Assembly (NCBI GenBank): GCA_905618915.1
Contig: CAJQTI010000046.1
Location: 7,441-71,440 of the forward strand
Source: an uncultured Candidatus Pelagibacter sp.
GTDB lineage: Bacteria > Pseudomonadota > Alphaproteobacteria > Pelagibacterales > Pelagibacteraceae
DNA length: 64,000 bases
Direction of reading: 5' to 3'
Shown here: positions 1-64,000 of the stretch, piece by piece
Numbering within the stretch: the first letter of the stretch is position 1
Layout: each line of letters begins with the position of its first letter
Notes under the pieces: model-generated
What the model saw: only the letters and a program-made list of their open reading frames with translations
What the model was told of the DNA's origin: nothing
The model's database searches: none
Program-made: the position numbers and the translations under genes

Positions 1-2
1 TG

Positions 3-797
3 CACTCTCATGATTTTAGAGATGCAGAAGAATTTAGAGATAAAAATGTAGTTGTTTTAGGAAGTAGTTACTCTGCAGAAGATGTGGCTCTTCAGTGTCA
101 TAAGTATGGAGCAAAAAGTGTGACAATAGCTTATAGGCATAATCCAATGGGATTTAATTGGCCAAAAGGAATGAAAGAAGTTTATCACCTAGATAGACTT
201 GAAGGCAATAAAGCAATTTTTAAAGATGGGTATGTGCAAGAAGCAGATGCTGTAATTTTATGTACAGGTTATCTTCATCATTTTCCTTTTTTATCTGAAG
301 ATTTAAAATTAAATACAGGAAATAGATTGTATCCACCAAAGTTATATAAAGGTGTGGTTTGGCAGAATAATCACAAATTAATTTACCTAGGCATGCAAGA
401 TCAATTTCATACTTTTAATATGTTTGATTGTCAGGCTTGGTTCGCTAGAGATGTTGTAATGGGAAAAATTAAAGTTCCAAGTGATTCAGAGATTGAAAAA
501 GATATAAATAAATGGGTATCGATGGAAGAAAAATTAGAAAGTGCCGATCAAATGATAGATTTTCAAACTGAGTATACAAAAGAACTTCATACTTTTTCTG
601 ATTATCCAAAAATTGATTTTGAATTGATTAGAAAAACTTTTAAAGAATGGGAGCACCATAAAGTAGAAAATATTATGACTTATAGAAATAAGTCTTTTTC
701 TTCACCAGTAACTGGATCAGTTGGTCCAAAACATCATACTGATTGGGAAGTTGCAATGGACGATTCTTTAAAAACTTTTTTAGATCAACCAAAATAA
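3..797 (+). CDS. tmm: Trimethylamine monooxygenase (bacterial FMO), 5'-truncated by the window edge
   Basis: Frame is open from position 3: HSHDFRDAEEF (FMO fingerprint end), GSSYSAED (NADPH-binding), CTGYLHHFPFL, FDCQAWFARD. Adjacent to tmoXWV and tdm. Confidence 0.92.
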   Translation, partial: HSHDFRDAEEFRDKNVVVLGSSYSAEDVALQCHKYGAKSVTIAYRHNPMGFNWPKGMKEVYHLDRLEGNKAIFKDGYVQEADAVILCTGYLHHFPFLSEDLKLNTGNRLYPPKLYKGVVWQNNHKLIYLGMQDQFHTFNMFDCQAWFARDVVMGKIKVPSDSEIEKDINKWVSMEEKLESADQMIDFQTEYTKELHTFSDYPKIDFELIRKTFKEWEHHKVENIMTYRNKSFSSPVTGSVGPKHHTDWEVAMDDSLKTFLDQPK

Positions 798-857
798 TGA
801 TTTTTTAAACTTGTTGAAGTTTTTCAATAGATCGTTTTCTAAAGTTGAATATTTTAA

Positions 858-3011
858 CTAATCTATACCAAGGTGTTTTTTTCTTTGCCCTACCCATGTT
901 CGAATTAGATGATCAAATACTAAACCTATAAAAGCAACACAAAGACCTAGTGTTAGTCCTATACCCGCACCTTTTTTATCAGATATAGCTTTTAAAATAT
1001 ATTGTCCCAAATCCTCCGTTCCAATAAATGCTCCAATAATTACCATAAATAAAGCAAATACAATTGTTTGATTTAAGCCAAGCATCATATGAGGTAGTGC
1101 TAAGGGGAATTCTATTTTCAACAACCTTTGTATTTTTGTTACACCTGACATTGAAGCTGCATCATGTAAAGAAGGTGGAACGCTTCTTAATCCTTCAATC
1201 GTGTACCTTGTTGCAGGTATAGTTGCGTAAACAACTACTGCAATTAATACCGATGTATCCGTAACTCCAAAAAGCATCATTACTGGAATTAAATATACAA
1301 ATGAAGGGAATGTTTGAAAAATATCACAAACTCCCAACATAAAATTTGTGGAATGCTTATTCTGAAAACATAAAGTTCCAACAGTAAAACCAATTACACA
1401 AGATAGGATAACTCCAAAAGTTGCCATGTATGTAGTAACTAAAGCTCTGTCCCACCATGGACTTAATGCTATAAATAATGTTAATCCTCCAACTACAATA
1501 GCTGAACGTATTCCACCAATTATATAACCTGCTCCCATAACTAGAACAAAAGTTGCAACAATAGGCATACGCAAATAAGCAGCTCGCATAGGCTGCAATA
1601 CATCAACTATCAACCATGTATTAAAAATTTTTAAAGTTTGAAAGAAAGTATCCCAAATCCAATCAACTCCTTTATTCCAAAAATCTGCTGTTGATATTCC
1701 TTTGTTGTGAGGAATTTCATATAAATAATTAAAACCTTCTTTAAAATAAAAAGATCCAGCATAAGCAAATATAATTCCAATCAATATTGCACCAGAAAAA
1801 AATATTATATTCTTATAACGCTGAAAAAAAGTTAGATTACCAAAATAATCTATCTGTTTATTTGCCCAAGCTAAAGACAATTTATCTAGCAATATCGCAA
1901 TCAAACTAATGCACAAACCTGCTTCTAGTGCTAATCCGATGTTAAGCTGATTTAAGGCTAATAATAAATTAAATCCTAAACCTTTAGCACCTATAAAGGC
2001 TGAAATGACTGCCATAGAAAAACACACCATGATAACCTGATTCACTCCAATCAAAATGTCTCTTCTTGCAGTTGGGATTAATACTTTAAACATAAGCTGT
2101 AAATTATTACATCCACTCATTCTACCAGCTTCGATAACTTCAGGAGATACACCTCTAAGACCTAATAAAGTCAGTAGTATCATTGGTGGAACAGCCACAA
2201 CCATAGTTATAATTACACCAGCATGATCACCAACTCCAAAAAGAACAATTGCAGGAACTAATACAGCGTATTGAGGCATGGTCTGCATAACTAAAAGTAT
2301 TGGATATAAAGCTTTTTCAACACGTTTACTTTTGAATGCCGCAATCCCTAAGCCCAAACCAAAAATAAAAGATAGTGGTGCTGCTACCAATATAAAAGAA
2401 AGTGTTTGCATCGAAGGTTTCCATTGACCAAAAATAGAAATATAAATCATTACTATAGCAGCAAATAAAGCTAGTCCCTTGCCACTTAATTTATATCCAA
2501 GTATTGCCGCTCCCGCTGCAACAATTGTCCAAGGTAACCCTGGTAATTTTGCCCATGAATTTTCACTTATCCAATCCCAACTTGTAAATGCAACAATAGT
2601 TTCAACGCCACCTAATAAAATCTCTCTAATTAATTCTATGAGAAATGTTATAAATGAAGTTAAATTTCTTGTTATTTGCAAAACTAAAGGTTGGGTTTTA
2701 AATTCTTGAGTATCTTCATTCCAAAATTCTATTGGCATCCAATCATTCATTAAAAAAAATAATGAATCGTTTATCCAGATAGGTAGCCATCCCAGTAAAG
2801 GAGGCAATCTCCAAAAAACATCAAATGCGTAGTATCTTACTTCTGCACCAAAGAGTGTGTAAGTGCTTTGATTAGGATCTTTAATGAATTCTGCTTGACC
2901 TCTAATAAATTTATAAGTTTCTGGAACATCAATTGCAAAGCATAAAGTAAAAAATGCAACCAATAAAAATAGCCATTGAAATAATTTTGGATATTTTTTT
3001 AATAATTCCAT
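858..3011 (-). CDS. tmoV: TMAO ABC transporter permease with two fused ProW-like domains
   Basis: Two permease repeats (MQTMPQYAVL..IEAGRMSG and FQTFPSFVYL..DAASMSG, EAA loops). Located between tmm and the ATPase. Confidence 0.85.
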   Translation of the reverse strand: MELLKKYPKLFQWLFLLVAFFTLCFAIDVPETYKFIRGQAEFIKDPNQSTYTLFGAEVRYYAFDVFWRLPPLLGWLPIWINDSLFFLMNDWMPIEFWNEDTQEFKTQPLVLQITRNLTSFITFLIELIREILLGGVETIVAFTSWDWISENSWAKLPGLPWTIVAAGAAILGYKLSGKGLALFAAIVMIYISIFGQWKPSMQTLSFILVAAPLSFIFGLGLGIAAFKSKRVEKALYPILLVMQTMPQYAVLVPAIVLFGVGDHAGVIITMVVAVPPMILLTLLGLRGVSPEVIEAGRMSGCNNLQLMFKVLIPTARRDILIGVNQVIMVCFSMAVISAFIGAKGLGFNLLLALNQLNIGLALEAGLCISLIAILLDKLSLAWANKQIDYFGNLTFFQRYKNIIFFSGAILIGIIFAYAGSFYFKEGFNYLYEIPHNKGISTADFWNKGVDWIWDTFFQTLKIFNTWLIVDVLQPMRAAYLRMPIVATFVLVMGAGYIIGGIRSAIVVGGLTLFIALSPWWDRALVTTYMATFGVILSCVIGFTVGTLCFQNKHSTNFMLGVCDIFQTFPSFVYLIPVMMLFGVTDTSVLIAVVVYATIPATRYTIEGLRSVPPSLHDAASMSGVTKIQRLLKIEFPLALPHMMLGLNQTIVFALFMVIIGAFIGTEDLGQYILKAISDKKGAGIGLTLGLCVAFIGLVFDHLIRTWVGQRKKHLGID

Positions 3012-3014
3012 AGT

Positions 3015-4046
3015 TTAATCATTACTTTTTTTTCCACCAAAAACTGTACTTATTATTTTTGATGGATGAACAGTGCCAACAATTTGATTGTTTTCATCAA
3101 TTACAGATACTGACTTTTCTTGAGTTAATATTTTTTCAGCTACATTTTCAATTATTTCATTTCTTAAAACTTTTAAATCACTTAAATTTTCATTATTTGG
3201 TTTTTCCATTACATCTTCTATTTTTAAAACCTTCTCTCTAGGAACTTCTTCGGTGAATTTTTTTACGTATTCTGTGGCTGGATTTAACACAATGTTAGCT
3301 GGTGTATCCAGCTGTTCAATTATTCCATCTTTCATTATTGCGATACGATCGGCAAGTTTTAAAGCCTCATCAAAATCATGTGTGATAAACATAATTGTTT
3401 TTTGTAATTTTTCTTGGAGTCTTAAGAATTCATCCTGCATCTCTTTTCTAATTAGTGGGTCTAATGCAGAAAATGGTTCATCTAAAAACCAAATATCAGG
3501 CTCAACGGCTAATGATCGTGCAATACCTACTCTTTGCTGCTGTCCACCAGAAAGCTCTCTTGGAAAATAGTTTTCTCTTCCATCAAGACCAACAAGCTTA
3601 ACCATTTCCATTGCTTTATTAATGCTATCTTTGGTTTTAATACCTTTAATTTGAAGTGGGAAAGCAATATTTTCAACAACTGTTTTATGAGGAAGCAAAG
3701 CAAAACTTTGAAACACCATTCCCATTTTATTTCTTCTAAGTTCAATCAGTTCTTTATTATTTAATGAAAGTAAATCTTGGCCTTCAATGAAAATTTTTCC
3801 TGCAGTTGCATCTGTTAATCTAGAAATACATCTTAATAATGTTGATTTTCCAGAGCCAGATAAACCCATAACAACTAACATTTCTCCTTTTAAAACTTCA
3901 AAAGAAGCATTGTTTACACCTACTATACATCCATTTTCTTGGAATATTTTAGCATCTACATTTCCATTTGCTTCTTGAAGCATTTTTTTGGCATTAGTTC
4001 CAAAAATTTTATAAACAGATTCACATTTAATTACTATATCGGTCAT
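3015..4046 (-). CDS. tmoW: TMAO ABC transporter ATP-binding subunit (ProV-like)
   Basis: GLSGSGKS, LSGGQQQRV, FLDEPFSALD, THDFDEA; gene context. Confidence 0.88.
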   Translation of the reverse strand: MTDIVIKCESVYKIFGTNAKKMLQEANGNVDAKIFQENGCIVGVNNASFEVLKGEMLVVMGLSGSGKSTLLRCISRLTDATAGKIFIEGQDLLSLNNKELIELRRNKMGMVFQSFALLPHKTVVENIAFPLQIKGIKTKDSINKAMEMVKLVGLDGRENYFPRELSGGQQQRVGIARSLAVEPDIWFLDEPFSALDPLIRKEMQDEFLRLQEKLQKTIMFITHDFDEALKLADRIAIMKDGIIEQLDTPANIVLNPATEYVKKFTEEVPREKVLKIEDVMEKPNNENLSDLKVLRNEIIENVAEKILTQEKSVSVIDENNQIVGTVHPSKIISTVFGGKKSND

Positions 4047-4119
4047 AATATTTTAATAAGCTATACGATATAAAAATAAAAAACACTTTTTATATTATTT
4101 GTATTTGTTCTTTCCCTCC

Positions 4120-4671
4120 TTAAAAATTTTTAATAAAGTAAACTCTTGTATCAATTCCAGTACTTAAGAAATTTAAAACCTCTCCACTAACAGTAATTTT
4201 TTCATCTACCCCAACATTATTTCCACTCACTGTAAAACCTGCAAAGCATTTATTATTTTCCTTGTTCCACTTAACAAATGTTTCGTCAATTTTATTTCCA
4301 TTAATAGTATAAATATGATGTGCTCTAAAATTTAAAAAATTGGCACCCATAATTGCACGTTGCGGAATAATTTTTGTTGCTTTACAGACTTTTTCATACT
4401 GATCTGGAGATAATTTATAATGATCAGTTCCATCGTAGAACACTAAGATTCCTGATGGAAGACTTGAAATCAGTTCATTTTGTTTTCTTGTTTCTGCAAT
4501 TCTTTCTTCTTCTTTTTTCATTTTAGCAATCAGTTCTTCACCCTCACCAAAAATATTATTTAAAATAGCAAAAGAAAAAATTACAATAATTGTTAAGATA
4601 ATAAGACCTCCGAACTGTCTAACTGGCTCAGATATCTTCATTAATTTTACTAAATATGTATTTTGTAACAT
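4120..4671 (-). CDS. Hypothetical membrane-anchored protein
   Basis: 183-aa ORF with one N-terminal hydrophobic helix, a short coiled stretch and two Cys. The start may lie at a downstream Met. Confidence 0.65.
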   Translation of the reverse strand: MLQNTYLVKLMKISEPVRQFGGLIILTIIVIFSFAILNNIFGEGEELIAKMKKEEERIAETRKQNELISSLPSGILVFYDGTDHYKLSPDQYEKVCKATKIIPQRAIMGANFLNFRAHHIYTINGNKIDETFVKWNKENNKCFAGFTVSGNNVGVDEKITVSGEVLNFLSTGIDTRVYFIKNF

Positions 4672-4678
4672 TTTTTAA

Positions 4679-5053
4679 TTATTCTTGTAATTTACCATTT
4701 TTCCAAATCCCTATTTTTTCTTTTCCATCAGATCCTGTAAATGTCCCCTCTCCATTCATAAAGCCATTAGCCCATTCCCCATCATAAGTTGCACCGTTTG
4801 GAAAGGTTAAAACACCCTGTCCATTCCACACACTATTTTTAAATTCACCCTTGTAAATATATCCATTAGGCCAAGTCTCAATTCCTTGCCCCTGTTTTTG
4901 CGTACCTATCCAATTCCCTTCATAAGTTGTTTTGTCAGTGTAAGTCCATTTACCGAAACCATCTTTACAATTTCCTTCACAACCTGTCTTTCGAGCTGAC
5001 ACTGTTGTTGCAATTAAACAACTTAAAATTATGTAAAATAAATATTTTTTCAT
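4679..5053 (-). CDS. Secreted MORN-repeat protein
   Basis: Signal peptide followed by repeats YEGNW..GQG, YKGEF..GQG, YDGEW..GEG. Confidence 0.85.
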   Translation of the reverse strand: MKKYLFYIILSCLIATTVSARKTGCEGNCKDGFGKWTYTDKTTYEGNWIGTQKQGQGIETWPNGYIYKGEFKNSVWNGQGVLTFPNGATYDGEWANGFMNGEGTFTGSDGKEKIGIWKNGKLQE

Positions 5054-5063
5054 TTTTTTTTAT

Positions 5064-5507
5064 TTAAGTGCATGAATAAAAAGAAATATTTTTTTCAGGA
5101 TTATCACCTTTTAAACCTATTGTAATTTCATGAACTAATTCACCTGATTTTCTGTTTATTATGCCTGACTCTGAGTAATTTTTTCCTTCATCAAAGGCTT
5201 TGAATAAAACAATGTCTTTATTCACAATTTTAACTTCTAATTTTTTATTTTGTGATAAGAACAGTGACAACCCACTGATCAAAAGTTTTTCTGGTTGTTT
5301 CGCATCAATTTCAAATTTATCTAAATTTTTATCATCTAAATCTTTGGCTAAAAAAGTTTTATAATTATTTTCTGAGTTCTTAATTATTTTTTTTTCTAAC
5401 TCACACACAAAACCAATTTTAATATTTTCTTGTATGTCTATATTTTTTGCAAAAGAAAAATTAAAAGCTAATAAGCTTAGAGATATATATAAAAAAAACT
5501 TTATCAT
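5064..5507 (-). CDS. Hypothetical exported protein
   Basis: Signal peptide (..FSFA). C-terminal IINRKSGE..C motif. Confidence 0.65.
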   Translation of the reverse strand: MIKFFLYISLSLLAFNFSFAKNIDIQENIKIGFVCELEKKIIKNSENNYKTFLAKDLDDKNLDKFEIDAKQPEKLLISGLSLFLSQNKKLEVKIVNKDIVLFKAFDEGKNYSESGIINRKSGELVHEITIGLKGDNPEKNISFYSCT

Positions 5508-5553
5508 TTAATTAATAAGTCCGTAAATTGAATCTGTGCGAAAGCACTATCTT

Positions 5554-5589
5554 AAAAAAAATCCCCCCCAACATTGTTGGGAGAGATTT
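5554..5589 (-). terminator. Intrinsic terminator downstream of tmoX
   Basis: Minus strand AATCTCTCCCAAC-AAT-GTTGGGGGGGATT (with G-U pairs) followed by a T run. Confidence 0.8.
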
Positions 5590-5609
5590 CGATTTATAAA
5601 CTTTTATCC

Positions 5610-6554
5610 TTATTTAGTAAAAGCTTGCCAAACACTCTTGTTATCAGCTAACCATTTTTTAGCCGCATCTTCATGAGTCATTTTGTCAAGGTCAACTAAA
5701 GCTGCCATTGCACCAATGTGACTTGTAGAGAATGACATTTTTTTAAATGCTCCTGCTGCTGCTGGATGTGTTTTTGGAAAATCTGCATTTACAGCTTTTT
5801 TCAAATAACCATCTGGCGAACCACATTTTCCATCACCACCATCTTCTGGTCTGCAACCAGCTGAATATGGAGGGAAGTCTATAAAAGTAAAACCAGCACC
5901 ATCTGTAAAGTTTGGTGTCCAGTTGAATATTATAGTTCCTCTTCCTTCTTTTTCAGCAGATTTAAGTTCAGCCCAAAGTGCATCTGCACTTCCAGCAAAT
6001 TTAACAGTCCAAAGATCTCCAAGTCCTAAAGCATCAACCCTTTGAGGTATTAAATCTCCATGCCAACTTTGTGGACCTTCTAACATTCGTCCTTTTCCAC
6101 CTGAATCAGGTGTAGTAAAGTTTTTAGCACAAGCTGGATTTTTTAATGCAGTCCAGTCTGGAAGACCAGGACATAATCCTTTTTCAACAACCCAGTTTGG
6201 ATATCCCATATCTTCAAGAGTTCTAGCTTCATGATCTCCCCAGTCTACTAAACCACCTTTGTCTAGTGCTGTTGTAAATGATTTACCAAACGCAGATTCC
6301 CACACTTCGTGAGATAAACTTACATCACCAATACGAATTGCTTCATAAACGGCTTGTGAGTCTGTGTTTACATATTTTACATTGTTTCCCATACTTTCAA
6401 AAATTCCACCAATAACGTGAGCCATTACAATTTGGCTTGACCAGTTATGAGTTGGAATAACGATAGGTTTTTTACTATCTGCAGCGTTAGAAACTCCAGC
6501 AAAACTTACAGCTGAAATTACTAAGGCAGATATTAATGATATTATTTTTTTCAT
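5610..6554 (-). CDS. tmoX: TMAO ABC transporter substrate-binding protein
   Basis: Signal peptide; OpuAC-type HNWSSQ, HEVWE, FNWTPNF. Divergent from tdm. RBS AAGGAGAG. Confidence 0.9.
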   Translation of the reverse strand: MKKIISLISALVISAVSFAGVSNAADSKKPIVIPTHNWSSQIVMAHVIGGIFESMGNNVKYVNTDSQAVYEAIRIGDVSLSHEVWESAFGKSFTTALDKGGLVDWGDHEARTLEDMGYPNWVVEKGLCPGLPDWTALKNPACAKNFTTPDSGGKGRMLEGPQSWHGDLIPQRVDALGLGDLWTVKFAGSADALWAELKSAEKEGRGTIIFNWTPNFTDGAGFTFIDFPPYSAGCRPEDGGDGKCGSPDGYLKKAVNADFPKTHPAAAGAFKKMSFSTSHIGAMAALVDLDKMTHEDAAKKWLADNKSVWQAFTK

Positions 6555-6672
6555 TATATTCTCTCTCCTTAATATTAATGTTTAAGTAAGCATGTTCTCA
6601 TTTATTAAATTTATAGTCAATGCCCTTTGATTATATTATGCTAACCCTCAATTATTTAAATTTACACTGGCA

Positions 6673-9000
6673 ATGCTACATACTAGTAAAGATATTAAAA
6701 ATCCTGGTTTAAGAACTTTACCATCTGGAGTTGAAAGATATTATGTAAAAGGTGGCGGTCTCTCAGTTATAGAAGTTTTACCAGATGATAAAATAGAAAT
6801 CATAAATGAAGAAGGAAGACAAATTTGTGAAATAATTGTTTTTAATTCAAAAGGCAAATCTGATTTATCAATTTTAAATTTAAAAGAAAATGCAAATGCT
6901 GACTTTTCAAAAAGAGCTATTGCCAATGATGAAAAAATTTCAAAACTATTTAAGAAAAAAAAATTAGATCTTAATAAAGCAAAATCATCCATTATTTTTA
7001 ATGAAGATTGTTTAATGGGAGAAAAGATTACCCTAACCTCTAAAGACAAATGTATAGTGATGATTGCTGCGCCAGGGAATGCTATGAATGTTCATGAACA
7101 AAATCCACCAACAGATTTAACCGTATTTTTAAGTAAAGCTAAATTTATAGAAACTGATGAGCAGTTTATTTTACCAGAACCTCTTAATGATCCAATAATT
7201 GAGCAACTTATAAAAAGAAGAACTGCAGAAACATATGAGGTAAAAGCTGGAGAATATATTCAGATAATTGATCCAGGTGGAAGACAATGTTCTGATTTTT
7301 TAGCTTTTGATACTCATAAATTAAATGATGGAATTCAAAGTATGTTAAATGATAAATCAACTCGAACATTTATGGGTGGTGCCTACCCTGGCCCAGGTTT
7401 ATTTTCAAAGTTTTATGATGATGATCATCAGGCTATGATTGAAGTAGTTAGAGATACAGTTGGCAAACATGATACTTTTAACCTTGCTTGCACCTCAAAA
7501 TATTATGAGGATATGGGTTATATGGGTCATATAAATTGTACAGACAATTTTAATAAAGGATTAGATAAATATGACATCAATTCTAGGAAAAGTTGGTCTG
7601 CAATAAATCTTTTTTTTAATACTGCAATTGACGCTAACAATGTTGCTTCGTTTGATGAACCTTACTCAAGAGCTGGTGATTATGTATTATTTAGAGCATT
7701 AAGGGATTTAACCTGTGTTTCATCTGCTTGCCCATGTGATGTGGATCCTGCAAATGGTTGGAATCCAACTGATATTTTTGTTAGGACTTATCCTAAGGAA
7801 AAAAAATATTCAAAAGCAATAGCATTTAGAATGAAAACAGACTCAGAGCCCAAACTAACTCAAGAAACTGGATTCCATAAAAGAACTTCTACCTTAACTA
7901 GAAACTTTGTTGAGTATAAAGGTTTTTGGTTAGCTAATAATTTTACAAGTTCTGGAACTATAAATGAATACACGGCTTGTAGAGAGAGTGCAATTGCAAC
8001 TGACCTTTCACCTTTAAGGAAGTTTGAAATTCTAGGTCCCGATGCAGAAAATTTAATGCAATATACATTAACTAGAAATGTTAAAAAATTATCTATTGGT
8101 CAGGTAGTGTATTCAGCAATGTGCTATGAAAATGGATGTATGCTAGATGACGGAACATTATTCAAGTTAGGACAAGATAATTTTAGATGGATAGGTGGAG
8201 ATGAATACAGTGGTGAATGGTTAAAGGAACAAGCAAAAAAGAAAAATTATAAAGTTTGGATAAAATCTGCAACAGATCATATTCACAACATTGCAGTGCA
8301 AGGTCCTAATAGTAGAAAAATCTTAGAAAAATTTGTTTGGACGCCTCCAATACAGCCTAACATTACTGAGCTTGAATGGTTCAGATTTACAATTGCAAGA
8401 ATAGACCATGAAACTGGAACACCTATTATAATTTCAAGAACAGGTTACACTGGTGAACTTGGTTATGAAATATGGTGTCATCCAAAAGATGCCAATGAAG
8501 TTTGGGATAAAGTTTGGGAAGCTGGAAAAGAGTTTGATATTACTCCATTGGGCTTAGAAGCTTTAGACATGGTTCGTATTGAAGCTGGTCTTATTTTCTA
8601 TGGTTACGAATTTGACGATCAAACAGACCCTTTTGAAGCAGGAATTGGATTTACCGTTCCGCTTAAAACTAAAGAAGATGATTTTATTGGTAAAGAAGAA
8701 TTAATTAAAAGAAAAGCAAACCCACAAAAGAAATTAGTTGGCTTAGAATTAGATGGACACGAACCTGCAGCTCATGGTGATAATGCTTATATAGGTCGAG
8801 GTCAAGTTGGTGTAGTAACTAGTGGAATGTTGTCTCCTAAACTAGGAAAAAATATTGCGCTATGCAGAATTGATGTTAAGTATTCTGAAATAGGAACTGA
8901 AGTAGAAATAGGAAAAATTGATGGTCATCAAAAAAGAATTATTGCTACAGTGGTGCCTTTTCCTTTCTATGATCCAACTAAATCTAAAGTCAGAGCTTAA
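6673..9000 (+). CDS. tdm: Trimethylamine N-oxide demethylase (DUF1989 + GcvT domains)
   Basis: HDTFNLAC, NCTDNFN, SSACPCDVDPANGWNPTDI (metal-binding Cys), then a GcvT domain (DLSPLRKFE, SRTGYTGELGYE, RIEAGL). Confidence 0.92.
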   Translation: MLHTSKDIKNPGLRTLPSGVERYYVKGGGLSVIEVLPDDKIEIINEEGRQICEIIVFNSKGKSDLSILNLKENANADFSKRAIANDEKISKLFKKKKLDLNKAKSSIIFNEDCLMGEKITLTSKDKCIVMIAAPGNAMNVHEQNPPTDLTVFLSKAKFIETDEQFILPEPLNDPIIEQLIKRRTAETYEVKAGEYIQIIDPGGRQCSDFLAFDTHKLNDGIQSMLNDKSTRTFMGGAYPGPGLFSKFYDDDHQAMIEVVRDTVGKHDTFNLACTSKYYEDMGYMGHINCTDNFNKGLDKYDINSRKSWSAINLFFNTAIDANNVASFDEPYSRAGDYVLFRALRDLTCVSSACPCDVDPANGWNPTDIFVRTYPKEKKYSKAIAFRMKTDSEPKLTQETGFHKRTSTLTRNFVEYKGFWLANNFTSSGTINEYTACRESAIATDLSPLRKFEILGPDAENLMQYTLTRNVKKLSIGQVVYSAMCYENGCMLDDGTLFKLGQDNFRWIGGDEYSGEWLKEQAKKKNYKVWIKSATDHIHNIAVQGPNSRKILEKFVWTPPIQPNITELEWFRFTIARIDHETGTPIIISRTGYTGELGYEIWCHPKDANEVWDKVWEAGKEFDITPLGLEALDMVRIEAGLIFYGYEFDDQTDPFEAGIGFTVPLKTKEDDFIGKEELIKRKANPQKKLVGLELDGHEPAAHGDNAYIGRGQVGVVTSGMLSPKLGKNIALCRIDVKYSEIGTEVEIGKIDGHQKRIIATVVPFPFYDPTKSKVRA

Positions 9001-9005
9001 ATAAT

Positions 9006-9356
9006 ATGACAGATGAAAAAAAAAGTCTTTTAGACTTCTGGGAGGATCAAGTTAAGCAATCCCACACTTCAAGTAATTATTATTTTAGAAAGTCACCTTC
9101 TCATTATCATTTGATGCTGTTAGTGATGCATGCATATAAGGTTGATGAAAAGCTTTCAGTAGAAGAATTAAAAACAAGACTTTTTAAAACTTCGAGGCCA
9201 AAAGCAGCTTTAATAATTAATGAAGCGTGTATAAAAGGATTCTTCTTTTTAGAAAAAACTTCAACTGATCAGCGAATAAAAAATATTAGGCCAAGTGAAT
9301 CTTTTATTAATGAATTTAATGAATACTTACTCAGACTAAAAAACATAAGCTATTAA
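9006..9356 (+). CDS. Winged-helix (MarR-like) putative DNA-binding protein
   Basis: 116 aa with an SRPKAALIINEA helix and a TDQRIKNI wing (DxR). Starts 5 nt after the tdm stop. Confidence 0.55.
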   Translation: MTDEKKSLLDFWEDQVKQSHTSSNYYFRKSPSHYHLMLLVMHAYKVDEKLSVEELKTRLFKTSRPKAALIINEACIKGFFFLEKTSTDQRIKNIRPSESFINEFNEYLLRLKNISY

Positions 9357-9459
9357 AGGTTTATTTAAGAGCATCACACTTAATTACTATTATATATATA
9401 TATTTTTTTGTTATAAAAATAATCCTATTAATTGTTTTTAAGAAGAATAACCTTTTCTT

Positions 9460-10788
9460 ATGTCAACTCTACCAACTAAAGCTAAAGTAGTAATTATCGG
9501 TGGCGGAATTCATGGGTTAAGTACAGCATGGAAACTTTCTGAAACTTATAAAAATCCAGGTGATATTGTAATCTTGGAAAAAAAAGATACGGCAGCAGGT
9601 GCAAGTGGAATAGCTTGTGGCGTAATAAGAAATAATTATTTTCAACCAGCTATGAGAGAATTAATGGCTCACTCTGTTTCAGTTTGGGAAAGTGATCCTA
9701 AAGCTTGGAATTACAATGCTGTAGGATATTTACAAATCTCTCCAGAAGTCATGCACGAAGATGTTGCTACAATTTATGAACAACAAAAAGCTATTGGATA
9801 TGAATCAGAATTTATAGAAGGTGAAAAAGCATGCACTAAATATATGAAAGGTATGTTTGATGATTGGCAGGCTCAAGGAATAACATCTGTACTTCATGAA
9901 AAAAAAGGTGGGTATGCATTTAATAAAGATTCAGTAAAAGCTCTTGAAAGTAAATCTATTATAAATGGTGTTAATATAATTAAGGGTGTAACGGTTACAG
10001 GATTTAAAAAAGGAAGTACTGGTAAATCGGTTTCTGGTGTTGAAACAGATAAGGGGCTTATTGAGTGCGATCAAGTCGTTGTTGGTGCCGGTCCTTGGGT
10101 TAGAGATTTTTGGAATATGTTAGAGCTTCCGAAATTTGCTAATATTAAAGGGCAAGATGGAAAGTTTCACAAAGAAGATATGTGGAAATACTGGATGTTA
10201 CAAGAAGGTGTTATTGGTGTTGATAAAGATTTTTTAAAAATGAATGATGGTGGTCAACCTCCAGTAATGCATGTCGACTCAACTGCACCATTATATTCAG
10301 ACACAACTAAAAAATTACTTACAGATGAACTTTGGGGAATTTATTATAAGCCAGATATCGAAGGTCTTGGAGTGCAGGGTGGTACATCTCCTTACATAGT
10401 TGACAAACATTTTGATGAAATAAATATTGATCCTTACGGGCTTGACTCTCCCGAATTTCAAACAACAGAAGCTTTTAATGATATGTGGTGTTCAGCTTTG
10501 GCTCATTGTCAAAAAAGGTTTGAGGGTAAAACAAATTTATATAGAAAAGGACCGTCAGGTGGTCTTGGATGTATGACTCCAGATAACTTTCCAATCTTTG
10601 ATAGATTTTTAGAAAATGTTTATATGATAGCTGATGCTAACCATGGATATAAAATGATTGGTGTTGGTGAGCTTGTTGCAAAAGAAATTCTCGGAACTGA
10701 AAGTGAATTATTAAAACCTTTCAGATTTGATCGTTATGAAAAAGGTGAACTTCACCCTACTTCAAATAGTCCATTTCCATGGAGCTAA
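9460..10788 (+). CDS. FAD-dependent amine oxidoreductase (DAO / sarcosine oxidase / MgdA-like)
   Basis: IIGGGIHGLSTAW, GASGIACG, VGAGPW, MTPD, HGYK motifs. Confidence 0.8.
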   Translation: MSTLPTKAKVVIIGGGIHGLSTAWKLSETYKNPGDIVILEKKDTAAGASGIACGVIRNNYFQPAMRELMAHSVSVWESDPKAWNYNAVGYLQISPEVMHEDVATIYEQQKAIGYESEFIEGEKACTKYMKGMFDDWQAQGITSVLHEKKGGYAFNKDSVKALESKSIINGVNIIKGVTVTGFKKGSTGKSVSGVETDKGLIECDQVVVGAGPWVRDFWNMLELPKFANIKGQDGKFHKEDMWKYWMLQEGVIGVDKDFLKMNDGGQPPVMHVDSTAPLYSDTTKKLLTDELWGIYYKPDIEGLGVQGGTSPYIVDKHFDEINIDPYGLDSPEFQTTEAFNDMWCSALAHCQKRFEGKTNLYRKGPSGGLGCMTPDNFPIFDRFLENVYMIADANHGYKMIGVGELVAKEILGTESELLKPFRFDRYEKGELHPTSNSPFPWS

Positions 10789-10914
10789 GCTCATACCTAT
10801 AAAATTAAATTATATAAATTTTAAATCGAAAATAATTTCTTTTACACAACTTATGCACGTAATTAACACATTGTAGTTATACAAATTATATATATTTATT
10901 ATAATCAAGATGCC

Positions 10915-10943
10915 TAGACACTAATATATTTTTCAGTTACGGT
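10915..10943 (+). promoter_or_regulatory. Candidate sigma70 promoter for the first GS-like/mgs-like operon
   Basis: TAGACA-17 nt-TACGGT, upstream of RBS AGGGAGAG. Confidence 0.4.
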
Positions 10944-10976
10944 TCGATAAATAAAAATTCATTAGAGGGAGAGATA

Positions 10977-12446
10977 ATGACTGATCTAGACAAGCACGTT
11001 GCACAACCAGGGAGAGACAAGTTAGTAAAGCAAGTTAGAGCTAAAATTAATGAACTAGGTGTTGAGTATATTTATTTTCAATTTATTTCTGTAACTGGAA
11101 GAGTTGTTGGAAAAGGTATTCCTACTGATCACTGGGAAAGAACTTGTGAAAAAGGCTTTCAATTAGTTTATGGAGCAACAGCAAACTTGTTTGTTGATCG
11201 TCATGGAGATTATATTGGTTATGGACCAGAAGCAAAAGAGCTAGTTGGTATACCTGATCCTGAAACTTTTTGTCAGCTTCCTTGGGATAAAAAAGTTGCA
11301 AGAGTATTTGTTACTTGTTTTAGAAATAGAGAAGAAAGAGATAATCCAGGCGCACATTTGACTTCGGATTGTCGTGGAAATTTAAGAATACATGCTCAAG
11401 AATTTAAAAAGAAACATGGCTACCAATTAAGAGTTGGAACTGAGCCAGAAATGATGTGGTTAACTAAGAATGAAGATGGTTCACCTACAGGTAAAGGTTA
11501 TTCTAAACCTTATTGCTATCATATAGATCAATTTGAATCTCTGAGACCAGTTTTCATGCAAGTATTTAAATACGCTAGAGCTATGGGTTTTGATATGATT
11601 CAAGGTGATCATGAGGATGCACCAGGACAATTAGAATTAAACTGGATGTACGATGATGTTTTGAGAAACGCAGATAGACTTTCTACTTACAGACAAATTT
11701 GCGCCCAAGTAGCTAGAGAGTTTAATTTGATAGCTTGTTTTATGACAAAACCTTTTATGGGTGTGTCAGCAAGTGGCTGTCATACGAACATGTCTTTATG
11801 GACAGGTGGAAAAGATAAAGTTAATAAACTATCTCATAAATCTCTACCAGGAATGGATGAGGTATTTACTTACGTTGAAGGTGGAACAAATACTTTTATG
11901 CCTGACACTAAAGATATTCAATTACCAGGTAAAATTGGTTTGAAAGCTATTGGTGGTGTGATGAAACATTTGGGAGCATTAACTGCAATTGGTTCATCTA
12001 CTGTAAACTCATACAGAAGATTGTGGGACACAGGATTTTGGGCGCCTGTTTATGCTGACTGGGGATTTCAAAATAGAACTTGTGGATTAAGAGTATCTGC
12101 ACCAGGAAGATTTGAATATCGTTCAGTTGATTCAATGCACAATCCATACTTAATGGGCTCAGGATTGTTAAAATGTTTTGATGATGGAATAACAAATAAC
12201 ATTGATCCAGGAAAGCCTGAGTCTAGAAGTATGTATGAAGCTCAAGCTGCTGGAAAAATAGTTAAAAAATTACCAATGAGTCTTGGTGAGGCTTTAAATC
12301 GTTTGGCAGAAGATGAGGTTATAAAATCAGCTATGCCAGATGAAATGTATAAAGTTTTCCATTGGTATAAAAACGATGAATGGGAAAAATTTTTAGGTGC
12401 AACAACTCAATGGGATCTAGATACTTATCTGGATTGTCTACCATAA
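10977..12446 (+). CDS. Glutamine synthetase-family gamma-glutamylamide ligase (paralog 1, GlnT-like)
   Basis: GTEPE, DHEDAPGQLE, SGCHTNMS, NRT..RV, EYRSVD. The FDGSS loop reads VYGAT and the E327 flap reads GFWAP. Confidence 0.85.
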   Translation: MTDLDKHVAQPGRDKLVKQVRAKINELGVEYIYFQFISVTGRVVGKGIPTDHWERTCEKGFQLVYGATANLFVDRHGDYIGYGPEAKELVGIPDPETFCQLPWDKKVARVFVTCFRNREERDNPGAHLTSDCRGNLRIHAQEFKKKHGYQLRVGTEPEMMWLTKNEDGSPTGKGYSKPYCYHIDQFESLRPVFMQVFKYARAMGFDMIQGDHEDAPGQLELNWMYDDVLRNADRLSTYRQICAQVAREFNLIACFMTKPFMGVSASGCHTNMSLWTGGKDKVNKLSHKSLPGMDEVFTYVEGGTNTFMPDTKDIQLPGKIGLKAIGGVMKHLGALTAIGSSTVNSYRRLWDTGFWAPVYADWGFQNRTCGLRVSAPGRFEYRSVDSMHNPYLMGSGLLKCFDDGITNNIDPGKPESRSMYEAQAAGKIVKKLPMSLGEALNRLAEDEVIKSAMPDEMYKVFHWYKNDEWEKFLGATTQWDLDTYLDCLP

Positions 12447-12474
12447 TCTTAATTATCAATAAAGGGAGAGAAAT

Positions 12475-13419
12475 ATGTGTGGTATCGCAGGTTTAATTCA
12501 TAGAGGAAAATCCTCCAATGTAGGAAGTGAACTACAGGGGATGTTACAAGCATTAAAGCATAGAGGGGAAGATTCTACTGGTTATGCTTTGTATGGTGAT
12601 ACAGATGGTAAAAATTTTATCATGCGTTTTAAAGTAGGTGAAAATGTAGGTGAAGGAAGCTCTTCAATAATGGAAGATGTTTCAGTTTACGATGCAAGAA
12701 AAAAAATAGTTGATCAATACCTCTCAGAATTAGGTGCAAAAATAGTTAAAGAAGAAAGAGTTCTACCCTATTCTTTAAGATATGAACTTGCTTACGATGC
12801 AAAAGATCTATTAGAGTTTTCACAAAAAATTGAAAGCATTCCAGGTGTTGAAATTCTTTCAATGGGAAAGTCTTTAGAGGTAATTAAAGATCTAGGTAAT
12901 GCTCAAATGGTTTGTGACAGATACAGTTTAGATAAAGTAGTTGGAACTCATGCAATTGGTCATGCTAGAATGGCTACTGAATCTGGCGTTGATATTAAGT
13001 CTGCTCACCCTTTTTGGGGTTATCCTTTTAGCGATGTTTCTGTGGTTCATAACGGCCAATTAACTAATTATTGGAACAACAGAAGATTACTTGAGAATAA
13101 AGGGATGAGATTTATGTCTGAATGTGATTCAGAGTTAATCGCCGTTTATATTGCCCAAAAAATGAGAGAAGGAGCATCTCTTGAAGAGGGCATGAAGGCT
13201 TCTTTAACAGGTCTTGATGGTGTGTTTACATATTTTGTAGCAACCAAAGATTCTTTGGGAATGGCAAAAGATACTATGGCTGCAAAACCTTTGGTTCTTT
13301 ATGAATCAGACGATCTAGTAGCAATGGGTTCAGAAGAAATAGCAATCAGATCAGTTCTACCACAAGAGATAGATACATATGATCCATATGATGGAGAGGT
13401 AAAAGTATGGCAAATTTAA
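12475..13419 (+). CDS. glxB: Class II glutamine amidotransferase, MgsA/GlxB-like (paralog 1)
   Basis: N-terminal MCGI, HRG.DSTG, GHARMATES, HNGQLTN, DSE. Confidence 0.82.
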   Translation: MCGIAGLIHRGKSSNVGSELQGMLQALKHRGEDSTGYALYGDTDGKNFIMRFKVGENVGEGSSSIMEDVSVYDARKKIVDQYLSELGAKIVKEERVLPYSLRYELAYDAKDLLEFSQKIESIPGVEILSMGKSLEVIKDLGNAQMVCDRYSLDKVVGTHAIGHARMATESGVDIKSAHPFWGYPFSDVSVVHNGQLTNYWNNRRLLENKGMRFMSECDSELIAVYIAQKMREGASLEEGMKASLTGLDGVFTYFVATKDSLGMAKDTMAAKPLVLYESDDLVAMGSEEIAIRSVLPQEIDTYDPYDGEVKVWQI

Positions 13420-14261
13420 AGACTACAGAAAATAAGACAAAGTCACAATCAATGGGTATGCACTCAGAAGTTTTGACTGGAAGAACTCAACAAAAGTTTT
13501 TTAATCCTGATGAAGGTGAAAATCTTTATTATTTTGGCACTTACGATGTTGATTTTAATAAAAGAACAGAGCTAGATGTTAAAGAAATGACAGCTGCTGA
13601 TGCTAATAAAGAAATTGATAACTTAATGAGCCAAGGTTTTGGAACAATTGTAATCAAAAACCCTCAAGGAAAACACAGTTTAGGTGTTGGTATTTTAAAT
13701 AAACTAAATTTAATTTTTGAAGGAAGTTTAGGTTATTTTGGTATGGGATCTTGTGACGGACCTACTGTAAGAATTAATGGTAGAGTTGGTTGGTCTTGTG
13801 CAGAAAACTTAATGGCTGGAAAAGTTGTTATAGAAAAAAATGCTGGATCTTGTTTTGGTGCAGCTATTAGAGGTGGAGATTTAATTTGTAAAGGTAGTGT
13901 TGGTGCTAGAACTGGTATCGATATGAAAGGTGGAACTATCATTGTTGGTGGCGATGCTGGGGCTTTTACAGGTTTCATGATGCAAAGAGGAAGAATAATT
14001 ATTTTAGGTGATGTTGGAATAAACTTAGGTGACTCAATGTATGATGGTACTATTTTTATTGGTGGTAAAATTGGTTCTTTTGGCAGTGATGCAATTCCTG
14101 CTGATCTAACTGATACAGACCAAGACTGGTTAAAAAGAAAATTGAAAGTTGCAGAGATTGGTGAAAAATTTGACGTCAGTAAAATGACAAAAATAGTCGC
14201 AGGGAAAAAACTTTGGAACTATGATAATCTAGAACCTCACGAAAAGAAAGGAGCTATATAA
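13407..14261 (+). CDS. glxC: GXGXG beta-helix protein, MgsB/GlxC-like (paralog 1)
   Basis: Repeated G-x-x-G..M.GG units of the GltB C-terminal/FwdC fold, with an N-terminal extension. Confidence 0.8.
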   Translation: MANLKTTENKTKSQSMGMHSEVLTGRTQQKFFNPDEGENLYYFGTYDVDFNKRTELDVKEMTAADANKEIDNLMSQGFGTIVIKNPQGKHSLGVGILNKLNLIFEGSLGYFGMGSCDGPTVRINGRVGWSCAENLMAGKVVIEKNAGSCFGAAIRGGDLICKGSVGARTGIDMKGGTIIVGGDAGAFTGFMMQRGRIIILGDVGINLGDSMYDGTIFIGGKIGSFGSDAIPADLTDTDQDWLKRKLKVAEIGEKFDVSKMTKIVAGKKLWNYDNLEPHEKKGAI

Positions 14262-15685
14262 TGGCTAAAAAGAAAACTAAAAAAAATGAAAAAAAATTAA
14301 AAAAAGTAAGTGGCAATGTTGGTGGAAAAGCTGACGTTCACGTACCTGAAGAAGGAAAAAGAAATAAAAGTTTATTAGGTCACAATGCTATTTTTACTCC
14401 TGAAGTTATAGACGATATTCATATTAAAGCTCAACTTGGAAGATACAGAATGCGTGGAATGGCATTAATGAAAAAAATTCCTACATTTGATGATTTAGTA
14501 TTTTTACCAGGAACTCTTACAAGATTTGTAATTGAGGGTTACAGGGAAAAATGTGAAACAAAGACTATAATCGGACCAAATTGTGAAAACCCAATTGAAC
14601 TAGATATACCAGTGTATATTACAGGTATGAGTTTTGGGGCACTTTCTTATGAAGCAAAAACTGCTTTAGCAAGAGGAGCAACAATGGCTGGGAGTGCTAC
14701 ATGTTCAGGTGAGGGTGGAATGATTCCCGATGAAAGAAGATATTCTGAAAAATGGTATTACCAATGTATTCAATCAAGGTATGGTTTCAATCCTCATCAC
14801 GCTCAACTAGCTGATGCGATTGAAGTATTTATTGGACAAGGACAAAAAGTTGGAATGGGTGGACATTTAATGGGTCAAAAAGTTACTGACCAAGTTGCAG
14901 AAATGAGATCCCTACCCTCTGGTATTGATCAAAGATCCCCAGCAAGACATCCAGACTGGTTAGGTCCAGATGATTTAGCTTTAAAAGTTGAAGAATTAAG
15001 ACAACTTACAAAAAATAAAGTGCCTATTCAATTAAAGCTAGGTGCATCAAAAGTTTATGATGATGTTCGTATGGCTGCAAAATGTAATCCTGACTCAATC
15101 TTTTTAGATGGGATGGAAGGTTCAACTGGAGCTGGTCCTCATATAGCTGCTGCAAATACCGGTATTCCTGGTATTGCTGCAATCAGAGAAGCAAGAAGAG
15201 CTATTGATGATGTTGGTAAAACTGGTCAAGTAACTTTAATTTATGCTGGTGGTGTCAGAGATGGTGCTGATATGGCGAAGGCTTTAGCCCTAGGTGCTGA
15301 TGCAATAGCAATTGGGACTGGTGCTTTGATAGCCTTGAACTGTAATAAAGATATACCAGAAGCTAATTTTGAAAAAGAAATGGGTGTAAAAGCTGGTGAC
15401 TGTTATCACTGCCATACTGGTCGTTGTCCAGTTGGTGTTGCAACACAAGATCCTAAATTAAGAGCAAGATTAAATCCTGATGATGCTGCATTAAGAGTTT
15501 ATAATTACCTTCATGCAATGACATTAGAGGCTCAACTTTTAGCAAGAGCATGTGGTAAGACCAACATTCACTCTTTAGAGCCTGAAGATTTAGCCGCTCT
15601 AACAATGGAGTCATCTGCTTTAGCAAAAGTTCCATTAACGGGAACTAACTTCACTGTTGGTGTTGATAACTATCACAAAATATAA
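14261..15685 (+). CDS. glxD: FMN-binding glutamate synthase-family protein, MgsC/GlxD-like (paralog 1, retains Cys cluster)
   Basis: GMSFGALS, SGEGG, SPARHPD, DGMEGSTGA, GGVRDG, CYHCHTGRCPVG. Confidence 0.82.
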   Translation: MAKKKTKKNEKKLKKVSGNVGGKADVHVPEEGKRNKSLLGHNAIFTPEVIDDIHIKAQLGRYRMRGMALMKKIPTFDDLVFLPGTLTRFVIEGYREKCETKTIIGPNCENPIELDIPVYITGMSFGALSYEAKTALARGATMAGSATCSGEGGMIPDERRYSEKWYYQCIQSRYGFNPHHAQLADAIEVFIGQGQKVGMGGHLMGQKVTDQVAEMRSLPSGIDQRSPARHPDWLGPDDLALKVEELRQLTKNKVPIQLKLGASKVYDDVRMAAKCNPDSIFLDGMEGSTGAGPHIAAANTGIPGIAAIREARRAIDDVGKTGQVTLIYAGGVRDGADMAKALALGADAIAIGTGALIALNCNKDIPEANFEKEMGVKAGDCYHCHTGRCPVGVATQDPKLRARLNPDDAALRVYNYLHAMTLEAQLLARACGKTNIHSLEPEDLAALTMESSALAKVPLTGTNFTVGVDNYHKI

Positions 15686-15694
15686 GAGGTAAAT

Positions 15695-16102
15695 ATGGAT
15701 AAGAAAAAAACAAAAACAAAAATTAAAAAAGAAAAAAAACTTAAACTAGGTACTTTTAAAGAGACTGCTAGGGAGAAACTAATTGGTCAACATATTGGGT
15801 ATAGATATGATGTTAACTTATTGCCTGATTATAAAAAGATTACTCCATTCTTAAAAAAATATGTAGAAGCTATGGGATGGGATGATCTTAACTGGTTAGA
15901 GGATGTTCATATGGGTTATGAAGAAGATAGACCTGCTGTATTTTGTAGAAATGCAAATGGTTGGGTAACTATTCCAAAATCAATTAAATTACCAAACAAC
16001 CAACAAGATAGAGATATGATTGCAAGAGAGCTTTTAGTTAAGTTTCAAATGTCTAAAAAACACCCTCTTGTTGATTTGAAAAAAGCTTACCTTAAGTTTT
16101 AG
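15695..16102 (+). CDS. Hypothetical protein at the end of the paralog-1 operon
   Basis: RBS GAGGT; 9 nt after the glxD-like stop; motif WDDLNWLEDVHMGYEE. Confidence 0.75.
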   Translation: MDKKKTKTKIKKEKKLKLGTFKETAREKLIGQHIGYRYDVNLLPDYKKITPFLKKYVEAMGWDDLNWLEDVHMGYEEDRPAVFCRNANGWVTIPKSIKLPNNQQDRDMIARELLVKFQMSKKHPLVDLKKAYLKF

Positions 16103-16148
16103 TATCTCAATCAAAGGTTGATTATTTTTCAAAATATGAAGCTATTAC

Positions 16149-16201
16149 TTGCTTATTTAAGCAATGTATAGTTTGTCACGCCTCTAAAAATTTTATAGTC
16201 T
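16149..16201 (+). promoter_or_regulatory. Promoter of amt with an upstream palindrome
   Basis: TTGCTTA-TT-TAAGCAA (16149-16164), then TTGTCA-17 nt-TAGTCT (16173-16201). Confidence 0.6.
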
Positions 16202-16229
16202 TTCCAAAACTAATAAGGAGAGAGAGATT

Positions 16230-17630
16230 ATGGATGATCAATTAGGCGCTCTTACAGTTATATTTACAGAATTTTACTACTGGGTAACAGTAGTATTGAT
16301 GTTCCTGATTCACGTTGGGTTTTGTATGTATGAAGTTGGGGCCTCACGTTATAAACATCACCAACATACTTTAATGAAAAATACCATGGTAATACCACTA
16401 GTAACGGTAACCTGGTTTTTCTTTGGTTGGTGGATTTACTGGGCATTCCCAACAGGACCGGGAATAGCACCTTCAATAATGAATGATAGTTCAGCATTAA
16501 TTACTGACGAAAGTACTTTTAGTGCAAAATGGTATGTAGCAAATACTGAATTTATGGCTGTCAACTTAGGTGACCGTATAAGTGGAGTATTTTGGGCTGC
16601 ATTCTTACTATTTTCATGGACAGCTGCTTCAATTGTTTCTGGAGCAATCATTGAAAGAATTACAACTTTTGCATTTGGTATTTTAGCAATTGCAATTGGT
16701 TCGTGCTTCTGGGTAATTGATGCTGCTTGGGGATGGCACTTTGATGGATGGATGCTTAAAATTTTAGGATATCATGACGCTTACGCATCAGGAGTAATTC
16801 ACGCAATTGCGGGTGGGTTTGCTTTAGGTGTTCTAATCGTTTTAGGACCTAGAATTGGAAAGTTCTCATCAAGTGGTGAACCAAGAAATATTGGACCAAG
16901 AAACCCATGGCTAGTTACGGTTGGATTATTTTTAATCTATACTGGTTTCTGGGGATTTTATGCGGCATGTAATATACCGATATTTGATCTTGGACCTGAA
17001 TATGGAATGGAAGGTGTAACGTACTGGACAGCAACAAACATATATGTAACCCCAACCACACTGAGTGGAATAACCTATAACTTCCTGATGTCATTATCAG
17101 GTGGATTATTGGCTGGATACGTGGTCGCTAAAGGTGATCCATTCTGGACTTACTCAAGTGGACTAGCTGGGATCATCTGTGCATCTGCAGGTAATGATTT
17201 GTATCACCCGATACAAGCAATGCTTATTGGTGCGATCGGTGTTGTTGTAGCATACAAAATGCATTACTGGGTTGAACGTAAGTTCAAAATTGATGATGCA
17301 GTTGGTGCGGTAGCAGTACATGGTTATGCAGGTGTTGTTGGTCTTATAATTTGCGGATTTGTTTTAAATGGTTACCCAGCATCTGGATATAATGTTGGAG
17401 CTATGTGGGACGGATCAACTTATGCATCAATCAACCCACTTGGTCAATTCCTTGGAGCAATTATAATGTTCGGAGTTCTTGGAATGTTACCAGGCTACGT
17501 TATTGCTAGAATACTAAGCGCTTTTGGTAAATTAAGAATACCGCGTGAAGTTGAAATAGCAGGACTAGACTATGAAATAATGGAGGACGATAGAGAAGCT
17601 GAAAAAGCGGTCGCCTCTTCAACTAGGTAA
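16230..17630 (+). CDS. amt: Amt-family ammonium/methylammonium channel (divergent)
   Basis: Multiple TM helices; GFCMYEVG, SIVSGAIIER, twin His (GVIHAIAG and DDAVGAVAVHG), LGPRIGKF. Confidence 0.9.
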   Translation: MDDQLGALTVIFTEFYYWVTVVLMFLIHVGFCMYEVGASRYKHHQHTLMKNTMVIPLVTVTWFFFGWWIYWAFPTGPGIAPSIMNDSSALITDESTFSAKWYVANTEFMAVNLGDRISGVFWAAFLLFSWTAASIVSGAIIERITTFAFGILAIAIGSCFWVIDAAWGWHFDGWMLKILGYHDAYASGVIHAIAGGFALGVLIVLGPRIGKFSSSGEPRNIGPRNPWLVTVGLFLIYTGFWGFYAACNIPIFDLGPEYGMEGVTYWTATNIYVTPTTLSGITYNFLMSLSGGLLAGYVVAKGDPFWTYSSGLAGIICASAGNDLYHPIQAMLIGAIGVVVAYKMHYWVERKFKIDDAVGAVAVHGYAGVVGLIICGFVLNGYPASGYNVGAMWDGSTYASINPLGQFLGAIIMFGVLGMLPGYVIARILSAFGKLRIPREVEIAGLDYEIMEDDREAEKAVASSTR

Positions 17631-17642
17631 AGGAGAAAAAAT

Positions 17643-17867
17643 ATGGCTACAGTTACAAACTGGATAGATCATTTAAGTGCAAAAGAGGTTGTCGGAGCAG
17701 TTTATCCGGGGGCTGGATCCACTGAAACTTTACTAGTTTTTCTTGGTGTAGTTTTTTGGATTGGCTGGCATGTTTTAACTGCTAGATCTGAGAGTGAAAA
17801 ACTTTCAAGATTAGCAAGAAAAAGACATGGTGCTAATGATCATAAGAGCAATATTACCGACTGGTAA
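17643..17867 (+). CDS. Small single-TM protein cotranscribed with amt
   Basis: Strong RBS AAGGAG; TM segment LLVFLGVVFWIGWHVL; lies before the terminator. Confidence 0.8.
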   Translation: MATVTNWIDHLSAKEVVGAVYPGAGSTETLLVFLGVVFWIGWHVLTARSESEKLSRLARKRHGANDHKSNITDW

Positions 17868-17883
17868 TATCGACTAAAAATTT

Positions 17884-17916
17884 GGGCGCTACTTAATTGT
17901 GGCGCCCTTTTTTTTT
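17884..17916 (+). terminator. Intrinsic terminator after the amt operon
   Basis: GGGCGCTAC-TTAATT-GTGGCGCCC followed by T9. Confidence 0.88.
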
Positions 17917-17932
17917 ATAAAATTATACAATC

Positions 17933-18085
17933 ATGGATAGAAATAATAACGAAGATCACAGACCAAGTAAGATGAGAGGTGTCGTTTTTCCAAAAGCAAA
18001 GTATGGAGTGATAGCGGCTATTATCATCATTGTCGTAGGAAATATTTTCTACTATAAAGATTTTCTACTGTCTTTAATAAAATAA
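17933..18085 (+). CDS. 50-aa small membrane protein (below the ORF-track cutoff)
   Basis: MDRNNNEDHRPSKMRGVVFPKAKYGVIAAIIIIVVGNIFYYKDFLLSLIK; fills the gap before mgsA. Confidence 0.6.
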   Translation: MDRNNNEDHRPSKMRGVVFPKAKYGVIAAIIIIVVGNIFYYKDFLLSLIK

Positions 18086-18099
18086 ACTTAAAAAAATTT

Positions 18100-18984
18100 A
18101 TGTGTGGAATTGTTGGCATCTATTTAAAAACTAAAAAATTTGAAAAAAATTTAGGAAAGATGCTGTCAGGTATGCTTAATAACATGGAATCTCGTGGACC
18201 AGACAGTGCTGGCTTTGCAATTTACAAAGATGAAAGTAAAAAAATATACAAGTTTTCTTTATGTATTAATGATTTAAATTTTAATAGCTTTAAGAAAGAA
18301 ATAACTAAAAAAATTAAAAAAGCTAAACTTACTCAAATCTCAGATCATGTAATTCTAAAAACTCTAGAGCAGCCAAAGAAAGTAATTGAAATAATTAATT
18401 CTAATTTTCCTAAAGTATCTATAGTTGGGTATGGTCGATCAATAGAAATATTTAAACAAGTTGGCAATCCTAAAGATGTAGTAAAAAAATTTAGATTAGA
18501 TAGTTTTAGTGGCACTCATGGAATAGGCCATACAAGAATGGCTACGGAAAGTGCAATAACTACTGATGGATCTCACCCCTACTCGACTGGTGAAGATGAG
18601 TGTTTGGTCCATAATGGATCATTATCAAATCATAATAATTTAAGAAGAGAGCTCACTAAAAAAGGTAACGTCTTTAACTCTGAAAATGATACTGAAGTTG
18701 CAGCAGGATATGTTTCTAACAGTTTATCAAATAATAAATCTTTAAAAGATACACTTACATCAGGTCTTAAAGATTTAGATGGTTTTTATACTTTTATTGC
18801 AGGAACTAGAAAAGGTTTTGCTGTTGTTAGGGATGAAATAGCATGTAAACCTGCAGTAATAGCAGAAACAAAAAACTATGTTGCAATAGCATCTGAATTT
18901 CAAGCAATGGCTCACTTACCAGATGTAAATAGTGCAAAAATTTTTGAACCAGAGCCTGGTATTGTTTACTCATGGGGAAATTAA
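18100..18984 (+). CDS. mgsA: N-methylglutamate synthase subunit A
   Basis: MCGIVG, RGPDSAG, GHTRMATES, HNGSLSN, NDTEV; mgsABC-gmaS order. Confidence 0.85.
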   Translation: MCGIVGIYLKTKKFEKNLGKMLSGMLNNMESRGPDSAGFAIYKDESKKIYKFSLCINDLNFNSFKKEITKKIKKAKLTQISDHVILKTLEQPKKVIEIINSNFPKVSIVGYGRSIEIFKQVGNPKDVVKKFRLDSFSGTHGIGHTRMATESAITTDGSHPYSTGEDECLVHNGSLSNHNNLRRELTKKGNVFNSENDTEVAAGYVSNSLSNNKSLKDTLTSGLKDLDGFYTFIAGTRKGFAVVRDEIACKPAVIAETKNYVAIASEFQAMAHLPDVNSAKIFEPEPGIVYSWGN

Positions 18985-19667
18985 TGAAATTAGATTTAAA
19001 GAAAAAAAAATTAAGAGAAATTAATAATACTTTACAAAATTTAGATAATAAAAAAAATGATAGAGACTTTGTAATTATAAATCCTGAGGGAAGCCATGCA
19101 TTATGTGCTGGGTTAAATCAGGAGATGAAAGTTTTAATCAAAGGCCATGTTGGCTATTATTGTGCAGGTATGAACCAAAAAGCACATGTAACAATAGATG
19201 GAAATGTTGGAACAGGTGTTGCTGAAAATATGATGTCTGGAACAGTACATGTTAAAGGTAATGCTTCACAATCTGCTGGCGCAACTGCTCATGGTGGATT
19301 ACTTGTAATTGATGGAGATGCTAGTTCAAGATGTGGTATTTCAATGAAAGGAGTTGATATTGTGGTTAAAGGTTCGGTTGGTCATATGTCTGCATTTATG
19401 GCTCAATCTGGAACAATGTTAGTTTGTGGTGATGCTGGTGAAGCTTTGGGTGATAGTCTTTATGAAACAGATATTTTTGTTAAAGGATCAGTTAAATCTT
19501 TAGGTGCGGATTGCATAGAAAAAAAAATGGAAAAGAAGCATTTAAATAAAATTTCAGCTCTTTTAAAAAAAAGTGAAATAAAAAATATTAAACCAGATAG
19601 TTTTAAGAGATATGGTTCGGCACGAAAACTTTATAACTTTAATATCGATAATGTATCAAGCTATTAA
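18972..19667 (+). CDS. mgsB: N-methylglutamate synthase subunit B
   Basis: GXGXG repeats, GYYCAGMN, YGSARKLYNF. Alternative start at 18984. Confidence 0.85.
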   Translation: MGKLMKLDLKKKKLREINNTLQNLDNKKNDRDFVIINPEGSHALCAGLNQEMKVLIKGHVGYYCAGMNQKAHVTIDGNVGTGVAENMMSGTVHVKGNASQSAGATAHGGLLVIDGDASSRCGISMKGVDIVVKGSVGHMSAFMAQSGTMLVCGDAGEALGDSLYETDIFVKGSVKSLGADCIEKKMEKKHLNKISALLKKSEIKNIKPDSFKRYGSARKLYNFNIDNVSSY

Positions 19668-19669
19668 TA

Positions 19670-20998
19670 ATGTCAGATAATAAAAAAACTCATCCTCGTA
19701 TATCATGGACTTTTGATGAGTATACAAATTCAGAAATAAGAAGAGCAGCAGCAACTGGAATTTATGATATTAGGGGTGGAGGTTCAAAAAGAAAACTTCC
19801 TCACTTTGATGATTTACTTTTTCTTGGTGCTTCAATGTCTAGATATCCTTTGGAAGGATATAGAGAAACATGTAATACAAAAGTAACTTTGGGAACACGT
19901 TATGCAAAAAAACCTTTGGAGTTAGATATTCCCATTACAATTGCTGGAATGAGTTTTGGTGCATTATCAGGAAGAGCTAAAGAAGCTTTAGGGCGTGGAG
20001 CAAGTATGGCTGGTACATCTACAACTACTGGTGATGGTGGGATGACGCCAGAAGAGAGAGGACAGTCTAAAAATTTAATCTATCAACTTTTACCTTCTAG
20101 ATATGGAATGAATCCTGATGACCTTAGAAAAGCAGATGCTATTGAAATTGTTATAGGACAAGGTGCTAAACCAGGTGGTGGTGGGATGTTATTAGGTCAA
20201 AAAATTAGTGATCGTGTTGCAGAAATGAGAACTTTACCCAAAGGTATAGATCAAAGGTCTGCATGTAGACATCCTGATTGGACAGGTCCTGATGATTTAA
20301 AAATTAAGATTTTAGAAATAAGAGAAATTACTGGTTGGAAAGTTCCAATATTTATTAAAGTTGCAGGGGCAAGACCATATTATGATACTGCTCTTGCTGT
20401 TAAAGCTGGGGCAGATGTTGTTGTTTTAGATGGAATGCAAGGTGGAACGGCCGCTACTCAAGAAGTGTTTATTGAAAATGTAGGTCAACCAACTTTAGCA
20501 TGTATTAGACCTGCCGTAGACGCACTTCAAGATTTAGACCAACATAGAAAAGTTCAGTTAATTATATCTGGTGGAATTAGAAATGGTGCAGATGTAGCTA
20601 AAGCAATGGCTCTTGGAGCAGATGCAGTTTCAATTGGTTCTGCCGCAATGATTGCTTTGGGAGACAATGATCCTAAGTGGGAGAAAGACTATAATAAATT
20701 AGGAACTACTGCAGGAGCTTACGATGATTGGCATGAGGGAAATGACCCAGCAGGAATTACAACTCAAAAACCTGAGCTAATGAAACGCTTTGATCCTATT
20801 GCTGGTGGACGACGTTTATCAAATTATTTAAAAGTAATGACACTTGAAGCTCAAACAATAGCTAGAGCCTCTGGTAAAAATGATTTACATAATTTAGAAC
20901 CTGAAGATTTATGTGCACTTACAGTTGAATCTGCTGCTATGGCAAGAGTTCCATTAGCAGGAACTAGCTGGATACCTGGAGTAAAAGATAAAAAATAG
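19670..20998 (+). CDS. mgsC: N-methylglutamate synthase subunit C (FMN-binding)
   Basis: SMSRYPLEGYRE, GQGAKPGGGG, RSACRHPDW, YDDWHEGNDPAG. Confidence 0.87.
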   Translation: MSDNKKTHPRISWTFDEYTNSEIRRAAATGIYDIRGGGSKRKLPHFDDLLFLGASMSRYPLEGYRETCNTKVTLGTRYAKKPLELDIPITIAGMSFGALSGRAKEALGRGASMAGTSTTTGDGGMTPEERGQSKNLIYQLLPSRYGMNPDDLRKADAIEIVIGQGAKPGGGGMLLGQKISDRVAEMRTLPKGIDQRSACRHPDWTGPDDLKIKILEIREITGWKVPIFIKVAGARPYYDTALAVKAGADVVVLDGMQGGTAATQEVFIENVGQPTLACIRPAVDALQDLDQHRKVQLIISGGIRNGADVAKAMALGADAVSIGSAAMIALGDNDPKWEKDYNKLGTTAGAYDDWHEGNDPAGITTQKPELMKRFDPIAGGRRLSNYLKVMTLEAQTIARASGKNDLHNLEPEDLCALTVESAAMARVPLAGTSWIPGVKDKK

Positions 20999-21000
20999 TA

Positions 21001-21029
21001 TTGTGAAGATTAATTAAGAGTTGTAAATT
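21001..21029 (+). promoter_or_regulatory. Candidate internal promoter for gmaS
   Basis: TTGTGA-17 nt-TAAATT with TG immediately upstream of the -10. Confidence 0.35.
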
Positions 21030-21041
21030 AAGAAATAAAAC

Positions 21042-22367
21042 ATGCCTAAAAATTTATCTAAAATTGCAAAAGCTAAAAAAATCAAATATTTTTTAATTAG
21101 TTTTGTGGACTTTTTTGGTGTCTTGAGATCAAAATTAGTTCCAGCACGGGCTATTGCTGATATGCAAAAAAATGGAGCTGGCTTTGCTGGATTTGCAACA
21201 TGGCTGGATATGTCTCCTGCAGATGGGGATATGTTTGCCCTGCCAGATCCTGACAGTTTAATTCAATTACCTTGGAACAAAGAAATTGGTTGGTTAGCTT
21301 CTGATTTATATATGTATGGTAAGCCAGTAAAGGCTTCACCTAGAGTAATGCTCAAAGAGCAAATCAATAAATTGAAAAAAAAGAATTTAGTCATGAAGTC
21401 AGGTGTAGAATGTGAATATTTTTTGATATCAGAAGATGGTAGCAAAATTGCGGACACTAGAGATACACAATCTAAACCTTGTTATGATCAGTCTGCTTTA
21501 ATGAGGAGATATGATTTAATCAAAGAAATATGTGATAGCATGATTGCCATGGGTTGGAACCCCTATCAAAATGACCATGAGGATGCTAATGGCCAGTATG
21601 AAATGAATTGGGATTATACAGATTGTTTAACTACAGCTGATAGGCATGTGTTTTTTAAATATATGGTTAAATCATTAGCTGAAAAACATGGTTTGAGAGC
21701 AACATTTATGCCAAAACCTTTTAGCAACTTAACAGGTAATGGTTGTCATGCTCACATTTCTTTATGGAATGGAAAGATTAATAAATTTCTAGATAATGGA
21801 GACAAATTAGGTTTGAGCAGATTAGCATATAATTTTCTAGGTGGAATTATAAAACTTACTCAGCCTTTGACCGCATTTTTTAATCCGACAATAAATAGTT
21901 ATAGAAGAATAAATGCACCACCAACAAAATCGGGTGCTACATGGTCGCCTAGTAGTATTTCTTATGCGGGAAACAATAGAACTCATATGATAAGAATTCC
22001 AGATAAAGGTAGATTTGAATTAAGGTTAATGGATGGAGCAGTAAATCCTTATTTACTTCAAGCTGGAGTAATAGCTGCTGGTTTACATGGAATAAATAAT
22101 AAAATAGATCCTGGTGAACCCTTATCTTGCAATATGTATACTGATCATAAAAATTACCCTAATCTAAAAAAATTACCTAACATAATTGAAGATGCATTGG
22201 ATCAATTAGAAAATAGTAAAGAAATTGAAGAAGCATTTGGTGGTGATACTATTAAAAGCTATCTAAAATTAAAAAGATCTGAAATTAAAGATTTTAATCA
22301 AGAAGAAAAGTTTGATAAAAAAAGCTCAGTAACTCACTGGGAAAAAAATAGCACTCTTGATTGTTAA
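21042..22367 (+). CDS. gmaS: Gamma-glutamylmethylamide synthetase
   Basis: GAGFAGFATWLD, KPCYDQSALMRRY, QNDHEDANGQYE, SGATWSP; follows mgsABC. Confidence 0.88.
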   Translation: MPKNLSKIAKAKKIKYFLISFVDFFGVLRSKLVPARAIADMQKNGAGFAGFATWLDMSPADGDMFALPDPDSLIQLPWNKEIGWLASDLYMYGKPVKASPRVMLKEQINKLKKKNLVMKSGVECEYFLISEDGSKIADTRDTQSKPCYDQSALMRRYDLIKEICDSMIAMGWNPYQNDHEDANGQYEMNWDYTDCLTTADRHVFFKYMVKSLAEKHGLRATFMPKPFSNLTGNGCHAHISLWNGKINKFLDNGDKLGLSRLAYNFLGGIIKLTQPLTAFFNPTINSYRRINAPPTKSGATWSPSSISYAGNNRTHMIRIPDKGRFELRLMDGAVNPYLLQAGVIAAGLHGINNKIDPGEPLSCNMYTDHKNYPNLKKLPNIIEDALDQLENSKEIEEAFGGDTIKSYLKLKRSEIKDFNQEEKFDKKSSVTHWEKNSTLDC

Positions 22368-22370
22368 TAA

Positions 22371-23513
22371 ATGAAATCAATCCTTGAGAAAGATCTTTGG
22401 TCTATTACATCATTTTTAGAAAATAAAGAGTATAATTTTAATAAGAAAAATATACTCACTCATTTACCAGAAAATTTTATAGATGAAGCGATAGAGACTA
22501 TATCTAGTTGGGATAATTATGCCCCCACTCCACTGATTAAGTTGAATAAATTAAATGATGAATTAAAATTCAAAAATATTTACTATAAAGATGAAGATAA
22601 AAGATTTGATCTTAAGTCATTTAAGGCATTAGGTGGAGCCTTTGCTGTTTACAAAATTGCAAATGAAAAAAAGAACATAACAGTTTCGACAGCTACAGCA
22701 GGAAATCATGGAAGGTCAGTTGCATGGGGTGCGCAAAGGTTAGGCTTAAAATGTAAAATTTTTATAAGTGAATTTGTTAGCGAGTCTAGAGCTGAGGCTA
22801 TGCGCAATCTTGATGCTGAAGTTATTAGAGTTAAAGGTAACTACGATAACTCATTAAAAGAATGCATAGAGCAATCAAATAAAAATAATTGGGAAATAGT
22901 CCAAGATGTTTCATGGGAGGGCTATAAAGAAGTTCCAAAATTAATAATGGCTGGATATACAATCATGGTCAAAGAAATTATTGATGAAATAGATAAAAAC
23001 TCTATCACACATGTTTTTCTTCAAGCGGGAGTTGGAGGAATGGCTTCGGCAATGATTGCAGGATTTGCAAAATTATCGGAAAATATTCCTCAATTTATTA
23101 TTATAGAACCAGAAAATGCTGATTGTGTTTTTCAAAGTATTAAGAATAACAAACCAACAACTGTTGATATTAAAAAAGAAACAGTGATGGGTGGTATGTC
23201 TTGTGGTGATGTATCAAGTATTGCCTGGGAGATTTTAAAAAATTCTGCAAACTATTGCTTAACTATACCAGATAAAGCAATCTCAACAGTTGTAGCACTT
23301 CTAGCAGAGTCTCGTTTGTCTGATAAAGAAATAATAGCTGGAGAATGTGCAGTTCCAGGAGTAATTGCGTTAATAGGCTCTTTTAATAATAAAGAGTACT
23401 TAGATAAGTTAAAACTAAATTCAGAATCAAACGTACTTTTATTTGGTTGTGAGGGTTTAACTGACAATGCAATGTATCAAAAACTTTTAAGTGATGGATT
23501 ACAAAAGATTTAA
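22371..23513 (+). CDS. Diaminopropionate ammonia-lyase-family PLP enzyme
   Basis: DEDKRFDLKSFKALGG (PLP Lys), GNHGRSVAW, QDVSWEGY, QAGVGG. Confidence 0.8.
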   Translation: MKSILEKDLWSITSFLENKEYNFNKKNILTHLPENFIDEAIETISSWDNYAPTPLIKLNKLNDELKFKNIYYKDEDKRFDLKSFKALGGAFAVYKIANEKKNITVSTATAGNHGRSVAWGAQRLGLKCKIFISEFVSESRAEAMRNLDAEVIRVKGNYDNSLKECIEQSNKNNWEIVQDVSWEGYKEVPKLIMAGYTIMVKEIIDEIDKNSITHVFLQAGVGGMASAMIAGFAKLSENIPQFIIIEPENADCVFQSIKNNKPTTVDIKKETVMGGMSCGDVSSIAWEILKNSANYCLTIPDKAISTVVALLAESRLSDKEIIAGECAVPGVIALIGSFNNKEYLDKLKLNSESNVLLFGCEGLTDNAMYQKLLSDGLQKI

Positions 23514-23519
23514 GTAAAT

Positions 23520-24941
23520 ATGACAAAAAAAGCGATTGTTTGGATAAGAGAGGATTTTAGAATTGAAGATAATGAAGCATTGGCTACCGCTACTCAAAAT
23601 CATGAGTTTGTAAATGTTCTTTATATTTATAACCCAAAAAATTTTGATAAAAAAAGAGAAGCTCAAAAATGGTGGATCTCTAAAGCTTTAGAAAATTTCA
23701 ATCTGGATTTAAAAAAGTTAAATATTACATTAGAAATTCAATTAGGTGATGAACTGGAAATATTTTCAAATTTAAAAAAGAAAGATGATGTTACTGTTTA
23801 TTGGAGTAAAGTGTATGAACCTGATGTAATTAATAAAGGTAAAAAAATAAGAGACCTATTCATTAAAAATGAAGTTCCATATAAATATTTTAAAGGAAAT
23901 ATTCTTGTAGAATTTCAAGAAATGACTAAAGACGATGGCACACCTTATAAAGTATTCACTCCTTTTTGGAAAAAAACTGAGCAACTTTATATCTCAAAAG
24001 TACCGTCTAAATTTATAAAAGTAAAATCAAAAGTAAAAAAAATAAGCATATTTAAAAAATCAATTTCTATAAAAGAAATTTTACCTAAAAAAGATTGGCA
24101 TAAAAAGTTTGAGAAATACTGGATACCATCTGAACAAGAAGCTAAAAAATATTTACAACAATTAATAAATAATAAAATCGAGGGCTATGGGGAAGCACGA
24201 GATATACCAGGTGTTAATGGAACCTCAAGATTATCTCCTTTTTTAAAATTTGGCCAAATACATGTGGAGGCAATTTGGAAAAAATGTGAAGAAATTAAAA
24301 TTAAAAAGATGGGATATAGAAAATATATTAATGAATTGGGATGGAGAGAGTTTTCTCATAGTTTAATTAATTACTTCCCACAAATGCTTAAAGGCAACCT
24401 TAGAAAAGATTTTGATAATTTTCCTTGGGTTAAAAATGATAAATTTCTTAAAGCTTGGAAAAAAGGTATGACAGGATATCCCATTGTTGATGCAGGGATG
24501 AGAGAACTTTATGAAACAGGATGGATGCACAATAGAGTTCGAATGATTGTTGCTTCTTTTCTTGTAAAGCATTTAAGAATTCATTGGAACGAGGGTGAAA
24601 AACATTTTAAAAATTGTTTGGTTGATTATAATGAAGCTAGTAACGTTGCCCAATGGCAATGGGTTGCAGGCTGTGGTGCCGATGCAGCTCCTTATTTTAG
24701 AATATTTAACCCTATTCTTCAGGGTGAAAAATTTGACAAAGATGGAATTTATACAAAGAAATGGGTTCCAGAACTTAAAAACATGCCTAATAAATTTTTA
24801 TATAAGCCATGGGAACTAGAAAACAAATACCAAGAGCAGATTAAAGTTATTGTAGGTGTAGATTATCCAAAACCAATTGTAGACCACACTGAAGCAAGAA
24901 ATGCTGCATTAGACGCTTTTAAAACAATTAAGAAAAGCTAA
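23520..24941 (+). CDS. phrB: Deoxyribodipyrimidine photolyase
   Basis: WIREDFRIEDN, SRLSPFLKFG, WREF, WMHNRVRM, WQWVAGCGADAAPYFRIFNP. Confidence 0.92.
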   Translation: MTKKAIVWIREDFRIEDNEALATATQNHEFVNVLYIYNPKNFDKKREAQKWWISKALENFNLDLKKLNITLEIQLGDELEIFSNLKKKDDVTVYWSKVYEPDVINKGKKIRDLFIKNEVPYKYFKGNILVEFQEMTKDDGTPYKVFTPFWKKTEQLYISKVPSKFIKVKSKVKKISIFKKSISIKEILPKKDWHKKFEKYWIPSEQEAKKYLQQLINNKIEGYGEARDIPGVNGTSRLSPFLKFGQIHVEAIWKKCEEIKIKKMGYRKYINELGWREFSHSLINYFPQMLKGNLRKDFDNFPWVKNDKFLKAWKKGMTGYPIVDAGMRELYETGWMHNRVRMIVASFLVKHLRIHWNEGEKHFKNCLVDYNEASNVAQWQWVAGCGADAAPYFRIFNPILQGEKFDKDGIYTKKWVPELKNMPNKFLYKPWELENKYQEQIKVIVGVDYPKPIVDHTEARNAALDAFKTIKKS

Positions 24942-25357
24942 TCACCTAAATAATGAAGAACAATCAATCTTTTTTGTTTCTCTATTCTATGCTCAAAAAG
25001 ATATAACCCCTGCCAAGTTCCAAGTAATAACTCATTGTTTTTAACACTCAAAGAGATTTGATTATTAGTTAACGAGGACTTAATGTGTGCGGGCATGTCA
25101 TCTTTTCCTTCAGCTGCATGGATATAAAGGGAATTATCCATTGGCACGAGCTTATTAAAAAAATTTATTAAGTCAGATTGAACATCTGGGTCTGCATTCT
25201 CTTGTATTATTAGTGAAGCACTAGTGTGTTGAATGCTTATATTGATAATTCCATTGTTAAATTCATTATCATTAACCCATTGATTTGTTTGGTTGGTAAA
25301 TTCATAAAAACTTTGACCATTTGTATCTAATTCTAAATTAAAAAATTCTTGTCTCAT
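24938..25357 (-). CDS. yjbQ: YjbQ family (UPF0047) protein
   Basis: HTSASL..ENADPDV, DDMPAHIKS, LGTWQGLYLFEHR. Confidence 0.9.
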   Translation of the reverse strand: MRQEFFNLELDTNGQSFYEFTNQTNQWVNDNEFNNGIINISIQHTSASLIIQENADPDVQSDLINFFNKLVPMDNSLYIHAAEGKDDMPAHIKSSLTNNQISLSVKNNELLLGTWQGLYLFEHRIEKQKRLIVLHYLGD

Positions 25358-26412
25358 AGCTTGTTATATTTGATAGATGTTAATTCATATAATCGACTAA
25401 TAGTTCTTTTAAATATTTTTTTTAAATCCTCCGAGGAACTTAATAAATCTAATTGTAATTGAGATGATATCATTAAAGGTATATTTTTTTCATAAAGAAT
25501 ATCAATTAGTGTAATAAATCTTTGTTGTTGATTAGAATTATCAATATTAAAAATAGGAATATTTTCTATAACGATAAAATTACACACTTCAGCTATTTTT
25601 ATATAATCCTCTGCTCCAATGTTTTTAGAACATAGTTCTTTAAAATCGAAACGTGCTATTCCATTAAAATAATTCTTAATAATAAACTTTCTACTTTTAA
25701 TAATTAAGGTCATTTCTTTGTTAGGAAGATTTTTTGTTATTTTTCTAAAAAACTTATTAAGTTTAAAATTTATTGTTTCATTTAATGGAAAAAAATATCT
25801 TTCATTTTTATTTTTTGAGGATTTTCTATAGTCTTCTTCAATTATTAACTTTGCTTGAAAGCATCTTTCTTTCATTATTTTAATAAAGGGAAGAAATTGA
25901 TCACGTTGCAATCCATCCTTGTAAAGATCTTTTAATTTAGCATTTGATGTAAATAAAACTTTTATATTCTCATCAAATATTTTTTTGAATAGGTTACCTA
26001 AAATCATAGCATCTACAATGTTGGTAACCTGAAACTCATCAAAATAAATTAACATAGATTTACTTTTTAATTTTTTAACAAATTTATCTATAATATTTTC
26101 TTTATTATTTTCTTTATTTTTAAAAACAAAATCATGAAAACTAATCATAAACTCATTAAAGTGAAATCTTTGTTTATTTTTATCAAAATTATTATAAAAA
26201 AAATTCAATATCATAGTTTTACCCACACCCACATCACCCTGTAAATAAAATCCTGTTTTAGAATTCTGTTTAGTAAATATTTTTTTTAAAAGTGATTTAT
26301 TGAAGTTCTGATTGTAAAATAAATTCAGCTCTTCTATTAGATCTTGTTGATTGGGGTTAATTTCTAAATTATTTTTTTTACAATAATTTAGAAATAATTT
26401 ATTTAAATTCAT
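25354..26412 (-). CDS. zapE: AFG1/ZapE-family ATPase
   Basis: GDVGVGKT, HFNEFM, FDEFQV, LYKDGLQR, RFITLID, RTISRL. Confidence 0.9.
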   Translation of the reverse strand: MNLNKLFLNYCKKNNLEINPNQQDLIEELNLFYNQNFNKSLLKKIFTKQNSKTGFYLQGDVGVGKTMILNFFYNNFDKNKQRFHFNEFMISFHDFVFKNKENNKENIIDKFVKKLKSKSMLIYFDEFQVTNIVDAMILGNLFKKIFDENIKVLFTSNAKLKDLYKDGLQRDQFLPFIKIMKERCFQAKLIIEEDYRKSSKNKNERYFFPLNETINFKLNKFFRKITKNLPNKEMTLIIKSRKFIIKNYFNGIARFDFKELCSKNIGAEDYIKIAEVCNFIVIENIPIFNIDNSNQQQRFITLIDILYEKNIPLMISSQLQLDLLSSSEDLKKIFKRTISRLYELTSIKYNKL

Positions 26413-26837
26413 TTTTTTTTTTTAAAATCTATACCATACTCTGACCTAGGCCCTTTTCTTAATCCAAATGGTCCAGATATAAATAGTGTAAGAGGTTTTG
26501 TTCCTGGTTTAAGATCAACTCTATGCAAATTATTTGCTGACCTAAAACTAATATATCCAGCTGGCCTCCAAAATCTTCCAGTATTTAATGTTTCCCAATA
26601 ACCACCCCTTAATATAATAGTTATATATGGAAATGTATGGTTATGGACACCTTCCCCATGATCATCAGCTAACATTTCATGTAATAGAATATTAAATGGA
26701 AACCATTTTGGTCTATGTCTTAATAAGACATAATATCTATTCATCCAGGGTTTGGCTTCTTTGAATTTGGGGTGAGAAGGTCCTCGATCTAAAACAACTT
26801 TTTTTCTACCTAATTTATCAAGTAACTTAAGAAACAT
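26409..26837 (-). CDS. Hypothetical cupin-like protein
   Basis: HNHTFPY..GGYWE and a later HRV, a cupin-type metal-ligand pattern. Confidence 0.6.
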   Translation of the reverse strand: MFLKLLDKLGRKKVVLDRGPSHPKFKEAKPWMNRYYVLLRHRPKWFPFNILLHEMLADDHGEGVHNHTFPYITIILRGGYWETLNTGRFWRPAGYISFRSANNLHRVDLKPGTKPLTLFISGPFGLRKGPRSEYGIDFKKKK

Positions 26838-26839
26838 TA

Positions 26840-28141
26840 CTAATTGAATTTAATAATAGAACCATTGCTTATTAAAAAAAGATTATTTTCATTGATAAAG
26901 GGCTGTAAAATTTTGCCTCCTGATATTTTTACTACATTCAAGATGTTAGCTTCGCTACTATTTACAATAATTAATTTTCCATCACTATTAGTTAAGTATA
27001 TTTTATTCAAAGCTATAAAAAAACCTGTTGGTTTTATCTGTTTTCTTTTTTTATCTTTATAATCTTTAAATAAATCATTAATTCTAATTATATTTCCCGA
27101 TTTTTTATCAATTACATATAAATATCCTTTTTCAGATATAGTTATTACAAGGTTGCCAATAATGACAGGTTTAAGGTCTGAACTAATTTCAGTTATCCAA
27201 TTAATTAATCCTGTTGTAGTATCAATAGAGTAAAATTCATTTTTATTATTAGAAAAGAATATTGTATTTTCATTGATCACCAATTCTGAATTTGATAATT
27301 GAAATGCATTTTGACTAATATTGTTATTTTGTGTGGGGAGCTGCCAAACAAGTTGCCCAGATTTTATATCTACTGCTGTGACATCACCAATAGAATTATT
27401 AAAATAAATATTTTTTTTATCAAGAACAATGGATATCTTTGTATTTGATTTTGTTAAAGATTCTTCAGTCTTTAAATTCCATATTTCCGATCCATCTTGT
27501 ACTGATATTGATCTTAGAATATTTTTATAATCAACCACATAAAAAAAATCATCTTTAATCTTAATGTTTGAATTAAAAGGAACTATATTTGTTTTTGTCC
27601 ATAATAGTTCGCCTGTATCAATATTAATTGCATAATATTTAGCCACATCATCTGTTACGATTAATATATTTTTTTTTACTGCAAAATTTAATCTTGGTTT
27701 AATTTTCTTTTCACTCTTATTGTAAAAATTATTTTCCCATAATATTTTTTGGTTTTCATCATAAAAAATTATTGTACCTTTGTTATCATAGAAAATTAAA
27801 TTTTTATTATAAAATAAAGGATTAGGACTTATGAAATCAAAATCATTAAATTTAGAAAAATTATATTTTCCAATTTTTTCTAAGACACCCTCATAAGCTA
27901 ACTCACCCATGTCATTTTGATTATTCAAGCTATTTTGATTAAACTTTCCAGTAGATATTTTAACGTAAAGATTTGGATTAAACTCCTCTTCAAGTCTTAC
28001 TTGTTTAGTTAAAATAGTTTTGGTATTTTCAATTTGTTTTTGATCTTTGTTATCTTTATCCCAAAAGCCTACTTTTTTACTTGCTGAACAGTTATTTAAA
28101 ATTAAGAGGATTAAGACTGATAATAGTACTTTATTCACCAA
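26840..28141 (-). CDS. PQQ-like beta-propeller lipoprotein (BamB-like)
   Basis: Lipobox-like LNNC; repeated D..TG..W blades; downstream of a YfgM-like gene. Confidence 0.75.
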   Translation of the reverse strand: MVNKVLLSVLILLILNNCSASKKVGFWDKDNKDQKQIENTKTILTKQVRLEEEFNPNLYVKISTGKFNQNSLNNQNDMGELAYEGVLEKIGKYNFSKFNDFDFISPNPLFYNKNLIFYDNKGTIIFYDENQKILWENNFYNKSEKKIKPRLNFAVKKNILIVTDDVAKYYAINIDTGELLWTKTNIVPFNSNIKIKDDFFYVVDYKNILRSISVQDGSEIWNLKTEESLTKSNTKISIVLDKKNIYFNNSIGDVTAVDIKSGQLVWQLPTQNNNISQNAFQLSNSELVINENTIFFSNNKNEFYSIDTTTGLINWITEISSDLKPVIIGNLVITISEKGYLYVIDKKSGNIIRINDLFKDYKDKKRKQIKPTGFFIALNKIYLTNSDGKLIIVNSSEANILNVVKISGGKILQPFINENNLFLISNGSIIKFN

Positions 28142-28775
28142 GATCTCTATTTAGTCTCTTTTGTGACTCAGCTTTAATTGTGCTGCTAGCATTAGGTAAA
28201 ACTAAAATCTGGTTAAAGAACTCTTTAGCTTTTTGTTTTTCACCCTTTGAGTAAAAAAATTCTGCTAGTAAATATAATGCATGGGATTTCCAAATACTTT
28301 CAGAATTAATTACTGGATTAAGTATTTTTAATAATTCATTTTCACTTACAAAGTCTGAATTAAATAATGCTTTTTTATATATAATTAAATTCTTGATTTC
28401 ATTTTCAAGGTTTGTTTTTTCAATTAACTCATTAAATAATATATTTATCTCATCATTGTTTTCTAATAAATTATTGTCTAACAAGTGGTATAAGGCTAGT
28501 GGAGAATAAGTTACATCATTGCTTTTAATAACATTAATCATTTCATCGATTTTTTTTTGTTTATTTTTAGGACTAAGATCCATTAAAGCTAAATTATATT
28601 GATTTGCTAATTTAATTTTGGTTCTTTCTTTGGATTTTTCAAATGATAGATACCCAATTATAATTACTAATATTATTGAGAAAATTATTATAAGTTTTTT
28701 TTTATTATTTATAAAAAAATTCTTAATTCTTTCATTTCTTGCGTTTGAATCTATGATTGTAATTTCTTCGTCCAT
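28131..28775 (-). CDS. YfgM-like membrane-anchored TPR protein
   Basis: N-terminal TM, helical C-terminus (ALYLLAEFFY..KAKEFF); yfgM-bamB order. Confidence 0.7.
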   Translation of the reverse strand: MDEEITIIDSNARNERIKNFFINNKKKLIIIFSIILVIIIGYLSFEKSKERTKIKLANQYNLALMDLSPKNKQKKIDEMINVIKSNDVTYSPLALYHLLDNNLLENNDEINILFNELIEKTNLENEIKNLIIYKKALFNSDFVSENELLKILNPVINSESIWKSHALYLLAEFFYSKGEKQKAKEFFNQILVLPNASSTIKAESQKRLNRDLGE

Positions 28776-28777
28776 TT

Positions 28778-31447
28778 TTATATCATATTCCTTAATACAT
28801 ATTGAAGTATTCCACCATTTTTATAATACTCTAATTCGTTTTTAGTGTCTATTCTACATAGAGTTTTGATCTTTTTAATATCTCCAGAGGCATATTTTAT
28901 TTCAACCTGAACTTGATCTGATGCATTTATACCCTCTTCTATTTGAAGAACAGTTATTAACTCTGATCCAATTAATTTTAAGTTTATCCTATCGTTTCCT
29001 TCAGTAAATTGAAGTGGTAAAACGCCCATGCCAATTAAATTAGATCTATGAATTCTTTCAAAGCTTTCTGCTATTACAACTTTTACACCTAATAACTTTG
29101 TTCCTTTAGCAGCCCAATCTCTTGACGATCCTGTTCCATATTCTTTTCCACCTATGACAGCAAGGTCTGTTCCTCTTTTTTTATATTCCTCTACAGCATT
29201 ATAAACTGGCATCACTTTTTCTTCTGGATATAGTTTTGTAAAGCCACCCTCTGTTCCAGGTGCCATTTCATTTCTTATTCTAATATTTGCAAAAGTTCCT
29301 CTCATCATTACTTCATGATTGCCTCTTCTTGATCCATAGGAGTTATAATCTGCTGGAAGTATTTGATGTTCCATAAAATACTCACCTGTTGGACTTTCTT
29401 TTTGAATATTCCCTGCTGGTGAAATATGATCAGTTGTAACCATGTCTCCTAAAATCAAAAGTGGTCTTGCGTCTTTAATGGGTTTAAACCCCTCTGGCAG
29501 ATCAGATAAATTTTCGAAGAAAGGTGGTTTCTTTACATAAGTTGATCCAGAATCCCAATTGTAAATACTTGTATTTTCAGTTTTAATTTCTTGCCATTGC
29601 TTAGGTCCTTCTGAAACATGTGAATATCTTTTAACAAACATCTCTGCATTAAGAGATTCTCTCAATGTATCTTCAATTTCTTTATTTGATGGCCAAATAT
29701 CTTTTAAAAAAATATCTTTACCCTCTTTACTTTTTCCTAAAGGTTCCTTGTATAAATCAAATTCCATATGACCAGCAAGTGCATAAGCTACCACAAGTGG
29801 TGGTGATGCTAAATAATTAGCTTTTATATGTGGTGATATTCTTCCTTCAAAATTTCTATTTCCAGATAAAACTGATACGGCATAAATATTCTCTTTCTCA
29901 ATCGCATTAACAATTTCTTCCGGTAAAGGACCTGAGTTTCCTATACAAGTTGTGCAACCATAACCTACCAGATTAAAACCTAACTTATCTAAAAACACAT
30001 TTAATCCTGCTTTTGCCAAATAATCAGTTACAACTTTTGACCCTGGTGCTAATGAAGTTTTTACCCATGGTTTAGTTTCCAAACCAAGTTCAACTGCTTT
30101 TTTTGCTAATAACCCAGCTCCAATTAATACATTGGGATTAGATGTATTGGTACATGAAGTGATGGCTGCAATTAATATTGATCCATCCTTAATTTCATAA
30201 TCTGTCCCAGAAACTTTTGAGATACTTTTTTCTTTTCTTTCAGTTGCATCTTCAAGAACTTTTTTAAATCCTGTAGAGGCATCTGTTAATAAAACTTTGT
30301 CCTGAGGTCTTTTGGGTCCTGAAATTGTTGGTACAATTGTTGACATATCTAATGACAATGTATCGGTAAATTCAATTTGATCACTTGCCCACAACCCTTG
30401 TTCTTTTGCATACTTTTCAACTATATTTACCGTATTTTCATCTCTTCCTGAAAATCTTAAATATTTTAATGTCTCATCATCGATTGGAAAAAAGCCACAT
30501 GTTGCACCATACTCTGGTGCCATATTGGCAATTGTTGCTCTATCAGCAAGAGTTAAATTCTTTAAACCTTCTCCATAAAATTCAACAAATTTTCCAACAA
30601 CGCCTTTATCTCTTAACATTTTTACAATAGTTAGGACTAAATCTGTTGCAGTAGTGCCTTCTGGCATTTTATTCTTAACTTCAAATCCAATTACTTCAGG
30701 AATTAACATAGAAATTGGTTGACCCAACATTCCAGCTTCAGCTTCAATTCCACCAACACCCCATCCAAGAACAGATAAGCCATTGACCATGGTGGTATGA
30801 CTATCGGTACCAACTAACGTGTCAGGAAATAAATAGTCCTCATCATTAAATTTTTCAGACCAGACTACTTTTGATAAATATTCTAAATTAACTTGGTGAC
30901 AAATACCTGTTCCAGGAGGAACAATTCTAAAGTTATTAAATGCTTGCTGACCCCATTTTAAAAAAGAGTATCTTTCTCCATTTCTTTTAAATTCAATATC
31001 CACATTTTTTTCAAAAGAGTCTGCACCAGCAGACTTGTCTACTTGCACTGAATGGTCAATAACAAGATCTACTGCTGATAGTGGATTAATAGTATTTGGA
31101 TCTTTATTTTTTTCTTTAACAGCTTCTCTCATAGCTGCAAGATCAGCAACCGCTGGTATTCCTGTGTAATCCTGTAACAAAACTCTAGCTGGTCTATAAG
31201 CTATTTCAGTTAATGATTTTTTTGTCTTCAACCATTCCTTAATTGCTTCTATTTGGCTTTTAGTGACTGATAGGTCATCTTCGTATCTTAATAAATTTTC
31301 TAATAAGACTTTAAGGGATTTTGGAAGTTTTGAAATACCATCTAAACCATTTTTTTCTGCTTCAGATAAAGAGTAATATTTATAATTTCTATTGTTAATA
31401 TCAATAGATTTTAAAGAATTATAAGAATTTTTATTACCCGGTTTCAT
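28778..31447 (-). CDS. acnA: Aconitate hydratase A
   Basis: QDYTG, DHSVQVD, GTDSHT, ITSCTNTSN, GCTTCIGNSG, TTDHISPAG, GSSRDWAAKG. Confidence 0.97.
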   Translation of the reverse strand: MKPGNKNSYNSLKSIDINNRNYKYYSLSEAEKNGLDGISKLPKSLKVLLENLLRYEDDLSVTKSQIEAIKEWLKTKKSLTEIAYRPARVLLQDYTGIPAVADLAAMREAVKEKNKDPNTINPLSAVDLVIDHSVQVDKSAGADSFEKNVDIEFKRNGERYSFLKWGQQAFNNFRIVPPGTGICHQVNLEYLSKVVWSEKFNDEDYLFPDTLVGTDSHTTMVNGLSVLGWGVGGIEAEAGMLGQPISMLIPEVIGFEVKNKMPEGTTATDLVLTIVKMLRDKGVVGKFVEFYGEGLKNLTLADRATIANMAPEYGATCGFFPIDDETLKYLRFSGRDENTVNIVEKYAKEQGLWASDQIEFTDTLSLDMSTIVPTISGPKRPQDKVLLTDASTGFKKVLEDATERKEKSISKVSGTDYEIKDGSILIAAITSCTNTSNPNVLIGAGLLAKKAVELGLETKPWVKTSLAPGSKVVTDYLAKAGLNVFLDKLGFNLVGYGCTTCIGNSGPLPEEIVNAIEKENIYAVSVLSGNRNFEGRISPHIKANYLASPPLVVAYALAGHMEFDLYKEPLGKSKEGKDIFLKDIWPSNKEIEDTLRESLNAEMFVKRYSHVSEGPKQWQEIKTENTSIYNWDSGSTYVKKPPFFENLSDLPEGFKPIKDARPLLILGDMVTTDHISPAGNIQKESPTGEYFMEHQILPADYNSYGSRRGNHEVMMRGTFANIRIRNEMAPGTEGGFTKLYPEEKVMPVYNAVEEYKKRGTDLAVIGGKEYGTGSSRDWAAKGTKLLGVKVVIAESFERIHRSNLIGMGVLPLQFTEGNDRINLKLIGSELITVLQIEEGINASDQVQVEIKYASGDIKKIKTLCRIDTKNELEYYKNGGILQYVLRNMI

Positions 31448-31448
31448 A

Positions 31449-32039
31449 TTATAAATAAAAAGTTGTGATACAGCTTAATAGAAGCAGTGACATAGCATAA
31501 TTAAACAACTTAATAAATTTATCATTTGTCGCGAATTTACTCATAAATTTACCTATAAGCACCCAAAAGATGATGCTAATTATTGCAAATACGAAAGCAA
31601 CACCAATTACCCATAAAGAATAGTTTAAAAAATTATTTCCTGCCTCTACGTAAGTTGATACAGATATTATTGCTACGATTACACCTTTCGGATTTAAAAA
31701 TTGATACATAAAAGTTTCAATAAAAGTTACAGGATTGAGACTCCTTTCTTCGGTGCTAGTTTTAGAAAATGATATTTTATAAGCTAAGTAAATAAGAAAT
31801 ACAGTTCCTGTGAATATTAATGTTTTTTGAATTATTGGATAAAGCTTAAATAAATTTATTAATCCAAAATTCACAATAGTAATCATTGTAGTGAATCCAA
31901 AAATGACCCCCAACATAAGTGGTATAGTTTTTTTTATTCCATGGTTAAAACCTGAGTGTGAAGCAACAATATTATTTGGTCCAGGTGAACAACTGGTTAC
32001 AAACATAAACAAAGAAAGTGACAAAATTTCAGGATGCAT
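31449..32039 (-). CDS. LysE/RhtB-family translocator
   Basis: SPGPNN, YLAYKI, QFLNPKG. Confidence 0.88.
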   Translation of the reverse strand: MHPEILSLSLFMFVTSCSPGPNNIVASHSGFNHGIKKTIPLMLGVIFGFTTMITIVNFGLINLFKLYPIIQKTLIFTGTVFLIYLAYKISFSKTSTEERSLNPVTFIETFMYQFLNPKGVIVAIISVSTYVEAGNNFLNYSLWVIGVAFVFAIISIIFWVLIGKFMSKFATNDKFIKLFNYAMSLLLLSCITTFYL

Positions 32040-32041
32040 AT

Positions 32042-32383
32042 TTATGCAATAGGTAATCCATTTTCAGATTCTTGAGATGGATGAATTAATATAACTTTAC
32101 CGTCTTTATCAATCGAACCTAAAATGAGAACTTGTGAAACAATACCTGCAATATTTTTCTCAGGAAAGTTACAAATACCCACAACTTGTTTTCCTTTTAA
32201 ATTTTCTTCATTATAATAATGGGTTATTTGTGCAGAAGATTGTTTAATTCCGATTTCTTTGCCAAAATCAACTTCAATAACTAAAGATGGTTTTCTTGCT
32301 TTTTCATTTTTTTTTACAGATATTACGGTTCCAACTCTAATATCTATTTTGTCAAAGTCATCATAGGTTATTTGTTCTTTCAT
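32042..32383 (-). CDS. csaA: CsaA/Trbp111 tRNA-binding chaperone
   Basis: DIRVGTV, SSAQIT, NFPEKNIAG. Confidence 0.88.
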   Translation of the reverse strand: MKEQITYDDFDKIDIRVGTVISVKKNEKARKPSLVIEVDFGKEIGIKQSSAQITHYYNEENLKGKQVVGICNFPEKNIAGIVSQVLILGSIDKDGKVILIHPSQESENGLPIA

Positions 32384-32401
32384 ATATTTAATATATAATA
32401 G

Positions 32402-33601
32402 ATGTTATTTATGAGTACAGAAAATAGTTCAGATCAATTATTTAATGATTCAGTTAAAATTTTAACTGATTTAATTGCATTTAAAACAATATCTGGAGAA
32501 GATAACAGCTCTTTGATTAACTATTGTGATAAAATTTTAAAAAAACTAGGTGCAACTTCATTTAAAACTTTTGATGATGAAAAAAAAAGAGTTAATCTTT
32601 TTGCAACCTTAAAAGCTAAATACCCTAGTGATAAAAAACCAATAATTTTATCTGGTCATACAGATGTAGTTCCAGTTTCAAAGGGATGGAGTACAGATCC
32701 ATTTATAGCAACCATAAAAAATGATAAACTTTTCGGTAGAGGTGCTTGTGATATGAAGGGTTTCATTGCTTGCACACTTGCATTTGCACCAATTTATTCA
32801 AAGGCAAATTTAGATAGAGATATTCATTTTTCTTACACGTTTGATGAAGAAACTGCATGCATAGGAGCTCCTATTCTAATTGAAGAATTAAAAAAAAGAG
32901 GAGTTAAAGATGGAATTTGTATTATAGGTGAACCAACTAATATGAAGATCATAGATGCACATAAAGGATGTTATGAATACACAACTTATTTTGAGGGTTT
33001 AGCGGGACACAGTTCTGCTCCTCACAAAGGTGTGAGTGCTGTTGAATATGCTTCTCGGTATGTAAATAAATTAATTGAATTAAGGGAAAAATTGAAGGAA
33101 AGAGCGCCTAAAGATTCAATATTTGACCCCCCTCATTCAACTCTTTCAATAGGAGGAATTTTTGGTGGCATAGCGCATAATGTAATCGCTGATAAGTGTC
33201 ATGTTAACTGGGAAACAAGACCAGTAGTTAAAGAAGATGGTGTTTTCTTAAATGCTGAATTAGATAAATATGCAAATGAAGTACTTTTACCTGATATGAA
33301 AAAAGTTTTTTCCAACTCTTCTATCACAAAAAAAATTATTGGTGAGGTTACAGGATTTGATAGAGATGAAAAATCAAATGCTTGTGAATTAGTTTCAAGT
33401 TTGACTGGTGACAATTCAAGAGAAGTTGTTTCTTTTGGAACTGAAGCTGGATTATTTCAAGAAATAGGAATAAGCACTGTTGTTTGTGGACCAGGTTCAA
33501 TTGAACAAGCACATAAAATTGATGAATTTATAATTCTTGATGAATTAAAAAAATGTTTGAATCTACTTGAGGGGATAAAAGATAACTCTGTTGTGAGCTA
33601 A
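32402..33601 (+). CDS. argE: Acetylornithine deacetylase (M20 family)
   Basis: SGHTDVVP, GRGACDMKG, DEE, GEPT, FGTEAG, GPGSIEQAH. Start may be 32411. Confidence 0.85.
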   Translation: MLFMSTENSSDQLFNDSVKILTDLIAFKTISGEDNSSLINYCDKILKKLGATSFKTFDDEKKRVNLFATLKAKYPSDKKPIILSGHTDVVPVSKGWSTDPFIATIKNDKLFGRGACDMKGFIACTLAFAPIYSKANLDRDIHFSYTFDEETACIGAPILIEELKKRGVKDGICIIGEPTNMKIIDAHKGCYEYTTYFEGLAGHSSAPHKGVSAVEYASRYVNKLIELREKLKERAPKDSIFDPPHSTLSIGGIFGGIAHNVIADKCHVNWETRPVVKEDGVFLNAELDKYANEVLLPDMKKVFSNSSITKKIIGEVTGFDRDEKSNACELVSSLTGDNSREVVSFGTEAGLFQEIGISTVVCGPGSIEQAHKIDEFIILDELKKCLNLLEGIKDNSVVS

Positions 33602-35034
33602 TCGTTCCAACCACTTACTACTTTAACTTCTAAATATTCTTCTAAACCTAATTTACCTGCTTCACGACCAATTCCTGAGTGTTTATAACCACCAAAAGGA
33701 GCATCAGGCGCTAAACCAGCACCATTAATATCAACCATTCCTGATCTTAATTTTCTAGCAACTCTGTTTGCTTTTTCCTGATCTTGAGTTTGAATAAAAT
33801 TTAACAATCCATAAGGAGTATCGTTTGCAATCTCAATTGCTTCTTCCTCTGTTTCAAAGGGTATAATTGATAAAACTGGTCCAAATATTTCTGTTCTTGC
33901 AATTTGCATTTTGTTATTAACATCTGCAAATGCAGTTGGTTTAACAAAATAACCTTTGTCTAATCCCTCTGGTTTGCCCGTTCCACCAGCAACTAATTTA
34001 GCCCCTTCATCAATACCAATTTGAATTAACGCTTGAATTTTATCAAATTGAGTTTTTGAAACAACAGGTCCAATATGATCACCTTCTTTTGTGGCAACAT
34101 CAACCTTCATTGAGTTTGCAAAATTCTTTACTCTTTCTACAGTTTCTTCATAAATTGATTTTTCAACCAACATTCTTGTTGGAGCATTACAAGATTGTCC
34201 AGAATTTCTAAAACATCTTAATGCACCTCTTTCAACTGCTTCAGGATCTGCATCTTTAAATATAATATTTGCACCCTTTCCTCCAAGCTCAAGACTAACT
34301 CTTTTAAAGTCACTTGCTGCATTTTGAGAGATTAGCGCACCAGCTCTAGTAGATCCTGTAAATGAAACCATATTCACATCTGGATGACTTGTTAATGCAT
34401 TACCAGTGATGGCCCCATCCCCATTAACTAAATTGAATACACCTTTTGGTAATTTTATTTCATCAATCATTTCTGCTAAAATTATTGAGGATAATGGTGC
34501 TATCTCAGATGGTTTAAGTATCATTGTACAACCAGCTGCAATTGCTGGTATTACTTTTAGACAAACTTGATTCATTGGCCAATTCCATGGTGTTATTAAA
34601 GCACAAACTCCCTTTGGCTCATGTATAATATTATTATTTAATGCATGAGGACCTAATTTTTCTTCGAATGTATATTCTTTTAAAACTTTTATATAAGATT
34701 TTATGTGACTTGCCCCTGTACCTGCTTGTAACTGTGTTGAGAAATCAATAGGTGATCCCATTTCAAGAGAAATAGCTTTTGCCATATCTGCCCATCTTTT
34801 TTTATAAACTTCATATAAATTTTCTAAATATTTTAATCTTTCTTCTTTAGTTGAGAAGGCCCAAGTTTCAAATGCCTTTGTAGCTGAATTTACTGCATCA
34901 TTTATATCTTCTGCTCCACCTAAAGATATAACCGCGCACTCTTCCTCTGTTGAAGGATCTATTACTTTATAGTCGTTTGGTATTTTTGGAGAAACCCATT
35001 GACCATTTATGTAAAAATTTTTTTTATCTAACAT
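33598..35034 (-). CDS. Aldehyde dehydrogenase
   Basis: ITPWNWP, LKPSE, FTGS, LELGGK, NSGQSC, EIFGP. Confidence 0.92.
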   Translation of the reverse strand: MLDKKNFYINGQWVSPKIPNDYKVIDPSTEEECAVISLGGAEDINDAVNSATKAFETWAFSTKEERLKYLENLYEVYKKRWADMAKAISLEMGSPIDFSTQLQAGTGASHIKSYIKVLKEYTFEEKLGPHALNNNIIHEPKGVCALITPWNWPMNQVCLKVIPAIAAGCTMILKPSEIAPLSSIILAEMIDEIKLPKGVFNLVNGDGAITGNALTSHPDVNMVSFTGSTRAGALISQNAASDFKRVSLELGGKGANIIFKDADPEAVERGALRCFRNSGQSCNAPTRMLVEKSIYEETVERVKNFANSMKVDVATKEGDHIGPVVSKTQFDKIQALIQIGIDEGAKLVAGGTGKPEGLDKGYFVKPTAFADVNNKMQIARTEIFGPVLSIIPFETEEEAIEIANDTPYGLLNFIQTQDQEKANRVARKLRSGMVDINGAGLAPDAPFGGYKHSGIGREAGKLGLEEYLEVKVVSGWND

Positions 35035-35048
35035 TTTTGAAAATTATA

Positions 35049-36014
35049 TTATCTCTTAACTTTTGCAAACAAATTAGTTAATTCATAAACAATTGTTGCA
35101 GCTGCTAGTGATGTAACTTCCGCATGATCATATGCAGGTGAGACCTCCACTACATCTGCTGAGATTAAGTTTAAACCTGACAAACCTCTTATAACATTAA
35201 CCATTTCTCTAGTAGTCATACCGGCAATCTCTGGTGTTCCTGTACCAGGTGCAAAAGCAGGGTCTAGAACATCTATATCTATTGATAAGTAAAGTGGATT
35301 ATTACCTACTCTTTTTCTTATTCTTTCTACTATTTTATCTATTCCTTGTGTTTGAAACTCATCACAGTGAATAATTTTAAAACCAAATTCTTCATCATTT
35401 TTAATATCGTCCCTACTATAAAGTGGTCCTCTTATTCCAACATGCATCGAGGCATCATCTAAAAATAAATTTTCTTCTCTTGCTCTTCTAAAAGGTGTTC
35501 CATGTGTATAAGGAGCACCAAAATAAGTATCCCAGGTATCTAAATGCGCATCAAAATGCACTAAAGCAACAGGTCCATTGTTCATTTTGTTTACTGCTCT
35601 TAGTAATGGAAGTGCTATTGTATGGTCTCCACCTAAGCTAATAATGCCACCTACTTTATCTAATAATTCAGTAGCCCCCTCTTCTATTTGTTTAATAGCC
35701 TCATCTATATTAAATGGATTACAAGTTATATCTCCTGCGTCGGCTACTTGCTGAACTTTAAAAGGTTCAACATCATAACTTGGATGATAGTTAGTTCTCA
35801 AATGTCTAGAAGCTTGCCTAATACTCATTGGACCAAATCTTGCTCCAGGCCTATAACTTGTTCCAGCATCAAATGGTATTCCAACAATTGCAACATCACA
35901 ACTTTCAACATCTCTTAATTCTGGCAATCTAGCAAATGTAGATGGTCCAGCAAATCTAGGAACTTTAGTCCCACTAACAGGTTGAATTGGATTTTTATTT
36001 CTTTCTTTTTTCAT
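35049..36014 (-). CDS. speB: Ureohydrolase (agmatinase/guanidinobutyrase-like)
   Basis: GGDHT, DAHLD, HGTPF, SIDIDVLDP, VEVSP. Confidence 0.82.
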   Translation of the reverse strand: MKKERNKNPIQPVSGTKVPRFAGPSTFARLPELRDVESCDVAIVGIPFDAGTSYRPGARFGPMSIRQASRHLRTNYHPSYDVEPFKVQQVADAGDITCNPFNIDEAIKQIEEGATELLDKVGGIISLGGDHTIALPLLRAVNKMNNGPVALVHFDAHLDTWDTYFGAPYTHGTPFRRAREENLFLDDASMHVGIRGPLYSRDDIKNDEEFGFKIIHCDEFQTQGIDKIVERIRKRVGNNPLYLSIDIDVLDPAFAPGTGTPEIAGMTTREMVNVIRGLSGLNLISADVVEVSPAYDHAEVTSLAAATIVYELTNLFAKVKR

Positions 36015-36071
36015 TTATAAATAAAATGTACCACATTCTATAAGAATGGAATATCTTCTATCTTTAAATTT

Positions 36072-36794
36072 ATGATCTTATTAAGAGCTATTTTACTATT
36101 AATTTTTTTAATTACACCTCTAAAAGCAAATACTATCTATAATTTGATTAAGATACCTAACTTAGAAATCTATGAGGTTAATACTAAAAATAATCTAAAA
36201 TATTTTTATGCAGCTAGGCCTTTTAGACTTGGTACTCAAAAAAATATTATATGTTTAAATTCTAATAAAGAAAATTATGATAAAAAGTATAAAATAATAA
36301 ATCAGAATCTAAGTAAATACTCACGTAACTTTTTAAAAATAATTAATTTAAAATATATAGTTTTATGTAAGAATTTATCAATTTCTGGAATGTACACAGC
36401 TGGTATTCCAGATAATATAATGAAAACATTAATACTTGATACTGAATTTAATAAAAAATATTTTGAAAGAGTAATTCACCATGAAATATTTCATATAATA
36501 AATCTTAGTTACAAAGAGCTATTTAATGAAAATGAATGGATAAATTTTAATAAAAAAGATTTTCAATATGCTAAATGCTCAACATGTACTGATAAAATTG
36601 ATCTTAATACATATATTGATACAGATGGATTTTTAACAGAATATTCAAAGACAACACCCTCAGAGGATATGGCAGAAGTTTTTTCACATATAATGTTTAA
36701 TATAAATATTCCTAAAAATGATTCAATTCTTCAAAAAAAAAAGGAATTTATAATAAGAAATATACTGAAGGTGGATAAAACTTTCAAATTCTAG
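36072..36794 (+). CDS. Putative exported zinc-binding metallopeptidase
   Basis: Signal peptide, HHEIFH, FLTEYS..SEDMAE. Confidence 0.7.
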   Translation: MILLRAILLLIFLITPLKANTIYNLIKIPNLEIYEVNTKNNLKYFYAARPFRLGTQKNIICLNSNKENYDKKYKIINQNLSKYSRNFLKIINLKYIVLCKNLSISGMYTAGIPDNIMKTLILDTEFNKKYFERVIHHEIFHIINLSYKELFNENEWINFNKKDFQYAKCSTCTDKIDLNTYIDTDGFLTEYSKTTPSEDMAEVFSHIMFNINIPKNDSILQKKKEFIIRNILKVDKTFKF

Positions 36795-36797
36795 AAT

Positions 36798-37442
36798 ATG
36801 ATAAAAAAAATTAGGGCCTCTATATCTGAAAAAATTCTATTGATCTTTTTAATGATACTAGCAATAGTTTCTTTGACTTCTTATATAATTATCAAAAATA
36901 AATGTTTATTTGTCAAAAATTATAATCCAAATGATATTCAGTTTAATAATCCGCAGAATATAGCAATACTTAATGCTCCGTGTGGAAATGTTATAATAGA
37001 ACTTTATCCAGATGTATCTCCCAATGCAGTTGAAAGGTTTAAAACATTAATAAGAACTAATAGATATGATGGTGTTGCTTTCCACAGGGTAATTGAAAAT
37101 AAATTAATTCAAGCTGGAGATTTAGAGTTTGGTAGAAGAAATAGTTTAGATTATGGAAAAATAGGAACTGGTCAATCTGGATTAGGAACTATCAATTCTG
37201 AGTTAGAAAGTGAATTTAATTTCACAAAAGGAAGTGTTGGTTTGGCTAGAACTTTTAAAAATAATACAGAAGATAGTCAATTTTTTATAATACTTGCAGA
37301 CGAGCCATTGTATGAAGGTGAATATACTCCGATTGGTAGAGTTATTTATGGAATCAAAGTCTTAAATAAAATTAAATTTTTAAATAATTCTGAGTATATT
37401 CTGAGACCTGATTTCATAAATACCTTTAAAATGCTCAATTAA
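36798..37442 (+). CDS. Membrane-anchored cyclophilin-type peptidyl-prolyl isomerase
   Basis: YDGVAFHRVI, QAGD, GLAR, SQFFI; N-terminal TM. Confidence 0.85.
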   Translation: MIKKIRASISEKILLIFLMILAIVSLTSYIIIKNKCLFVKNYNPNDIQFNNPQNIAILNAPCGNVIIELYPDVSPNAVERFKTLIRTNRYDGVAFHRVIENKLIQAGDLEFGRRNSLDYGKIGTGQSGLGTINSELESEFNFTKGSVGLARTFKNNTEDSQFFIILADEPLYEGEYTPIGRVIYGIKVLNKIKFLNNSEYILRPDFINTFKMLN

Positions 37443-37488
37443 CTCACCCAGTAACAGTTGGGTTCTATATTTTGATACTCTAAATTTC

Positions 37489-37552
37489 CTGGTCCAATTT
37501 ACCAGTTCTCTGAAACTATTTTATTGTAAACTTTAATTTTCTCAAATAAGGT
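37489..37552 (+). promoter_or_regulatory. Promoter and inverted repeat upstream of the Rieske operon
   Basis: CTGGT-CCAATTT-ACCAG (37489-37505); TTGTAA-17 nt-TAAGGT (37524-37552). Confidence 0.45.
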
Positions 37553-37590
37553 TTTGGATATAACAACGGGACTTATTTATAAAATAGCAG

Positions 37591-38727
37591 ATGCCTAAAC
37601 AGAATGACTTTACTAGAATTAGAAGAGCTAAGAATTTAAATACTATATATGGACTACCTCCAGAATCTTATACTGATGATGGTTTTTGGAAAAAAGAATG
37701 TAATACAGTTTTGTCTGATGACTGGTTGTTTGTTGGTCTAGTTCACGAACTTAAAAATCCTGGTGATATAATTCCTTTATCCATTGCAAGTAAGCCCATA
37801 TTTCTTGTTAAAGATCTAGAAAACAAAATTTCTGCTTTTCATAATGTGTGTAGTCATCGATGTTTAAAACTAGTTGACGAAAAAAAAAATGTAGGAAAAA
37901 TTATTAAATGTCCTTATCATGCATGGAGTTATAATTTAAAAGGACAATTAAAGGCTGCACCACATATAGGTGGTACAAATCAACATAAACCCAAAGGTTT
38001 TAATTTTTTAGATCATGGATTAAAGCCAATTAGAACTCACATTTGGCATGATTGGATTTTTATAAATTTTAATGGAAAGGCAAAAAAATTTGAAGAATAT
38101 GCTAAGCCACTTATAAAAAGATTTAATGATATTGATTTAACAAAATTAAATTATGTCGCAACTTTAGATTTTGGTAAAATAAATACTAATTGGAAATTTC
38201 TTATTGAAAATTTTATTGAACCTTATCATGTTCAGTTTGTTCATAAAACAACAACAAATCAACCCTTAAAGGATCATTACACATTTGTAGATGGTAAGTG
38301 TTACGGAAGTGGTGTTGATGTTGAACAAGAAGATGAAAAAAATTACAACACTTTATCTGTTACCTCAAGATATCTATCACTCTTTCCAAATTTTATAATG
38401 GGGACTTATTATCCAAATCAAGTTGGTGTGTATTTAAATATTCCTATAAGTCCAGGCATAACCTCACAAAAAAGAATAATCTACACTATAGATAATAAGG
38501 TGATGACTAAAAAAGAAATCCAAGCAACTAAGGATATTTGGTGGAGTGTTCATAAAGAAGATCATGAAATGTGTGAAAGATTACAAGAAGGTAGATCTTC
38601 TCCAGCATCAAATAATGGTGGGCTTTTATCTCCTGTATGGGAAAAAGGAGTTCAAGCATTTCAAAAACTTATAATAAATTCTATTAGAAGATCTTTTAAA
38701 ATGACAAGAAGGGTAAAAAATGTCTAA
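37591..38727 (+). CDS. Rieske non-heme iron oxygenase alpha subunit (choline monooxygenase/CntA/GbcA-like)
   Basis: CSHR..CPYHAW Rieske motif; NWK..ENFIEPYHV..VH and KED iron ligands. Confidence 0.88.
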   Translation: MPKQNDFTRIRRAKNLNTIYGLPPESYTDDGFWKKECNTVLSDDWLFVGLVHELKNPGDIIPLSIASKPIFLVKDLENKISAFHNVCSHRCLKLVDEKKNVGKIIKCPYHAWSYNLKGQLKAAPHIGGTNQHKPKGFNFLDHGLKPIRTHIWHDWIFINFNGKAKKFEEYAKPLIKRFNDIDLTKLNYVATLDFGKINTNWKFLIENFIEPYHVQFVHKTTTNQPLKDHYTFVDGKCYGSGVDVEQEDEKNYNTLSVTSRYLSLFPNFIMGTYYPNQVGVYLNIPISPGITSQKRIIYTIDNKVMTKKEIQATKDIWWSVHKEDHEMCERLQEGRSSPASNNGGLLSPVWEKGVQAFQKLIINSIRRSFKMTRRVKNV

Positions 38728-39139
38728 AGAAATTAACCTAGAGGGTTACAGGCTTGCTCATACTATGATCAGAGTTAAAAATTTAGAAGCATCTTTTGAT
38801 TTTTATTGCAAAACTTTAGGGATGAAAATTTTAAGAAAAACAGACTATCCGGAAGGAAAATTTACTAATGCTTTTATTGGTTATGGTCCTGAAACAGAAT
38901 CGCCATGTTTAGAACTAACCTGTAACTGGGACCAAAAAGATGATTATGACAAAGGTAATGGATGGGGACATGTTTGTATAGAAACACCAGATGTTTATAA
39001 AGCTTGTGATGATCTTGCCAAATTAGGCATAAATATTACTCGTAAACCAGGTCCTATGAAGCACGGAACTAGAATAATAGCCTTTTGTGAAGATCCAGAT
39101 GGGTACAAAGTCGAGTTAAATGAACCAGTAAAAGTATAA
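38720..39139 (+). CDS. gloA: Lactoylglutathione lyase (glyoxalase I)
   Basis: HTMIRV, LELTCNW, GNGWGH, PGPMKHG, DPDGYKVE. Confidence 0.85.
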   Translation: MSKEINLEGYRLAHTMIRVKNLEASFDFYCKTLGMKILRKTDYPEGKFTNAFIGYGPETESPCLELTCNWDQKDDYDKGNGWGHVCIETPDVYKACDDLAKLGINITRKPGPMKHGTRIIAFCEDPDGYKVELNEPVKV

Positions 39140-39156
39140 ATAGAAAGGGAAGATAA

Positions 39157-39552
39157 ATGTCAAAAAAACCACAATTATATAAATTTAAAGATATTGAAAA
39201 TAGACTTCATACTTTAGAGCCAGGAAAAAGTTACATTAAGCCTTTTGTGACCAGCAAGGTGAGTAACACAATGTGTGGAGGTTTAAATTTTTTAAACAAA
39301 GCTTCTATACCATGGGATTTAACTTGTGATGAAATCATCTATTGTATGACAGGAACTTTTCGCCTTACATGTAATGGTGAGTCTTATATTTGTAACCCTG
39401 GAGATGTGCTTTATATCCCAAAAGATAATCATATTGCTTATGAATGCGATGAAAAGTGTGTAATATTTTACGCTGCTTATCCTCATGATTGGAAACAACA
39501 AGCAGGTATTACATTCGTACCAGGAATAGACCCTGAAGATATGCCACAATAG
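39157..39552 (+). CDS. EutQ-like cupin
   Basis: MCGG..WDLTCDEIIY..G..PGDVLYIPK..FYAAYP.DW. Confidence 0.78.
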   Translation: MSKKPQLYKFKDIENRLHTLEPGKSYIKPFVTSKVSNTMCGGLNFLNKASIPWDLTCDEIIYCMTGTFRLTCNGESYICNPGDVLYIPKDNHIAYECDEKCVIFYAAYPHDWKQQAGITFVPGIDPEDMPQ

Positions 39553-39572
39553 TAAAGATAAAGGAGATCAAT

Positions 39573-40994
39573 ATGAGTAAGAATGAAAAAATTTATTATG
39601 AAAACTTTCAAGATGCAGTTGAACGTAATAGAAAAAAAATACCTTCTGTTCATAAAAAATTAAAAGCTGCTGGTGTAAAGTATGTTTTATCTAGCTGGAT
39701 TGATCTCCATGGCATTCCAAAATCAAAGCCTGTACCAATGACTGATTTTGAGCCATTATGCTTGGGTAAAGGACCTCAGTTTGCTGTTCATTCTATCTCT
39801 TTTGTTCCTGAGCTTACCCCTGCAGACTCCGATCAGGTCATGTTACCAGATTTAGATGCTGTTTATATTTGTCCATGGGACACTACTACTGCTATTATTT
39901 TTGCAGATCTTTTTTGGGAGGATAAGCCATATAATGTTTGTCCTAGACAAGCTTTAAAGCGTGCAATGCAAAAAGCTCAAGATGCAGGATACAAAGGAAT
40001 GGCCGGTATAGAGCCTGAGTTTATTGCAATGAAGTATGATGAAAATGGCCAACCTGTTAAAGCTATTGATAATGATCCAGTCAAAGGTCTTAGGCCAAGA
40101 CGACAAGCTTTTGGTTATGATGTAGAGCACACATTAGACTCTATGTATTTTTTAAAAGAGCTAATCGATACTTTAAATGATCTAGGTTGGATGATCCATG
40201 ATGTTGTAGCAGAAGGAGCCTATTCTCAATTTGAATTAGATTTTCATTACACCAACCTTTTGGAAATGGGAGACAGATTAGTTTTTCTTCGAATTCTTTT
40301 AAAAGAAATAGCTAAAAAAAATAATATGTTTATTACCTTTATGCCAAAACCCACTATAGGTGACTGGAGATCAGGAGCTCATATTAATTTTTCAATGGTA
40401 GATAAAAATGGAAAGAATATTTTTGATGGTGGAGATAAGTGGTCTAAAGAATCAATCTTTGCTGTTGGTGGTTTAATGAAACATGCTGAAGCAATAACTT
40501 CCATTACGTGCTCAACTGTAAATTCATACAACGGATTAGTGCCAAGAGTTGGTGGTTTTGAAGGTGGAACTGTAACTTGGGCTCCAACAAATATTACTTA
40601 TGGACACAATAATAGATCTGCACAATTTAGATTACCTCAAAATAGATATTGTATTGAAAATAGAGCAGCAGATATGACAATGAACGTTTATCTAGCACTC
40701 TCAATGACAATTTCAGCAGCAATTGAGGGAATTGAAAATAAAATACATCCAGGGAAACCAACTGACCAAGATTTATATAATATGTCAGAGGGTGAGTTTA
40801 AAAAACTTGGAATTAAAAGATTGCCAAGAAACCTACTGTCAGCGATTGAGGCTTTAAAAAATGACAAACTAACTGATGAAGTTTTGGGTCCGGTCATGAA
40901 AAAATCAATACTAGCTTATAAAAATGATGAATGGGAACGATACCATCAAGCAGTAACTGACTGGGAAGTAAAAGAGTATCTTAGACTTTATTAA
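39573..40994 (+). CDS. Glutamine synthetase-family gamma-glutamylamide ligase (paralog 3)
   Basis: GIEPEF, AEGAYSQFE, FMPKP, SGAHINFS, TWAP, NRS, ENRAAD; RBS AAGGAG. Confidence 0.85.
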   Translation: MSKNEKIYYENFQDAVERNRKKIPSVHKKLKAAGVKYVLSSWIDLHGIPKSKPVPMTDFEPLCLGKGPQFAVHSISFVPELTPADSDQVMLPDLDAVYICPWDTTTAIIFADLFWEDKPYNVCPRQALKRAMQKAQDAGYKGMAGIEPEFIAMKYDENGQPVKAIDNDPVKGLRPRRQAFGYDVEHTLDSMYFLKELIDTLNDLGWMIHDVVAEGAYSQFELDFHYTNLLEMGDRLVFLRILLKEIAKKNNMFITFMPKPTIGDWRSGAHINFSMVDKNGKNIFDGGDKWSKESIFAVGGLMKHAEAITSITCSTVNSYNGLVPRVGGFEGGTVTWAPTNITYGHNNRSAQFRLPQNRYCIENRAADMTMNVYLALSMTISAAIEGIENKIHPGKPTDQDLYNMSEGEFKKLGIKRLPRNLLSAIEALKNDKLTDEVLGPVMKKSILAYKNDEWERYHQAVTDWEVKEYLRLY

Positions 40995-42004
40995 TGAAAG
41001 ATTATCAGGAGTTTAACTTAGGAAATATTAAACTCTTATCTGGTAAAATCTTAAAGTCTGCCCAGTTAATTTATAAAACTTACGGTAAACTTAACAAAGA
41101 TCATTCAAATGTAATTGTACTTCCAACATTTTATACAGGCACTCATATCCGCAATGAAGGTTTTATTGGAAAAAATAGGGCAATAAATCCGAATAAATTT
41201 TTTATTATTTCAATAAATATGTTTGGCAATGGTTTCTCAACATCACCGAGTAATGCTATTAAATTACAACGTGGTTCTCAATTTCCTGAAATAACACTTT
41301 GGGATAATATTTATTGTCAGCATAAATTAATAAACGAAAAACTTAACATAAAAAAAATTGCCTTAGTAACTGGCTGGTCTATGGCTGGGTGCCAGTCATA
41401 TCAATGGGCGGCACAGTATCCTGATATGGTCAAAGCAATTCTACCTTTTTGCGCTTCATCAAAAACATCAATACATAATCATGTTTTTTTAGAAGGTGTG
41501 AAGGCAGCACTAATAACAGATAAAAGTTGGAATAATGGAAATTATAAAAAACAACCAGTTGCAGGTTTAAAAAGCTTTGGACGTGTATATGCTGGTTGGG
41601 CCTTCTCTCAAGATTTTTATAGAAAAAAACTTTATAAAAAATTTGGTTTTGAGAGTGTTGAGGATTTGCTTAAAGATTGGGCTAATGATCATGCAAAAAA
41701 TTGGGATGCAAATGATCTTTTAAGCAAACTAAAGACTTGGCAGCTAAACAATATAAGCAGTGGTCCACTCTATAAGGGCAATTATATTAAAGCTTTAAGG
41801 TCAATTAGAGCAAAGACAATTTTGATGCCATGTAATCAGGATTTATATTTTAGGACAGAAGATAATATGTATGAAGAGAAATTTATTAAAAGAGTATCTT
41901 TAAAACCTATTGACTCACCTTATGGGCATTGTGCTGCAAATCCAGGTAATGATAAGAATTTTCAAAGAAAATTAGATCAAAATATTGCTGAACTATTAAC
42001 TTAG
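40994..42004 (+). CDS. MetX-fold alpha/beta hydrolase or acyltransferase
   Basis: YKTYGKLN, GWSMAG nucleophile, DLYF, YGHCA; TAATG-coupled to the GS-like gene. Confidence 0.8.
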   Translation: MKDYQEFNLGNIKLLSGKILKSAQLIYKTYGKLNKDHSNVIVLPTFYTGTHIRNEGFIGKNRAINPNKFFIISINMFGNGFSTSPSNAIKLQRGSQFPEITLWDNIYCQHKLINEKLNIKKIALVTGWSMAGCQSYQWAAQYPDMVKAILPFCASSKTSIHNHVFLEGVKAALITDKSWNNGNYKKQPVAGLKSFGRVYAGWAFSQDFYRKKLYKKFGFESVEDLLKDWANDHAKNWDANDLLSKLKTWQLNNISSGPLYKGNYIKALRSIRAKTILMPCNQDLYFRTEDNMYEEKFIKRVSLKPIDSPYGHCAANPGNDKNFQRKLDQNIAELLT

Positions 42005-42104
42005 TTAAATAAAGTAATAGAAAAACACTATTAAATTACAAGTTGTACCCAATATAGACACTAAGAGGGTTTTTGTGTGAAACAAAATCGATCAAACTAT
42101 AGAT

Positions 42105-43310
42105 ATGAAAAATCAACTTAAGAAAGAGCTTAAGAAGATAAATATACACAGTCAGAGTTTATTTGAAAGCCCATTAAAAATTCTTAAAAAAATAAATTTA
42201 GATAAATTTAAAAAAATCACATCTTTTTCTTTAACTAAAAAATATAAAGATTTCAAAAAAAATATTAAACAAAAGGAACTAAATAAAATCAAGTTATTAA
42301 AAGAAAAAAAAATTAGAGAATTAAAAAAAGAAAAATTAGAACAAGAAAAACAAAAGATAGAAGAGATAAAGTTAATTAAACAAAATGAATTAAATATATT
42401 AAAGGAAGAAAAACAAAAGATAGAGAAACAAGAAAAACTAAAAATAAAAATAATAAAACAACAACAACAAATTGAAAGACAGAAAATTAAACTTGAGACA
42501 CAAAGAATAAAAGCTGAAGAGCAAAAATTAAGAGACGAAGACGAAGAAAAAGAACGTCAGGATGATTTAAAATTAAAAGAAGAAAAATTAAGATTAGAAT
42601 TTTTTGAAAAACAAAGAGTGAGGCAAGAGCAACAAAGAGCAAAAATAGAAAGAGATAAATTAATAACCCTTGAGAGACAGAGTGCTCGTGAAGCTAAACA
42701 AAAAATAAATGATGAAGTAGAAAGATTAAAAAATATTGAGATTGATAAACAAAAAAAAGATGAACAAAGATTAAATGAAGAAGAACATAAATTAAATTAT
42801 CAAAAAAAAAAACTTGAAGAAATAGAACAAAATATTAAAAAAATTGATACTGAGAGATTAAGGGAAAAAGAAATACAAATATTAAAAGAAGCAGACGAAT
42901 TGAGGAACAAAGAAAAGGAATTTAGATTAAAAGAACAGCAAGAAATAGAAGAGCTTAAGGAATTAAAACTAAAAGACTTTAATCATAGAAAAAGAGAAGA
43001 AGAGTTACAATTAAAAGAAGAAGAGATAAAATTAGAAAATTTAAGAGAACAAAAAATAATTGAAGCAGGAATTCTTGAAGAAAGAAGAATCAAAGATGAA
43101 GAACAAAAAATAAAAGAATGGGAAAAAAAATTTGATAAGGACCAAATAAAAAAAGAAGAAGAATTAATAAAAAAGTTTAATGACCAATTAATTAGGGAAA
43201 AAGAAGAAAGTCAAAAGATAATAGAATTTAAAAAAGAAGTAGTAATAGAAGAAAAGAATGAAGAAATATTAGATGATGAGGTAAGAAAAGAAGAAGATGA
43301 AAGATATTAG
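42105..43310 (+). CDS. Lys/Glu/Gln-rich coiled-coil protein of unknown function
   Basis: 401-aa uninterrupted ORF of charged heptad-like sequence; no TM or recognisable domain. Confidence 0.7.
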   Translation: MKNQLKKELKKINIHSQSLFESPLKILKKINLDKFKKITSFSLTKKYKDFKKNIKQKELNKIKLLKEKKIRELKKEKLEQEKQKIEEIKLIKQNELNILKEEKQKIEKQEKLKIKIIKQQQQIERQKIKLETQRIKAEEQKLRDEDEEKERQDDLKLKEEKLRLEFFEKQRVRQEQQRAKIERDKLITLERQSAREAKQKINDEVERLKNIEIDKQKKDEQRLNEEEHKLNYQKKKLEEIEQNIKKIDTERLREKEIQILKEADELRNKEKEFRLKEQQEIEELKELKLKDFNHRKREEELQLKEEEIKLENLREQKIIEAGILEERRIKDEEQKIKEWEKKFDKDQIKKEEELIKKFNDQLIREKEESQKIIEFKKEVVIEEKNEEILDDEVRKEEDERY

Positions 43311-45529
43311 TTAATCAAAGGTTTCCCCGTTCCTAGTGTGTATTTAATTCGATCTTGAGTTTCTTTTGTTTCAATTAGTCTCATGAAAGCATCTAATTCT
43401 AATTTAAACAAATCATCTTCTGATAAAGTTTTATCATGGGTTGTATCTCCTCCACTTAAGACATGGGCTAATTCCTTTGCAACTGTAACACCATGCTCAC
43501 GAATTATTTTTTCATTGTAAAGTTTTTCTATAATTATATTCATTTCTACCAAAACTTCTTTTCCTGGTAGCTTGAATTCTGTTTCTAGTGGAGTTTTAAA
43601 TTCTTTATTATCATTTAAGATTTCTTTTGAAACTTCTAATAAACTGTTTCTATTCATTATTTTTTTATCTTCAGGTTTTAAATATTTTAATGGTTCTGCC
43701 TCAACTGGTGATGTTGCAGTTTTTCCATAACCAATAATATCAAAAACTTTAAGGGGTGCGTAATGAGGATCTTTTTTAGCTTCATCTGTATCAAGCCATC
43801 TAGCCAACATTTCCTTGCATCCCCCACCAGCTGGTATTAATCCAACTATTGTTTCAACTAATCCAACTACAATGTTTGTGTGTGAGGCTACAAAATTACT
43901 TTGGACCATAACCTCAAATCCGCCACCAAGTGTTAATCCTGAAGGTGCAGAAACTACTGGATGATTAGAATACTTAAGATGTTTACAGGTTTCTTGAAAA
44001 TATCTAATAAATTTTTCTATAGATTTAAAGTCATTCTTATTTGCAAAATCCATCGTATAACTCAAATTTACTCCAGCAGAGAATTGCATACTTTCATTTA
44101 TTATAATCAACGGTTTATCTGTAGCTTTTTTTAAAGCATCCATTGAATCATAATCTAATGCATTTGCTTTAGTGGTAAACTCGACAATATTATAATCATT
44201 AAATCTATATATCTGAGCTGAGCTATTTCCATCTACACTTAATGCTTTCTTTTTAGCTTTTCCAAATGTTTCAATGTTAGTATATTTCTGCCTAGGTCCA
44301 TAAAAATTTTGATTTCTGTTTTGAGATAAATTTTCTAAAAAAGTATTTCCTTTAATGTCATCTATCTTTCCAAAAAAAGTTTCTACTCCGATTTCCTCCA
44401 ACATTTCAAATGGACCTTTAGTCCAGTTAAAACCTAACCTCATTGCTTCATCAATATCATTAAAATCTTTTGTAATTGATGGGACTAAAGAAGAGGCATA
44501 TTTAATAATCTTAGAAATAACAGACCAAGCATACTCACCATATTTATCTTCTCTTGAAATTAATTTTTTGAGATCTACTTTATCTGATTTAATATTAATC
44601 TTTTTACTTACTGAATACTCTCCTGTTTCAAGATTAATTGCTTCCATAACCTTTACATCACCTGTTTTGTTAACTCTGTAAAACCCACCCTTGCCTTTTC
44701 GACCAGTATATCCAGTTTCAATTAATTTTTTTACTAGAGGAATTTCTTTTGCAATTATTTGAAAAGGGTCATTTTCTTGCAATTCTTTAATAAAACTTTT
44801 TAAAACATCGGCCATTAAATCTATGCCAATTAAATCATAAAGACCAAACACACCTGTTTTTGGTATGCCCATTGGTCTTCCAAAAATTGCATCTGCTTCT
44901 TCTATACTAAGTTTCATTTTAAAAGCCTCCGTCATTGCAACTTGCATTGCAAAAACACCTATTCTATTTCCTAAAAAACCTGGCGTATCATTACAAATAA
45001 TTGCTCCTTTTCCAAGTTCTGTTTCACAAAAATTTTTTAAAGCGTTTATTTTTTCTAAATCATTATTTTCATTTTTAACTATCTCTAATAACCCCATGTA
45101 TCTAACTGGATTAAAAAAGTGTGTAATACAAAAATCTTTTTTTTCTTCTTCTGATAAATATTCAGATAAGATTTTAATAGGTATAGATGATGTGTTTGAT
45201 GAAACTATTGCACCCTTTTTTCTTTCCTTAAATATTTTTTTATAGATTTCATGTTTGATATCTATTCTCTCAACAACAGCTTCTACTACCCAGTCAGCTT
45301 CTTTTACTTCATCAAAATTATCTAAAATATTTCCTACTTTAATGTTGTTTATTTTTGATTTATCTAACAAAAGTGGGGGTCTTGATTTGTGAATTTTATC
45401 TCGTGCTTGCTCACTTATTTCAGTTTTTAAATCTAGCAAGGTTACTGGAATATTTGCATTACATAGATGCGCAGCAATACCACTACCCATAGTGCCTGAA
45501 CCAATAACTACTACTTTTTTAATTTCCAT
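43307..45529 (-). CDS. 3-hydroxyacyl-CoA dehydrogenase/enoyl-CoA hydratase (FadN-like)
   Basis: GSGTMGSGIA, EAVVE, SNTSS, HFFNPVRY, FSAGVNL, LGGGFE, GLVE. Confidence 0.9.
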   Translation of the reverse strand: MEIKKVVVIGSGTMGSGIAAHLCNANIPVTLLDLKTEISEQARDKIHKSRPPLLLDKSKINNIKVGNILDNFDEVKEADWVVEAVVERIDIKHEIYKKIFKERKKGAIVSSNTSSIPIKILSEYLSEEEKKDFCITHFFNPVRYMGLLEIVKNENNDLEKINALKNFCETELGKGAIICNDTPGFLGNRIGVFAMQVAMTEAFKMKLSIEEADAIFGRPMGIPKTGVFGLYDLIGIDLMADVLKSFIKELQENDPFQIIAKEIPLVKKLIETGYTGRKGKGGFYRVNKTGDVKVMEAINLETGEYSVSKKINIKSDKVDLKKLISREDKYGEYAWSVISKIIKYASSLVPSITKDFNDIDEAMRLGFNWTKGPFEMLEEIGVETFFGKIDDIKGNTFLENLSQNRNQNFYGPRQKYTNIETFGKAKKKALSVDGNSSAQIYRFNDYNIVEFTTKANALDYDSMDALKKATDKPLIIINESMQFSAGVNLSYTMDFANKNDFKSIEKFIRYFQETCKHLKYSNHPVVSAPSGLTLGGGFEVMVQSNFVASHTNIVVGLVETIVGLIPAGGGCKEMLARWLDTDEAKKDPHYAPLKVFDIIGYGKTATSPVEAEPLKYLKPEDKKIMNRNSLLEVSKEILNDNKEFKTPLETEFKLPGKEVLVEMNIIIEKLYNEKIIREHGVTVAKELAHVLSGGDTTHDKTLSEDDLFKLELDAFMRLIETKETQDRIKYTLGTGKPLIN

Positions 45530-45584
45530 AAAATTTTAAATTGAACGGATGTTTATAATAAAAAAAATGAACTTAGTAAATAAA

Positions 45585-46439
45585 TTACCTATTAATTCCT
45601 CTTAGTCTTTCAGATCTTCGTCTTAAAAGTTCTGCACTAACTAGAATTAAAGTAGACATTATGATTAAGCATGTTGCTACGGCCATGATTGTTGGACTTA
45701 ATTGTTCCCTTAGCCCAACCCACATTTGAATTGGAATAGTAGTAGTTTCAAGTCCTGCTAGAAATAATACAACTACAACTTCATCAAATGAAGTTACAAA
45801 AGCAAATAGTGCTCCAGAAATAACACCTGGTAAAATTAATGGTAAAGTTATTTTCATAAAAGTATTAACTGGATTACTACCTAAACTAGCAGCAGCCCTT
45901 GTAACACTATGATCAAAACCAGTTAATGTTGCAGTAACTGTAATAACAACAAACGGTGTTCCTAAAATAATATGTGCTAAAACTATCCCTGTATGTGTTG
46001 CAGCCAAACCTACTTTTGCCATAAAGAAAAATATTGCTGTGCCTGAAATAATTAATGGAACAATCATTGGTGAAATTAATAAAGCCATGAATGCTGCTTT
46101 GTAAGGCATGTGTCTACTACTTAAACCTAATGCTGCAACTGTTCCAAGAATTGTTGAGCCAATAGTTGCAAAGAAAGCAATGATAATGCTATTTTTTGCT
46201 GCTAATCCCCATGGATTTTTAGTACCGTAAATCATATCTTCATACCATCTTAAAGAAAAACCTTCTGGATCAAGTGCTAACATTTTTGCTGAAAAGTGAA
46301 TGTATTGCTCAGCATTAAATGAAAGTGGTAGAATTATAAAGAGCGGAGCAATTAAAAAGAAAAACACTAATCCACAAATAGTTAAATATGTGTAGTGCCA
46401 TATTCTATAATTCCATGATGTGTAAGTTGGTAATGACAT
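45585..46439 (-). CDS. potC: PotC-like ABC permease
   Basis: SLRWY, AAASLGS, SFDEVVV. Confidence 0.8.
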   Translation of the reverse strand: MSLPTYTSWNYRIWHYTYLTICGLVFFFLIAPLFIILPLSFNAEQYIHFSAKMLALDPEGFSLRWYEDMIYGTKNPWGLAAKNSIIIAFFATIGSTILGTVAALGLSSRHMPYKAAFMALLISPMIVPLIISGTAIFFFMAKVGLAATHTGIVLAHIILGTPFVVITVTATLTGFDHSVTRAAASLGSNPVNTFMKITLPLILPGVISGALFAFVTSFDEVVVVLFLAGLETTTIPIQMWVGLREQLSPTIMAVATCLIIMSTLILVSAELLRRRSERLRGINR

Positions 46440-46442
46440 AAT

Positions 46443-47690
46443 TTATCCTAGTTTAATATTATCTATTCCTACTAATTTATTATAAATCCAGTAAATGGTT
46501 AATACACCAACCAACAGCATTGTGCCTAATGCAGCAGCAAATGACCAATCTAAAGAACTTTTCATATGATAAGCAATTGTATTACTAATTAAAGATCCAC
46601 TAGCACCACCTACTAATGCAGGTGTAATGTAATAACCTATTGCTAAAATAAAAACCAACAATGACCCAGCACCAATACCTGGAACTGTTAATGGAAAGTA
46701 AATTTTTCTAAATGCTACAAATGGTGTTCCACCTAAAGATTTTCCAGCTCTCATTAAGCTTGGAGATATTGTTTTCATTACACTGTAAAGTGGTAAAACC
46801 ATAAATGGTAGTAAGATTTGCGTCATCGCAACAAAAGTTCCAATTACATTGTACATTAGTTCTGGCCTATTATCATTGGCTGCAAGCCCAAGCATTACAA
46901 TTAAATCATTAATTGGGCCTTGCTGTTGAAGTAAAACCATCCAACTTGAAGTTCTAACTAACAGTGATGTCCAGAATGGAAGTAGTACACATATCATCAG
47001 TAAATTACTATATTTCATGGGTAATGTAGCTAGTAAGTATGAAATTGGATAAGCAAGTACGAAACAGAATATAGTTACCCAAAAAGCAACTTTGAGAGTT
47101 CTTAACCATAGTATCTTATGAATTCTTCTGTCCTCTGGTTGCTGAACTATATCTCCATTTTGGTCAAATTTTAAATCCACACCTTTTAGATATTTAGCAT
47201 AAGTCCAATTTGGTGCAGCATTCTTTAAAGCAACTAAATATTCAGGTTGACCCCACCTTTTGTGAACATTTATAAATTGTTCTTTATAGTTTCCATCTTC
47301 GAATTTTCCAAGTTTTCTAACTGTTTTTTTTATTAAGCTACTAAATCCACCTTTTTCATAATTTAATCTTGCTATGATCTTGCCATAAGTTTTAGTCTTT
47401 TTTAAATATGATAAATCTTCATAAAGAGCTGCATAAACTGGCTCTTCTGGAAGGTTTTTGCCATCCCATTTTTCAATCGCTGTAAAGGTATTTGGTAACA
47501 TTTTAGTGATCTTACGATCATCAATACTTCTAAATAACATGTCACCTATTGGAAAAACATATGTAATTATAAGAAACAGAAATAATGGTCCCACAAGAAA
47601 TAATGCTTTTAATTTATTTTTTCTCTCAGCTTTTCTTAAACTGACCTCTAAAGGTAACCCATCTGATGATAATATTTGTTCTGTGCTCAT
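46443..47690 (-). CDS. potB: PotB-like ABC permease
   Basis: LPFWTSLLVR, LPFMVLPLY, GYYITPALVGG. Confidence 0.8.
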   Translation of the reverse strand: MSTEQILSSDGLPLEVSLRKAERKNKLKALFLVGPLFLFLIITYVFPIGDMLFRSIDDRKITKMLPNTFTAIEKWDGKNLPEEPVYAALYEDLSYLKKTKTYGKIIARLNYEKGGFSSLIKKTVRKLGKFEDGNYKEQFINVHKRWGQPEYLVALKNAAPNWTYAKYLKGVDLKFDQNGDIVQQPEDRRIHKILWLRTLKVAFWVTIFCFVLAYPISYLLATLPMKYSNLLMICVLLPFWTSLLVRTSSWMVLLQQQGPINDLIVMLGLAANDNRPELMYNVIGTFVAMTQILLPFMVLPLYSVMKTISPSLMRAGKSLGGTPFVAFRKIYFPLTVPGIGAGSLLVFILAIGYYITPALVGGASGSLISNTIAYHMKSSLDWSFAAALGTMLLVGVLTIYWIYNKLVGIDNIKLG

Positions 47691-47704
47691 ATTTTAAAAT
47701 TCTC

Positions 47705-47737
47705 AAAAAAAAAGGGCGGCTATCATTTAACCGCCCT
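47705..47737 (-). terminator. Intrinsic terminator/attenuator between the SBP gene and the permeases
   Basis: Minus strand AGGGCGGTTA-AATGA-TAGCCGCCCT followed by a T run. Confidence 0.85.
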
Positions 47738-47775
47738 AGTATTTTATAATAAAAACTTAATCTATAATACTAAAA

Positions 47776-48897
47776 TTATAGTCCAGCTTTCATTGCTTCC
47801 CATTTCTCGTTGATTTCATCTTGGTTATCTGCCCAGAAATCAGGATTCATTAGGATATATTTTTTAGTGTTAACAGGTGCTGTAGGCATGTGTTGTACCA
47901 TGCTTGTCTTACCATCTTTATACCATGGCTCTCCAGCATCTATAATAGCAATTGAAGACTTTCTCCAAGGAGCGTAAGCAATATACTTAGCACTTCCAGC
48001 TAAACCTTCAGTACTTGTCATTTCTCTAAGTACTTTCAAAGCTTCACCATTAGCATCGTTAGGTCCACCTTTAACCATTGCAAAATACTCATAGTCAAGA
48101 ATTTGTCCATCCCATACTTGTACAAGAGGAGTTCCTTCCATTTGCGCATTAAAGAATCTACCGTTCCAACCAGTTGCCATTACCACTTCACCATTGGCAA
48201 GTAATTCAGGCGGTTGAGCTCCAGCATTCCAGAATACACATCCACCATTTGGATCAGTACAAAGGTCTGTAATCATTTTCATTGCTCTGTCTACTCCACC
48301 AGCAGCTTCAAGTTTTCTGTAAGTTAAGTCAGAACCTTTACCAGGGTTTACACCGTCTGCAGTGATAGCAATCTCTAAGTTAGACATTGCACCTTTGTAA
48401 ATTGCTCTTTTTCCAGGAAACTTAGCAGTGTTAAAAAAGTCTTTTAATGTAGACGGTTTTTTTGCACCGATAGTTGCATCATTGTAAGCATAGTTCCAAG
48501 AGTACAAGATGTTTCCAACTGCACATTTAGAAGGCATGCCAGTAAAGAAGTCTTGACTTGCTGGAGTTCCATCTGGAGCAGGTGAAAAATCTTTGTCAAA
48601 GTCGAATTCAACAAAAATACCTTCATCACATCCAATGATAGTGTCTTTTGCATATACATCGATAATATCCCATGTAATTGCACCAGCTTCTTTTTGAGCT
48701 TTAATCTCTGATAATCCACCTGTGTAATCTACCCAGTTTACAGCAATACCTAATTTAGCAGCTGTAGGATCACCATACCCTAATTTTTGACTTTCCGTAT
48801 AAGCACCACCCCAAGAAGCTACAGTAACTGCAAAAGCTGAAGTTGTGATAGAAAGTACAAAAGATAGAGCAAGTAATAGTTTACTTAATTTTTTCAT
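47776..48897 (-). CDS. potD: PotD-family substrate-binding protein (substrate uncertain)
   Basis: Signal peptide, SWGGAY, WDIIDV, GWNGRF; RBS AGGAG. Confidence 0.78.
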   Translation of the reverse strand: MKKLSKLLLALSFVLSITTSAFAVTVASWGGAYTESQKLGYGDPTAAKLGIAVNWVDYTGGLSEIKAQKEAGAITWDIIDVYAKDTIIGCDEGIFVEFDFDKDFSPAPDGTPASQDFFTGMPSKCAVGNILYSWNYAYNDATIGAKKPSTLKDFFNTAKFPGKRAIYKGAMSNLEIAITADGVNPGKGSDLTYRKLEAAGGVDRAMKMITDLCTDPNGGCVFWNAGAQPPELLANGEVVMATGWNGRFFNAQMEGTPLVQVWDGQILDYEYFAMVKGGPNDANGEALKVLREMTSTEGLAGSAKYIAYAPWRKSSIAIIDAGEPWYKDGKTSMVQHMPTAPVNTKKYILMNPDFWADNQDEINEKWEAMKAGL

Positions 48898-49015
48898 TTT
48901 CTCTCCTATTTAACGTTAACGTTTTATTTAAGTGACACTAAAACAATATAGGCACGTTTAGTCAACAGCCAATTATGTCTAATTTGCCTTTATTTTATAG
49001 GGAATTTTATAATGC

Positions 49016-50104
49016 TTATTTTGGATCTAGAGCTCTACAGTCAATACTATTCCAGCCGATATTTAGCTCATTACCCTTTTTAAGATCTAGTCTTGCAGTA
49101 CTGTTTGGTACTTTAAGAATAAAATCTTTGTTTCCAAGTAGATCAACTCTAAGTCTCGTGTGATCACCGTGGTAAATTATTTCTTCTATTTTACCCTTAT
49201 GATTATTATCCATTTTATCTTTAGGATCTATAATTGCTCTTTCAGGTCTTAGTGAAATTTTAGTTTTCTCACCTTTTGCCTTTACAGCAACTGGATTTGC
49301 TAAAATTTCTATACCATTATCTAATTTAACCTTACATTTATCACCTGAAATATCTGCAACCTGCCCTAAAAATTTATTATTCTCTCCAATAAACTCAGCA
49401 ACAAAAGAATTAACAGGTTGTTCGTATAATTCATCTGGGCTTGATAACTGCTGAACTTTACCATCATTGAAAACTGCAATTCTATTTGACATTGTTAACG
49501 CTTCAGTTTGATCGTGTGTTACATAAACAACTGTTACACCAATACTTTCATGAATATGTTTAATTTCATATTGCATGCTTTCTCTTAAATTTTTATCTAA
49601 TGCACCAAGTGGCTCATCCATAAGTACTACCTGTGGATCAAAAACTAATGATCTTGCAACAGCAACACGTTGTTGTTGTCCACCAGATAATTGCATCGGC
49701 ATTCTTGCTTCAAAACCATGAAGTGAGACCATTGATAAAGCTTTATCAATTTTTTTATCTGCTTCATCTTTTGGAATTTTTCTAACTCTTAATGGAAAAG
49801 CTAAATTTTCATAAACAGTCATATGAGGGAACAAAGCGTAGTTTTGGAATACCATTCCAATTCCTCTTTTGTGAGGTGGAATGTTTGAAATTACTTTACC
49901 ATCTAAATAAATTTCTCCATGAGTTGGGGTTTCAAAACCAGCCAGCATCATTAAACAAGTTGTTTTACCAGAACCAGAGGGTCCCAACATAGTTACAAAC
50001 TCACCTTCTTCAATATCAAGATTTAATCCTTTAACGACTAATATTTTGCCATCGTAGCTTTTGTCTACATTGTCAAATTTTACGAATTCTTTATTTTTTG
50101 CCAT
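49016..50104 (-). CDS. potA: PotA-like ABC ATPase
   Basis: GPSGSGKTT, LSGGQQQRV, MDEPLGALD, C-terminal TOBE domain. Confidence 0.85.
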   Translation of the reverse strand: MAKNKEFVKFDNVDKSYDGKILVVKGLNLDIEEGEFVTMLGPSGSGKTTCLMMLAGFETPTHGEIYLDGKVISNIPPHKRGIGMVFQNYALFPHMTVYENLAFPLRVRKIPKDEADKKIDKALSMVSLHGFEARMPMQLSGGQQQRVAVARSLVFDPQVVLMDEPLGALDKNLRESMQYEIKHIHESIGVTVVYVTHDQTEALTMSNRIAVFNDGKVQQLSSPDELYEQPVNSFVAEFIGENNKFLGQVADISGDKCKVKLDNGIEILANPVAVKAKGEKTKISLRPERAIIDPKDKMDNNHKGKIEEIIYHGDHTRLRVDLLGNKDFILKVPNSTARLDLKKGNELNIGWNSIDCRALDPK

Positions 50105-50163
50105 ATTTTCTCCAGGAGATTTAAAACATTTGTTGGCTTATTTATCAAGTTTTTTTATTTCAA

Positions 50164-51330
50164 CTACTTAATGTGAAGATCTTTTGAAAAATTACAAAAT
50201 AACTCACACCCTTTGTCGGTTATTCGTATTGCTTCTGATGCTTCAACTCCCCATTCTCCAAATTGCATTACAGCAATCATATGAAAAGTAACATTTGGTT
50301 CTAATATAGTCATATCACCTTTAGATATATTAAGGGTATGTTCGCCCCAATCTGGTGGATAACCAATTCCTATTGAATACCCAGTTCTAGAGGTTTTTTC
50401 TATTCCATATTTATCTAGAATTTTCCAAAAAGCTTGCGCAACATCATCTGCTGTTTGCCCTGGTTTTGCTGCATCTATTCCAGCTTGAAGAGCCTCATTT
50501 GTTTTATTCATAGTATCAATTTTCACTCGATCAGGCTTTCCAAGTAAAACTGTTCTTGCCATTGGACAATGATACCTTTGGTATACCCCTGAAAGTTCAA
50601 TAATTGTAGCTTCACCCTCCACAAACTTATCCTGTGTTGCTGTTAAATGTGATGCTGAAGTACCCTTTCCTGTTGGGACTAGTGTTGCAATACTTGAATA
50701 TTCTCCACCAAATTCTGGGGTTCCATAAAATAATGCTTTTTGAATTTCACCCACCGCATCACACTGCCTGACGCCAGGATTTATCACATCAATTGCTGTC
50801 TGCATTCCTTTTTGAGAAATTATTGCTGCAGATTTCATAAGTTCTATCTCCGCATTAGATTTAACAACACGAGCCCAATTAACCAATCTTTCAGAATCTT
50901 TTAACTTAGCATTTGGCAACCCTTGTTTCATTTTTTCATAACAATAAGCTGTAAAATAATGACTATCCATTTCTAAACCTATTGTAAGTTTATCCCATTT
51001 TCTCTCTTTTATAATTTCTACTAAATTATCATAAGGATGAACTGGCCAAGTATGAATATATTTCTCATCATAAACTAAAATATTTTCATTTTTTAAATAA
51101 GTTTTTATATAAGCTCCACCTGAGTCTTGCTTTCTAACCCAACATAATGGCTCATCAGCATTTACATGAACAATTACAGCTTGAGCATAATAAAACGACC
51201 AAGCATCATAGCCAGTTAAATAGTTCATATTTGCTGTATCACTAGAGATTAATAACTCTATGCCTTTCTCTTGCATTGAACTTTGAACTTTTTTTAACCT
51301 TGCTTTGTATTCTTCTTTGCTAAAATTCAT
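50164..51330 (-). CDS. doeA: M24-family ectoine hydrolase-like protein (DoeA/EutD)
   Basis: YLTGYDAWSFY, LVNWAR.VKS, RYHCPMART, GYSIGIGYPPDWGEHT. Confidence 0.75.
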   Translation of the reverse strand: MNFSKEEYKARLKKVQSSMQEKGIELLISSDTANMNYLTGYDAWSFYYAQAVIVHVNADEPLCWVRKQDSGGAYIKTYLKNENILVYDEKYIHTWPVHPYDNLVEIIKERKWDKLTIGLEMDSHYFTAYCYEKMKQGLPNAKLKDSERLVNWARVVKSNAEIELMKSAAIISQKGMQTAIDVINPGVRQCDAVGEIQKALFYGTPEFGGEYSSIATLVPTGKGTSASHLTATQDKFVEGEATIIELSGVYQRYHCPMARTVLLGKPDRVKIDTMNKTNEALQAGIDAAKPGQTADDVAQAFWKILDKYGIEKTSRTGYSIGIGYPPDWGEHTLNISKGDMTILEPNVTFHMIAVMQFGEWGVEASEAIRITDKGCELFCNFSKDLHIK

Positions 51331-51335
51331 ATAGT

Positions 51336-52079
51336 TTAACTATTAAATAATTTTCCAAAACCGTCAATCTTTTCTTTATAATCAATTGCATTAAGAGAAT
51401 CCCAGATTAAAGTTTGATTACTTGATAGAACAACTTTATTTATTTTTTTTTCTAATTTATTAATTATAGATAGCGCTGGTAAAGCCGTACACGAAATAAA
51501 TAACGCCTCACTATCTGCAAGATCTATTTTTGACAAGACATCAAATAAATGATCTTCATCAACTTTTCCAATATCAAGGTCAGAATCAATATCAAAATAA
51601 GTTAAAGAATTAATAATAATATTTTCTTTTTCAAAATAGTTAACCACAGATTCATTTATTGTTTTTGTATAAGGTGTAAAGATGGATATCTTATTAATGC
51701 CTAATACTTTTAAAGCTTTAATTGCAGAAGTTATTGGGGTTGTAACTTTTGCTTCTGGTTTAGCTAAGTGTACTTTTTCTTTTATCACGTCATATCCTGC
51801 TGCAACTGTTCCAGATGTGCAACCATACGCTACACAATCTATTTTTTGATCTGGAAGAATGTCTTTAGTAACCTCAGTAATATCTTCGGCCATTTTAGCT
51901 AACGTTTCATTGGTTAGAGGATTATAACAATGAATTCTATTTACATAGAGATCAATGTCTCTTCCATAGATCACATTATTAAAATCCTTTTCAATTCTAA
52001 AATCACTACCTAATGTGATTAAGCCAATTCTGGGGTTGGATTTTGAAATGTATTTTGGTTCAACCTTGTTTAATTTCAT
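51336..52079 (-). CDS. eutA: EutA-like Asp/Glu racemase / maleate isomerase family protein
   Basis: YGCTSG and FISCTAL catalytic Cys pair, TPY, SSNQ. Confidence 0.72.
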   Translation of the reverse strand: MKLNKVEPKYISKSNPRIGLITLGSDFRIEKDFNNVIYGRDIDLYVNRIHCYNPLTNETLAKMAEDITEVTKDILPDQKIDCVAYGCTSGTVAAGYDVIKEKVHLAKPEAKVTTPITSAIKALKVLGINKISIFTPYTKTINESVVNYFEKENIIINSLTYFDIDSDLDIGKVDEDHLFDVLSKIDLADSEALFISCTALPALSIINKLEKKINKVVLSSNQTLIWDSLNAIDYKEKIDGFGKLFNS

Positions 52080-52111
52080 AAATTACCTGTAATATCTGGA
52101 TTAAATATATA

Positions 52112-52140
52112 TTGAATAAGGAGTCTAGTTAAAATAGAGT
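52112..52140 (+). promoter_or_regulatory. Candidate promoter of the LLM operon, implying a ~100-nt leader
   Basis: TTGAAT-17 nt-TAGAGT; RBS AAGGAGG at about 52235. Confidence 0.45.
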
Positions 52141-52246
52141 TTAGTAAAAGCGTACATAACTCGTCGTTACCTAAGGTTTAAACGGTACTAAAGAATACGA
52201 AAGTGGGATCAGTCGTCTTTAAATTTAATTATTTAAGGAGGTTTGA

Positions 52247-53413
52247 ATGAAGTTTGGATATTTTTGTAACACTACTAACTGGGATCATAAACCATACAAT
52301 CAACTATTAAATGAAACCCAAGAAATCACTACTTACTGTGATGAAAATAATTGGGACTCTATTTGGTATACAGAGCACCACTTCAATCACGAAGGCATGG
52401 AATCTTGTACTAACCCATTAATGATGGGAGTTGATGCTGCCGCCAGAACAAAACAAATTAGAATAGGTCAAGCTTGCAATGTAATTACATTTCATAATCC
52501 TATCCGCCTAGCTGAAGACATAGCTTTGCTAGATCAATTGTCTGGAGGGAGAGTTGATGTTGGTATTGGAAGGGGAATTTATGGAAGAGAAGCCATCAAC
52601 ATGAACAAAGAGGCTGACTTAAAAGATCAAGCTAAAAATTTTAGATTATTTGATGAGACTTTAACAATCATGAAAAAAGCTTGGACTGAGGAATTTTTTA
52701 GTCATAAAGGTGAATTTTATACTTATCCATCACCAAATTTTACTTGGCAACATGATATGAGTCCACCTAGTGAAAAGTTTGTAGATACAAAAACAAATGA
52801 AATAAAAAAGATAAGTGTTGTGCCAAAACCAAAACAAGAACCTCATCCTCCAATATGGCAAGTTGTTGATGGTGCAAGATCAATTGAATGGGCAGCACAG
52901 AATGGCTTAAATACAATAATGTGGATACCTACTGTTAAAGCTTTAAAAAAAAGATTTGAAATTTATAAAGATGCAAAATCTAAAGCAGAAAATAGAGATG
53001 TTCCACTAGGTGAAGGTGTGTCTTTAGTTAGAGATATGTTTGTTGCTGAAACCATGGAAGAAGCAGAAAAAATGGCTGGTGAACATATTATCAATTATAT
53101 GAAGTGGGTATGTCACTGGAGAGGATTAGGTAATCATATGAATCCAGATGAGAAGTTACCAGAAACAAAACATAAATTGGACTTACTCAATTATGATTTT
53201 TTACATAAAAGAAATTTATTATTTGGAACACCAGAGTATGTTGTTAATAAAATAAACGAATTAAAATCAGAGTTAAACTTACAAAACTTACAAGTTTGGT
53301 CTAATTTTCCTGGAATAAATCATGAGGCTTGCATGAGAAGTATAAAGCTGTTTAATGATGAAGTTATACCGAAGATTAATTTAGATAATTCAAATATAGA
53401 GAAAGCAAGTTAA
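52247..53413 (+). CDS. Luciferase-like (LLM) flavin-dependent monooxygenase
   Basis: WYTEHHF, NPIRLAEDIALLDQLSGGR..GIGRG, PKPKQEPHPPIW, FGTPE. Confidence 0.9.
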   Translation: MKFGYFCNTTNWDHKPYNQLLNETQEITTYCDENNWDSIWYTEHHFNHEGMESCTNPLMMGVDAAARTKQIRIGQACNVITFHNPIRLAEDIALLDQLSGGRVDVGIGRGIYGREAINMNKEADLKDQAKNFRLFDETLTIMKKAWTEEFFSHKGEFYTYPSPNFTWQHDMSPPSEKFVDTKTNEIKKISVVPKPKQEPHPPIWQVVDGARSIEWAAQNGLNTIMWIPTVKALKKRFEIYKDAKSKAENRDVPLGEGVSLVRDMFVAETMEEAEKMAGEHIINYMKWVCHWRGLGNHMNPDEKLPETKHKLDLLNYDFLHKRNLLFGTPEYVVNKINELKSELNLQNLQVWSNFPGINHEACMRSIKLFNDEVIPKINLDNSNIEKAS

Positions 53414-54000
53414 TGAAACTAGAACTTAGAAAGTTTACAAAATTTGTAGACAAGACTTTTATTGAAGGTGGTAAAGAAGCTAAGGAACCTGTTCTACTTG
53501 TTTCTGTTGCAGCTGTTTTTAAAAATCCGTGGAGTGGAAAAGGTTTTGTTGAAGATTTAAAACCAATTATTTTAGACTTAGCACCAAAGTTAGGTGATAT
53601 TTTAGTTCCTGAGTTAATAAAAGAAATTGGATCTCCTGAAAAAATTTTAGCCTATGGTAAGGCTGGTACAGTCGGGCTTGACGGTGAAATTGAACATGCA
53701 TCAGCATTTATTCACACTTTAAGATTTGGAAATAAATTTAGAGACGCTGTTGGTGGAACATCTTATTTAAGCTTTACCAATACTAGAGGTCCTGCTGGAT
53801 CAAAAATGTCCATTCCAATGATGCATAAAACAGATTCTGGTCTAAGGCCTTATTATCTTACTCACGAATTTACTATACATGATGCTCCTTTTAATGATGA
53901 AATCGTTATTGCTATCGGTGGAGCTTCGAGTGGTAGAGCCCATGCACGAACAGGAGATCGTTATCAAGATATGAAAGAAATGGGACTAGACCCTAAGTAA
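53413..54000 (+). CDS. Amino-acid-synthesis family (DUF1185) protein
   Basis: AAVFKNPW.G, YGKA..VG..GEIEHA, IPMMHK, DAP..DEIV. Confidence 0.82.
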   Translation: MKLELRKFTKFVDKTFIEGGKEAKEPVLLVSVAAVFKNPWSGKGFVEDLKPIILDLAPKLGDILVPELIKEIGSPEKILAYGKAGTVGLDGEIEHASAFIHTLRFGNKFRDAVGGTSYLSFTNTRGPAGSKMSIPMMHKTDSGLRPYYLTHEFTIHDAPFNDEIVIAIGGASSGRAHARTGDRYQDMKEMGLDPK

Positions 54001-54004
54001 TTGG

Positions 54005-54787
54005 ATGTCTCAAAATTTTGACTCAAATCAAAATTATTATTCATTTATTGATAATAATACAGATCCGTTAGTATTCATTCATGGTGTTGGGCTAGATCAT
54101 GGAATGTGGGAGCCTCAAACTAAATCTTTAAACGATCATTCAATAATTACTTATGACTTGTTAGGTCATGGAAGAACTCCTTATGATAAAGAGGAAGTTA
54201 CTTTGAATGATTTTTCAAACCAATTAGATGATTTATTACAATTTTTAAAAATAGATAAGATTAATCTAATTGGATTCTCTCTGGGTTCATTAGTTGCATT
54301 AGACTTTGCTTCAAAATTTCAGGATAAATTAAAAACCTTAACATTGCTTGGAACTACATATGGAAGAACTATAGAGCAAAGAAGTTTGGTCATAGAAAGG
54401 TTTGAGCAAGCTAAGTTAAATAAACCTATTTCAAAACAAGCACTAAAAAGATGGTTCACAGATCAATACTTAAAAGACCATCCTGAAATTTATGATCAAT
54501 TTATAAAGATCTTAACAAAAAGAGATGAAGATCATGTAAATTTTTTAAAAGCCTATAAACTATTTACTTATCATCAAGACGATATCAGTATGATTAAAAG
54601 TATAAAAACTAAAACTCTGGTGATGACAGGATCAGATGACTTAGGTTCAACAGTTGAGATGTCAAAATCCTTATCTAATGATTTAATAAATTCAAGTTTT
54701 ATTGAGATAAATAATGGCAAACATCTTTGTAGTATAGAATGCGCAGATGATGTAAATATTAAGCTTAAAAATTTTATTAATAATTAA
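54005..54787 (+). CDS. Alpha/beta hydrolase (TgnD-like)
   Basis: FIHGVG, DLLGHG, GFSLG, KRWF, TGSDD.GSTVEM, catalytic His in KHL. Confidence 0.82.
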   Translation: MSQNFDSNQNYYSFIDNNTDPLVFIHGVGLDHGMWEPQTKSLNDHSIITYDLLGHGRTPYDKEEVTLNDFSNQLDDLLQFLKIDKINLIGFSLGSLVALDFASKFQDKLKTLTLLGTTYGRTIEQRSLVIERFEQAKLNKPISKQALKRWFTDQYLKDHPEIYDQFIKILTKRDEDHVNFLKAYKLFTYHQDDISMIKSIKTKTLVMTGSDDLGSTVEMSKSLSNDLINSSFIEINNGKHLCSIECADDVNIKLKNFINN

Positions 54788-56269
54788 ATGACACAAATAC
54801 AAAATTTTAAAATGTTTATTGATGGGGAGTGGTTAGAATCTTCATCTGGAAAAAAAATTGAAACTTTAAATCCTGAAACAAATGAAGTGTGGGCAACTGT
54901 TCCTGAAGCAAGCAAAGAGGATGTTGATAAAGCAGTTAAGGCCGCCCAAAATGCTTTTAATGGATCATGGCCCAAATTACACCCTAAAGAAAGAGCAAAA
55001 TTTTTAAGAAATATTGGTGATCAACTAAGAGAAAATGCCGAACACCTAGGTAAGATTGAAACAATTGATACAGGAAAACTTTATAAAGAAATAAAATCTC
55101 AAGCTATTTATATAGCTGAATATTATGATTATTACGCAGGTCTTGCAGATAAAATTGAGGGCACTGTTGTTCCTATTGATAAACCAGATATGCAAGTCAT
55201 TACTACAAGAATGCCAATTGGTGTAATAGCTGCAATAATTCCATGGAACTCTCAAATGCTTTTGACTGCTGTAAAATTAGCCCCTGCTCTTGCAATGGGA
55301 AATACCGTAGTGATAAAAGCCTCAGAACTTGCCCCTGTTACTTTATTAGAGTTTGCAAAATTAATTGAAAAGTCTGGAATACCTAAGGGTGTAGTAAATA
55401 TAATCACAGGATTAGGTGAACCTTGTGGAAAAGCTTTGACCACTCATGATTTGGTTGAAAAAATTGCATTTACTGGAGGGCCTGAAACTGCAAGACATAT
55501 AATTAGAAATTCTGCAGAAAATTTATCACAGGTAAGTTTAGAGCTAGGTGGAAAAAGTCCTGTAGTTCTTTTTAATGATGCAGACCAGGAAAATGCATTA
55601 AACGGGATAACAGCAGGCATTTTTGCTGCAAGTGGACAAAGCTGTATTGCTGGGTCAAGACTTTATATTCAGTCAAAAATTTATGATGAGTTTTTAGATA
55701 AATTAGTATTAAAAGCGGAAAAAATAAAATTAGGTGCACCAATGGATCCTGATACTCAGATGGGTCCTTTAAATAGTTTTAAACAATTAGAAAATATTGA
55801 AAAAAATATTAAAGCAACATTAGATCAAGGTGGAAAGCTTAGATGTGGTGGAAAACGATCAAACATTTCAAATAAAGGATATTATTTTCCAGCAACAATA
55901 ATTGAATGTAAAAATCACAACTTACCTACTGCTGAAAATGAATTATTTGGACCTATTTTATCTGTTATGAAATTTGAAACTGAAGAAGAAGCGATTAATC
56001 AAATGAACGATAACCAATATGGTTTATCCTCAGGAATATACACCTCTAACTTAGGAAGGGCTATGAGAGTTTCTAAAGCAGTAAGAGCAGGAATTGTTTT
56101 TGTAAATACCTACAGATTAATTTCTCCCTCCGCTCCCTTTGGTGGTATTAAAGATAGTGGCTATGGTAAAGAAGCTGGAATTGAGTCAATAAAAGAATAT
56201 ACAAGAATTAAGACTACATGGTTTAATTCGTCAGATAAACCGATGGGTGACCCATTCACAATGGGTTAA
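54788..56269 (+). CDS. Aldehyde dehydrogenase (TgnC-like)
   Basis: IPWNSQ, KASE, FTGGPETARHIIRNSAENL, ELGGKSP, GQSCIAG, C-terminal GDPFTMG. Confidence 0.88.
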   Translation: MTQIQNFKMFIDGEWLESSSGKKIETLNPETNEVWATVPEASKEDVDKAVKAAQNAFNGSWPKLHPKERAKFLRNIGDQLRENAEHLGKIETIDTGKLYKEIKSQAIYIAEYYDYYAGLADKIEGTVVPIDKPDMQVITTRMPIGVIAAIIPWNSQMLLTAVKLAPALAMGNTVVIKASELAPVTLLEFAKLIEKSGIPKGVVNIITGLGEPCGKALTTHDLVEKIAFTGGPETARHIIRNSAENLSQVSLELGGKSPVVLFNDADQENALNGITAGIFAASGQSCIAGSRLYIQSKIYDEFLDKLVLKAEKIKLGAPMDPDTQMGPLNSFKQLENIEKNIKATLDQGGKLRCGGKRSNISNKGYYFPATIIECKNHNLPTAENELFGPILSVMKFETEEEAINQMNDNQYGLSSGIYTSNLGRAMRVSKAVRAGIVFVNTYRLISPSAPFGGIKDSGYGKEAGIESIKEYTRIKTTWFNSSDKPMGDPFTMG

Positions 56270-56272
56270 TTT

Positions 56273-57130
56273 TTGACTACAAGACATTACCTTTTAGTTT
56301 TATTTATTATGTTTATGTTTGGAAGTTCATATCCAATTAATAAACTTGCTCTAAATACATCCTTACCACCAATGCTAGCTGGATCTTTAAGAATGTTAAT
56401 ACTTTTTATTTGTCTTCTTCCATTTTGTAAATTCAAAATTCCAAATAAAAAATATTTTCTTCCTTTAGCAGGTTTTTCATTATCAATGGGCTTTGGTGTT
56501 ATGTTTTTTTTAAATTTATCGTTAGGGAAAGCAACTTTTGTAGCTCCAATTATTATTGGTGCTCAACTTACAATACCTTTTGCAATTCTTGCCAGTTCAA
56601 TTTTTCTTGGTGAAAAAGTTAATATGAAGCAATGGTTATTAATACTAATTTCTTTTTTTGGAGTTTTTCTAATTGGATACGATCCAAACTTAAAAGGAGA
56701 AATTTATGCAATCTTTTTATGTAGTATTTCAGCTTTTTTTTATGCTATTGCAAATGTTCTTTCAAGATACATAAAAGAAGTTGATGTAAAATTTTCAAAT
56801 ATGATTATGGGATTTACAGGTTTTATAACCATTTTATTATTTTCAATTTTTTCTGAAGGAAATACAGTTTATCATTTAATGAACATAGATATTGCCACCT
56901 GGTTTCTATTACTTCATAATGGAATATCAGTTTCTGTTATTGCACATACTTCTTTATTTTATCTTTATAGATTTTATTCAGTTAATAAAATTATTCCCTT
57001 TTATTCTTTGTTTCCAATATTTGGCTTATTTCTAACATTCCTTATTTTTGGTGAGATTCCAACATTACTTAGTGCAATTGGAGGGGTAATTGTGATTGTT
57101 TCAGTCTATCGGCTTCAAAAAATAAGGTAA
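56273..57130 (+). CDS. DMT/EamA-family transporter
   Basis: About 10 TM segments in two repeats (FLGEK, FGEIP); TTG start 3 nt after the ALDH stop. Confidence 0.85.
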   Translation: MTTRHYLLVLFIMFMFGSSYPINKLALNTSLPPMLAGSLRMLILFICLLPFCKFKIPNKKYFLPLAGFSLSMGFGVMFFLNLSLGKATFVAPIIIGAQLTIPFAILASSIFLGEKVNMKQWLLILISFFGVFLIGYDPNLKGEIYAIFLCSISAFFYAIANVLSRYIKEVDVKFSNMIMGFTGFITILLFSIFSEGNTVYHLMNIDIATWFLLLHNGISVSVIAHTSLFYLYRFYSVNKIIPFYSLFPIFGLFLTFLIFGEIPTLLSAIGGVIVIVSVYRLQKIR

Positions 57131-57206
57131 ATCACCTGTTGAAAATTTGTTCAAATAGGCTTTAATTTCTCTTTTATAAATTGTTAACAATCAAAGAGGA
57201 AATATA

Positions 57207-58391
57207 ATGAAAAAACTATTTATTGCTGCATTTATATTCGTTTCAACTTTTACAACGAATACATTCGCAGAAGTTAAGATGGGAATTATTTTAGGATTTA
57301 CTGGTCCTATTGAATCTCTAACACCAGCTATGGCTGCATCTGCAGAACTTGCTTTTAAAGAAGCTTCTGATTCAGGTTCACTATTAGGTGGAGAAACTAT
57401 TTCAGTAGTAAGAGCAGACTCAACTTGTGTTGATTCAGCAGCAGCAACTGCAGCAGCTGAAGGTGTTATTGCACAAGGTGTAGCAGCAATTATGGGTGCT
57501 GACTGTTCAGGTGTAACTGGTGCTATCGCATCTAATGTTGCTGTACCAAATGGTGTAGTAATGATTTCACCATCAGCAACTTCGCCAGGACTTACAGCTT
57601 TAGATGATAAGGGTTTCTTTTTTAGAACAGCCCCATCTGATGCTAGAGGTGGCCAGATTTTAGCTGATATTACTAAAGACAGAAGAATCAAAAGTGTAGC
57701 AATTACTTACACTAACAATGACTATGGAAAAGGTTTAGCTGATGTTTATGCAGCAGCTGTAAAAGCTCATGGCATTAAAGTAACAATTGTATCTGCTCAT
57801 GAAGATGGAAAAGCTGATTACTCATCTGAAGTAGCTACTTTAGCGTCAGCAGGTGGTGATGCAGTAGCAGTAATTGGTTACCTAGACCAAGGTGGAAAAG
57901 GAATTATTCAAGGTTCTTTGGACTCTGGTGCATTTGATAAATTTATTTTATCTGATGGTATGATTGGTGACTCGTTAACTGATGCTTTTGGAAAAGATTT
58001 AAATAAATCTTTTGGTTCAATGCCCGGTTCAATGAATGAAAAAACAGCAGGTACTTTTGCGTCTGTTGCTAAAGCAGCTGGTATCGACTCGTCTGGACCT
58101 TACACTGGTGAATCTTATGATGCAGCAGCTTTAATCGTTCTTGCGATGCAAGCAGGTGGATCAGCTGATAGAGCTTCTATTGCTAAGAATGTAATGGATG
58201 TTGCTAACGGTCCTGGAACTAAAATTTATCCAGGTGAACTTAAAAAAGGTTTAGATTTATTAGCTAAAGGTAAAAAAGTTGACTACGAAGGTGCAACTGG
58301 AGTTTCTTTTACTAGCGTTGGTGAAGCTGAAGGTTCTTTCTTAGAGAAAGAAATCAAAGGTGGAAAATTTAAAAATAAAAAACAAAGATAA
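57207..58391 (+). CDS. LivJ/K-family ABC substrate-binding protein
   Basis: Signal peptide, SPSATSP, FFRTAPSD, NNDYGKG, YDAA, YEGATG. Confidence 0.88.
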   Translation: MKKLFIAAFIFVSTFTTNTFAEVKMGIILGFTGPIESLTPAMAASAELAFKEASDSGSLLGGETISVVRADSTCVDSAAATAAAEGVIAQGVAAIMGADCSGVTGAIASNVAVPNGVVMISPSATSPGLTALDDKGFFFRTAPSDARGGQILADITKDRRIKSVAITYTNNDYGKGLADVYAAAVKAHGIKVTIVSAHEDGKADYSSEVATLASAGGDAVAVIGYLDQGGKGIIQGSLDSGAFDKFILSDGMIGDSLTDAFGKDLNKSFGSMPGSMNEKTAGTFASVAKAAGIDSSGPYTGESYDAAALIVLAMQAGGSADRASIAKNVMDVANGPGTKIYPGELKKGLDLLAKGKKVDYEGATGVSFTSVGEAEGSFLEKEIKGGKFKNKKQR

Positions 58392-58409
58392 TTAATATCT
58401 TAATTTTAA

Positions 58410-58445
58410 GACCCTCAGCAGTGAAAATTGCTGGGGGTTTTTTTT
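58410..58445 (+). terminator. Intrinsic terminator after the Liv-type SBP gene
   Basis: GACCCTCAGCAGT-GAAA-ATTGCTGGGGGTT followed by a T run. Confidence 0.85.
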
Positions 58446-58447
58446 AT

Positions 58448-59209
58448 CTAAAAATTGCTGATAATCCTAAAAAACCCAAATATTGAGATGAATATAAGAA
58501 AGTAAAAAACTACTTTTCTATAAGTCTCCTCTTTACTTTTAACAAAAAATTTATCACCAAAATAAACACCTATTGGTAAAATAATAATCAGTGGAACGGT
58601 TCTATAAATAGTTGTGACATCTACAATTCCAGCAAAAAAACTAAGAGTAAAAGCATAAATATCTGTTAAGAAAAATAATGCTGCTAATGAACCTCTAATT
58701 ATCGCAGGTTGAATACTTGTAACTAATAAGAATAGTGCAACAGGCATTCCTCCTAAAGTAGTTAATCCATTTAATATTCCGGAAATTATTCCTGTAAAGA
58801 ATTTTCCATAATTGTTATTAATCTTTTGATTTATGTAGCCTCTCATTAATAAAAATGAAAAAAATATGATTATTACACAGACAGATAGATGTGTGACGTC
58901 AGGGGTTAGATATTTTAATAGATAAATACCAACAGGAGAGCCAATAATTATTCCAAATAATAGTTTTACAACAAAATTCCAATCTATTTTGTTCCATATA
59001 TATGGAACCATAAAAATACTAATAATGACCTCAAGTATTAGGATAATTGGAACTATTTCTATCGCTGGAAGAATAAAAGAAAAACCTGAGATGCATGTTG
59101 CTGAAAAGCCAAAGCCATTAAACCCTCTTATAATAGATGCAATAAATACGGTAAATATTACAAAATAAATTTCGACTAAGCTGAGTTGAAAATAAGCTAG
59201 TAAATCCAT
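58448..59209 (-). CDS. TauE/SafE-family membrane protein
   Basis: IRGFNGFGFS, GIISGILNG..GGMP; eight TM segments. Confidence 0.82.
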   Translation of the reverse strand: MDLLAYFQLSLVEIYFVIFTVFIASIIRGFNGFGFSATCISGFSFILPAIEIVPIILILEVIISIFMVPYIWNKIDWNFVVKLLFGIIIGSPVGIYLLKYLTPDVTHLSVCVIIIFFSFLLMRGYINQKINNNYGKFFTGIISGILNGLTTLGGMPVALFLLVTSIQPAIIRGSLAALFFLTDIYAFTLSFFAGIVDVTTIYRTVPLIIILPIGVYFGDKFFVKSKEETYRKVVFYFLIFISIFGFFRIISNF

Positions 59210-59210
59210 C

Positions 59211-60374
59211 TTACTTTCTCTCTTTAAAATCAGCTCTTAATGTTGACAAAATAATTAAAACTAAAAATATTATACAAACTAAATTCATTGTTTTCCAACT
59301 TGTTAAGGTTAAGAAAACTCCTGCAGATAAACTTGCAGTTGCTTGAATTGAATAAACTATTAAATCATTAAAACCTTGTGCTTTAAATTTTTCATTTTCT
59401 CTATACGATAGAACTAACAAACTTGTTCCTGATATAAATAAAAAGTTCCAACCAAATCCTAAAAATATTAATGCAATTAAGTAATTAGTAAAATTTTGAT
59501 CAAAGAAACTAGTTAAAACTGTTATTAAAAATAAAAAAACACCAGCATACATTATTTTACTATGTCCAAATTTTCTTATCAAATTACCAGTAACTAATGA
59601 CGGTAAAAACATAGCTGCAATATGAAGTTGAATTACCAATCCTGTTTTAGTTAAACTTATTTTTTCCATTACATGCATACTTATTGGTGTGGCTGTCATT
59701 AAAAATGCCATTACCGCGTAAGCAAATGCAGAAGCAATTAATGCTTGTAAAAATCTTGGTTGAGAAATTAATTCTAAATAACTTCGTGAATTTTCTTTAT
59801 TAACATTATTTGGTTTGTGTCCATCTTTATAAAAATATAAAAAAATTGTTGATGTAAGTGTTAAAGCTGCAAGTACGATGTACGATCCAGCATATAAATG
59901 TTCAGAAATAATTTCTTTTGAAAAATTGGCCGCATTTGGTCCTATAAAGGCTGATCCTATTCCTGCTAATAATATTATTGATATAGCTTTTGGTGCCATA
60001 TCTTTTTTTACTGTTTCAACAGCTGCAAAACGGTATTGATGGCTAAAAGCTACTCCTGCCCCAAGTAAAAAACATGCAAAATTAAATAAAATAAAACTTT
60101 CACTGATTATTGAGTAAGCAGCAAGCAGTGATGACAATGAGCTTCCAATTGAAGAAAAAATAAATCCTGCTCTTCTACCAATTATACTCATAATTTTTGC
60201 TGCAAAAATTGCAAAAATTGCAACACCTACAATTGATAAAGCCATTGGTAGTGTTGCTAAAGATTTTATTGGGCTAAACTGAGAACCAATTATGCCACTT
60301 AAGAAAACTGTAACTGGCGCTGCTGTAAAAGCAAAGATCTGACTTAAAATCAACAACCACAGATTCTTATTCAT
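59211..60374 (-). CDS. MFS transporter
   Basis: IGRRAGF, YRFAAVE, HIAAMFLPS, LGFGWNF; about 12 TM segments. Confidence 0.88.
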   Translation of the reverse strand: MNKNLWLLILSQIFAFTAAPVTVFLSGIIGSQFSPIKSLATLPMALSIVGVAIFAIFAAKIMSIIGRRAGFIFSSIGSSLSSLLAAYSIISESFILFNFACFLLGAGVAFSHQYRFAAVETVKKDMAPKAISIILLAGIGSAFIGPNAANFSKEIISEHLYAGSYIVLAALTLTSTIFLYFYKDGHKPNNVNKENSRSYLELISQPRFLQALIASAFAYAVMAFLMTATPISMHVMEKISLTKTGLVIQLHIAAMFLPSLVTGNLIRKFGHSKIMYAGVFLFLITVLTSFFDQNFTNYLIALIFLGFGWNFLFISGTSLLVLSYRENEKFKAQGFNDLIVYSIQATASLSAGVFLTLTSWKTMNLVCIIFLVLIILSTLRADFKERK

Positions 60375-60442
60375 TAAAAAAAATATTTATCACCGATGTA
60401 CATAGCCCATGCTACTGCAGCTCCAAGTATAATATATTTCAT
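60374..60442 (-). CDS. Candidate 22-aa hydrophobic peptide
   Basis: MKYIILGAAVAWAMYIGDKYFF; starts 7 nt after the livM stop and its stop overlaps the MFS start (TAATG). Confidence 0.45.
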   Translation of the reverse strand: MKYIILGAAVAWAMYIGDKYFF

Positions 60443-60449
60443 AATAACT

Positions 60450-61820
60450 TTATTTTATTTCTATTTTCTCAGGAAGTATACCTTTAGGGCGATACCTCAT
60501 AATTAACAATAAACCCATCCCCATCATTAAATATCTAAAGTAAGGAACACTCTCTGTTAAATGCACTTTTAACTCATGAGTCTCTGGAAGACCCACAGTA
60601 AACAGATTAATCAAGAACAGGGATATCGGTGCAGCCTCAATCCATAGAAACCATACTGCAAATCCACCTAAAATAGCTCCAAAATTATTTCCACTACCAC
60701 CAACAATTACCATTACCCAAATTAAAAAAGTGTACCTCATAGGTCTGTAACTACCAGGTGTGAATAAACCATCTTGAGTGACTAACATTGCACCTGCAAT
60801 ACCAACTATTGCTGATCCTAAAATAAATATTAACAAATGTTGTTTAACAACATTCTTACCCATAGCATTCGCTGCTTCTTCGTTGTCTCTAATAGCTCTC
60901 ATCATTCTTCCCCATGGAGAATAAAGTGCTTTTTGAGTAACTATTAATAAAGCAATAACTACAATTAAGAATAAACCTGAATAACAAAGTTTTACAAAAA
61001 CTGAAGATCCTTCAATTACCAACTGATTAAGTGCAGCTTGTTTATCTGCAATATTGGAAATTAATTCTAATTTACCTGAATTAAATTTTGCAACTAGATT
61101 AATAAACCATTCAGTTGTCTGAAGGTTAACCTCATAAGGTACTGGTCGATCTAATCCAATTACATTTTTAACACCTCTTGCCAACCAATCTTCATGTTTG
61201 ATTATAGCAATAACAATTTCTGAAATAAGTAATGTAGCGATAGCTAGATAGTCAGCACGTAAACCAAGAGCAACCTTACCTACAATAAATGCTAATCCAG
61301 CCGCAAAGAAAGCTCCAACTATCCATGAAAATACTATTGGTAAACCTAAGCCTCCAAGAAATCCTGTTGTTGCTGGGTTTACTGCTTCGATTGCTTCAAT
61401 GCCTGACTCAGAAGTAATTCTTATAATTACAATTCCAGTAATTATAATTCCGGCTATTCCATATGTTCTTATTTTTGATTTCTCAAAATTTTTTAAAATA
61501 AACCGAATAAGAAAAACTATTGCAATTATTAGACATAGACATATTAGAATATCAAATCCACCTGCACTCCATGCTTCTGGAACAGGATCAACCGATATTA
61601 AAACTGCAGCCAACCCTCCTAAGGCTGCATAACCCATAAGACCAAAGTTAATTAAACCAGCATAGCCCCATTGGACATTTGCTCCCATAGTCATAACTGC
61701 TGAAATTAGACACATATTAAAAATTGAAAGAGCAACATTCCATGATTGAAATATTCCAACTAAAATAATTAAACCCATCATTATTGTATAAGCTGCAATT
61801 ATATTTAAATTCTTTCTCAC
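60450..61820 (-). CDS. livM: Branched-chain amino acid-type ABC permease
   Basis: WGYAGLINFG, LRADYLAIATL, RAIRDNE, VGGSGN; GTG start. Confidence 0.85.
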   Translation of the reverse strand: MRKNLNIIAAYTIMMGLIILVGIFQSWNVALSIFNMCLISAVMTMGANVQWGYAGLINFGLMGYAALGGLAAVLISVDPVPEAWSAGGFDILICLCLIIAIVFLIRFILKNFEKSKIRTYGIAGIIITGIVIIRITSESGIEAIEAVNPATTGFLGGLGLPIVFSWIVGAFFAAGLAFIVGKVALGLRADYLAIATLLISEIVIAIIKHEDWLARGVKNVIGLDRPVPYEVNLQTTEWFINLVAKFNSGKLELISNIADKQAALNQLVIEGSSVFVKLCYSGLFLIVVIALLIVTQKALYSPWGRMMRAIRDNEEAANAMGKNVVKQHLLIFILGSAIVGIAGAMLVTQDGLFTPGSYRPMRYTFLIWVMVIVGGSGNNFGAILGGFAVWFLWIEAAPISLFLINLFTVGLPETHELKVHLTESVPYFRYLMMGMGLLLIMRYRPKGILPEKIEIK

Positions 61821-62827
61821 AGTACTTTCCCTTTAAATATTCCATTGGGTCTATAGAGCAAAACAATCACCAATATAGAAAATGATACTGCAAATTTATA
61901 ATCAGTTGATAATAATTGTACTAACGTTTCTGGCTCCATACTTTCTGGTAAAATATACATAAAAAATTTCTTATATGCGTAAGTAATAAATATCTCTGAA
62001 AAAGCTATGACATATCCCCCTAAAAATGCTCCAAATGGGTTTCCTATACCACCAACAATTGCTGCAGCAAAAATTGGTAACATATTGTTAAAGTAGGTAA
62101 ATGGCTTGAAGCTTTTATCCAAACCATACAAAGCACCACCAATAGTTGCTAAAATACCAGCAATAATCCATGTAATCATAACTACTCTTTTAGGGTCAAT
62201 TCCTGATAATAGAGCCAAATCTTCATTGTCTGAATAAGCACGCATACTTTTTCCTGTTTTAGTTTTGTTTAAAAACCAAAATAAAATTGAAACTAATATA
62301 AGTGTTACAAATACAGTAATTGCCTGACTAGATTTAATTGCTAAACCCTCATTAAGTCCTGTCATTTCTTTAAACTCACCTGCTTTGATAATAAATTTTT
62401 CTCCATCAAAGAATCTTCTGTCAGCAGGACCAATTATTATTCTTACAACAGCTTGTGTTACGAACATTACACCTATACTTACCATTGCAAGTTGAACTGG
62501 TGGACTTTTACTTACCCTGTAATACCTAAATACAAATTTATCTATAAAGAGCATGTAACCAATCATAAAAATTATTGCAAAAGGTATCGCAAGAAGAGCT
62601 GTTGGTAAAACTCCTAGAGAAATACCAATCGATTGAAAATACCAAGTAATTAAAATGGTCACCATTGTTCCAAATGCCATCATGTCTCCGGTTGCAAAGT
62701 TTGCAAATCTTAAGATCCCATAAATTAAAGTTACAAAAATCGCACCGAGTGCTAATTGTGAACCATAAGTTAAAGCTGGAACAAAAATATAATTTAACAG
62801 TAATATTATTGCATTTAAAAAATCCAT
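61817..62827 (-). CDS. livH: Branched-chain amino acid-type ABC permease
   Basis: LIYGILRFANFA.GD, GKSMRAYSDN, VGGIGN. Confidence 0.85.
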   Translation of the reverse strand: MDFLNAIILLLNYIFVPALTYGSQLALGAIFVTLIYGILRFANFATGDMMAFGTMVTILITWYFQSIGISLGVLPTALLAIPFAIIFMIGYMLFIDKFVFRYYRVSKSPPVQLAMVSIGVMFVTQAVVRIIIGPADRRFFDGEKFIIKAGEFKEMTGLNEGLAIKSSQAITVFVTLILVSILFWFLNKTKTGKSMRAYSDNEDLALLSGIDPKRVVMITWIIAGILATIGGALYGLDKSFKPFTYFNNMLPIFAAAIVGGIGNPFGAFLGGYVIAFSEIFITYAYKKFFMYILPESMEPETLVQLLSTDYKFAVSFSILVIVLLYRPNGIFKGKVL

Positions 62828-62828
62828 A

Positions 62829-63536
62829 CTATCCTCCTAAAAATGAGCTTCTTACTCTTGGATCATTTAATAACTCTTTTCCAGTACCTGCATACTTATT
62901 TTCTCCAGTAACCAATACATATCCACGATCAGAAATATTCAATGCTTGCTTAGCATTTTGTTCAACCATTAAAATAGCAACATTTGTTCTTTTAACTTTA
63001 ATGATATGATCAAATAATTCATCCATCACTATTGGAGATACACCTGCCGTAGGTTCGTCTAACATTAATACTGATGGTTTAATCATTAGAGCTCTTCCAA
63101 GAGCAACTTGTTGTCTTTGACCACCAGATAATTCACCAACTAACTGATTTCTTTTTTCTCTTAATATTGGAAAGAGTTCATAAATTTCTTCTATAACATT
63201 TTGATAGTTATCATCTCTCAGATAAGCTCCCATTTCTAAATTTTCTTCAACTGTCATTCCTGCAAAAACATTTTTTGTTTGTGGTACAAATGAAATACCT
63301 TGTCTAACTCTATCCTGTGGTGAAAGTTTTGAAATGTCCTTTCCATCAATAACTACAGCTCCTGATTTTAAATTTATAAGACCAAGTAATGCTTTCATGG
63401 CAGTAGATTTACCGGCACCATTAGGTCCTAGAATTGATACTATCTCCCCTCTATTTACATCAACAGAACAAGAGTTAATAATATCTGGGCCAGTGCCGTA
63501 TCCACCAGTCATTTTTACACCTTCAAAAAAAGCCAT
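62829..63536 (-). CDS. livF: Branched-chain amino acid-type ABC ATPase
   Basis: GPNGAGKST, LSGGQRQ, LDEPTAG, VEQNA. Confidence 0.9.
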   Translation of the reverse strand: MAFFEGVKMTGGYGTGPDIINSCSVDVNRGEIVSILGPNGAGKSTAMKALLGLINLKSGAVVIDGKDISKLSPQDRVRQGISFVPQTKNVFAGMTVEENLEMGAYLRDDNYQNVIEEIYELFPILREKRNQLVGELSGGQRQQVALGRALMIKPSVLMLDEPTAGVSPIVMDELFDHIIKVKRTNVAILMVEQNAKQALNISDRGYVLVTGENKYAGTGKELLNDPRVRSSFLGG

Positions 63537-64000
63537 TAATTTTCATCCTTAATTTTAGATCCTCTGCCCAAATAGCTATCAATAACCTTTTCGTCTTTCT
63601 TAGCCTCTTCAGCAGTTCCTTCAAATAAAACAGATCCTTCTGCCATAACGATAACAGGGTCACATAATCTACTTATAAATTCCATATCATGTTCAATCAT
63701 ACAGAATGTATACCCTTCCTCTTTATTTAACTTCATAATCGCAGTTCCAAGATCTTTAAGTAATGTTCTATTAACACCAGCACCTACTTCATCAAGTAAT
63801 ACAAGTTTAGCATCCACCATCATGGTTCTTCCAAGTTCTAATAGTTTTTTCTGTCCACCTGATAAATTTCCAGCTAATTCATTTGACAAATGTGTGAGAT
63901 TTAAAAAATCTACAACATCTTGAGCTTTTTGTTTAACTACAAGCTCTTCAGTTCTGACTAAACTTGGCTTTAATAATGCTGTCATTAGTTTCTCACCTGA
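63536..64000 (-). CDS. livG: Branched-chain amino acid-type ABC ATPase, 5'-truncated by the window edge
   Basis: LSGGQKKLLE, LDEVGAGVN, IEHDM, YLG; frame stays open to the window end. Confidence 0.88.
   Translation of the reverse strand, partial: SGEKLMTALLKPSLVRTEELVVKQKAQDVVDFLNLTHLSNELAGNLSGGQKKLLELGRTMMVDAKLVLLDEVGAGVNRTLLKDLGTAIMKLNKEEGYTFCMIEHDMEFISRLCDPVIVMAEGSVLFEGTAEEAKKDEKVIDSYLGRGSKIKDEN

Follow-up and report, generated by a model that had tools for sequence, protein, structure and literature searches.

The TMAO island of an uncultured Candidatus Pelagibacter sp. carries, next to tdm, a second and divergent set of genes for a glutamine synthetase (GS)-family ligase and an Mgs-type synthase, referred to as set 1. 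We think it fairly likely that set 1 does the job of DmmDABC in TMAO/TMA islands, i.e., that it disposes of the dimethylamine (DMA) that Tdm produces, and it is a strong, testable candidate for the DMA step that is missing in SAR11, the most abundant bacteria of the ocean. The original prediction had already placed set 1 in this gap, and synteny, joint gain and loss with tdm, near-exclusivity with dmm and a cassette swap all favor this role; DMA as the substrate and the proposed intermediates are what we infer. No description of such a pathway was found in the searchable literature.

All positions refer to the window, the stretch of 64,000 nucleotides that was analyzed (Table 1). The six genes predicted after tdm (a flavoprotein, a GS-family ligase, an A/B/C trio and a 135-aa gene) were all confirmed as open reading frames on the plus strand, with B1 overlapping A1 by 13 nt. 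The 3' part of tmm contains an ORF fragment (84–797), and a tblastn search with the FMO-like gene of L085 gave a match with 57% identity (G000:C46:6903–8228) reaching position 788 of the window. TmoW and TmoV contain BPD_transp_1 and ABC_tran domains and are encoded in synteny with tdm in other lineages. The gene tmoX is oriented divergently from tdm, as is also the case in HTCC1062 (PMC8918994). Judged by its NF053776 score of 1160 bits (cut-off 1100), tdm is genuine. The small protein u116 is encoded between tdm and DAO in 71 of 80 SAR11 loci and was not seen in the non-SAR11 islands examined. The canonical set spans 18100–22367, and its ligase GS2 scores 613 bits with TIGR03105 (cut-off 469.6) and 578 bits against RhGmaS (PDB 7cql).

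Table 1. Features of the TMAO island, in window coordinates.
Feature	Position	Strand	Remarks
tmm (TMA monooxygenase, FMO-like), 3' part	1–797	+	Gene start upstream of window
tmoW, tmoV (TMAO ABC importer permease and ATPase)	858–3011, 3015–4046	−	
tmoX (TMAO-binding protein, OpuAC family)	5610–6554	−	OpuAC domain
tdm (TMAO demethylase, yields DMA)	6673–9000	+	NF053776; DUF1989, GCV_T, GCV_T_C
u116 (small protein)	9006–9356	+	Matches no Pfam or NCBIfam family
DAO-family FAD flavoprotein (SAR11_1304 type)	9460–10788	+	PF01266; annotated "monomeric sarcosine oxidase"
GS1, GmaS-like ATP-dependent amine ligase (SAR11_1305 type)	10977–12446	+	Gln-synt_C
A1, Ntn (class II) amidotransferase subunit of set-1 synthase	12475–13419	+	GATase_6/7
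B1, GXGXG beta-helix subunit	13407–14261	+	PF01493
C1, FMN (Glu_synthase) subunit	14261–15685	+	PF01645, 302 bits
u135 (SAR11_1309 type), 135 aa	15695–16102	+	No family match
Divergent Amt channel (SAR11_1310 type)	16230–17630	+	PF00909
74-aa ORF	17643–17867	+	Travels with set 1, as does Amt
Strong terminator	17884–17907		3' of Amt and 74-aa ORF
Canonical mgsABC (A2, B2, C2)	18100–18984, 18972–19667, 19670–20998	+	Domain matches
gmaS (GS2), canonical gamma-glutamylmethylamide synthetase	21042–22367	+	TIGR03105

Set 1 differs as clearly from the canonical mgsABC-gmaS as had been predicted: the sequence identity is 28% for the ligases, 32% for A, 35% for B and 51% for C, and by sequence set 1 is a separate, old clade relative to canonical Mgs/GmaS. 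GS1 scores 289 bits with TIGR03105, which is under the GmaS equivalog cut-off of 469.6, and only 165 bits against RhGmaS. It has inserts at 69–78, 118–124, and 281–306 as well as a 5-residue deletion, and residue comparison places one of the added loops, a 10-residue insert, in the equivalent of the GS Asp50' loop (PMC7948447). All the RhGmaS pocket residues are nevertheless present in GS1 (K46, Y181, Q209, D211, E213, E220, N222, and R367), those of the methylamine pocket being invariant, and the amine pocket has the GmaS-type DHEDA and not the HHEVA of true GS. RhGmaS itself has a Km of 16 mM for DMA versus 27 μM for MMA (PMC7948447). Since the GS1 pocket is identical to that of the methylamine-specific GmaS, sequence alone cannot demonstrate a DMA specificity. 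We propose GS1 as a candidate gamma-glutamyl-dimethylamide synthetase; a methylamine or broad amine specificity is also compatible with its sequence.

The synthase subunits are well conserved. The A1 N-terminus, MCGIAG, is invariant in 14 orthologs, with the Cys at position 2 as the nucleophile, and the mean column identity is 74% for B1 and 85% for C1 orthologs. C1 contains four invariant Cys residues (C361, C381, C384, and C389), while C2 of the canonical set in the window is a Cys-less variant. The gene for u135 directly follows C1 in every case, and the protein has 65 invariant positions. A fold search with u135 gave no match (Z of 3.4 or less) and a remote-homolog search was likewise empty, so the protein that was left without an assignment in the original prediction still matches no known family or fold. 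A modeled complex of u135, C1, and B1 scored 0.90 (best control 0.34), and from this model u135 is probably a fourth subunit of the set-1 synthase.

GS1-A1-B1-C1-u135 forms one syntenic unit, usually together with DAO, in TMAO islands of SAR11, SAR324, an Arenicellales MAG, two genomes of 3–5 Mb and two further alphaproteobacterial orders. Its neighbors are tdm, tmoXWV or a TMAO permease, tmm and the special Amt, orthologs of which (64–69% identity) adjoin set 1 in L085, G229, G549, G537, G533, G580, G496, and L116. Between lineages, and for GS1 also between classes, GS1 (70–80% identity) and C1 (75–80%) are more conserved than Tdm (51–57%). GS1 never occurs without A1B1C1-u135, whereas GmaS pairs with either synthase.

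Set 1 and dmmDABC are near-exclusive among tdm-positive genomes. As predicted, the window holds no dmm-like genes, and DmmA, the reductase and the HODM alpha subunit were also absent from the 60%-complete genome; in the complete congeneric genome G013 no PF11927, NF041259 or Oxidored_FMN (TMADH/DMADH family) protein was found. In the order of G229 (101 genomes from more than 57 families), 25 genomes are tdm-positive. Twelve of them, from 8 families, carry set 1 without dmm, nine from 6 families carry dmm without set 1, four carry neither, and in no case do the two occur together. The raw Fisher p of 4.6e-4 overstates the support, as relatives are not independent. PF11927 matches in the set-1 genomes of this order come without DmmA, and the controls were as expected. 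The order of G052 (62 genomes) contains 53 genomes with both tdm and GS1, six with tdm only (dmm in three), one with GS1 only and two with neither. Two congeneric genomes with collinear flanks (65–94% identity) carry different cassettes in the same slot: G465 has DAO, dmmD-dmmA-reductase-HODM and a TMAO permease, while G052 has DAO, GntR, GS1-A1-B1-C1-u135 and the TMAO permease. Set 1 and dmmDABC thus replace each other in situ between DAO and the permease.

Exceptions to the exclusivity are three complete genomes from a single genus (G482, G483, and G486), in which dmmDABC and set 1 coexist. Neither is present in seven tdm-positive genomes, with G462 and G535 as clear cases; G447 and G475 are fragmentary, and Tdm is below the family cut-off in G502, G536, and G584. 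Set 1 is not common in genomes that lack tdm and DMA metabolism, as only three set-1 genomes were without an intact tdm: G537, G496, and G229 with its decaying island, where only a C-terminal part of tdm is left and C1 carries a frameshift. Proteins of the TMADH/DMADH family, which may be an alternative, occur in the larger set-1 genomes.

Of 41 genomes of SAR11 relatives, 14 have GS1 together with Tdm and 23 have neither, and the four discordant genomes are fragmentary or gave partial matches only. Canonical gmaS is found in 13 of these genomes without GS1 and Tdm. Set 1 is therefore gained or lost jointly with tdm in SAR11, and gmaS is not. The canonical mgsABC occurs in only ≈15 of 80 SAR11 islands, and genome-wide searches found none in G008, G010, and G018, where the set-1 synthase is the sole Mgs-type enzyme. 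As canonical mgsABC is missing from most SAR11 islands (≈65 of 80), A1B1C1 must also serve the GmaS product, and part of the module hence serves methylamine whatever GS1 does. The islands always retain both ligases while one synthase is dropped. The expectation of two full non-redundant modules consequently holds for the ligases and fails for the synthases.

The flavoprotein had been predicted to be part of the module. DAO adjoins or lies near GS1 in 10 of 13 non-SAR11 islands and is a frequent partner of set 1, yet a dispensable one. A search without positive control found no ortholog in G549 and G504, which are complete, positive for set 1 and tdm and negative for dmm, and in L085 none was found closer than 10 kb to set 1; conversely, DAO is kept beside dmmDABC in G465 with 94% identity. 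It scores 80 bits with soxB (cut-off 529), and among solved structures it is closest to sarcosine oxidase beta and DMG oxidases (55 bits or less). In HTCC1062, N limitation strongly induced DAO, with only one other protein induced more (PMC3870248). We propose DAO as a candidate oxidase or dehydrogenase that would N-demethylate N,N-dimethylglutamate, N-methylglutamate or both.

In the proposed mechanism, GS1 would couple DMA to the gamma-carboxyl group of glutamate at the expense of ATP and so form N5,N5-dimethylglutamine. A four-subunit Mgs-like synthase (A1, B1, C1 with FMN and four Cys, and u135) would cleave this amide and channel DMA to the FMN site, where its addition to the 2-oxoglutarate skeleton, followed by reduction, would yield N,N-dimethylglutamate. 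DAO, or in genomes lacking it some other dehydrogenase of N-methyl amino acids, might then take off one methyl group, and the resulting N-methylglutamate could feed the ordinary N-methylglutamate pathway. In most SAR11 the same synthase would also accept gamma-glutamylmethylamide from GmaS.

The RhGmaS pocket is retained, and most SAR11 islands, as well as G008, G010, and G018, have A1B1C1 as their sole Mgs-type synthase. Both would also fit a reading in which set 1 is a further N-methylglutamate route for monomethylamine, and maybe the principal one of SAR11, with GS1 as a second GmaS isozyme of different kinetics and DMA being excreted. Such excretion is the published "metabolic bottleneck" view, and no SAR11 strain has been shown to oxidize DMA (Lidbury et al., 2017; PMC5520151). 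We nevertheless find this unlikely, since it leaves unexplained both the exclusion of dmmDABC among tdm-positive genomes and its replacement in the same slot. Streamlined SAR11 genomes dropping a synthase and never a ligase, and set 1 tracking tdm where gmaS does not, also speak against it. HTCC1062, which has the set-1 module without dmm and whose GS1 and C1 proteins were detected in culture (PMC3870248), grows with TMAO as sole N source (PMC8918994), and obtaining N from TMAO requires breakdown of DMA.

It has been speculated in the literature that DAO alone oxidizes DMA to methylamine and formaldehyde, in which case GS1 and A1B1C1 would process only the resulting methylamine. DAO is a member of the N-methyl amino-acid oxidase superfamily, its gene immediately precedes that of GS1 in most islands, and it responds to N limitation as described above. 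This is still rather improbable, as it is GS1-A1B1C1-u135 and not DAO that alternates with dmmDABC, DAO would be redundant beside the complete dmmDABC of G465, and set 1 was found without a nearby DAO in L085 and, with the caveat on that search, without any DAO in G549 and G504. Even less probable is that the module assimilates ammonia, or a small amine unrelated to DMA, as a split GS/GOGAT-like system in cooperation with the neighboring Amt. The GS/glutamate-synthase family domains, the linked Amt gene and the earlier glnT/gltB2 annotation (PMC3870248) point that way, but GS1 has a GmaS-type pocket, the module lacks a linked GltD-like partner, N limitation lowers the GS1 and C1 proteins while it raises GlnA and GltBD, and in several phyla the module is part of TMAO islands, where it alternates with dmmDABC.

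Set 1 shares its enzyme families and gene logic with the N-methylglutamate pathway (GmaS, MgsABC, and MgdABCD, known from Methylocella silvestris, Methyloversatilis universalis, and Ruegeria pomeroyi), in which a GS-family ATP-dependent ligase is followed by Ntn amidotransferase, GXGXG and FMN subunits; amine-pocket and catalytic residues are common to GS1 and RhGmaS, and the four-Cys motif to C1 and typical MgsC. Set 1 differs from canonical gmaS-mgsABC by the extra loops of GS1, the predicted fourth subunit u135 and the usually dedicated DAO, and it follows tdm and alternates with dmmDABC, which the canonical genes do not. DmmDABC (heme-dependent oxidative N-demethylase, HODM) has no homology to set 1. 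From their common slot, their shared association with tdm and TMAO transporters and their complementary distribution, we infer the same role, DMA removal. DmmDABC is an O2- and NADPH-dependent heme/FMN/2Fe-2S monooxygenase releasing methylamine and formaldehyde, whereas set 1 would be ATP-dependent and glutamate-linked, with first steps predicted to be O2-independent, and would probably bypass free methylamine.

Tagging of an amine with glutamate by a GS-like ligase prior to degradation, as proposed for set 1, is also seen for PuuA-D (putrescine), IpuC (isopropylamine) and ethanolamine gamma-glutamylase. Unlike set 1, these routes oxidize the glutamylated amine, end with a gamma-glutamyl hydrolase and have no Mgs-type synthase, and to our knowledge none of them acts on a secondary amine. 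DAO shares its FAD domain with sarcosine oxidase and dimethylglycine oxidase/dehydrogenase, and its proposed step, the demethylation of a tertiary or secondary N-methyl amino acid, is analogous to theirs; it is very distant from them, a single subunit without a fused folate domain, and its substrate is putative. GlnA and GltBD have the Gln-synt_C, class-II GATase, GXGXG and FMN/Fe-S families and the amide-then-channel logic in common with set 1, which differs by its split subunits, the absence of GltD, the ligase pocket, its TMAO-catabolism context and an opposite regulation under N limitation.

All six open reading frames of the stretch flagged in the original prediction lie on the forward strand where they had been placed, in a fragment of SAR11 genome with a low GC content (~31%) whose closest named relatives are the Pelagibacter strains Uisw_090 and HTCC9565. 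Five of them form set 1, namely a ligase of the glutamine synthetase (GS) family (GS1), three Mgs-like proteins (A1, B1 and C1) and a 135-aa protein (u135), and they are preceded by a gene for a FAD flavoprotein (DAO). The module is flanked on its 5′ side by the terminal part of tmm, by tmoWVX and by a genuine tdm (TMAO demethylase), and on its 3′ side by a divergent Amt, a 74-aa ORF with a strong terminator 3′ of it, and then canonical mgsABC and gmaS (set 2, with the ligase GS2 and the MgsC protein C2). A1 starts 28 nt after GS1, A1 and B1 overlap by 13 nt, B1 and C1 by 1 nt, and u135 follows C1 after 9 nt. The two sets had been called clearly different, and they share only 28% (ligases), 32% (A), 35% (B) and 51% (C) identity, so that A1, B1 and C1 are not orthologs of the gmaS-linked mgsABC. 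As far as sequence comparison goes, set 1 and set 2 are old paralogs.

Coordinates of the module and its neighbours in the window, with the equivalent genes of strain HTCC1062
Feature	Position	Strand	HTCC1062 equivalent
tdm			SAR11_1303
116-aa ORF	9006-9356		
DAO-family flavoprotein	9460-10788	+	SAR11_1304
GS1, GS-family ligase	10977-12446	+	SAR11_1305
A1, class-II amidotransferase	12475-13419	+	
B1, GXGXG protein	13407-14261	+	
C1, FMN Glu_synthase protein	14261-15685	+	SAR11_1308
u135, 135 aa, family-less	15695-16102	+	SAR11_1309
Divergent Amt and small 3′ ORF	16230-17867		SAR11_1310 (amt)
Weak suhB/mmgR match	17849-17922		
Canonical mgsABC	18100-20998		SAR11_1313-1315
C2, canonical MgsC	19670-20998		
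gmaS			SAR11_1316

The fate of the dimethylamine (DMA) made by the abundant and highly expressed Tdm of SAR11 has been a standing question since 2013-2017. How HTCC1062 metabolises DMA was already asked by Smith et al. (2013; PMC3870248), the known DMA monooxygenase genes dmmDABC are missing from SAR11 genomes (PMC5520151), and in 2022 weak growth of HTCC1062 with TMAO as sole nitrogen source led to the proposal of an unidentified "isoenzyme of DmmDABC" (PMC8918994). The absence of dmmDABC also underlies the idea of a genetic bottleneck, by which DMA leaks to the atmosphere and forms aerosols. Our searches agree with this absence, which the original prediction had claimed for the window and proposed to check in the rest of the genome: the HODM alpha subunit (PF11927), DmmA (NF041259; PF22289/PF22290) and the FAD/2Fe-2S reductase were found neither in the window nor in its own genome (60% complete) nor in complete SAR11 relatives, and the complete congener G013 also lacks proteins of the TMADH/DMADH family. 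The same dmm models recovered true dmm in five other genomes (G465, G482, G503, G569 and G587). We therefore take set 1 to be a stand-in for Dmm that does not itself belong to that system.

The relation between the two systems was followed in the order of G229, one of two non-SAR11 alphaproteobacterial orders compared (101 genomes, >57 families). Among its 25 tdm-positive genomes, 12 (8 families) have set 1 without dmm, 9 (6 families) have dmm without set 1, none has both and four have neither; in three of these four the Tdm score is under the family cut-off. The raw Fisher test for set 1 versus dmm gives p = 4.6e-4, with the reservation that related genomes are not independent. PF11927 alone over-calls Dmm and was rejected as a marker, because a second subtype lacking DmmA occurs in tdm-negative genomes; NF041259 was accordingly added as a second marker. 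The PF11927 matches in five set-1 genomes are of this other subtype and have no DmmA partner, which the Tdm-adjacent controls do have. The DmmA-less, HODM-alpha-like subtype was seen in this order in G538, G523, G570, G574, G390, G582, G564, G571, G512, G559, G518, G583 and others, and presumably represents N-demethylases for other substrates. In the order of the second anchor, G052, dmm is present in three of the six tdm-positive genomes without GS1, versus 3 of 53 with GS1.

The strongest single argument for functional interchangeability of the two cassettes is a swap between G465 and G052, two congeners whose sequences run collinear for ~30 kb. A variable slot, flanked in both by DAO (94% identical) and a TMAO permease (NF053774, 834 bits), holds GntR-GS1-A1-B1-C1-u135 in G052 and a complete dmmD-dmmA-reductase-HODM cassette in G465, where GS1 is found nowhere in the genome. 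A different situation is seen in the complete genome of G229, where tdm is a C-terminal remnant and the set-1 C1 is frameshifted (L093:11934-13240; L094:612-1261), while no damage is apparent in GS1, A1, B1, u135, DAO and Amt. This locus appears to be either a decaying island or a sequencing error, and the former suggests that the module decays once Tdm is lost.

GS1 homologs with 70-80% identity occur far beyond SAR11. The unit GS1-A1-B1-C1-u135 keeps its gene order and is intact in every context examined, i.e., SAR324, an Arenicellales MAG, two genomes of 3-5 Mb and two other alphaproteobacterial orders, with tdm, tmoXWV or a TMAO permease, tmm and the special Amt as neighbours. GS1 and C1 are better conserved than Tdm, and the mean column identity of C1 is 85%. 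When 400 genomes were sampled evenly across the phylum, GS1 was present in only two, which is too sparse for a co-occurrence test, so sampling was moved to relatives of these two GS1-positive genomes. The co-occurrence with tdm that the original prediction had proposed as a check was borne out. Of 41 SAR11 relatives, 14 carry GS1 together with Tdm and 23 carry neither; the remaining four, which are discordant, are fragmentary genomes or give partial matches. In the 62 genomes of the G052 order both are present in 53 and absent in two, with tdm alone in six and GS1 alone in one. As canonical gmaS was found in 13 SAR11 genomes that have neither GS1 nor Tdm, it is set 1 that tracks tdm, and set 2 does not. 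Our confidence is tempered by three genomes with both set 1 and dmm, seven tdm-positive genomes with neither, and two genomes with set 1 and no tdm. Besides the ortholog, G455, G460, G492-G494, G534 and G580 carry an additional GS1-like gene that is more divergent (57-62% identity to the query).

GS1 scores 289 bits against the GmaS equivalog TIGR03105, under the cut-off of 469.6, versus 613 bits for GS2 of the window. Against RhGmaS (PDB 7cql) it aligns over residues 79-281 only (165 bits), no better than against archaeal GS, whereas GS2 aligns over its full length (578 bits) and is a clear ortholog. Although GS1 falls outside the equivalog and differs from GmaS in its loops, it has the same amine-pocket and catalytic residues: Lys30′, Tyr147, Gln175, Asp177, Glu179, Glu186, Asn188 and Arg312 of RhGmaS are all kept as K46, Y181, Q209, D211, E213, E220, N222 and R367, and these are invariant in 14 orthologs. 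GS1 also carries the GmaS-type motif DHEDA in place of the HHEVA of true GS. Ten inserted residues (69-78) fall within the equivalent of the GS Asp50′ loop, which covers the amine site of the neighbouring subunit; further inserts are found at 118-124 and 281-306, together with a 5-residue deletion. GS1 is thereby predicted to be an amine ligase, and a preference for DMA over monomethylamine (MMA) is beyond the reach of sequence alone. RhGmaS itself is reported to act on trimethylamine, from which no amide can be formed, so assays of phosphate or ADP release would probably register uncoupled ATP turnover as well.

The remaining proteins have the three subunit types of MgsABC, i.e., an Ntn amidotransferase with an N-terminal Cys, a GXGXG protein and an FMN Glu_synthase protein. 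The A1 N-terminus MCGIAG is invariant and retains the Ntn cysteine. C1 has four invariant Cys residues, as does typical MgsC, and none of the four Cys of the C-x19-C-x2-C-x4-C-P motif is present in C2 of the window. The Cys-less C2 is conserved in 9 of the 14 SAR11 loci carrying C2 (89-98% identical), and the Cys residues are kept in the other five and in the non-SAR11 MgsC examined, which points to two MgsC cofactor variants within SAR11. The difference between C1 and C2 in the window thus reflects a Cys-less SAR11 MgsC sub-lineage and is not a set-1 trait, and Fe-S ligands were rejected as a discriminator between the sets. Membership of GltBD, with its fused ~1500-aa large subunit and GltD, does not describe C1 either, which scores 131 bits versus the GltB cut-off of 1047 and has no linked GltD; a separate GltB of ~1504 aa is found in SAR11 relatives. 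A third kind of split glutamate-synthase-like system was seen in the Arenicellales MAG (L116:151-5539), on the strand opposite Amt-DAO-set 1, consisting of a GATase, a fused GXGXG and FMN protein, and a GltD-like Fer4_20/Pyr_redox_2 protein.

Unlike the canonical mgsABC next to gmaS, set 1 has u135 as an extra conserved partner, with 65 invariant positions. It has no match in Pfam or NCBIfam and no remote homologs, a wide PDB search matched no fold (best Z 3.4), the ESM Atlas gave nothing beyond its own clusters, and longer proteins containing the domain included no informative fusion. In a three-chain model u135 sits between the beta-helix of B1 and residues 153-222 of C1, with a complex-model score of 0.90 versus 0.34 for the best control, agreement between runs in at least 81% of contacts and partner pLDDT of at least 76. 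Among 80 solved complexes 58 attained this mark, compared with 2 among 110 mismatched pairs. Since there is no similar solved complex for u135, memorisation by the model is unlikely to explain the score, and the modelling supports a predicted binding of u135 to B1 and C1.

It had been argued that two modules are kept because they are not redundant. This seems right for the ligases, while the presence of two synthases turned out to be a minority state. In 80 SAR11 loci (L005-L084), obtained with a contig scan that yielded SAR11 loci only and is uninformative on breadth, the commonest order is C1-u135-amt-74aa-gmaS; canonical mgsABC lies between the Amt unit and gmaS in only ~15 of the 80, the window among them, and is missing from ~65. 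Genomes G008, G010 and G018 lack a second MgsC altogether, canonical MgsC and gmaS occur in G004 without tdm and GS1, and both synthases coexist as distinct genes in G013, G229, G549 and G533. As GS1 never occurs without A1B1C1-u135 and GmaS is found with either synthase, the simplest reading is that the set-1 synthase takes the products of both ligases and the canonical synthase only that of GmaS, the ligases being the non-redundant parts. Set 1 as the sole Mgs-type enzyme in genomes retaining gmaS also hints at an activity converting gamma-glutamylmethylamide to N-methylglutamate, and the distribution of the synthases would fit a bulkier GS1 product.

The flavoprotein had been proposed as the demethylating partner of set 1. 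It is indeed adjacent to or near set 1 in 10 of 13 non-SAR11 islands and missing from four islands of the dmm type in the G229 order, yet it proved dispensable: G549 and G504, both complete set-1 genomes, gave no ortholog in a search that had no positive control of its own but used a query that gives >530-bit orthologs by tblastn elsewhere. As DAO is also retained beside dmmDABC in G465, it is not obligatory and is a usual helper rather than a Dmm substitute. All of its distant relatives belong to the N-methyl amino-acid oxidases. It is not a member of the sarcosine oxidases (soxB 80 bits versus a cut-off of 529; soxA_mon 36 versus 480), with which it aligns over the FAD half only (residues 9-232). 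Flavin amine oxidases need the lone pair of the amine, so a tertiary amino acid would be a likelier DAO substrate than an amide. In HTCC1062 under nitrogen limitation DAO is strongly induced, and GS1 and C1 go slightly down (PMC3870248).

Based on distribution, synteny and displacement, GS1-A1B1C1-u135 is probably a non-homologous counterpart of DmmDABC with a role in DMA metabolism. Gamma-glutamylation routes for polyamines and ethanolamine were set aside as rivals since, unlike set 1, they have no Mgs-type synthase. The original prediction had taken DMA through gamma-glutamyl-dimethylamide to N,N-dimethylglutamate, followed by demethylation by the flavoprotein. In the scheme we tentatively propose, DMA would be ligated to glutamate to give N5,N5-dimethylglutamine, the amide would be transferred onto the 2-oxoglutarate skeleton to give N,N-dimethylglutamate, and the flavoprotein would strip one methyl group to yield N-methylglutamate. 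The searchable literature held nothing relevant on gamma-glutamyl-dimethylamide, dimethylglutamine or dimethylglutamate in microbial amine metabolism. It is possible, if still doubtful, that SAR11, SAR324, Arenicellales and many other marine and soil bacteria share a new ATP-dependent, glutamate-linked DMA route with no oxygenase in its first steps, comprising ligases of a new clade and a four-subunit synthase whose small subunit is novel. In that case, there would be no DMA "metabolic bottleneck" in the ocean methylated-amine cycle for the most abundant bacterioplankton, and the figures for DMA turnover and for remineralisation of nitrogen in the sea would have to be revised. A secondary amine would join the substrates of GS-family ligases, Mgs-type synthases would gain a fourth subunit, and GS1 and u135 would serve as new marker genes for metagenomic surveys. 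New here are the complementarity with dmm, the cassette swap, the absence of mgsABC from most SAR11 and the predicted docking of u135.

Several smaller features surround the module. An Rfam search over 5000-24000 gave no element above its gathering score; the suhB/mmgR match is weak (28 bits, gathering score 41), overlaps the intrinsic terminator 3′ of the 74-aa ORF and probably reflects no more than the hairpin of that terminator. Shuffled sequence gave promoter-like matches at least as often as the window. The 116-aa ORF between tdm and DAO is kept in 71 of 80 SAR11 loci, and has no family match and no counterpart in the non-SAR11 islands. The divergent Amt and its small 3′ ORF (55-75 aa) accompany set 1 across lineages (L085, L093, L109, L111, L112, L114, L115 and L116), which fits a role in moving methylated amines beyond ammonium alone; in HTCC1062 the Amt protein is present only in nitrogen-replete conditions. 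Finally, a GntR/FCD regulator missing from SAR11 is located beside DAO and GS1 in non-SAR11 islands (L091:9231-10034 in G052, L086:7638-8321 and L116:7677-8393). This regulator is a candidate sensor, and its ligand could point to the substrate of the pathway.

Follow-up and report, generated by a model that had tools for sequence, protein, structure and literature searches.

The known pathways by gamma-glutamylation (Puu, Ipu, aniline dioxygenase) combine a GS-like ligase and a hydrolase with an oxidative module which acts between them. The solved members of the hydrolase family PRK07581 are presumably esterases. The PDB entries 5d6o/5d7b and 5e4y/5efz, which carry the title 'homoserine O-acetyltransferase', we take to be the esterases CgHle of C. 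glutamicum and MekB of P. veronii, and Tolzer et al. are said to have described the esterase activity of both in 2016. The esterase activity of MekB has been confirmed (PMC2975365). Among the Rieske oxygenases, the group Va signature was defined on CntA (PMC7948474). A quaternary-amine island with carnitine dehydrogenase, BKACE, gamma-butyrobetaine dioxygenase and a glycine-betaine ABC transporter was described in Arctic SAR11 (PMC12421898); since neither 'Rieske' nor 'glutamine synthetase' was matched in its text, that paper does not describe the cassette reported here. No paper describing the cassette was found in the literature and, in agreement with the preliminary description of the locus, no described pathway with such a gene set; the cassette is unstudied.

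The analysed window, 64,000 nucleotides of a SAR11 (Pelagibacter) MAG, contains the five genes of the cassette on one strand (Table 1). The ORF positions resulted in junctions of -8, +17, +20 and -1 nt, exactly the tight linkage, with gaps or overlaps of at most 20 nt, that had been stated before: the first 8 nt of GloA lie within the end of the Rieske gene, and the hydrolase start and the ligase stop have one base in common. The terminator-like hairpin 3' of the PPIase gene makes it plausible that the cassette is a transcription unit of its own. The candidate promoter proposed in the preliminary description was not confirmed, as no + strand site was predicted within 37464-37590 by the sigma-70 scan, whose matches over the whole region were at chance level (27 found vs 29.9 expected). 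RNA-library contigs of four studies were found over the cassette and across its junctions; since such libraries may also contain DNA, they are weak evidence of expression. The RNA-library contigs crossing the hairpin (X15 record 2 and X16 record 9, 37302-37991) may reflect read-through or DNA carry-over.

Table 1. Features of the cassette (37591-42004 of the window) and of its upstream boundary.
Feature	Position	Strand	Details
Terminator-like hairpin with T-run, 3' of PPIase gene	37446..37463	+	upstream cassette boundary
Rieske oxygenase alpha subunit	37591..38727	+	378 aa; PF00355 + PF00848
Glyoxalase I (lactoylglutathione lyase, GloA)	38720..39139	+	139 aa; TIGR00068
EutQ-like small cupin	39157..39552	+	131 aa; PF06249
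GS-fold ATP-dependent ligase	39573..40994	+	473 aa; PF00120
MetX-fold alpha/beta hydrolase, family PRK07581	40994..42004	+	336 aa; NF005757

The Rieske protein is group-V-like (CntA/CMO type) and alpha-only. The alignments placed the cluster ligands at C87, H89, C107 and H110, and the iron ligands, by comparison with CntA, at H213, H218 and D324. The E-x-Y-H bridging-Glu pattern noticed earlier is real: in the motif ENFIEPYHVQFVH, E210 falls on E205, the bridging Glu of CntA, and F208 provides an aromatic residue at the position of CntA Y203, the cation-binding site of carnitine/choline oxygenases. Both residues agree with the group Va signature (PMC7948474). The Cys pair beside the iron site of some group V enzymes, CntA included, is missing, the corresponding residues being P211 and V214. 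The protein scored 81 bits against the CntA structure 6y8j and 125 bits on the GbcA model (cut-off 670), and the match to the GbcA model covered the N-terminal half only. The identity to any characterised Rieske enzyme was below about 30%, and outside the clade of the protein itself, full-length identity to the closest 50%-cluster representatives was at most 44%. Neither a beta subunit nor a reductase gene was found near the Rieske gene in the window, and FNR-type reductase (PF00175) was not found in any SAR11 genome searched, a complete one included. Orthologues of the Rieske protein are named 'choline monooxygenase' by JGI.

GloA was determined to be a true glyoxalase I, with 147 bits on TIGR00068 (cut-off 120) and 143 bits against E. 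coli GlxI (1f9z); an alignment to solved enzymes shows the metal ligands H14, E64, H84 and E132 to be conserved. It is the sole TIGR00068 match over the cut-off in the genomes G000 and G001, and G013 and G024, which are without the cassette, have only a GloA paralogue of 97-99 bits. The gene lies directly 3' of the Rieske gene in all lineages except one, and canonical GloB was found in every SAR11 genome checked. Given such a dedicated enzyme, the glyoxal-type product proposed before, a 2-oxoaldehyde from the Rieske reaction, would be a reasonable expectation. The cupin (61 bits on PF06249, about 44 bits with the EutQ structures 4axo and 2pyt) is without the usual His metal motif. It accompanies Rieske-GloA at most loci and was not detected in L018 or L019.

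The ligase matched PF00120 (Gln-synt_C) with 290 bits and was below every equivalog cut-off, including that of TIGR03105 (353 bits, cut-off 470); its closest solved relative is GmaS (9qur, 225 bits), and its orthologues in other genomes are 56-91% identical. The metal and ATP ligands are kept. FAVHSI stands in place of FDGSS, leaving no Asp50, and NSYNGL in place of NSYKRL, so that the canonical glutamate-anchoring Arg is replaced with Gly; an invariant Arg is carried by the DWRSG loop. Since the canonical Arg is absent, gamma-glutamylation is itself only a candidate activity of the ligase. The hydrolase scored 424 bits on NF005757/PRK07581 (cut-off 332) and about 200 bits against 5d6o and 5e4y over the full length, and its triad residues, Ser in GWSMAG, Asp in QDLYF and His in YGH, were all aligned. 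It does not belong to true MetX (TIGR01392, 152 bits vs cut-off 500).

The cassette is real and widely common, and it is a presence/absence unit of two separable halves. All five genes recur in the congener G001, with the order and the site unchanged. The two flanking genes, PPIase and FadB, are direct neighbours in G013 and G024, so that the cassette is a clean presence/absence insertion. The neighbourhood search bore out the co-conservation of the gene set. Its order was unvarying on 80 marine SAR11 metagenome contigs, on which, where the contig reached, GloA was present in 67/67, the cupin in 58/58, the ligase in 47/47 and the hydrolase in 37/37 cases. In the genome-contig scan, all seven loci with a Rieske protein at least 47% identical (SAR11, an alphaproteobacterial SAG, SUP05, Rhodospirillales and two MAGs) carried the ligase and GloA in rearranged order, and the hydrolase wherever the contig reached. 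Ligase, GloA and hydrolase were carried by 0 of the 73 loci with lower-identity Rieske relatives (at most 36%, except one 2.4-kb fragment at 44%). Both halves occurred together in 9 of the 10 examined lineages with a Rieske orthologue, and the gene identities to the window copies dropped broadly in parallel across lineages. Six non-SAR11 lineages have an orthologous Lrp/AsnC regulator (45-67% identical) with the joint cluster, and a seventh has it with the ligase.

Of 400 alphaproteobacterial genomes, 8 had a ligase orthologue. The hydrolase gene lies immediately downstream at six of the ligase loci and about 3 kb off, past an ABC transporter, at a seventh. No hydrolase gene was seen in L103 or in L097, the latter being truncated at a contig end. 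Rieske-GloA is absent from five ligase-hydrolase genomes (L099, L100, L101, L102, L104). The 98%-complete alphaproteobacterium G182 carries ECH, Rieske, GloA, cupin and FNR/Fer2 reductase genes beside a LysR regulator; its Rieske protein is intact, 51% identical to the window's and has the same ENFIEPYHVQFVH motif, and no GS-like match was obtained in this genome even at E 1e-40. Due to this separability of the halves, the earlier proposal that the ligase makes a glutamylated amine as the Rieske substrate is not supported, and the preliminary interpretation as a whole is partly supported.

In SAR11, the cassette occupies two different chromosomal sites. The window copy is situated apart from the carnitine-type island, and in G010 its site holds unrelated genes, one encoding a 2101-aa protein. 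A visible deletion scar was observed in L117. The carnitine-type island consists of BKACE, carnitine-dehydrogenase-like, thioesterase and OpuAC-ABC genes, and the contigs with a cassette there that reach both flanks mostly have it between the BKACE and carnitine-dehydrogenase-like genes. In L016, a TmpA/gamma-butyrobetaine-dioxygenase-like gene lies two genes upstream of the Rieske gene. Linkage of the cassette to the carnitine-type genes is not strict: in G004 and G024, BKACE and carnitine-dehydrogenase-like genes occur although the cassette is absent.

The cassette probably serves to degrade a small nitrogen compound that carries a charge. The reading preferred here, tentatively, is a two-module mobile catabolic cassette in which a cationic amine is the direct substrate of the oxygenase and the ligase-hydrolase pair does a linked step. 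The gene content, the intact catalytic residues, the co-conservation and the separable modules are established by the analysis, whereas what each step does chemically, how the modules feed one another and on which substrate they act are our inferences, as follows. The Rieske oxygenase, glyoxalase I and cupin (module A) would work as a CntAB-like two-component monooxygenase, the reductase of which was not found in SAR11 and is no part of the cassette there. The Rieske enzyme would hydroxylate the carbon next to the nitrogen of a small cationic amine which carries, or acquires, a carbonyl beside that carbon; candidate substrates are dehydrocarnitine, trimethylaminoacetone, betaine aldehyde and a primary alpha-aminoketone. 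Collapse of the hemiaminal would give a smaller amine and a 2-oxoaldehyde, which the cassette GloA and the housekeeping glyoxalase II would convert to a D-2-hydroxy acid. The ligase and hydrolase (module C), an independent and strongly conserved pair, would catalyse ATP-driven amide-bond formation and the hydrolysis of an ester or amide, most likely to capture or process the nitrogenous product, or else a related solute belonging to the same family of nutrients. Read from sequence, E210/F208, the carnitine-type island and the TmpA-like gene of L016 are pointers to a cationic amine, and the GloA score, its metal ligands, its position after the Rieske gene and GloB are pointers to a 2-oxoaldehyde. 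Against the preferred reading stand the low identity to characterised Rieske enzymes, the absent Cys pair, the failure to find a SAR11 FNR-type reductase and the loose linkage to the carnitine-type genes, apart from which the window copy is situated. If the leaving group were trimethylamine, as with known clade Va enzymes, a GS-type ligase would be unable to use it, leaving the link between the modules unexplained. The ligase and hydrolase also stand at the two ends of the pathway, like PuuA/PuuD or IpuC/IpuF, an arrangement which fits a ligase-first route at least in lineages with both modules.

On such a route, in essence that of the preliminary description with its candidate substrates ethanolamine, aminopropanol and aminoacetone, a primary amine (aminoacetone, an amino-alcohol, GABOB or 5-aminolevulinate) would be gamma-glutamylated, the Rieske enzyme would oxidise the glutamylated intermediate to glutamine or a glutamyl product and a 2-oxoaldehyde, and the hydrolase would remove the tag in the role of PuuD, IpuF or AtdA2. 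The layout would be that of the known gamma-glutamylation pathways, with ligase-hydrolase as the invariant core and a varying oxidative module, either Rieske-GloA-cupin or a LigXa-like Rieske protein with 2-hydroxyacid dehydrogenase; moreover, a PuuD-like class-I amidotransferase lies upstream of the ligase in L104, and the missing Asp50 of true GS is shared with GmaS. However, G182 keeps an intact Rieske-GloA-cupin-reductase unit without a GS-like gene, the ligase has neither the glutamate-anchoring Arg nor a score over any gamma-glutamyl-ligase equivalog cut-off, a Rieske beta subunit is absent, unlike in aniline dioxygenases, and F208 and E210 suit a cation-binding pocket rather than a neutral amide (PMC7948474). 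We consider this route unlikely, though the most serious of the alternatives.

Less probable still is that the modules are functionally unrelated, serve different nutrients and were brought together merely by recombination at the hypervariable sites of streamlined genomes. The solitary occurrence of each half, the two SAR11 sites, the unrelated genes in G010 and the scar in L117 would agree with this, but the halves are joined in nearly all examined lineages with a Rieske orthologue, across several orders and in differing gene orders and divergent arrangements, which is not expected from repeated chance; the parallel fall of the identities and the recurring Lrp/AsnC regulator argue in the same direction. 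An ordinary choline, glycine-betaine or carnitine monooxygenase with the remaining genes incidental, suggested by the JGI name and the group V motifs, is very improbable in view of the GbcA and CntA scores and the distance to the nearest cluster representatives outside the clade. We also know of no CntAB, GbcAB or CMO system with strict adjacency to glyoxalase I. Of the plain choline/betaine monooxygenase independent of the ligase, which had been named before as a finding against the proposal, the independence was upheld by G182 and the plain enzyme was contradicted by the GbcA score.

In comparison with CntA/CntB (YeaW/YeaX) and clade Va (choline monooxygenase, OxyBAC), the cassette has a similar alpha-only Rieske protein of ~375 aa with a 2-His-1-Asp iron site, and it shares with CntA the bridging Glu and the aromatic residue at the Y203 position (PMC7948474); the FNR/Fer2 reductase adjoining the Rieske unit in G182 is similar to CntB. 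In contrast to CntA, similarity to which is ~81 bits, the Cys-x-x-Cys pair is absent, and in contrast to CntA/CntB, the Rieske gene is followed by glyoxalase I and usually the cupin, with no reductase in the SAR11 cassette or in the SAR11 genomes searched. The GS-fold ligase without the ammonium-site Asp50, beside a hydrolase and an oxygenase, is comparable with GmaS/N-methylglutamate, PuuA-D, IpuC/IpuF and AtdA1-A5/TdnQTA1A2B. Unlike in those pathways, the ligase has Gly for the glutamate-binding Arg and its invariant Arg elsewhere, the hydrolase is of the alpha/beta fold and not a class-I amidotransferase, and the oxygenase lacks a beta subunit and, in G182, is present although the ligase is absent. 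The hydrolase resembles 5d6o/5d7b and 5e4y/5efz in family, full-length match and triad, whereas its gene is fixed beside a GS-fold ligase. The cassette GloA passes TIGR00068 and keeps the four metal ligands, as does the Ni/Co-type enzyme of E. coli (1f9z), and differs from housekeeping GloA in being a fixed partner of an oxygenase instead of a stand-alone gene. The Arctic SAR11 island (PMC12421898) is of the type in or beside which the cassette stands on 22 of the 80 contigs, whereas the window cassette occupies another site, between the PPIase and FadB genes.

The five genes form a real, conserved cassette. Across 80 contigs from marine metagenomes, with the Rieske protein 73-99% identical, the order Rieske-GloA-cupin-ligase-hydrolase was unbroken, which bears out the expected co-conservation; where the contig reaches, GloA was present in 67/67, the cupin in 58/58, the ligase in 47/47 and the hydrolase in 37/37 cases. 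The same five genes were found in the same order and at the same site in the congener G001. Only 2 of 25 genus representatives carry the cassette, yet orthologues are plentiful in metagenome protein sets: in marine metagenomes, where the cassette is common, it was matched by over 480 stretches and by over 100 protein clusters formed at 90% identity. It occurs also in SUP05 and other marine proteobacteria.

The five-gene block is a presence/absence cassette at a variable site, since its flanking PPIase and FadB genes abut directly in G013, a complete genome, and in G024, and the site is filled by another gene in G010. The fadB-PPIase position is a hypervariable insertion site. A divergent pair, encoding a LigXa-like Rieske oxygenase and a D-2-hydroxyacid dehydrogenase, was detected upstream of the cassette in 55 of the 70 contigs reaching upstream, and also in G001 and a SUP05 SAG. 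The window represents a minority form without this pair. The SAR11 contig L117 (Rieske 89% identical) retains, in the interval separating its PPIase and Rieske genes, a fragment of the LigXa-like gene, which suggests that the five-gene form of the window arose by deletion from the seven-gene form. The coordinates of the features are presented in the table.

Coordinates and profile matches of the cassette genes and related features
Feature	Location	Strand	Observation
Five-gene cassette	window 37591-42004	+	Rieske, GloA, EutQ-like cupin, GS-fold ligase, MetX-fold hydrolase
Rieske alpha subunit		+	PF00355 and PF00848 (Pfam); best named model GbcA, 125 bits against a cut-off of 670
Glyoxalase I (GloA)		+	TIGR00068, 147 bits, above the cut-off of 120
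EutQ-type cupin		+	C-terminal cupin domain alone matches; below the EutQ acetate kinase equivalog NF012001 (54 against 193 bits)
GS-fold ligase		+	Gln-synt_C, 290 bits
MetX-fold hydrolase		+	NF005757/PRK07581, 424 bits, above the cut-off of 332
Low-complexity ORF	window 42105-43310	+	401 aa, Lys/Glu-rich, between cassette and fadB; GC 23%, AT skew 0.47
RNA-library depth peak	window 42300-43400		Very high contig depth over the low-complexity ORF region
Pot-type ABC importer	window 45585-50104	-	Adjoins the DoeA-like gene; region syntenic in G001
Binding protein of the importer	window 47776-48897		No NCBIfam match
DoeA-like M24 hydrolase	window 50164-51330	-	TIGR02993, 439 bits, below 613
Second Rieske paralogue	G000:C34:10451-11599		35% identical
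Separate MetX candidate	G000:C26:1942-2952		Better match than the cassette hydrolase
fadB-PPIase site of G010	L012 (G010:C6:4500-17800)		2101-aa ORF and two further genes; no cassette
Scar in L117	L117:5482-6199		118-aa N-terminal scrap of LigXa-like gene beside a copy of the FadB C-terminal 127 aa
Second SAR11 insertion site	L173:1652-14862; L175:10010-13139		Island there also with SDR and FrhB-like genes
EhuB-like importer	L019:9281-12373		Alphaproteobacterial MAG; binding protein, two permeases and ATPase between Rieske and GloA genes
Stand-alone unit of G182	L193:8445-13273		Enoyl-CoA hydratase, Rieske, GloA, cupin, FNR/Fer2 reductase (358 aa); LysR regulator on the opposite strand
Second Rieske copy of G133	L194:1575-2852 (G133:C6)		50% identical

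The five ORF positions of the preliminary description were exact, with junctions of -8, +17, +20 and -1 nt. The window has a low GC content, about 30%, and belongs to a 60%-complete SAR11/Pelagibacter MAG (G000:C46). A terminator-like hairpin was found 3' of the upstream PPIase gene. The candidate promoter assigned earlier to the cassette received no confirmation from a sigma-70 scan, which is uninformative in such AT-rich DNA. Contigs from the RNA libraries of four studies covered the cassette and bridged its junctions, which is a weak sign of expression and no proof of transcription or of a single transcript. The low-complexity ORF downstream had no Pfam or NCBIfam match; similar ORFs were present at the same place on the SAR11 contigs L121, L124, L129, L130, L138 and L172, whereas L117 and L122 carry them ahead of the Rieske gene, and G001 and L014 have none. 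The depth peak over this region is probably an artefact of low complexity and may reflect a repeat.

A search that extended beyond SAR11, with each species represented by one genome, yielded seven loci with a Rieske protein at least 47% identical. The ligase (64-91% identical) and GloA were present in 7/7, the hydrolase wherever the contig reaches and the cupin in most, in varying gene orders of which some are divergent. Among 73 loci with Rieske relatives at most 36% identical (one 2.4-kb fragment at 44% excepted), none contained the ligase, GloA or the hydrolase, and a phylum-level genome sample gave nothing new. An orthologous Lrp/AsnC regulator (45-67% identical) was located beside the cluster in six non-SAR11 lineages, and a seventh has it next to the ligase gene. 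Importer genes are enclosed in two of the clusters: those of an EhuB-like polar-amino-acid ABC system in L019 and those of a NitT/TauT system in L098.

The two halves of the cassette were also found apart. The alphaproteobacterium G182 (98% complete) has an intact Rieske protein, 51% identical and with an identical ENFIEPYHVQFVH motif, in a stand-alone unit, and no GS-like match was obtained in this genome even at E 1e-40. Therefore, the oxygenase unit does not need the ligase: it is self-contained and independent of it. The same genome breaks a rule seen in nine lineages, in which Rieske-GloA was always accompanied by the ligase. Among 400 alphaproteobacterial genomes sampled evenly, 8 had ligase orthologues (56-76% identical). 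Of the ligase loci, six have the hydrolase gene directly downstream and a seventh has it about 3 kb off, past an ABC transporter; L103 showed no hydrolase gene, and neither did L097, where a contig edge cuts the locus. Three of the eight ligase genomes (L099, L101, L104) had no oxygenase module and two (L100, L102) only the LigXa-like/dehydrogenase module.

The Rieske ligands C87, H89, C107 and H110 and the iron ligands H213, H218 and D324 were invariant in the Rieske alignment (A1) and aligned to CntA. The bridging-Glu pattern noticed previously is real, as E210 of ENFIEPYH aligned with E205 of DNYMECYH in CntA (PMC7948474). At the position of CntA Y203, F208 was observed in the window protein, its SAR11 orthologues, P0121, P0122 and the G182 protein; Y203 is the aromatic pi-cation residue defining clade Va, the quaternary-amine C-N cleaving enzymes, and is replaced by Asn in clade Vb (PMC7948474). 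No FNR/ferredoxin-type reductase was detected in the window cassette and no PF00175 match in G000, G001, G004 and G013; in G182 the FNR/Fer2 reductase gene directly follows the cupin gene. The second Rieske paralogue of G000 is kept in most genomes of the genus. Comparable Rieske proteins of Halomonas, Colwellia, Psychrobacter, Pseudomonas and Marinobacterium adjoin a BADH-like aldehyde dehydrogenase, with an EutQ-like cupin a few kb away in most of these. The second Rieske copy of G133 is followed only by a 43-aa match to the GloA C-terminus and may be a decaying duplicate.

All four metal ligands of GloA (H14, E64, H84, E132) aligned with those of solved enzymes. The cassette GloA was the sole match above the cut-off in G000 and G001, and cassette-less genomes had a weaker paralogue only. 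Canonical GloB was found in G000, G001 and G013 (about 282-286 bits against a cut-off of 201), and therefore the idea that the hydrolase substitutes for glyoxalase II was dropped. The MetX-fold assignment of the hydrolase held for the fold and for PRK07581 membership and failed for a true MetX (TIGR01392, 152 bits against 500). The protein aligned full-length, with the Ser-Asp-His triad included, to PDB 5d6o and 5e4y, which we take to be two esterases, CgHle and MekB. For MekB, broad-specificity esterase activity is documented (PMC2975365). The names in the protein atlas were restricted to the generic 'alpha/beta hydrolase'.

The metal and ATP residues of the ligase were kept in the ligase alignment A2 (EPEF, the AEG and FEL glutamates, the His of SGAH, NNRS..R and ENR), and its scores were below every equivalog cut-off tried: TIGR03105 353 against 470, GGputSyn 190 against 650 and GlnA 300 against 429 bits. 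The ammonium-site Asp50 of true GS is lost, FDGSSI of GlnA being replaced by FAVHSI, invariant in seven orthologues. The NSY(K/R)R motif reads NSYNG in all ligase orthologues, with NSYKG as the one exception; the change from NSYKRL to NSYNGL removes the canonical glutamate-anchoring Arg. The DWRSG loop of the orthologues contains an invariant Arg. In the 60%-complete G000, no canonical GlnA was found above the cut-off, the best TIGR00653 match being the cassette ligase (300 bits); its housekeeping GlnA gene is probably unassembled because G013 has a true GlnA (651 bits).

In 22 of the 80 SAR11 contigs, the cassette was located within a carnitine-type island of TauD-family, thioesterase, class II aldolase, BKACE, carnitine-dehydrogenase-like and OpuAC-ABC genes, and on most contigs reaching both flanks it lay between the BKACE and carnitine-dehydrogenase-like genes. 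In addition, a TmpA/gamma-butyrobetaine-dioxygenase-like gene was found two genes upstream of the Rieske gene in the locus L016. This gene context speaks for a quaternary or other cationic amine as the putative substrate. The carnitine link is not strict, since G004 and G024 have carnitine-dehydrogenase-like and BKACE genes and lack the cassette; these genes were not found in G000. At the second SAR11 insertion site, where the cassette is likewise placed between the BKACE and carnitine-dehydrogenase-like genes, the 313-aa dehydrogenase gene starts 2 nt after the hydrolase gene. A similar island was described in Arctic SAR11 in a paper whose text gave no match for 'Rieske' or 'glutamine synthetase' (PMC12421898). 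A link to ectoine was not adopted because both pointers, the EhuB-like binding protein in the L019 cluster (TIGR02995, 168 bits, below 190.9) and the DoeA-like hydrolase in the window, score below their cut-offs and cassette-less genomes share synteny over the DoeA-like region.

We tentatively favour a reading, with somewhat less than an even chance of being right, that the Rieske unit oxidises a cationic amine directly to an amine and a 2-oxoaldehyde destined for GloA, and that the ligase-esterase pair acts on a linked product. The earlier logic, by which the ligase makes the Rieske substrate in the form of a glutamylated amine, appears rather unlikely. It stays alive because known gamma-glutamylation pathways follow this logic, with a hydrolase bracketing the ligase; the separability of the halves (G182 without the ligase; L099-L102 and L104 without Rieske-GloA) is the main correction to it. 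A further proposal, that Rieske-GloA-cupin forms an undescribed aerobic C-N cleaving system for alpha-keto quaternary amines, with the ligase using a non-glutamate acid, is unlikely. Under this proposal, 3-dehydrocarnitine, trimethylaminoacetone or betaine aldehyde would be converted to trimethylamine and a 2-oxoaldehyde, the glyoxalase would serve as a committed catabolic enzyme producing D-malate, D-lactate or glycolate, and the GS-fold ligase with its relocated Arg would not take glutamate as its acid.

No bacterial group is more abundant in the surface ocean than SAR11, whose small genomes have few genes of unknown role. If the Rieske-GloA-cupin module splits an osmolyte-type compound into a methylated amine and a 2-oxoaldehyde, the cycling of nitrogen and methylamines in the sea would gain a new step, and a glyoxalase I would for the first time be seen as an oxygenase's dedicated partner in catabolism. 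A GS-fold ligase whose acid site has been rebuilt would in that case also acquire a physiological role. If the C-N cleaving proposal is true, a new marine route of trimethylamine production would exist in SAR11 and SUP05. As all the cassette proteins are small and soluble and G182 provides a natural reductase partner, the question is directly testable.

No description of the cassette was found in a full-text literature search. Of the features of aniline-dioxygenase-type systems, no Rieske beta subunit, class-I amidotransferase-like protein or reductase was detected among the five genes or their flanks. The Rieske protein shares the cluster and iron ligands, the bridging Glu and the aromatic position with group V and clade Va, and lacks the Cys pair of CntA (E-P-Y-H-V against E-C-Y-H-C); a Cys-x-x-Cys pair beside the iron site is known in some group V members (PMC10952381). 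With the gamma-glutamyl-amine ligases (GmaS, PuuA, IpuC, AtdA1), the cassette ligase has in common the GS domain and the loss of Asp50, and it differs in the missing anchoring Arg and in scores below the equivalog cut-offs. At the Asp50 position GmaS reads FAGFAT against FAVHSI of the cassette ligase, and at the Arg motif GlnA and the window's GmaS read NSYKR and NSYRR, respectively, against NSYNGL.

What the first reader, a model, noticed from the sequence alone, without database searches (positions are those of the whole stretch)
52247..57130. tgn-like operon: N-methylpyridinium ring cleavage that could feed methylamine to GmaS/Mgs
Seen: LLM monooxygenase, DUF1185 protein, alpha/beta hydrolase, ALDH and DMT transporter, tightly coupled. 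Known: the Acinetobacter baylyi trigonelline pathway uses an LLM oxygenase (TgnB), an ALDH (TgnC) and a hydrolase (TgnD), releasing methylamine, formate and succinate semialdehyde. From recall, the ALDH and hydrolase motifs here match TgnC/TgnD well, while the oxygenase looks much more divergent from TgnB. Inference: catabolism of trigonelline or a related marine N-heterocycle such as homarine.
Basis: partly seen in the sequence, partly recalled or inferred. Interest (0 to 1): 0.72.

Follow-up and report, generated by a model that had tools for sequence, protein, structure and literature searches.

The report
SAR11 trigonelline-like ring-opening operon
This tightly packed operon of the abundant ocean bacterium SAR11 shares two enzymes with the known pathway that breaks down the algal osmolyte trigonelline. 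Its ring-opening oxygenase and its hydrolase come from other lineages, so it probably degrades trigonelline or a close relative by a variant route that nobody has tested.

Summary
At 52247-57130 lie five back-to-back genes: a 388-aa luciferase-like monooxygenase (LLM), a DUF1185/PF06684 protein, an alpha/beta hydrolase, an aldehyde dehydrogenase (ALDH) and an EamA transporter.

The tgn reading is partly supported. I compared the operon with canonical tgn-type clusters from Rhizobium, Chimaeribacter and Paraburkholderia.
- DUF1185 is 56-59% identical and the ALDH 51-52%. Both fall in the same clades as the canonical proteins.
- The hydrolase is only 24-28% identical.
- The LLM is 24-26% identical and lies across the deepest split of the LLM tree, so it is not a TgnB orthologue.

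The same gene order (LLM-DUF1185-hydrolase-ALDH) recurs in Bacillaceae, Actinobacteria and a Rhodospirillales MAG. There it sits with flavin reductases, GntR regulators and BCCT or NCS1 transporters. This points to a two-component oxygenase acting on a betaine-like N-heterocycle.

SAR11 differs from those relatives:
- It has no linked or recognisable dedicated flavin reductase.
- It has no GntR regulator.
- It carries a single-copy, near-invariant leader that can sequester the ribosome-binding site.

Homarine is unlikely, because SAR11 has a separate published hom pathway. A GmaS-like gene co-occurs in 31 of 34 genomes that carry the LLM.

The substrate is inferred, not shown. Earlier follow-ups in this scan found the same operon in other SAR11 genomes and read it the same way. 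I found no paper describing it.

The parts
52146..52241 (+). Conserved 5' leader. The core runs from ACATAACTCGTCG, through a variable insert, to CGAAAGTGGGAT. A CGTCTTTAAA stretch follows that can pair with the Shine-Dalgarno region (AAGGAGG, 52235-52241).
   Evidence: The core is invariant or nearly so across 32 SAR11 leaders whose LLM proteins fall to 74% identity. It occurs once per genome, always just upstream of the LLM. RNAalifold predicts an SD-sequestering helix in which 3 pairs covary. There is no Rfam match.
52247..53413 (+). 388-aa luciferase-like flavin monooxygenase, the proposed ring-opening oxygenase component. It belongs to the 'type-2' lineage and is not a TgnB orthologue.
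   Evidence: PF00296, 156 bits; no NCBIfam model reaches its cut-off. It is 24-26% identical to canonical TgnB-type LLMs and 49-57% identical to the LLMs of syntenic clusters in Bacillaceae and Actinobacteria, 70% in a Rhodospirillales MAG. The tree places it across the deepest split from TgnB-type LLMs.
53413..54000 (+). [quoted passage not shown]
   Evidence: PF06684, 212 bits. It is 56-59% identical to the DUF1185 genes of canonical tgn-type clusters, and the two cluster types interleave in the tree. TgnF is reported to stimulate TgnE-dependent succinate semialdehyde oxidation (PMC7913881).
54005..54787 (+). Alpha/beta-fold hydrolase, the proposed deformylase/enamine hydrolase step. It is at most a distant relative of TgnD.
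   Evidence: Abhydrolase_1. The best NCBIfam match is PcaD, at 115 bits against a 256-bit cut-off. It is 24-28% identical to TgnD-type hydrolases and 35-39% identical to the hydrolases of Bacillaceae type-2 clusters. Ser92, Asp212, His240 and the HGVG motif are conserved. One IMG member of its 90% cluster carries the TgnD product name.
54788..56269 (+). NAD(P)-dependent aldehyde dehydrogenase of the TgnC type.
   Evidence: Aldedh, 547 bits. It is 51-52% identical to the ALDH of canonical tgn-type clusters. It forms one clade with them, separate from the second, SSADH-like ALDH of the Bacillaceae loci. Glu252 and Cys286 are present. An IMG member of the Sporosarcina type-2 ALDH cluster carries the TgnC product name.
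56273..57130 (+). EamA/DMT transporter, a variable accessory gene with a TTG start.
   Evidence: EamA, 91 bits. It is present in only some SAR11 loci, at 46-56% identity where present apart from close relatives.
57207..58391 (+). LivJ-like periplasmic binding protein, probably co-transcribed. It is a candidate uptake component together with the convergent livGFHM-like genes at 60450-64000.
   Evidence: Peripla_BP_6 and ANF_receptor. It follows the cassette in most SAR11 loci at 79-98% identity. No terminator lies between the DMT gene and this one. LivM-, LivH- and LivF-like genes converge on it.
58408..58441 (+). Intrinsic terminator-like hairpin that closes the unit.
   Evidence: A 15-bp stem with 6 GC pairs, followed by a T-run.
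50164..52079 (-). Divergent eutA-like gene (51336-52079) and doeA-like M24 hydrolase gene (50164-51330). They are recurrent neighbours and may be functionally linked.
   Evidence: Both score below the ectoine equivalog cut-offs: 194 against 318 bits, and 439 against 613 bits. They lie next to the cassette in many SAR11 loci. Very distant homologues (31% and 22% identity) sit on the same strand directly upstream of the cassette in a marine Actinomycetota MAG, L089.

Best explanation
This is a conserved SAR11 catabolic operon and a second architectural type of the trigonelline (tgn) pathway.

Inferred mechanism:
1. An FMNH2-dependent luciferase-like oxygenase opens the ring of trigonelline, or of a closely related N-methylpyridinium or pyridine carboxylate taken up from seawater. 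The product is an N-formyl enamine aldehyde or lactol.
2. The TgnC-type aldehyde dehydrogenase oxidises it to the acid.
3. The alpha/beta hydrolase removes the formyl group and hydrolyses the enamine. This releases methylamine (or ammonia), formate and a C4 product that feeds succinate. The TgnF-type DUF1185 protein assists the aldehyde chemistry.
4. Methylamine could then enter the GmaS/N-methylglutamate genes found in the same genomes.

In SAR11 the reduced flavin must come from an unlinked, unidentified reductase. Expression is probably controlled by the conserved leader RNA rather than by the GntR repressor used in other phyla.

What is shown: gene content, orthology of the ALDH and DUF1185, conserved synteny across phyla, and reductase and transporter partners in relatives. 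What is inferred: the substrate, every reaction and the role of the leader.
For: - **Domain content and tight packing:**
- **ALDH and DUF1185:** 51-59% identical to those of canonical tgn-type clusters, and in the same clades. The canonical clusters run GntR-DUF1185-hydrolase-flavin reductase-LLM-ALDH. An IMG member of the Rhizobium LLM's 90% cluster is named trigonelline monooxygenase.
- **Conserved module:** LLM-DUF1185-hydrolase-ALDH appears in the same order in Bacillaceae, Streptomyces, Arthrobacter, Nocardia and other genomes.
- **Partner genes in those relatives:** 14 of the 16 loci that carry the cassette (two of them without DUF1185 or with the hydrolase displaced) have a linked flavin reductase. 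Most have a GntR/FCD regulator, and many a BCCT or NCS1 permease. GntR, NCS1 and a PF01613 reductase also flank canonical clusters.
- **No overlap of types:** none of ten type-2 genomes has a canonical TgnB orthologue, which fits the two types being alternatives.
- **Precedent:** LLM oxygenases that open N-heteroaromatic rings are known. TgnB is an LLM (PMC11354265; PMC8269262).
- **Methylamine link:** a GmaS-like gene is present in 31 of 34 LLM-positive genomes.
- **Ecology:** trigonelline is a common marine metabolite (PMC8269262).
Against: - The LLM and the hydrolase, the two enzymes most likely to set substrate specificity, are only 24-28% identical to the tgn-type proteins. The LLM sits in another deep clade.
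- SAR11 has no PF01613 or Fre-type reductase. Nitroreductase occurs in 1 of 5 genomes. The two PF03358 proteins per genome match that family weakly and show no BLAST similarity to the reductases linked to type-2 clusters.
- About half of the SAR11 loci and one Sporosarcina locus add a ThDP enzyme that has no role in the tgn scheme.
- A recurrent link to eutA/doeA-like genes hints at a different or additional substrate.
- SAR11 shows no BCCT or NCS1 transporter in this locus.
- I made no direct comparison with A. baylyi Tgn proteins, and no experimental data exist.
Confidence: 0.55

Rival explanations
1. The chemistry is the same, but the substrate is a different nitrogen heterocycle or cyclic osmolyte. 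Candidates include nicotinate, nicotinamide, N-methylnicotinamide, another pyridine betaine, or a product of the neighbouring doeA/eutA-like hydrolase pair. The different oxygenase and hydrolase would then reflect a different substrate, and the nitrogen released might be ammonia rather than methylamine.
For: - The two specificity-determining enzymes are not orthologous to TgnB and TgnD.
- An isochorismatase-family amidase and an NCS1 permease accompany the cassette in Bacillus and Sporosarcina.
- eutA-like and M24 genes flank the cassette in SAR11 and in a distant marine Actinomycetota MAG.
- ThDP and methyltransferase insertions occur in some loci.
Against: - The ALDH and DUF1185 interleave with canonical tgn proteins in the trees, which suggests very similar ring-opened intermediates.
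- BCCT transporters point to a betaine-type quaternary amine.
- Type-2 and canonical clusters were not found together in ten genomes.
Confidence: 0.22
2. The route does not involve a heterocycle. The LLM would act as a Baeyer-Villiger or hydroxylating monooxygenase on a cyclic ketone or aliphatic compound. The PcaD-like hydrolase would open the resulting lactone or ester, and the ALDH would oxidise the aldehyde released. DUF1185 would be a general helper of aldehyde oxidation.
For: - The closest curated match for the hydrolase is 3-oxoadipate enol-lactonase, in both NCBIfam and the PDB.
- A full-length PDB match of the LLM is 3,6-diketocamphane monooxygenase, an LLM Baeyer-Villiger enzyme.
- DUF1185 proteins occur in non-tgn contexts such as a hydroxycoumarin cluster (PMC7913881).
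Against: - All these matches are weak and below the family cut-offs.
- The ALDH and DUF1185 group specifically with tgn-cluster proteins.
- The partner genes in other phyla (BCCT, NCS1, GntR/FCD, amidase) fit a polar nitrogenous substrate.
Confidence: 0.13
3. The operon degrades homarine (N-methylpicolinate).
For: Homarine is an abundant isomer of trigonelline in seawater.
Against: - Homarine catabolism has been assigned genetically to homABCD(E), reported in all 120 Pelagibacter genomes surveyed. It yields N-methylglutamate with the methyl group retained, not methylamine (PMC13236597).
- That paper describes HomA as FAD-binding and homB as about 1.7 kb, and never mentions a luciferase-like enzyme.
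- The hom operon is mainly gamma- and alphaproteobacterial, whereas this cassette occurs in SAR11, Firmicutes and Actinobacteria.
Confidence: 0.05

Closest known systems
Trigonelline catabolic cluster tgnABCDEF of Acinetobacter baylyi ADP1 (Perchat et al. 2018, PNAS). It is represented here by its homologues on Rhizobium, Sinorhizobium, Chimaeribacter and Paraburkholderia replicons.
   Same: - It has the same four protein families: LLM oxygenase, DUF1185 (TgnF), alpha/beta hydrolase and ALDH.
- The ALDH and DUF1185 fall in the same clades, at 51-59% identity.
- Type-2 relatives in other phyla share the accessory families: flavin reductase, GntR regulator and NCS1 permease.
   Different: - The LLM (388 aa against about 345 aa) is 24-26% identical and lies on another deep branch.
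- The hydrolase is 24-28% identical.
- The gene order differs: LLM-DUF1185-hydrolase-ALDH here, DUF1185-hydrolase-reductase-LLM-ALDH in the canonical clusters.
- SAR11 has no TgnA reductase, no TgnE-type second ALDH and no GntR regulator.
- SAR11 has a conserved leader instead.
Other LLM-type oxygenases that open N-heteroaromatic rings: pyridine monooxygenase PyrA/PyrE of Arthrobacter sp. 68b and tetramethylpyrazine TpdAB of Rhodococcus jostii TMP1. This entry rests on my own knowledge and was not tested here.
   Same: They are two-component, flavin-dependent, luciferase-like enzymes that cleave an aromatic N-heterocycle directly. Dehydrogenase and amidohydrolase steps follow.
   Different: I made no sequence comparison. 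Those clusters are not known to contain DUF1185 or a TgnC-type ALDH.
Homarine operon homABCD(E)R (Ferrer-Gonzalez et al. 2026, PMC13236597)
   Same: It is a catabolic operon for an N-methylpyridinium carboxylate, it is present in SAR11, and it includes an ALDH-like enzyme and a hydrolase/peptidase.
   Different: - Its oxygenase pair is described as an FAD-binding HomA plus a homB of about 1.7 kb, not an LLM.
- Its product is N-methylglutamate, not methylamine.
- Its taxonomic range is different.

Membership tests
tgn trigonelline catabolic cluster | The oxygenase component is orthologous to TgnB (LLM of about 345 aa) | tested here: not met
   It is 24-26% identical to TgnB-type LLMs of Rhizobium, Chimaeribacter and Paraburkholderia. 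More than 150 clusters at 50% identity score higher than these do. It lies on the opposite side of the deepest split in the LLM tree. The A. baylyi TgnB sequence itself was not available.
tgn trigonelline catabolic cluster | A dedicated NADH:flavin reductase (TgnA, PF01613) encoded next to the oxygenase | tested here: not met
   None is in the operon. PF01613 gave no hit in the window's genome or in five complete SAR11 genomes that carry the operon. Fourteen of the 16 non-SAR11 loci that carry the cassette do have a linked reductase.
tgn trigonelline catabolic cluster | TgnC-type aldehyde dehydrogenase | tested here: met
   It is 51-52% identical to the ALDH of canonical clusters and shares one well-supported clade with them. 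Catalytic Glu252 and Cys286 are present. The TgnC name appears on an IMG member of a type-2 ALDH cluster.
tgn trigonelline catabolic cluster | TgnD-type alpha/beta hydrolase | tested here: inconclusive
   It is 24-28% identical, about the same as to PcaD. The catalytic triad and several motifs are shared. One of the members read from its SAR11 90% cluster carries the TgnD name in IMG; the others are named generically.
tgn trigonelline catabolic cluster | TgnF-type DUF1185 protein | tested here: met
   PF06684, 212 bits. It is 56-59% identical to cluster-encoded DUF1185 proteins of canonical loci. The two types interleave in the tree. The TgnF family is documented in PMC7913881.
tgn trigonelline catabolic cluster | GntR-type regulator and a cluster-encoded succinate semialdehyde dehydrogenase (TgnE) | tested here: not met
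   The SAR11 locus has no regulator gene and no second ALDH. Both occur in the Bacillaceae type-2 loci.
tgn trigonelline catabolic cluster | Enzymatic conversion of trigonelline to methylamine, formate, CO2 and succinate semialdehyde | not testable with these tools
   This needs biochemistry or culture work.
homABCD(E) homarine operon | Homology to HomA (FAD-binding), HomB (gene of about 1.7 kb), HomC and HomD | not tested
The published descriptions do not fit an LLM, and the paper never mentions luciferase-like enzymes.
Riboswitch (cis-regulatory leader RNA) | A conserved structured aptamer with covariation, plus an expression platform | tested here: inconclusive
   The core is near-invariant and occurs once per genome, upstream of the LLM. 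The predicted SD-sequestering helix has 3 covarying pairs, but the core helices show almost no variation. There is no Rfam match. A protein operator is not excluded.

The most novel reading that the evidence does not exclude
The 388-aa LLM founds a previously unrecognised lineage of flavin monooxygenases that cleave N-heteroaromatic rings. This lineage replaced TgnB (and its hydrolase replaced TgnD) in SAR11, Bacillaceae and Actinobacteria. In SAR11 it works without any dedicated flavin reductase. It is switched on by a new, operon-specific riboswitch that senses trigonelline or a related pyridinium compound. Together these would give the ocean's most abundant heterotroph a route from an algal osmolyte to methylamine and succinate.
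Probability: 0.3. Interest if true: 0.8.

Novelty: new variant of a known kind. Interest (0 to 1): 0.6.

Why it matters
Trigonelline and its relatives are abundant nitrogen-containing metabolites made by phytoplankton. SAR11 is the most numerous heterotroph in the sea. The proteins of this operon are very common in marine metagenomes: the 90%-identity cluster of the DUF1185 protein has 12,417 members and that of the LLM has 2,852.

If the reading holds, it would have three consequences:
- It would identify a sink for pyridine betaines in the open ocean and link it to methylamine and C1 metabolism.
- It would show that the oxygenase and the hydrolase of a known pathway have been replaced by non-orthologous enzymes.
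- It would supply a candidate new riboswitch and an example of a two-component oxygenase kept after its reductase was lost.

All of this can be tested directly in cultured SAR11 isolates that carry the operon.

Tried and rejected
- **A. baylyi Tgn data:** the Perchat et al. 2018 paper (PMC5948990, by PMC id and by DOI) is not held. I could not obtain A. baylyi Tgn sequences. Six Acinetobacter plasmid hits exist but were never among the rows listed. Canonical clusters from Rhizobium, Chimaeribacter and Paraburkholderia served as proxies.
- I used the search for related loci on genome contigs instead.
- **Uninformative searches:** PDB sequence searches and the protein atlas gave only generic family matches.
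- **LLM against plasmids:** the best hit was 33% identical and carried no functional name.
- **Dehalococcoidia LLMs:** these are 35-39% identical but lack the cassette, so I set them aside as paralogues.
- **Flavin reductase in SAR11:** PF01613 and PF00175 are absent, and PF00881 occurs in 1 of 5 genomes. The PF03358 hits are weak and show no BLAST similarity to the reductases linked to type-2 clusters.
- **ThDP enzyme as a required step:** I rejected this for the window's form of the operon. Genomes with this form hold only 30%-identical paralogues.
- **Rfam:** nothing credible turned up across 51800-58600.
- **Literature:** searches for trigonelline with SAR11, BCCT or LLM, and for Pelagibacter with luciferase-like monooxygenase, found no description of this operon.

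Full report
**What is there.** The window is low-GC (about 31%) and comes from a 60%-complete Pelagibacteraceae (SAR11) genome. At 52247-57130 five + strand ORFs follow one another, with gaps from a 1-nt overlap to 4 nt.
- A 388-aa luciferase-like monooxygenase (LLM, PF00296).
- A 195-aa PF06684/DUF1185 protein.
- A 260-aa alpha/beta hydrolase.
- A 493-aa aldehyde dehydrogenase (ALDH).
- A 285-aa EamA transporter.

No NCBIfam equivalog reaches its cut-off for any of them. The catalytic residues of the hydrolase (HGVG, Ser92, Asp212, His240) and the ALDH (Glu252, Cys286) are intact.

**Boundaries and neighbours.** A LivJ-like binding protein (57207-58391) follows on the same strand, with no terminator before it. 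A strong terminator lies at 58408-58441. Converging on it are TauE, MFS and livM/H/F-like genes. Upstream and divergent lie an eutA-like gene, a doeA-like M24 hydrolase and a Pot-like ABC transporter. The first two score below the ectoine equivalog cut-offs.

**Conservation in SAR11.** The LLM was found in 34 of 151 sampled Pelagibacteraceae genomes, including 15 of 20 in the window's genus. The core LLM-DUF1185-hydrolase-ALDH is constant in about 45 loci, and the binding protein nearly always follows. The DMT gene is variable. About half of the loci carry a ThDP-dependent enzyme, most like sulfoacetaldehyde acetyltransferase or acetolactate synthase, inserted after the LLM. Some of these also carry a methyltransferase. 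Genomes with the window's form of the operon have only 30%-identical paralogues of that ThDP enzyme, so it is an accessory gene.

**Comparison with tgn.** I could not obtain the A. baylyi paper or its sequences. From other papers:
- TgnA/TgnB is a two-component flavin oxygenase that opens the trigonelline ring (PMC8269262; PMC13236597).
- TgnB is a luciferase-like enzyme (PMC11354265).
- TgnF is a DUF1185 protein that stimulates the succinate semialdehyde dehydrogenase TgnE (PMC7913881).

A tblastn search with the SAR11 DUF1185 protein against plasmids found clusters ordered GntR-DUF1185-hydrolase-flavin reductase (about 310 aa)-LLM (about 345 aa)-ALDH. They occur in Chimaeribacter, Rhizobium and Paraburkholderia, and by coordinates also in Ensifer and Sinorhizobium, including pSymA of S. 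meliloti. An IMG member of the Rhizobium LLM's 90% cluster is named 'flavin-dependent trigonelline monooxygenase, oxygenase component'. I take these as the canonical type.

Identities of the SAR11 proteins to the canonical type:

| Protein | Identity |
|---|---|
| DUF1185 | 56-59% |
| ALDH | 51-52% |
| Hydrolase | 24-28% |
| LLM | 24-26% |

**A second cluster type.** A library-wide search showed that the SAR11 LLM belongs to a small subfamily: 227 clusters at 50% identity score below E = 1e-30. A scan of representative genomes found the same module in the same order in several groups:
- Bacillaceae: Pseudalkalibacillus, Alteribacillus, Bacillus and Sporosarcina.
- Actinobacteria, with DUF1185 duplicated: Streptomyces, Arthrobacter, Sinomonas, Nocardia and Actinoallomurus.
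- A marine Actinomycetota MAG and a Rhodospirillales MAG.

LLM identity to SAR11 in these loci is 49-70%.

Fourteen of the 16 loci that carry the cassette have a flavin reductase: 11 of the PF01613 type and 3 of the PF03358 type. Two of the 16 depart from the plain module: the Rhodospirillales MAG has no DUF1185 gene, and one Sporosarcina locus has its hydrolase upstream. Most have a GntR/FCD regulator and a BCCT or NCS1 permease. Some add a second ALDH, a YCII protein and an isochorismatase-family amidase. These partners show that the LLM is a two-component FMNH2-dependent oxygenase. They point to a polar, betaine-like nitrogen compound. GntR, NCS1 and a PF01613 reductase also flank canonical clusters.

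**Trees.**
- The cluster ALDHs of both types form one clade, with the canonical sequences nested among the type-2 ones. This clade is separate from the second, SSADH-like ALDH.
- DUF1185 proteins of the two types interleave in the same way.
- Type-2 LLMs form a clade inside a group of 380-400-aa LLMs. TgnB-type LLMs lie across the deepest split of the tree.

The two cluster types therefore share the ALDH and DUF1185 but recruited different oxygenases, and probably different hydrolases. None of ten type-2 genomes holds a canonical TgnB orthologue. This fits the idea that the two types are alternatives, but it does not prove it.

**What is odd in SAR11.**
- The operon has no reductase gene. Five complete genomes that carry the operon have no PF01613 or Fre-type protein, and one has a nitroreductase. 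Each has two weak PF03358 members that show no BLAST similarity to the reductases linked to type-2 clusters.
- There is no regulator gene. Instead the 100-nt leader holds a near-invariant core, even where the LLM protein has diverged to 74% identity. The core occurs exactly once per genome.
- RNAalifold pairs the conserved CGTCTTTAAA stretch with the Shine-Dalgarno region, and three of those pairs covary. The same stretch could instead pair with the upstream AAAGCG. This is a riboswitch-like arrangement, but the covariation is thin and Rfam has no match.

**Substrate.** Trigonelline, or a very close analogue, is the most economical reading. The conserved ALDH and DUF1185 imply similar ring-opened intermediates, and the partner genes match. 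Against it, the two enzymes most likely to set specificity differ from their tgn counterparts. The ThDP insertions have no place in the tgn scheme. eutA-like and M24 genes recur beside the cassette, including on the same strand in a distant marine actinobacterial MAG.

Homarine is unlikely. Its catabolism is assigned to homABCD(E), which is reported in all 120 Pelagibacter genomes surveyed and yields N-methylglutamate with the methyl group retained (PMC13236597).

The suggested hand-off of methylamine to GmaS/Mgs fits the co-occurrence data. A GmaS-like gene is present in 31 of 34 LLM-positive genomes, and the three exceptions are 57-66% complete. The two gene sets often lie 27-64 kb apart. 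Both are concentrated in the same few genera, so this is weak evidence.

**Novelty.** I found no paper describing this operon. Earlier follow-ups in this scan reached the same reading on other SAR11 genomes and also noted the leader and the ThDP form. My analysis supports them and adds four things: the ALDH/DUF1185 and LLM trees, the transporter and reductase partners in Firmicutes and Actinobacteria, the negative survey for a reductase, and the GmaS co-occurrence.

**Verdict.** The operon is a new variant of a known kind of pathway. Its function is inferred, not shown.

Noticed in passing
window 52146-52241: The leader before the LLM has a near-invariant core: ACATAACTCGTCG, a variable insert, then CGAAAGTGGGAT. 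It occurs once per genome. A helix with three covarying pairs can hide the ribosome-binding site. It looks like a riboswitch, and Rfam has no match.
   Followed up: partly
L015:8884-11214; L018:1734-3443; many loci L066-L098; L050:1006: About half of the SAR11 loci insert a 566-aa ThDP enzyme between the LLM and DUF1185. Its best matches are sulfoacetaldehyde acetyltransferase and acetolactate synthase, both below cut-off. One locus adds a SAM methyltransferase. A 56%-identical ThDP enzyme sits beside the cassette in Sporosarcina sp. P13. Its role is unknown.
   Followed up: partly
window 50164-52079 (- strand); L089:306-2251: An eutA-like (Asp/Glu-racemase/Amdase family) gene and a doeA-like M24 hydrolase gene lie divergent from the operon in many SAR11 genomes. 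Very distant homologues sit on the same strand directly upstream of the cassette in a marine Actinomycetota MAG. This may be a functional link. Neither SAR11 protein reaches the ectoine equivalog cut-offs.
   Followed up: partly
window 57207-58391 and 58448-64000: A LivJ-like binding protein is probably co-transcribed with the operon. It faces a convergent set of TauE, MFS and livM/H/F/G-like genes. Together these could form the uptake system for the unknown substrate.
   Followed up: partly
G041, G120, G146, G066, G126 (complete SAR11 genomes): These genomes carry a two-component-type LLM oxygenase but no PF01613 or Fre-type flavin reductase. Only two weak PF03358 members are found per genome. 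How FMNH2 is supplied remains unexplained.
   Followed up: partly
L026, L028, L029, L039, L042, L044, L051, L061: Actinobacterial versions of the cassette carry two tandem DUF1185 genes. These form two separate clades in the tree, which indicates an old duplication.
   Followed up: no
L054:6502-8105: In Sporosarcina luteola the BCCT transporter upstream of the cassette is split into two ORFs of 304 and 230 aa. This could be a frameshift or a pseudogene.
   Followed up: no
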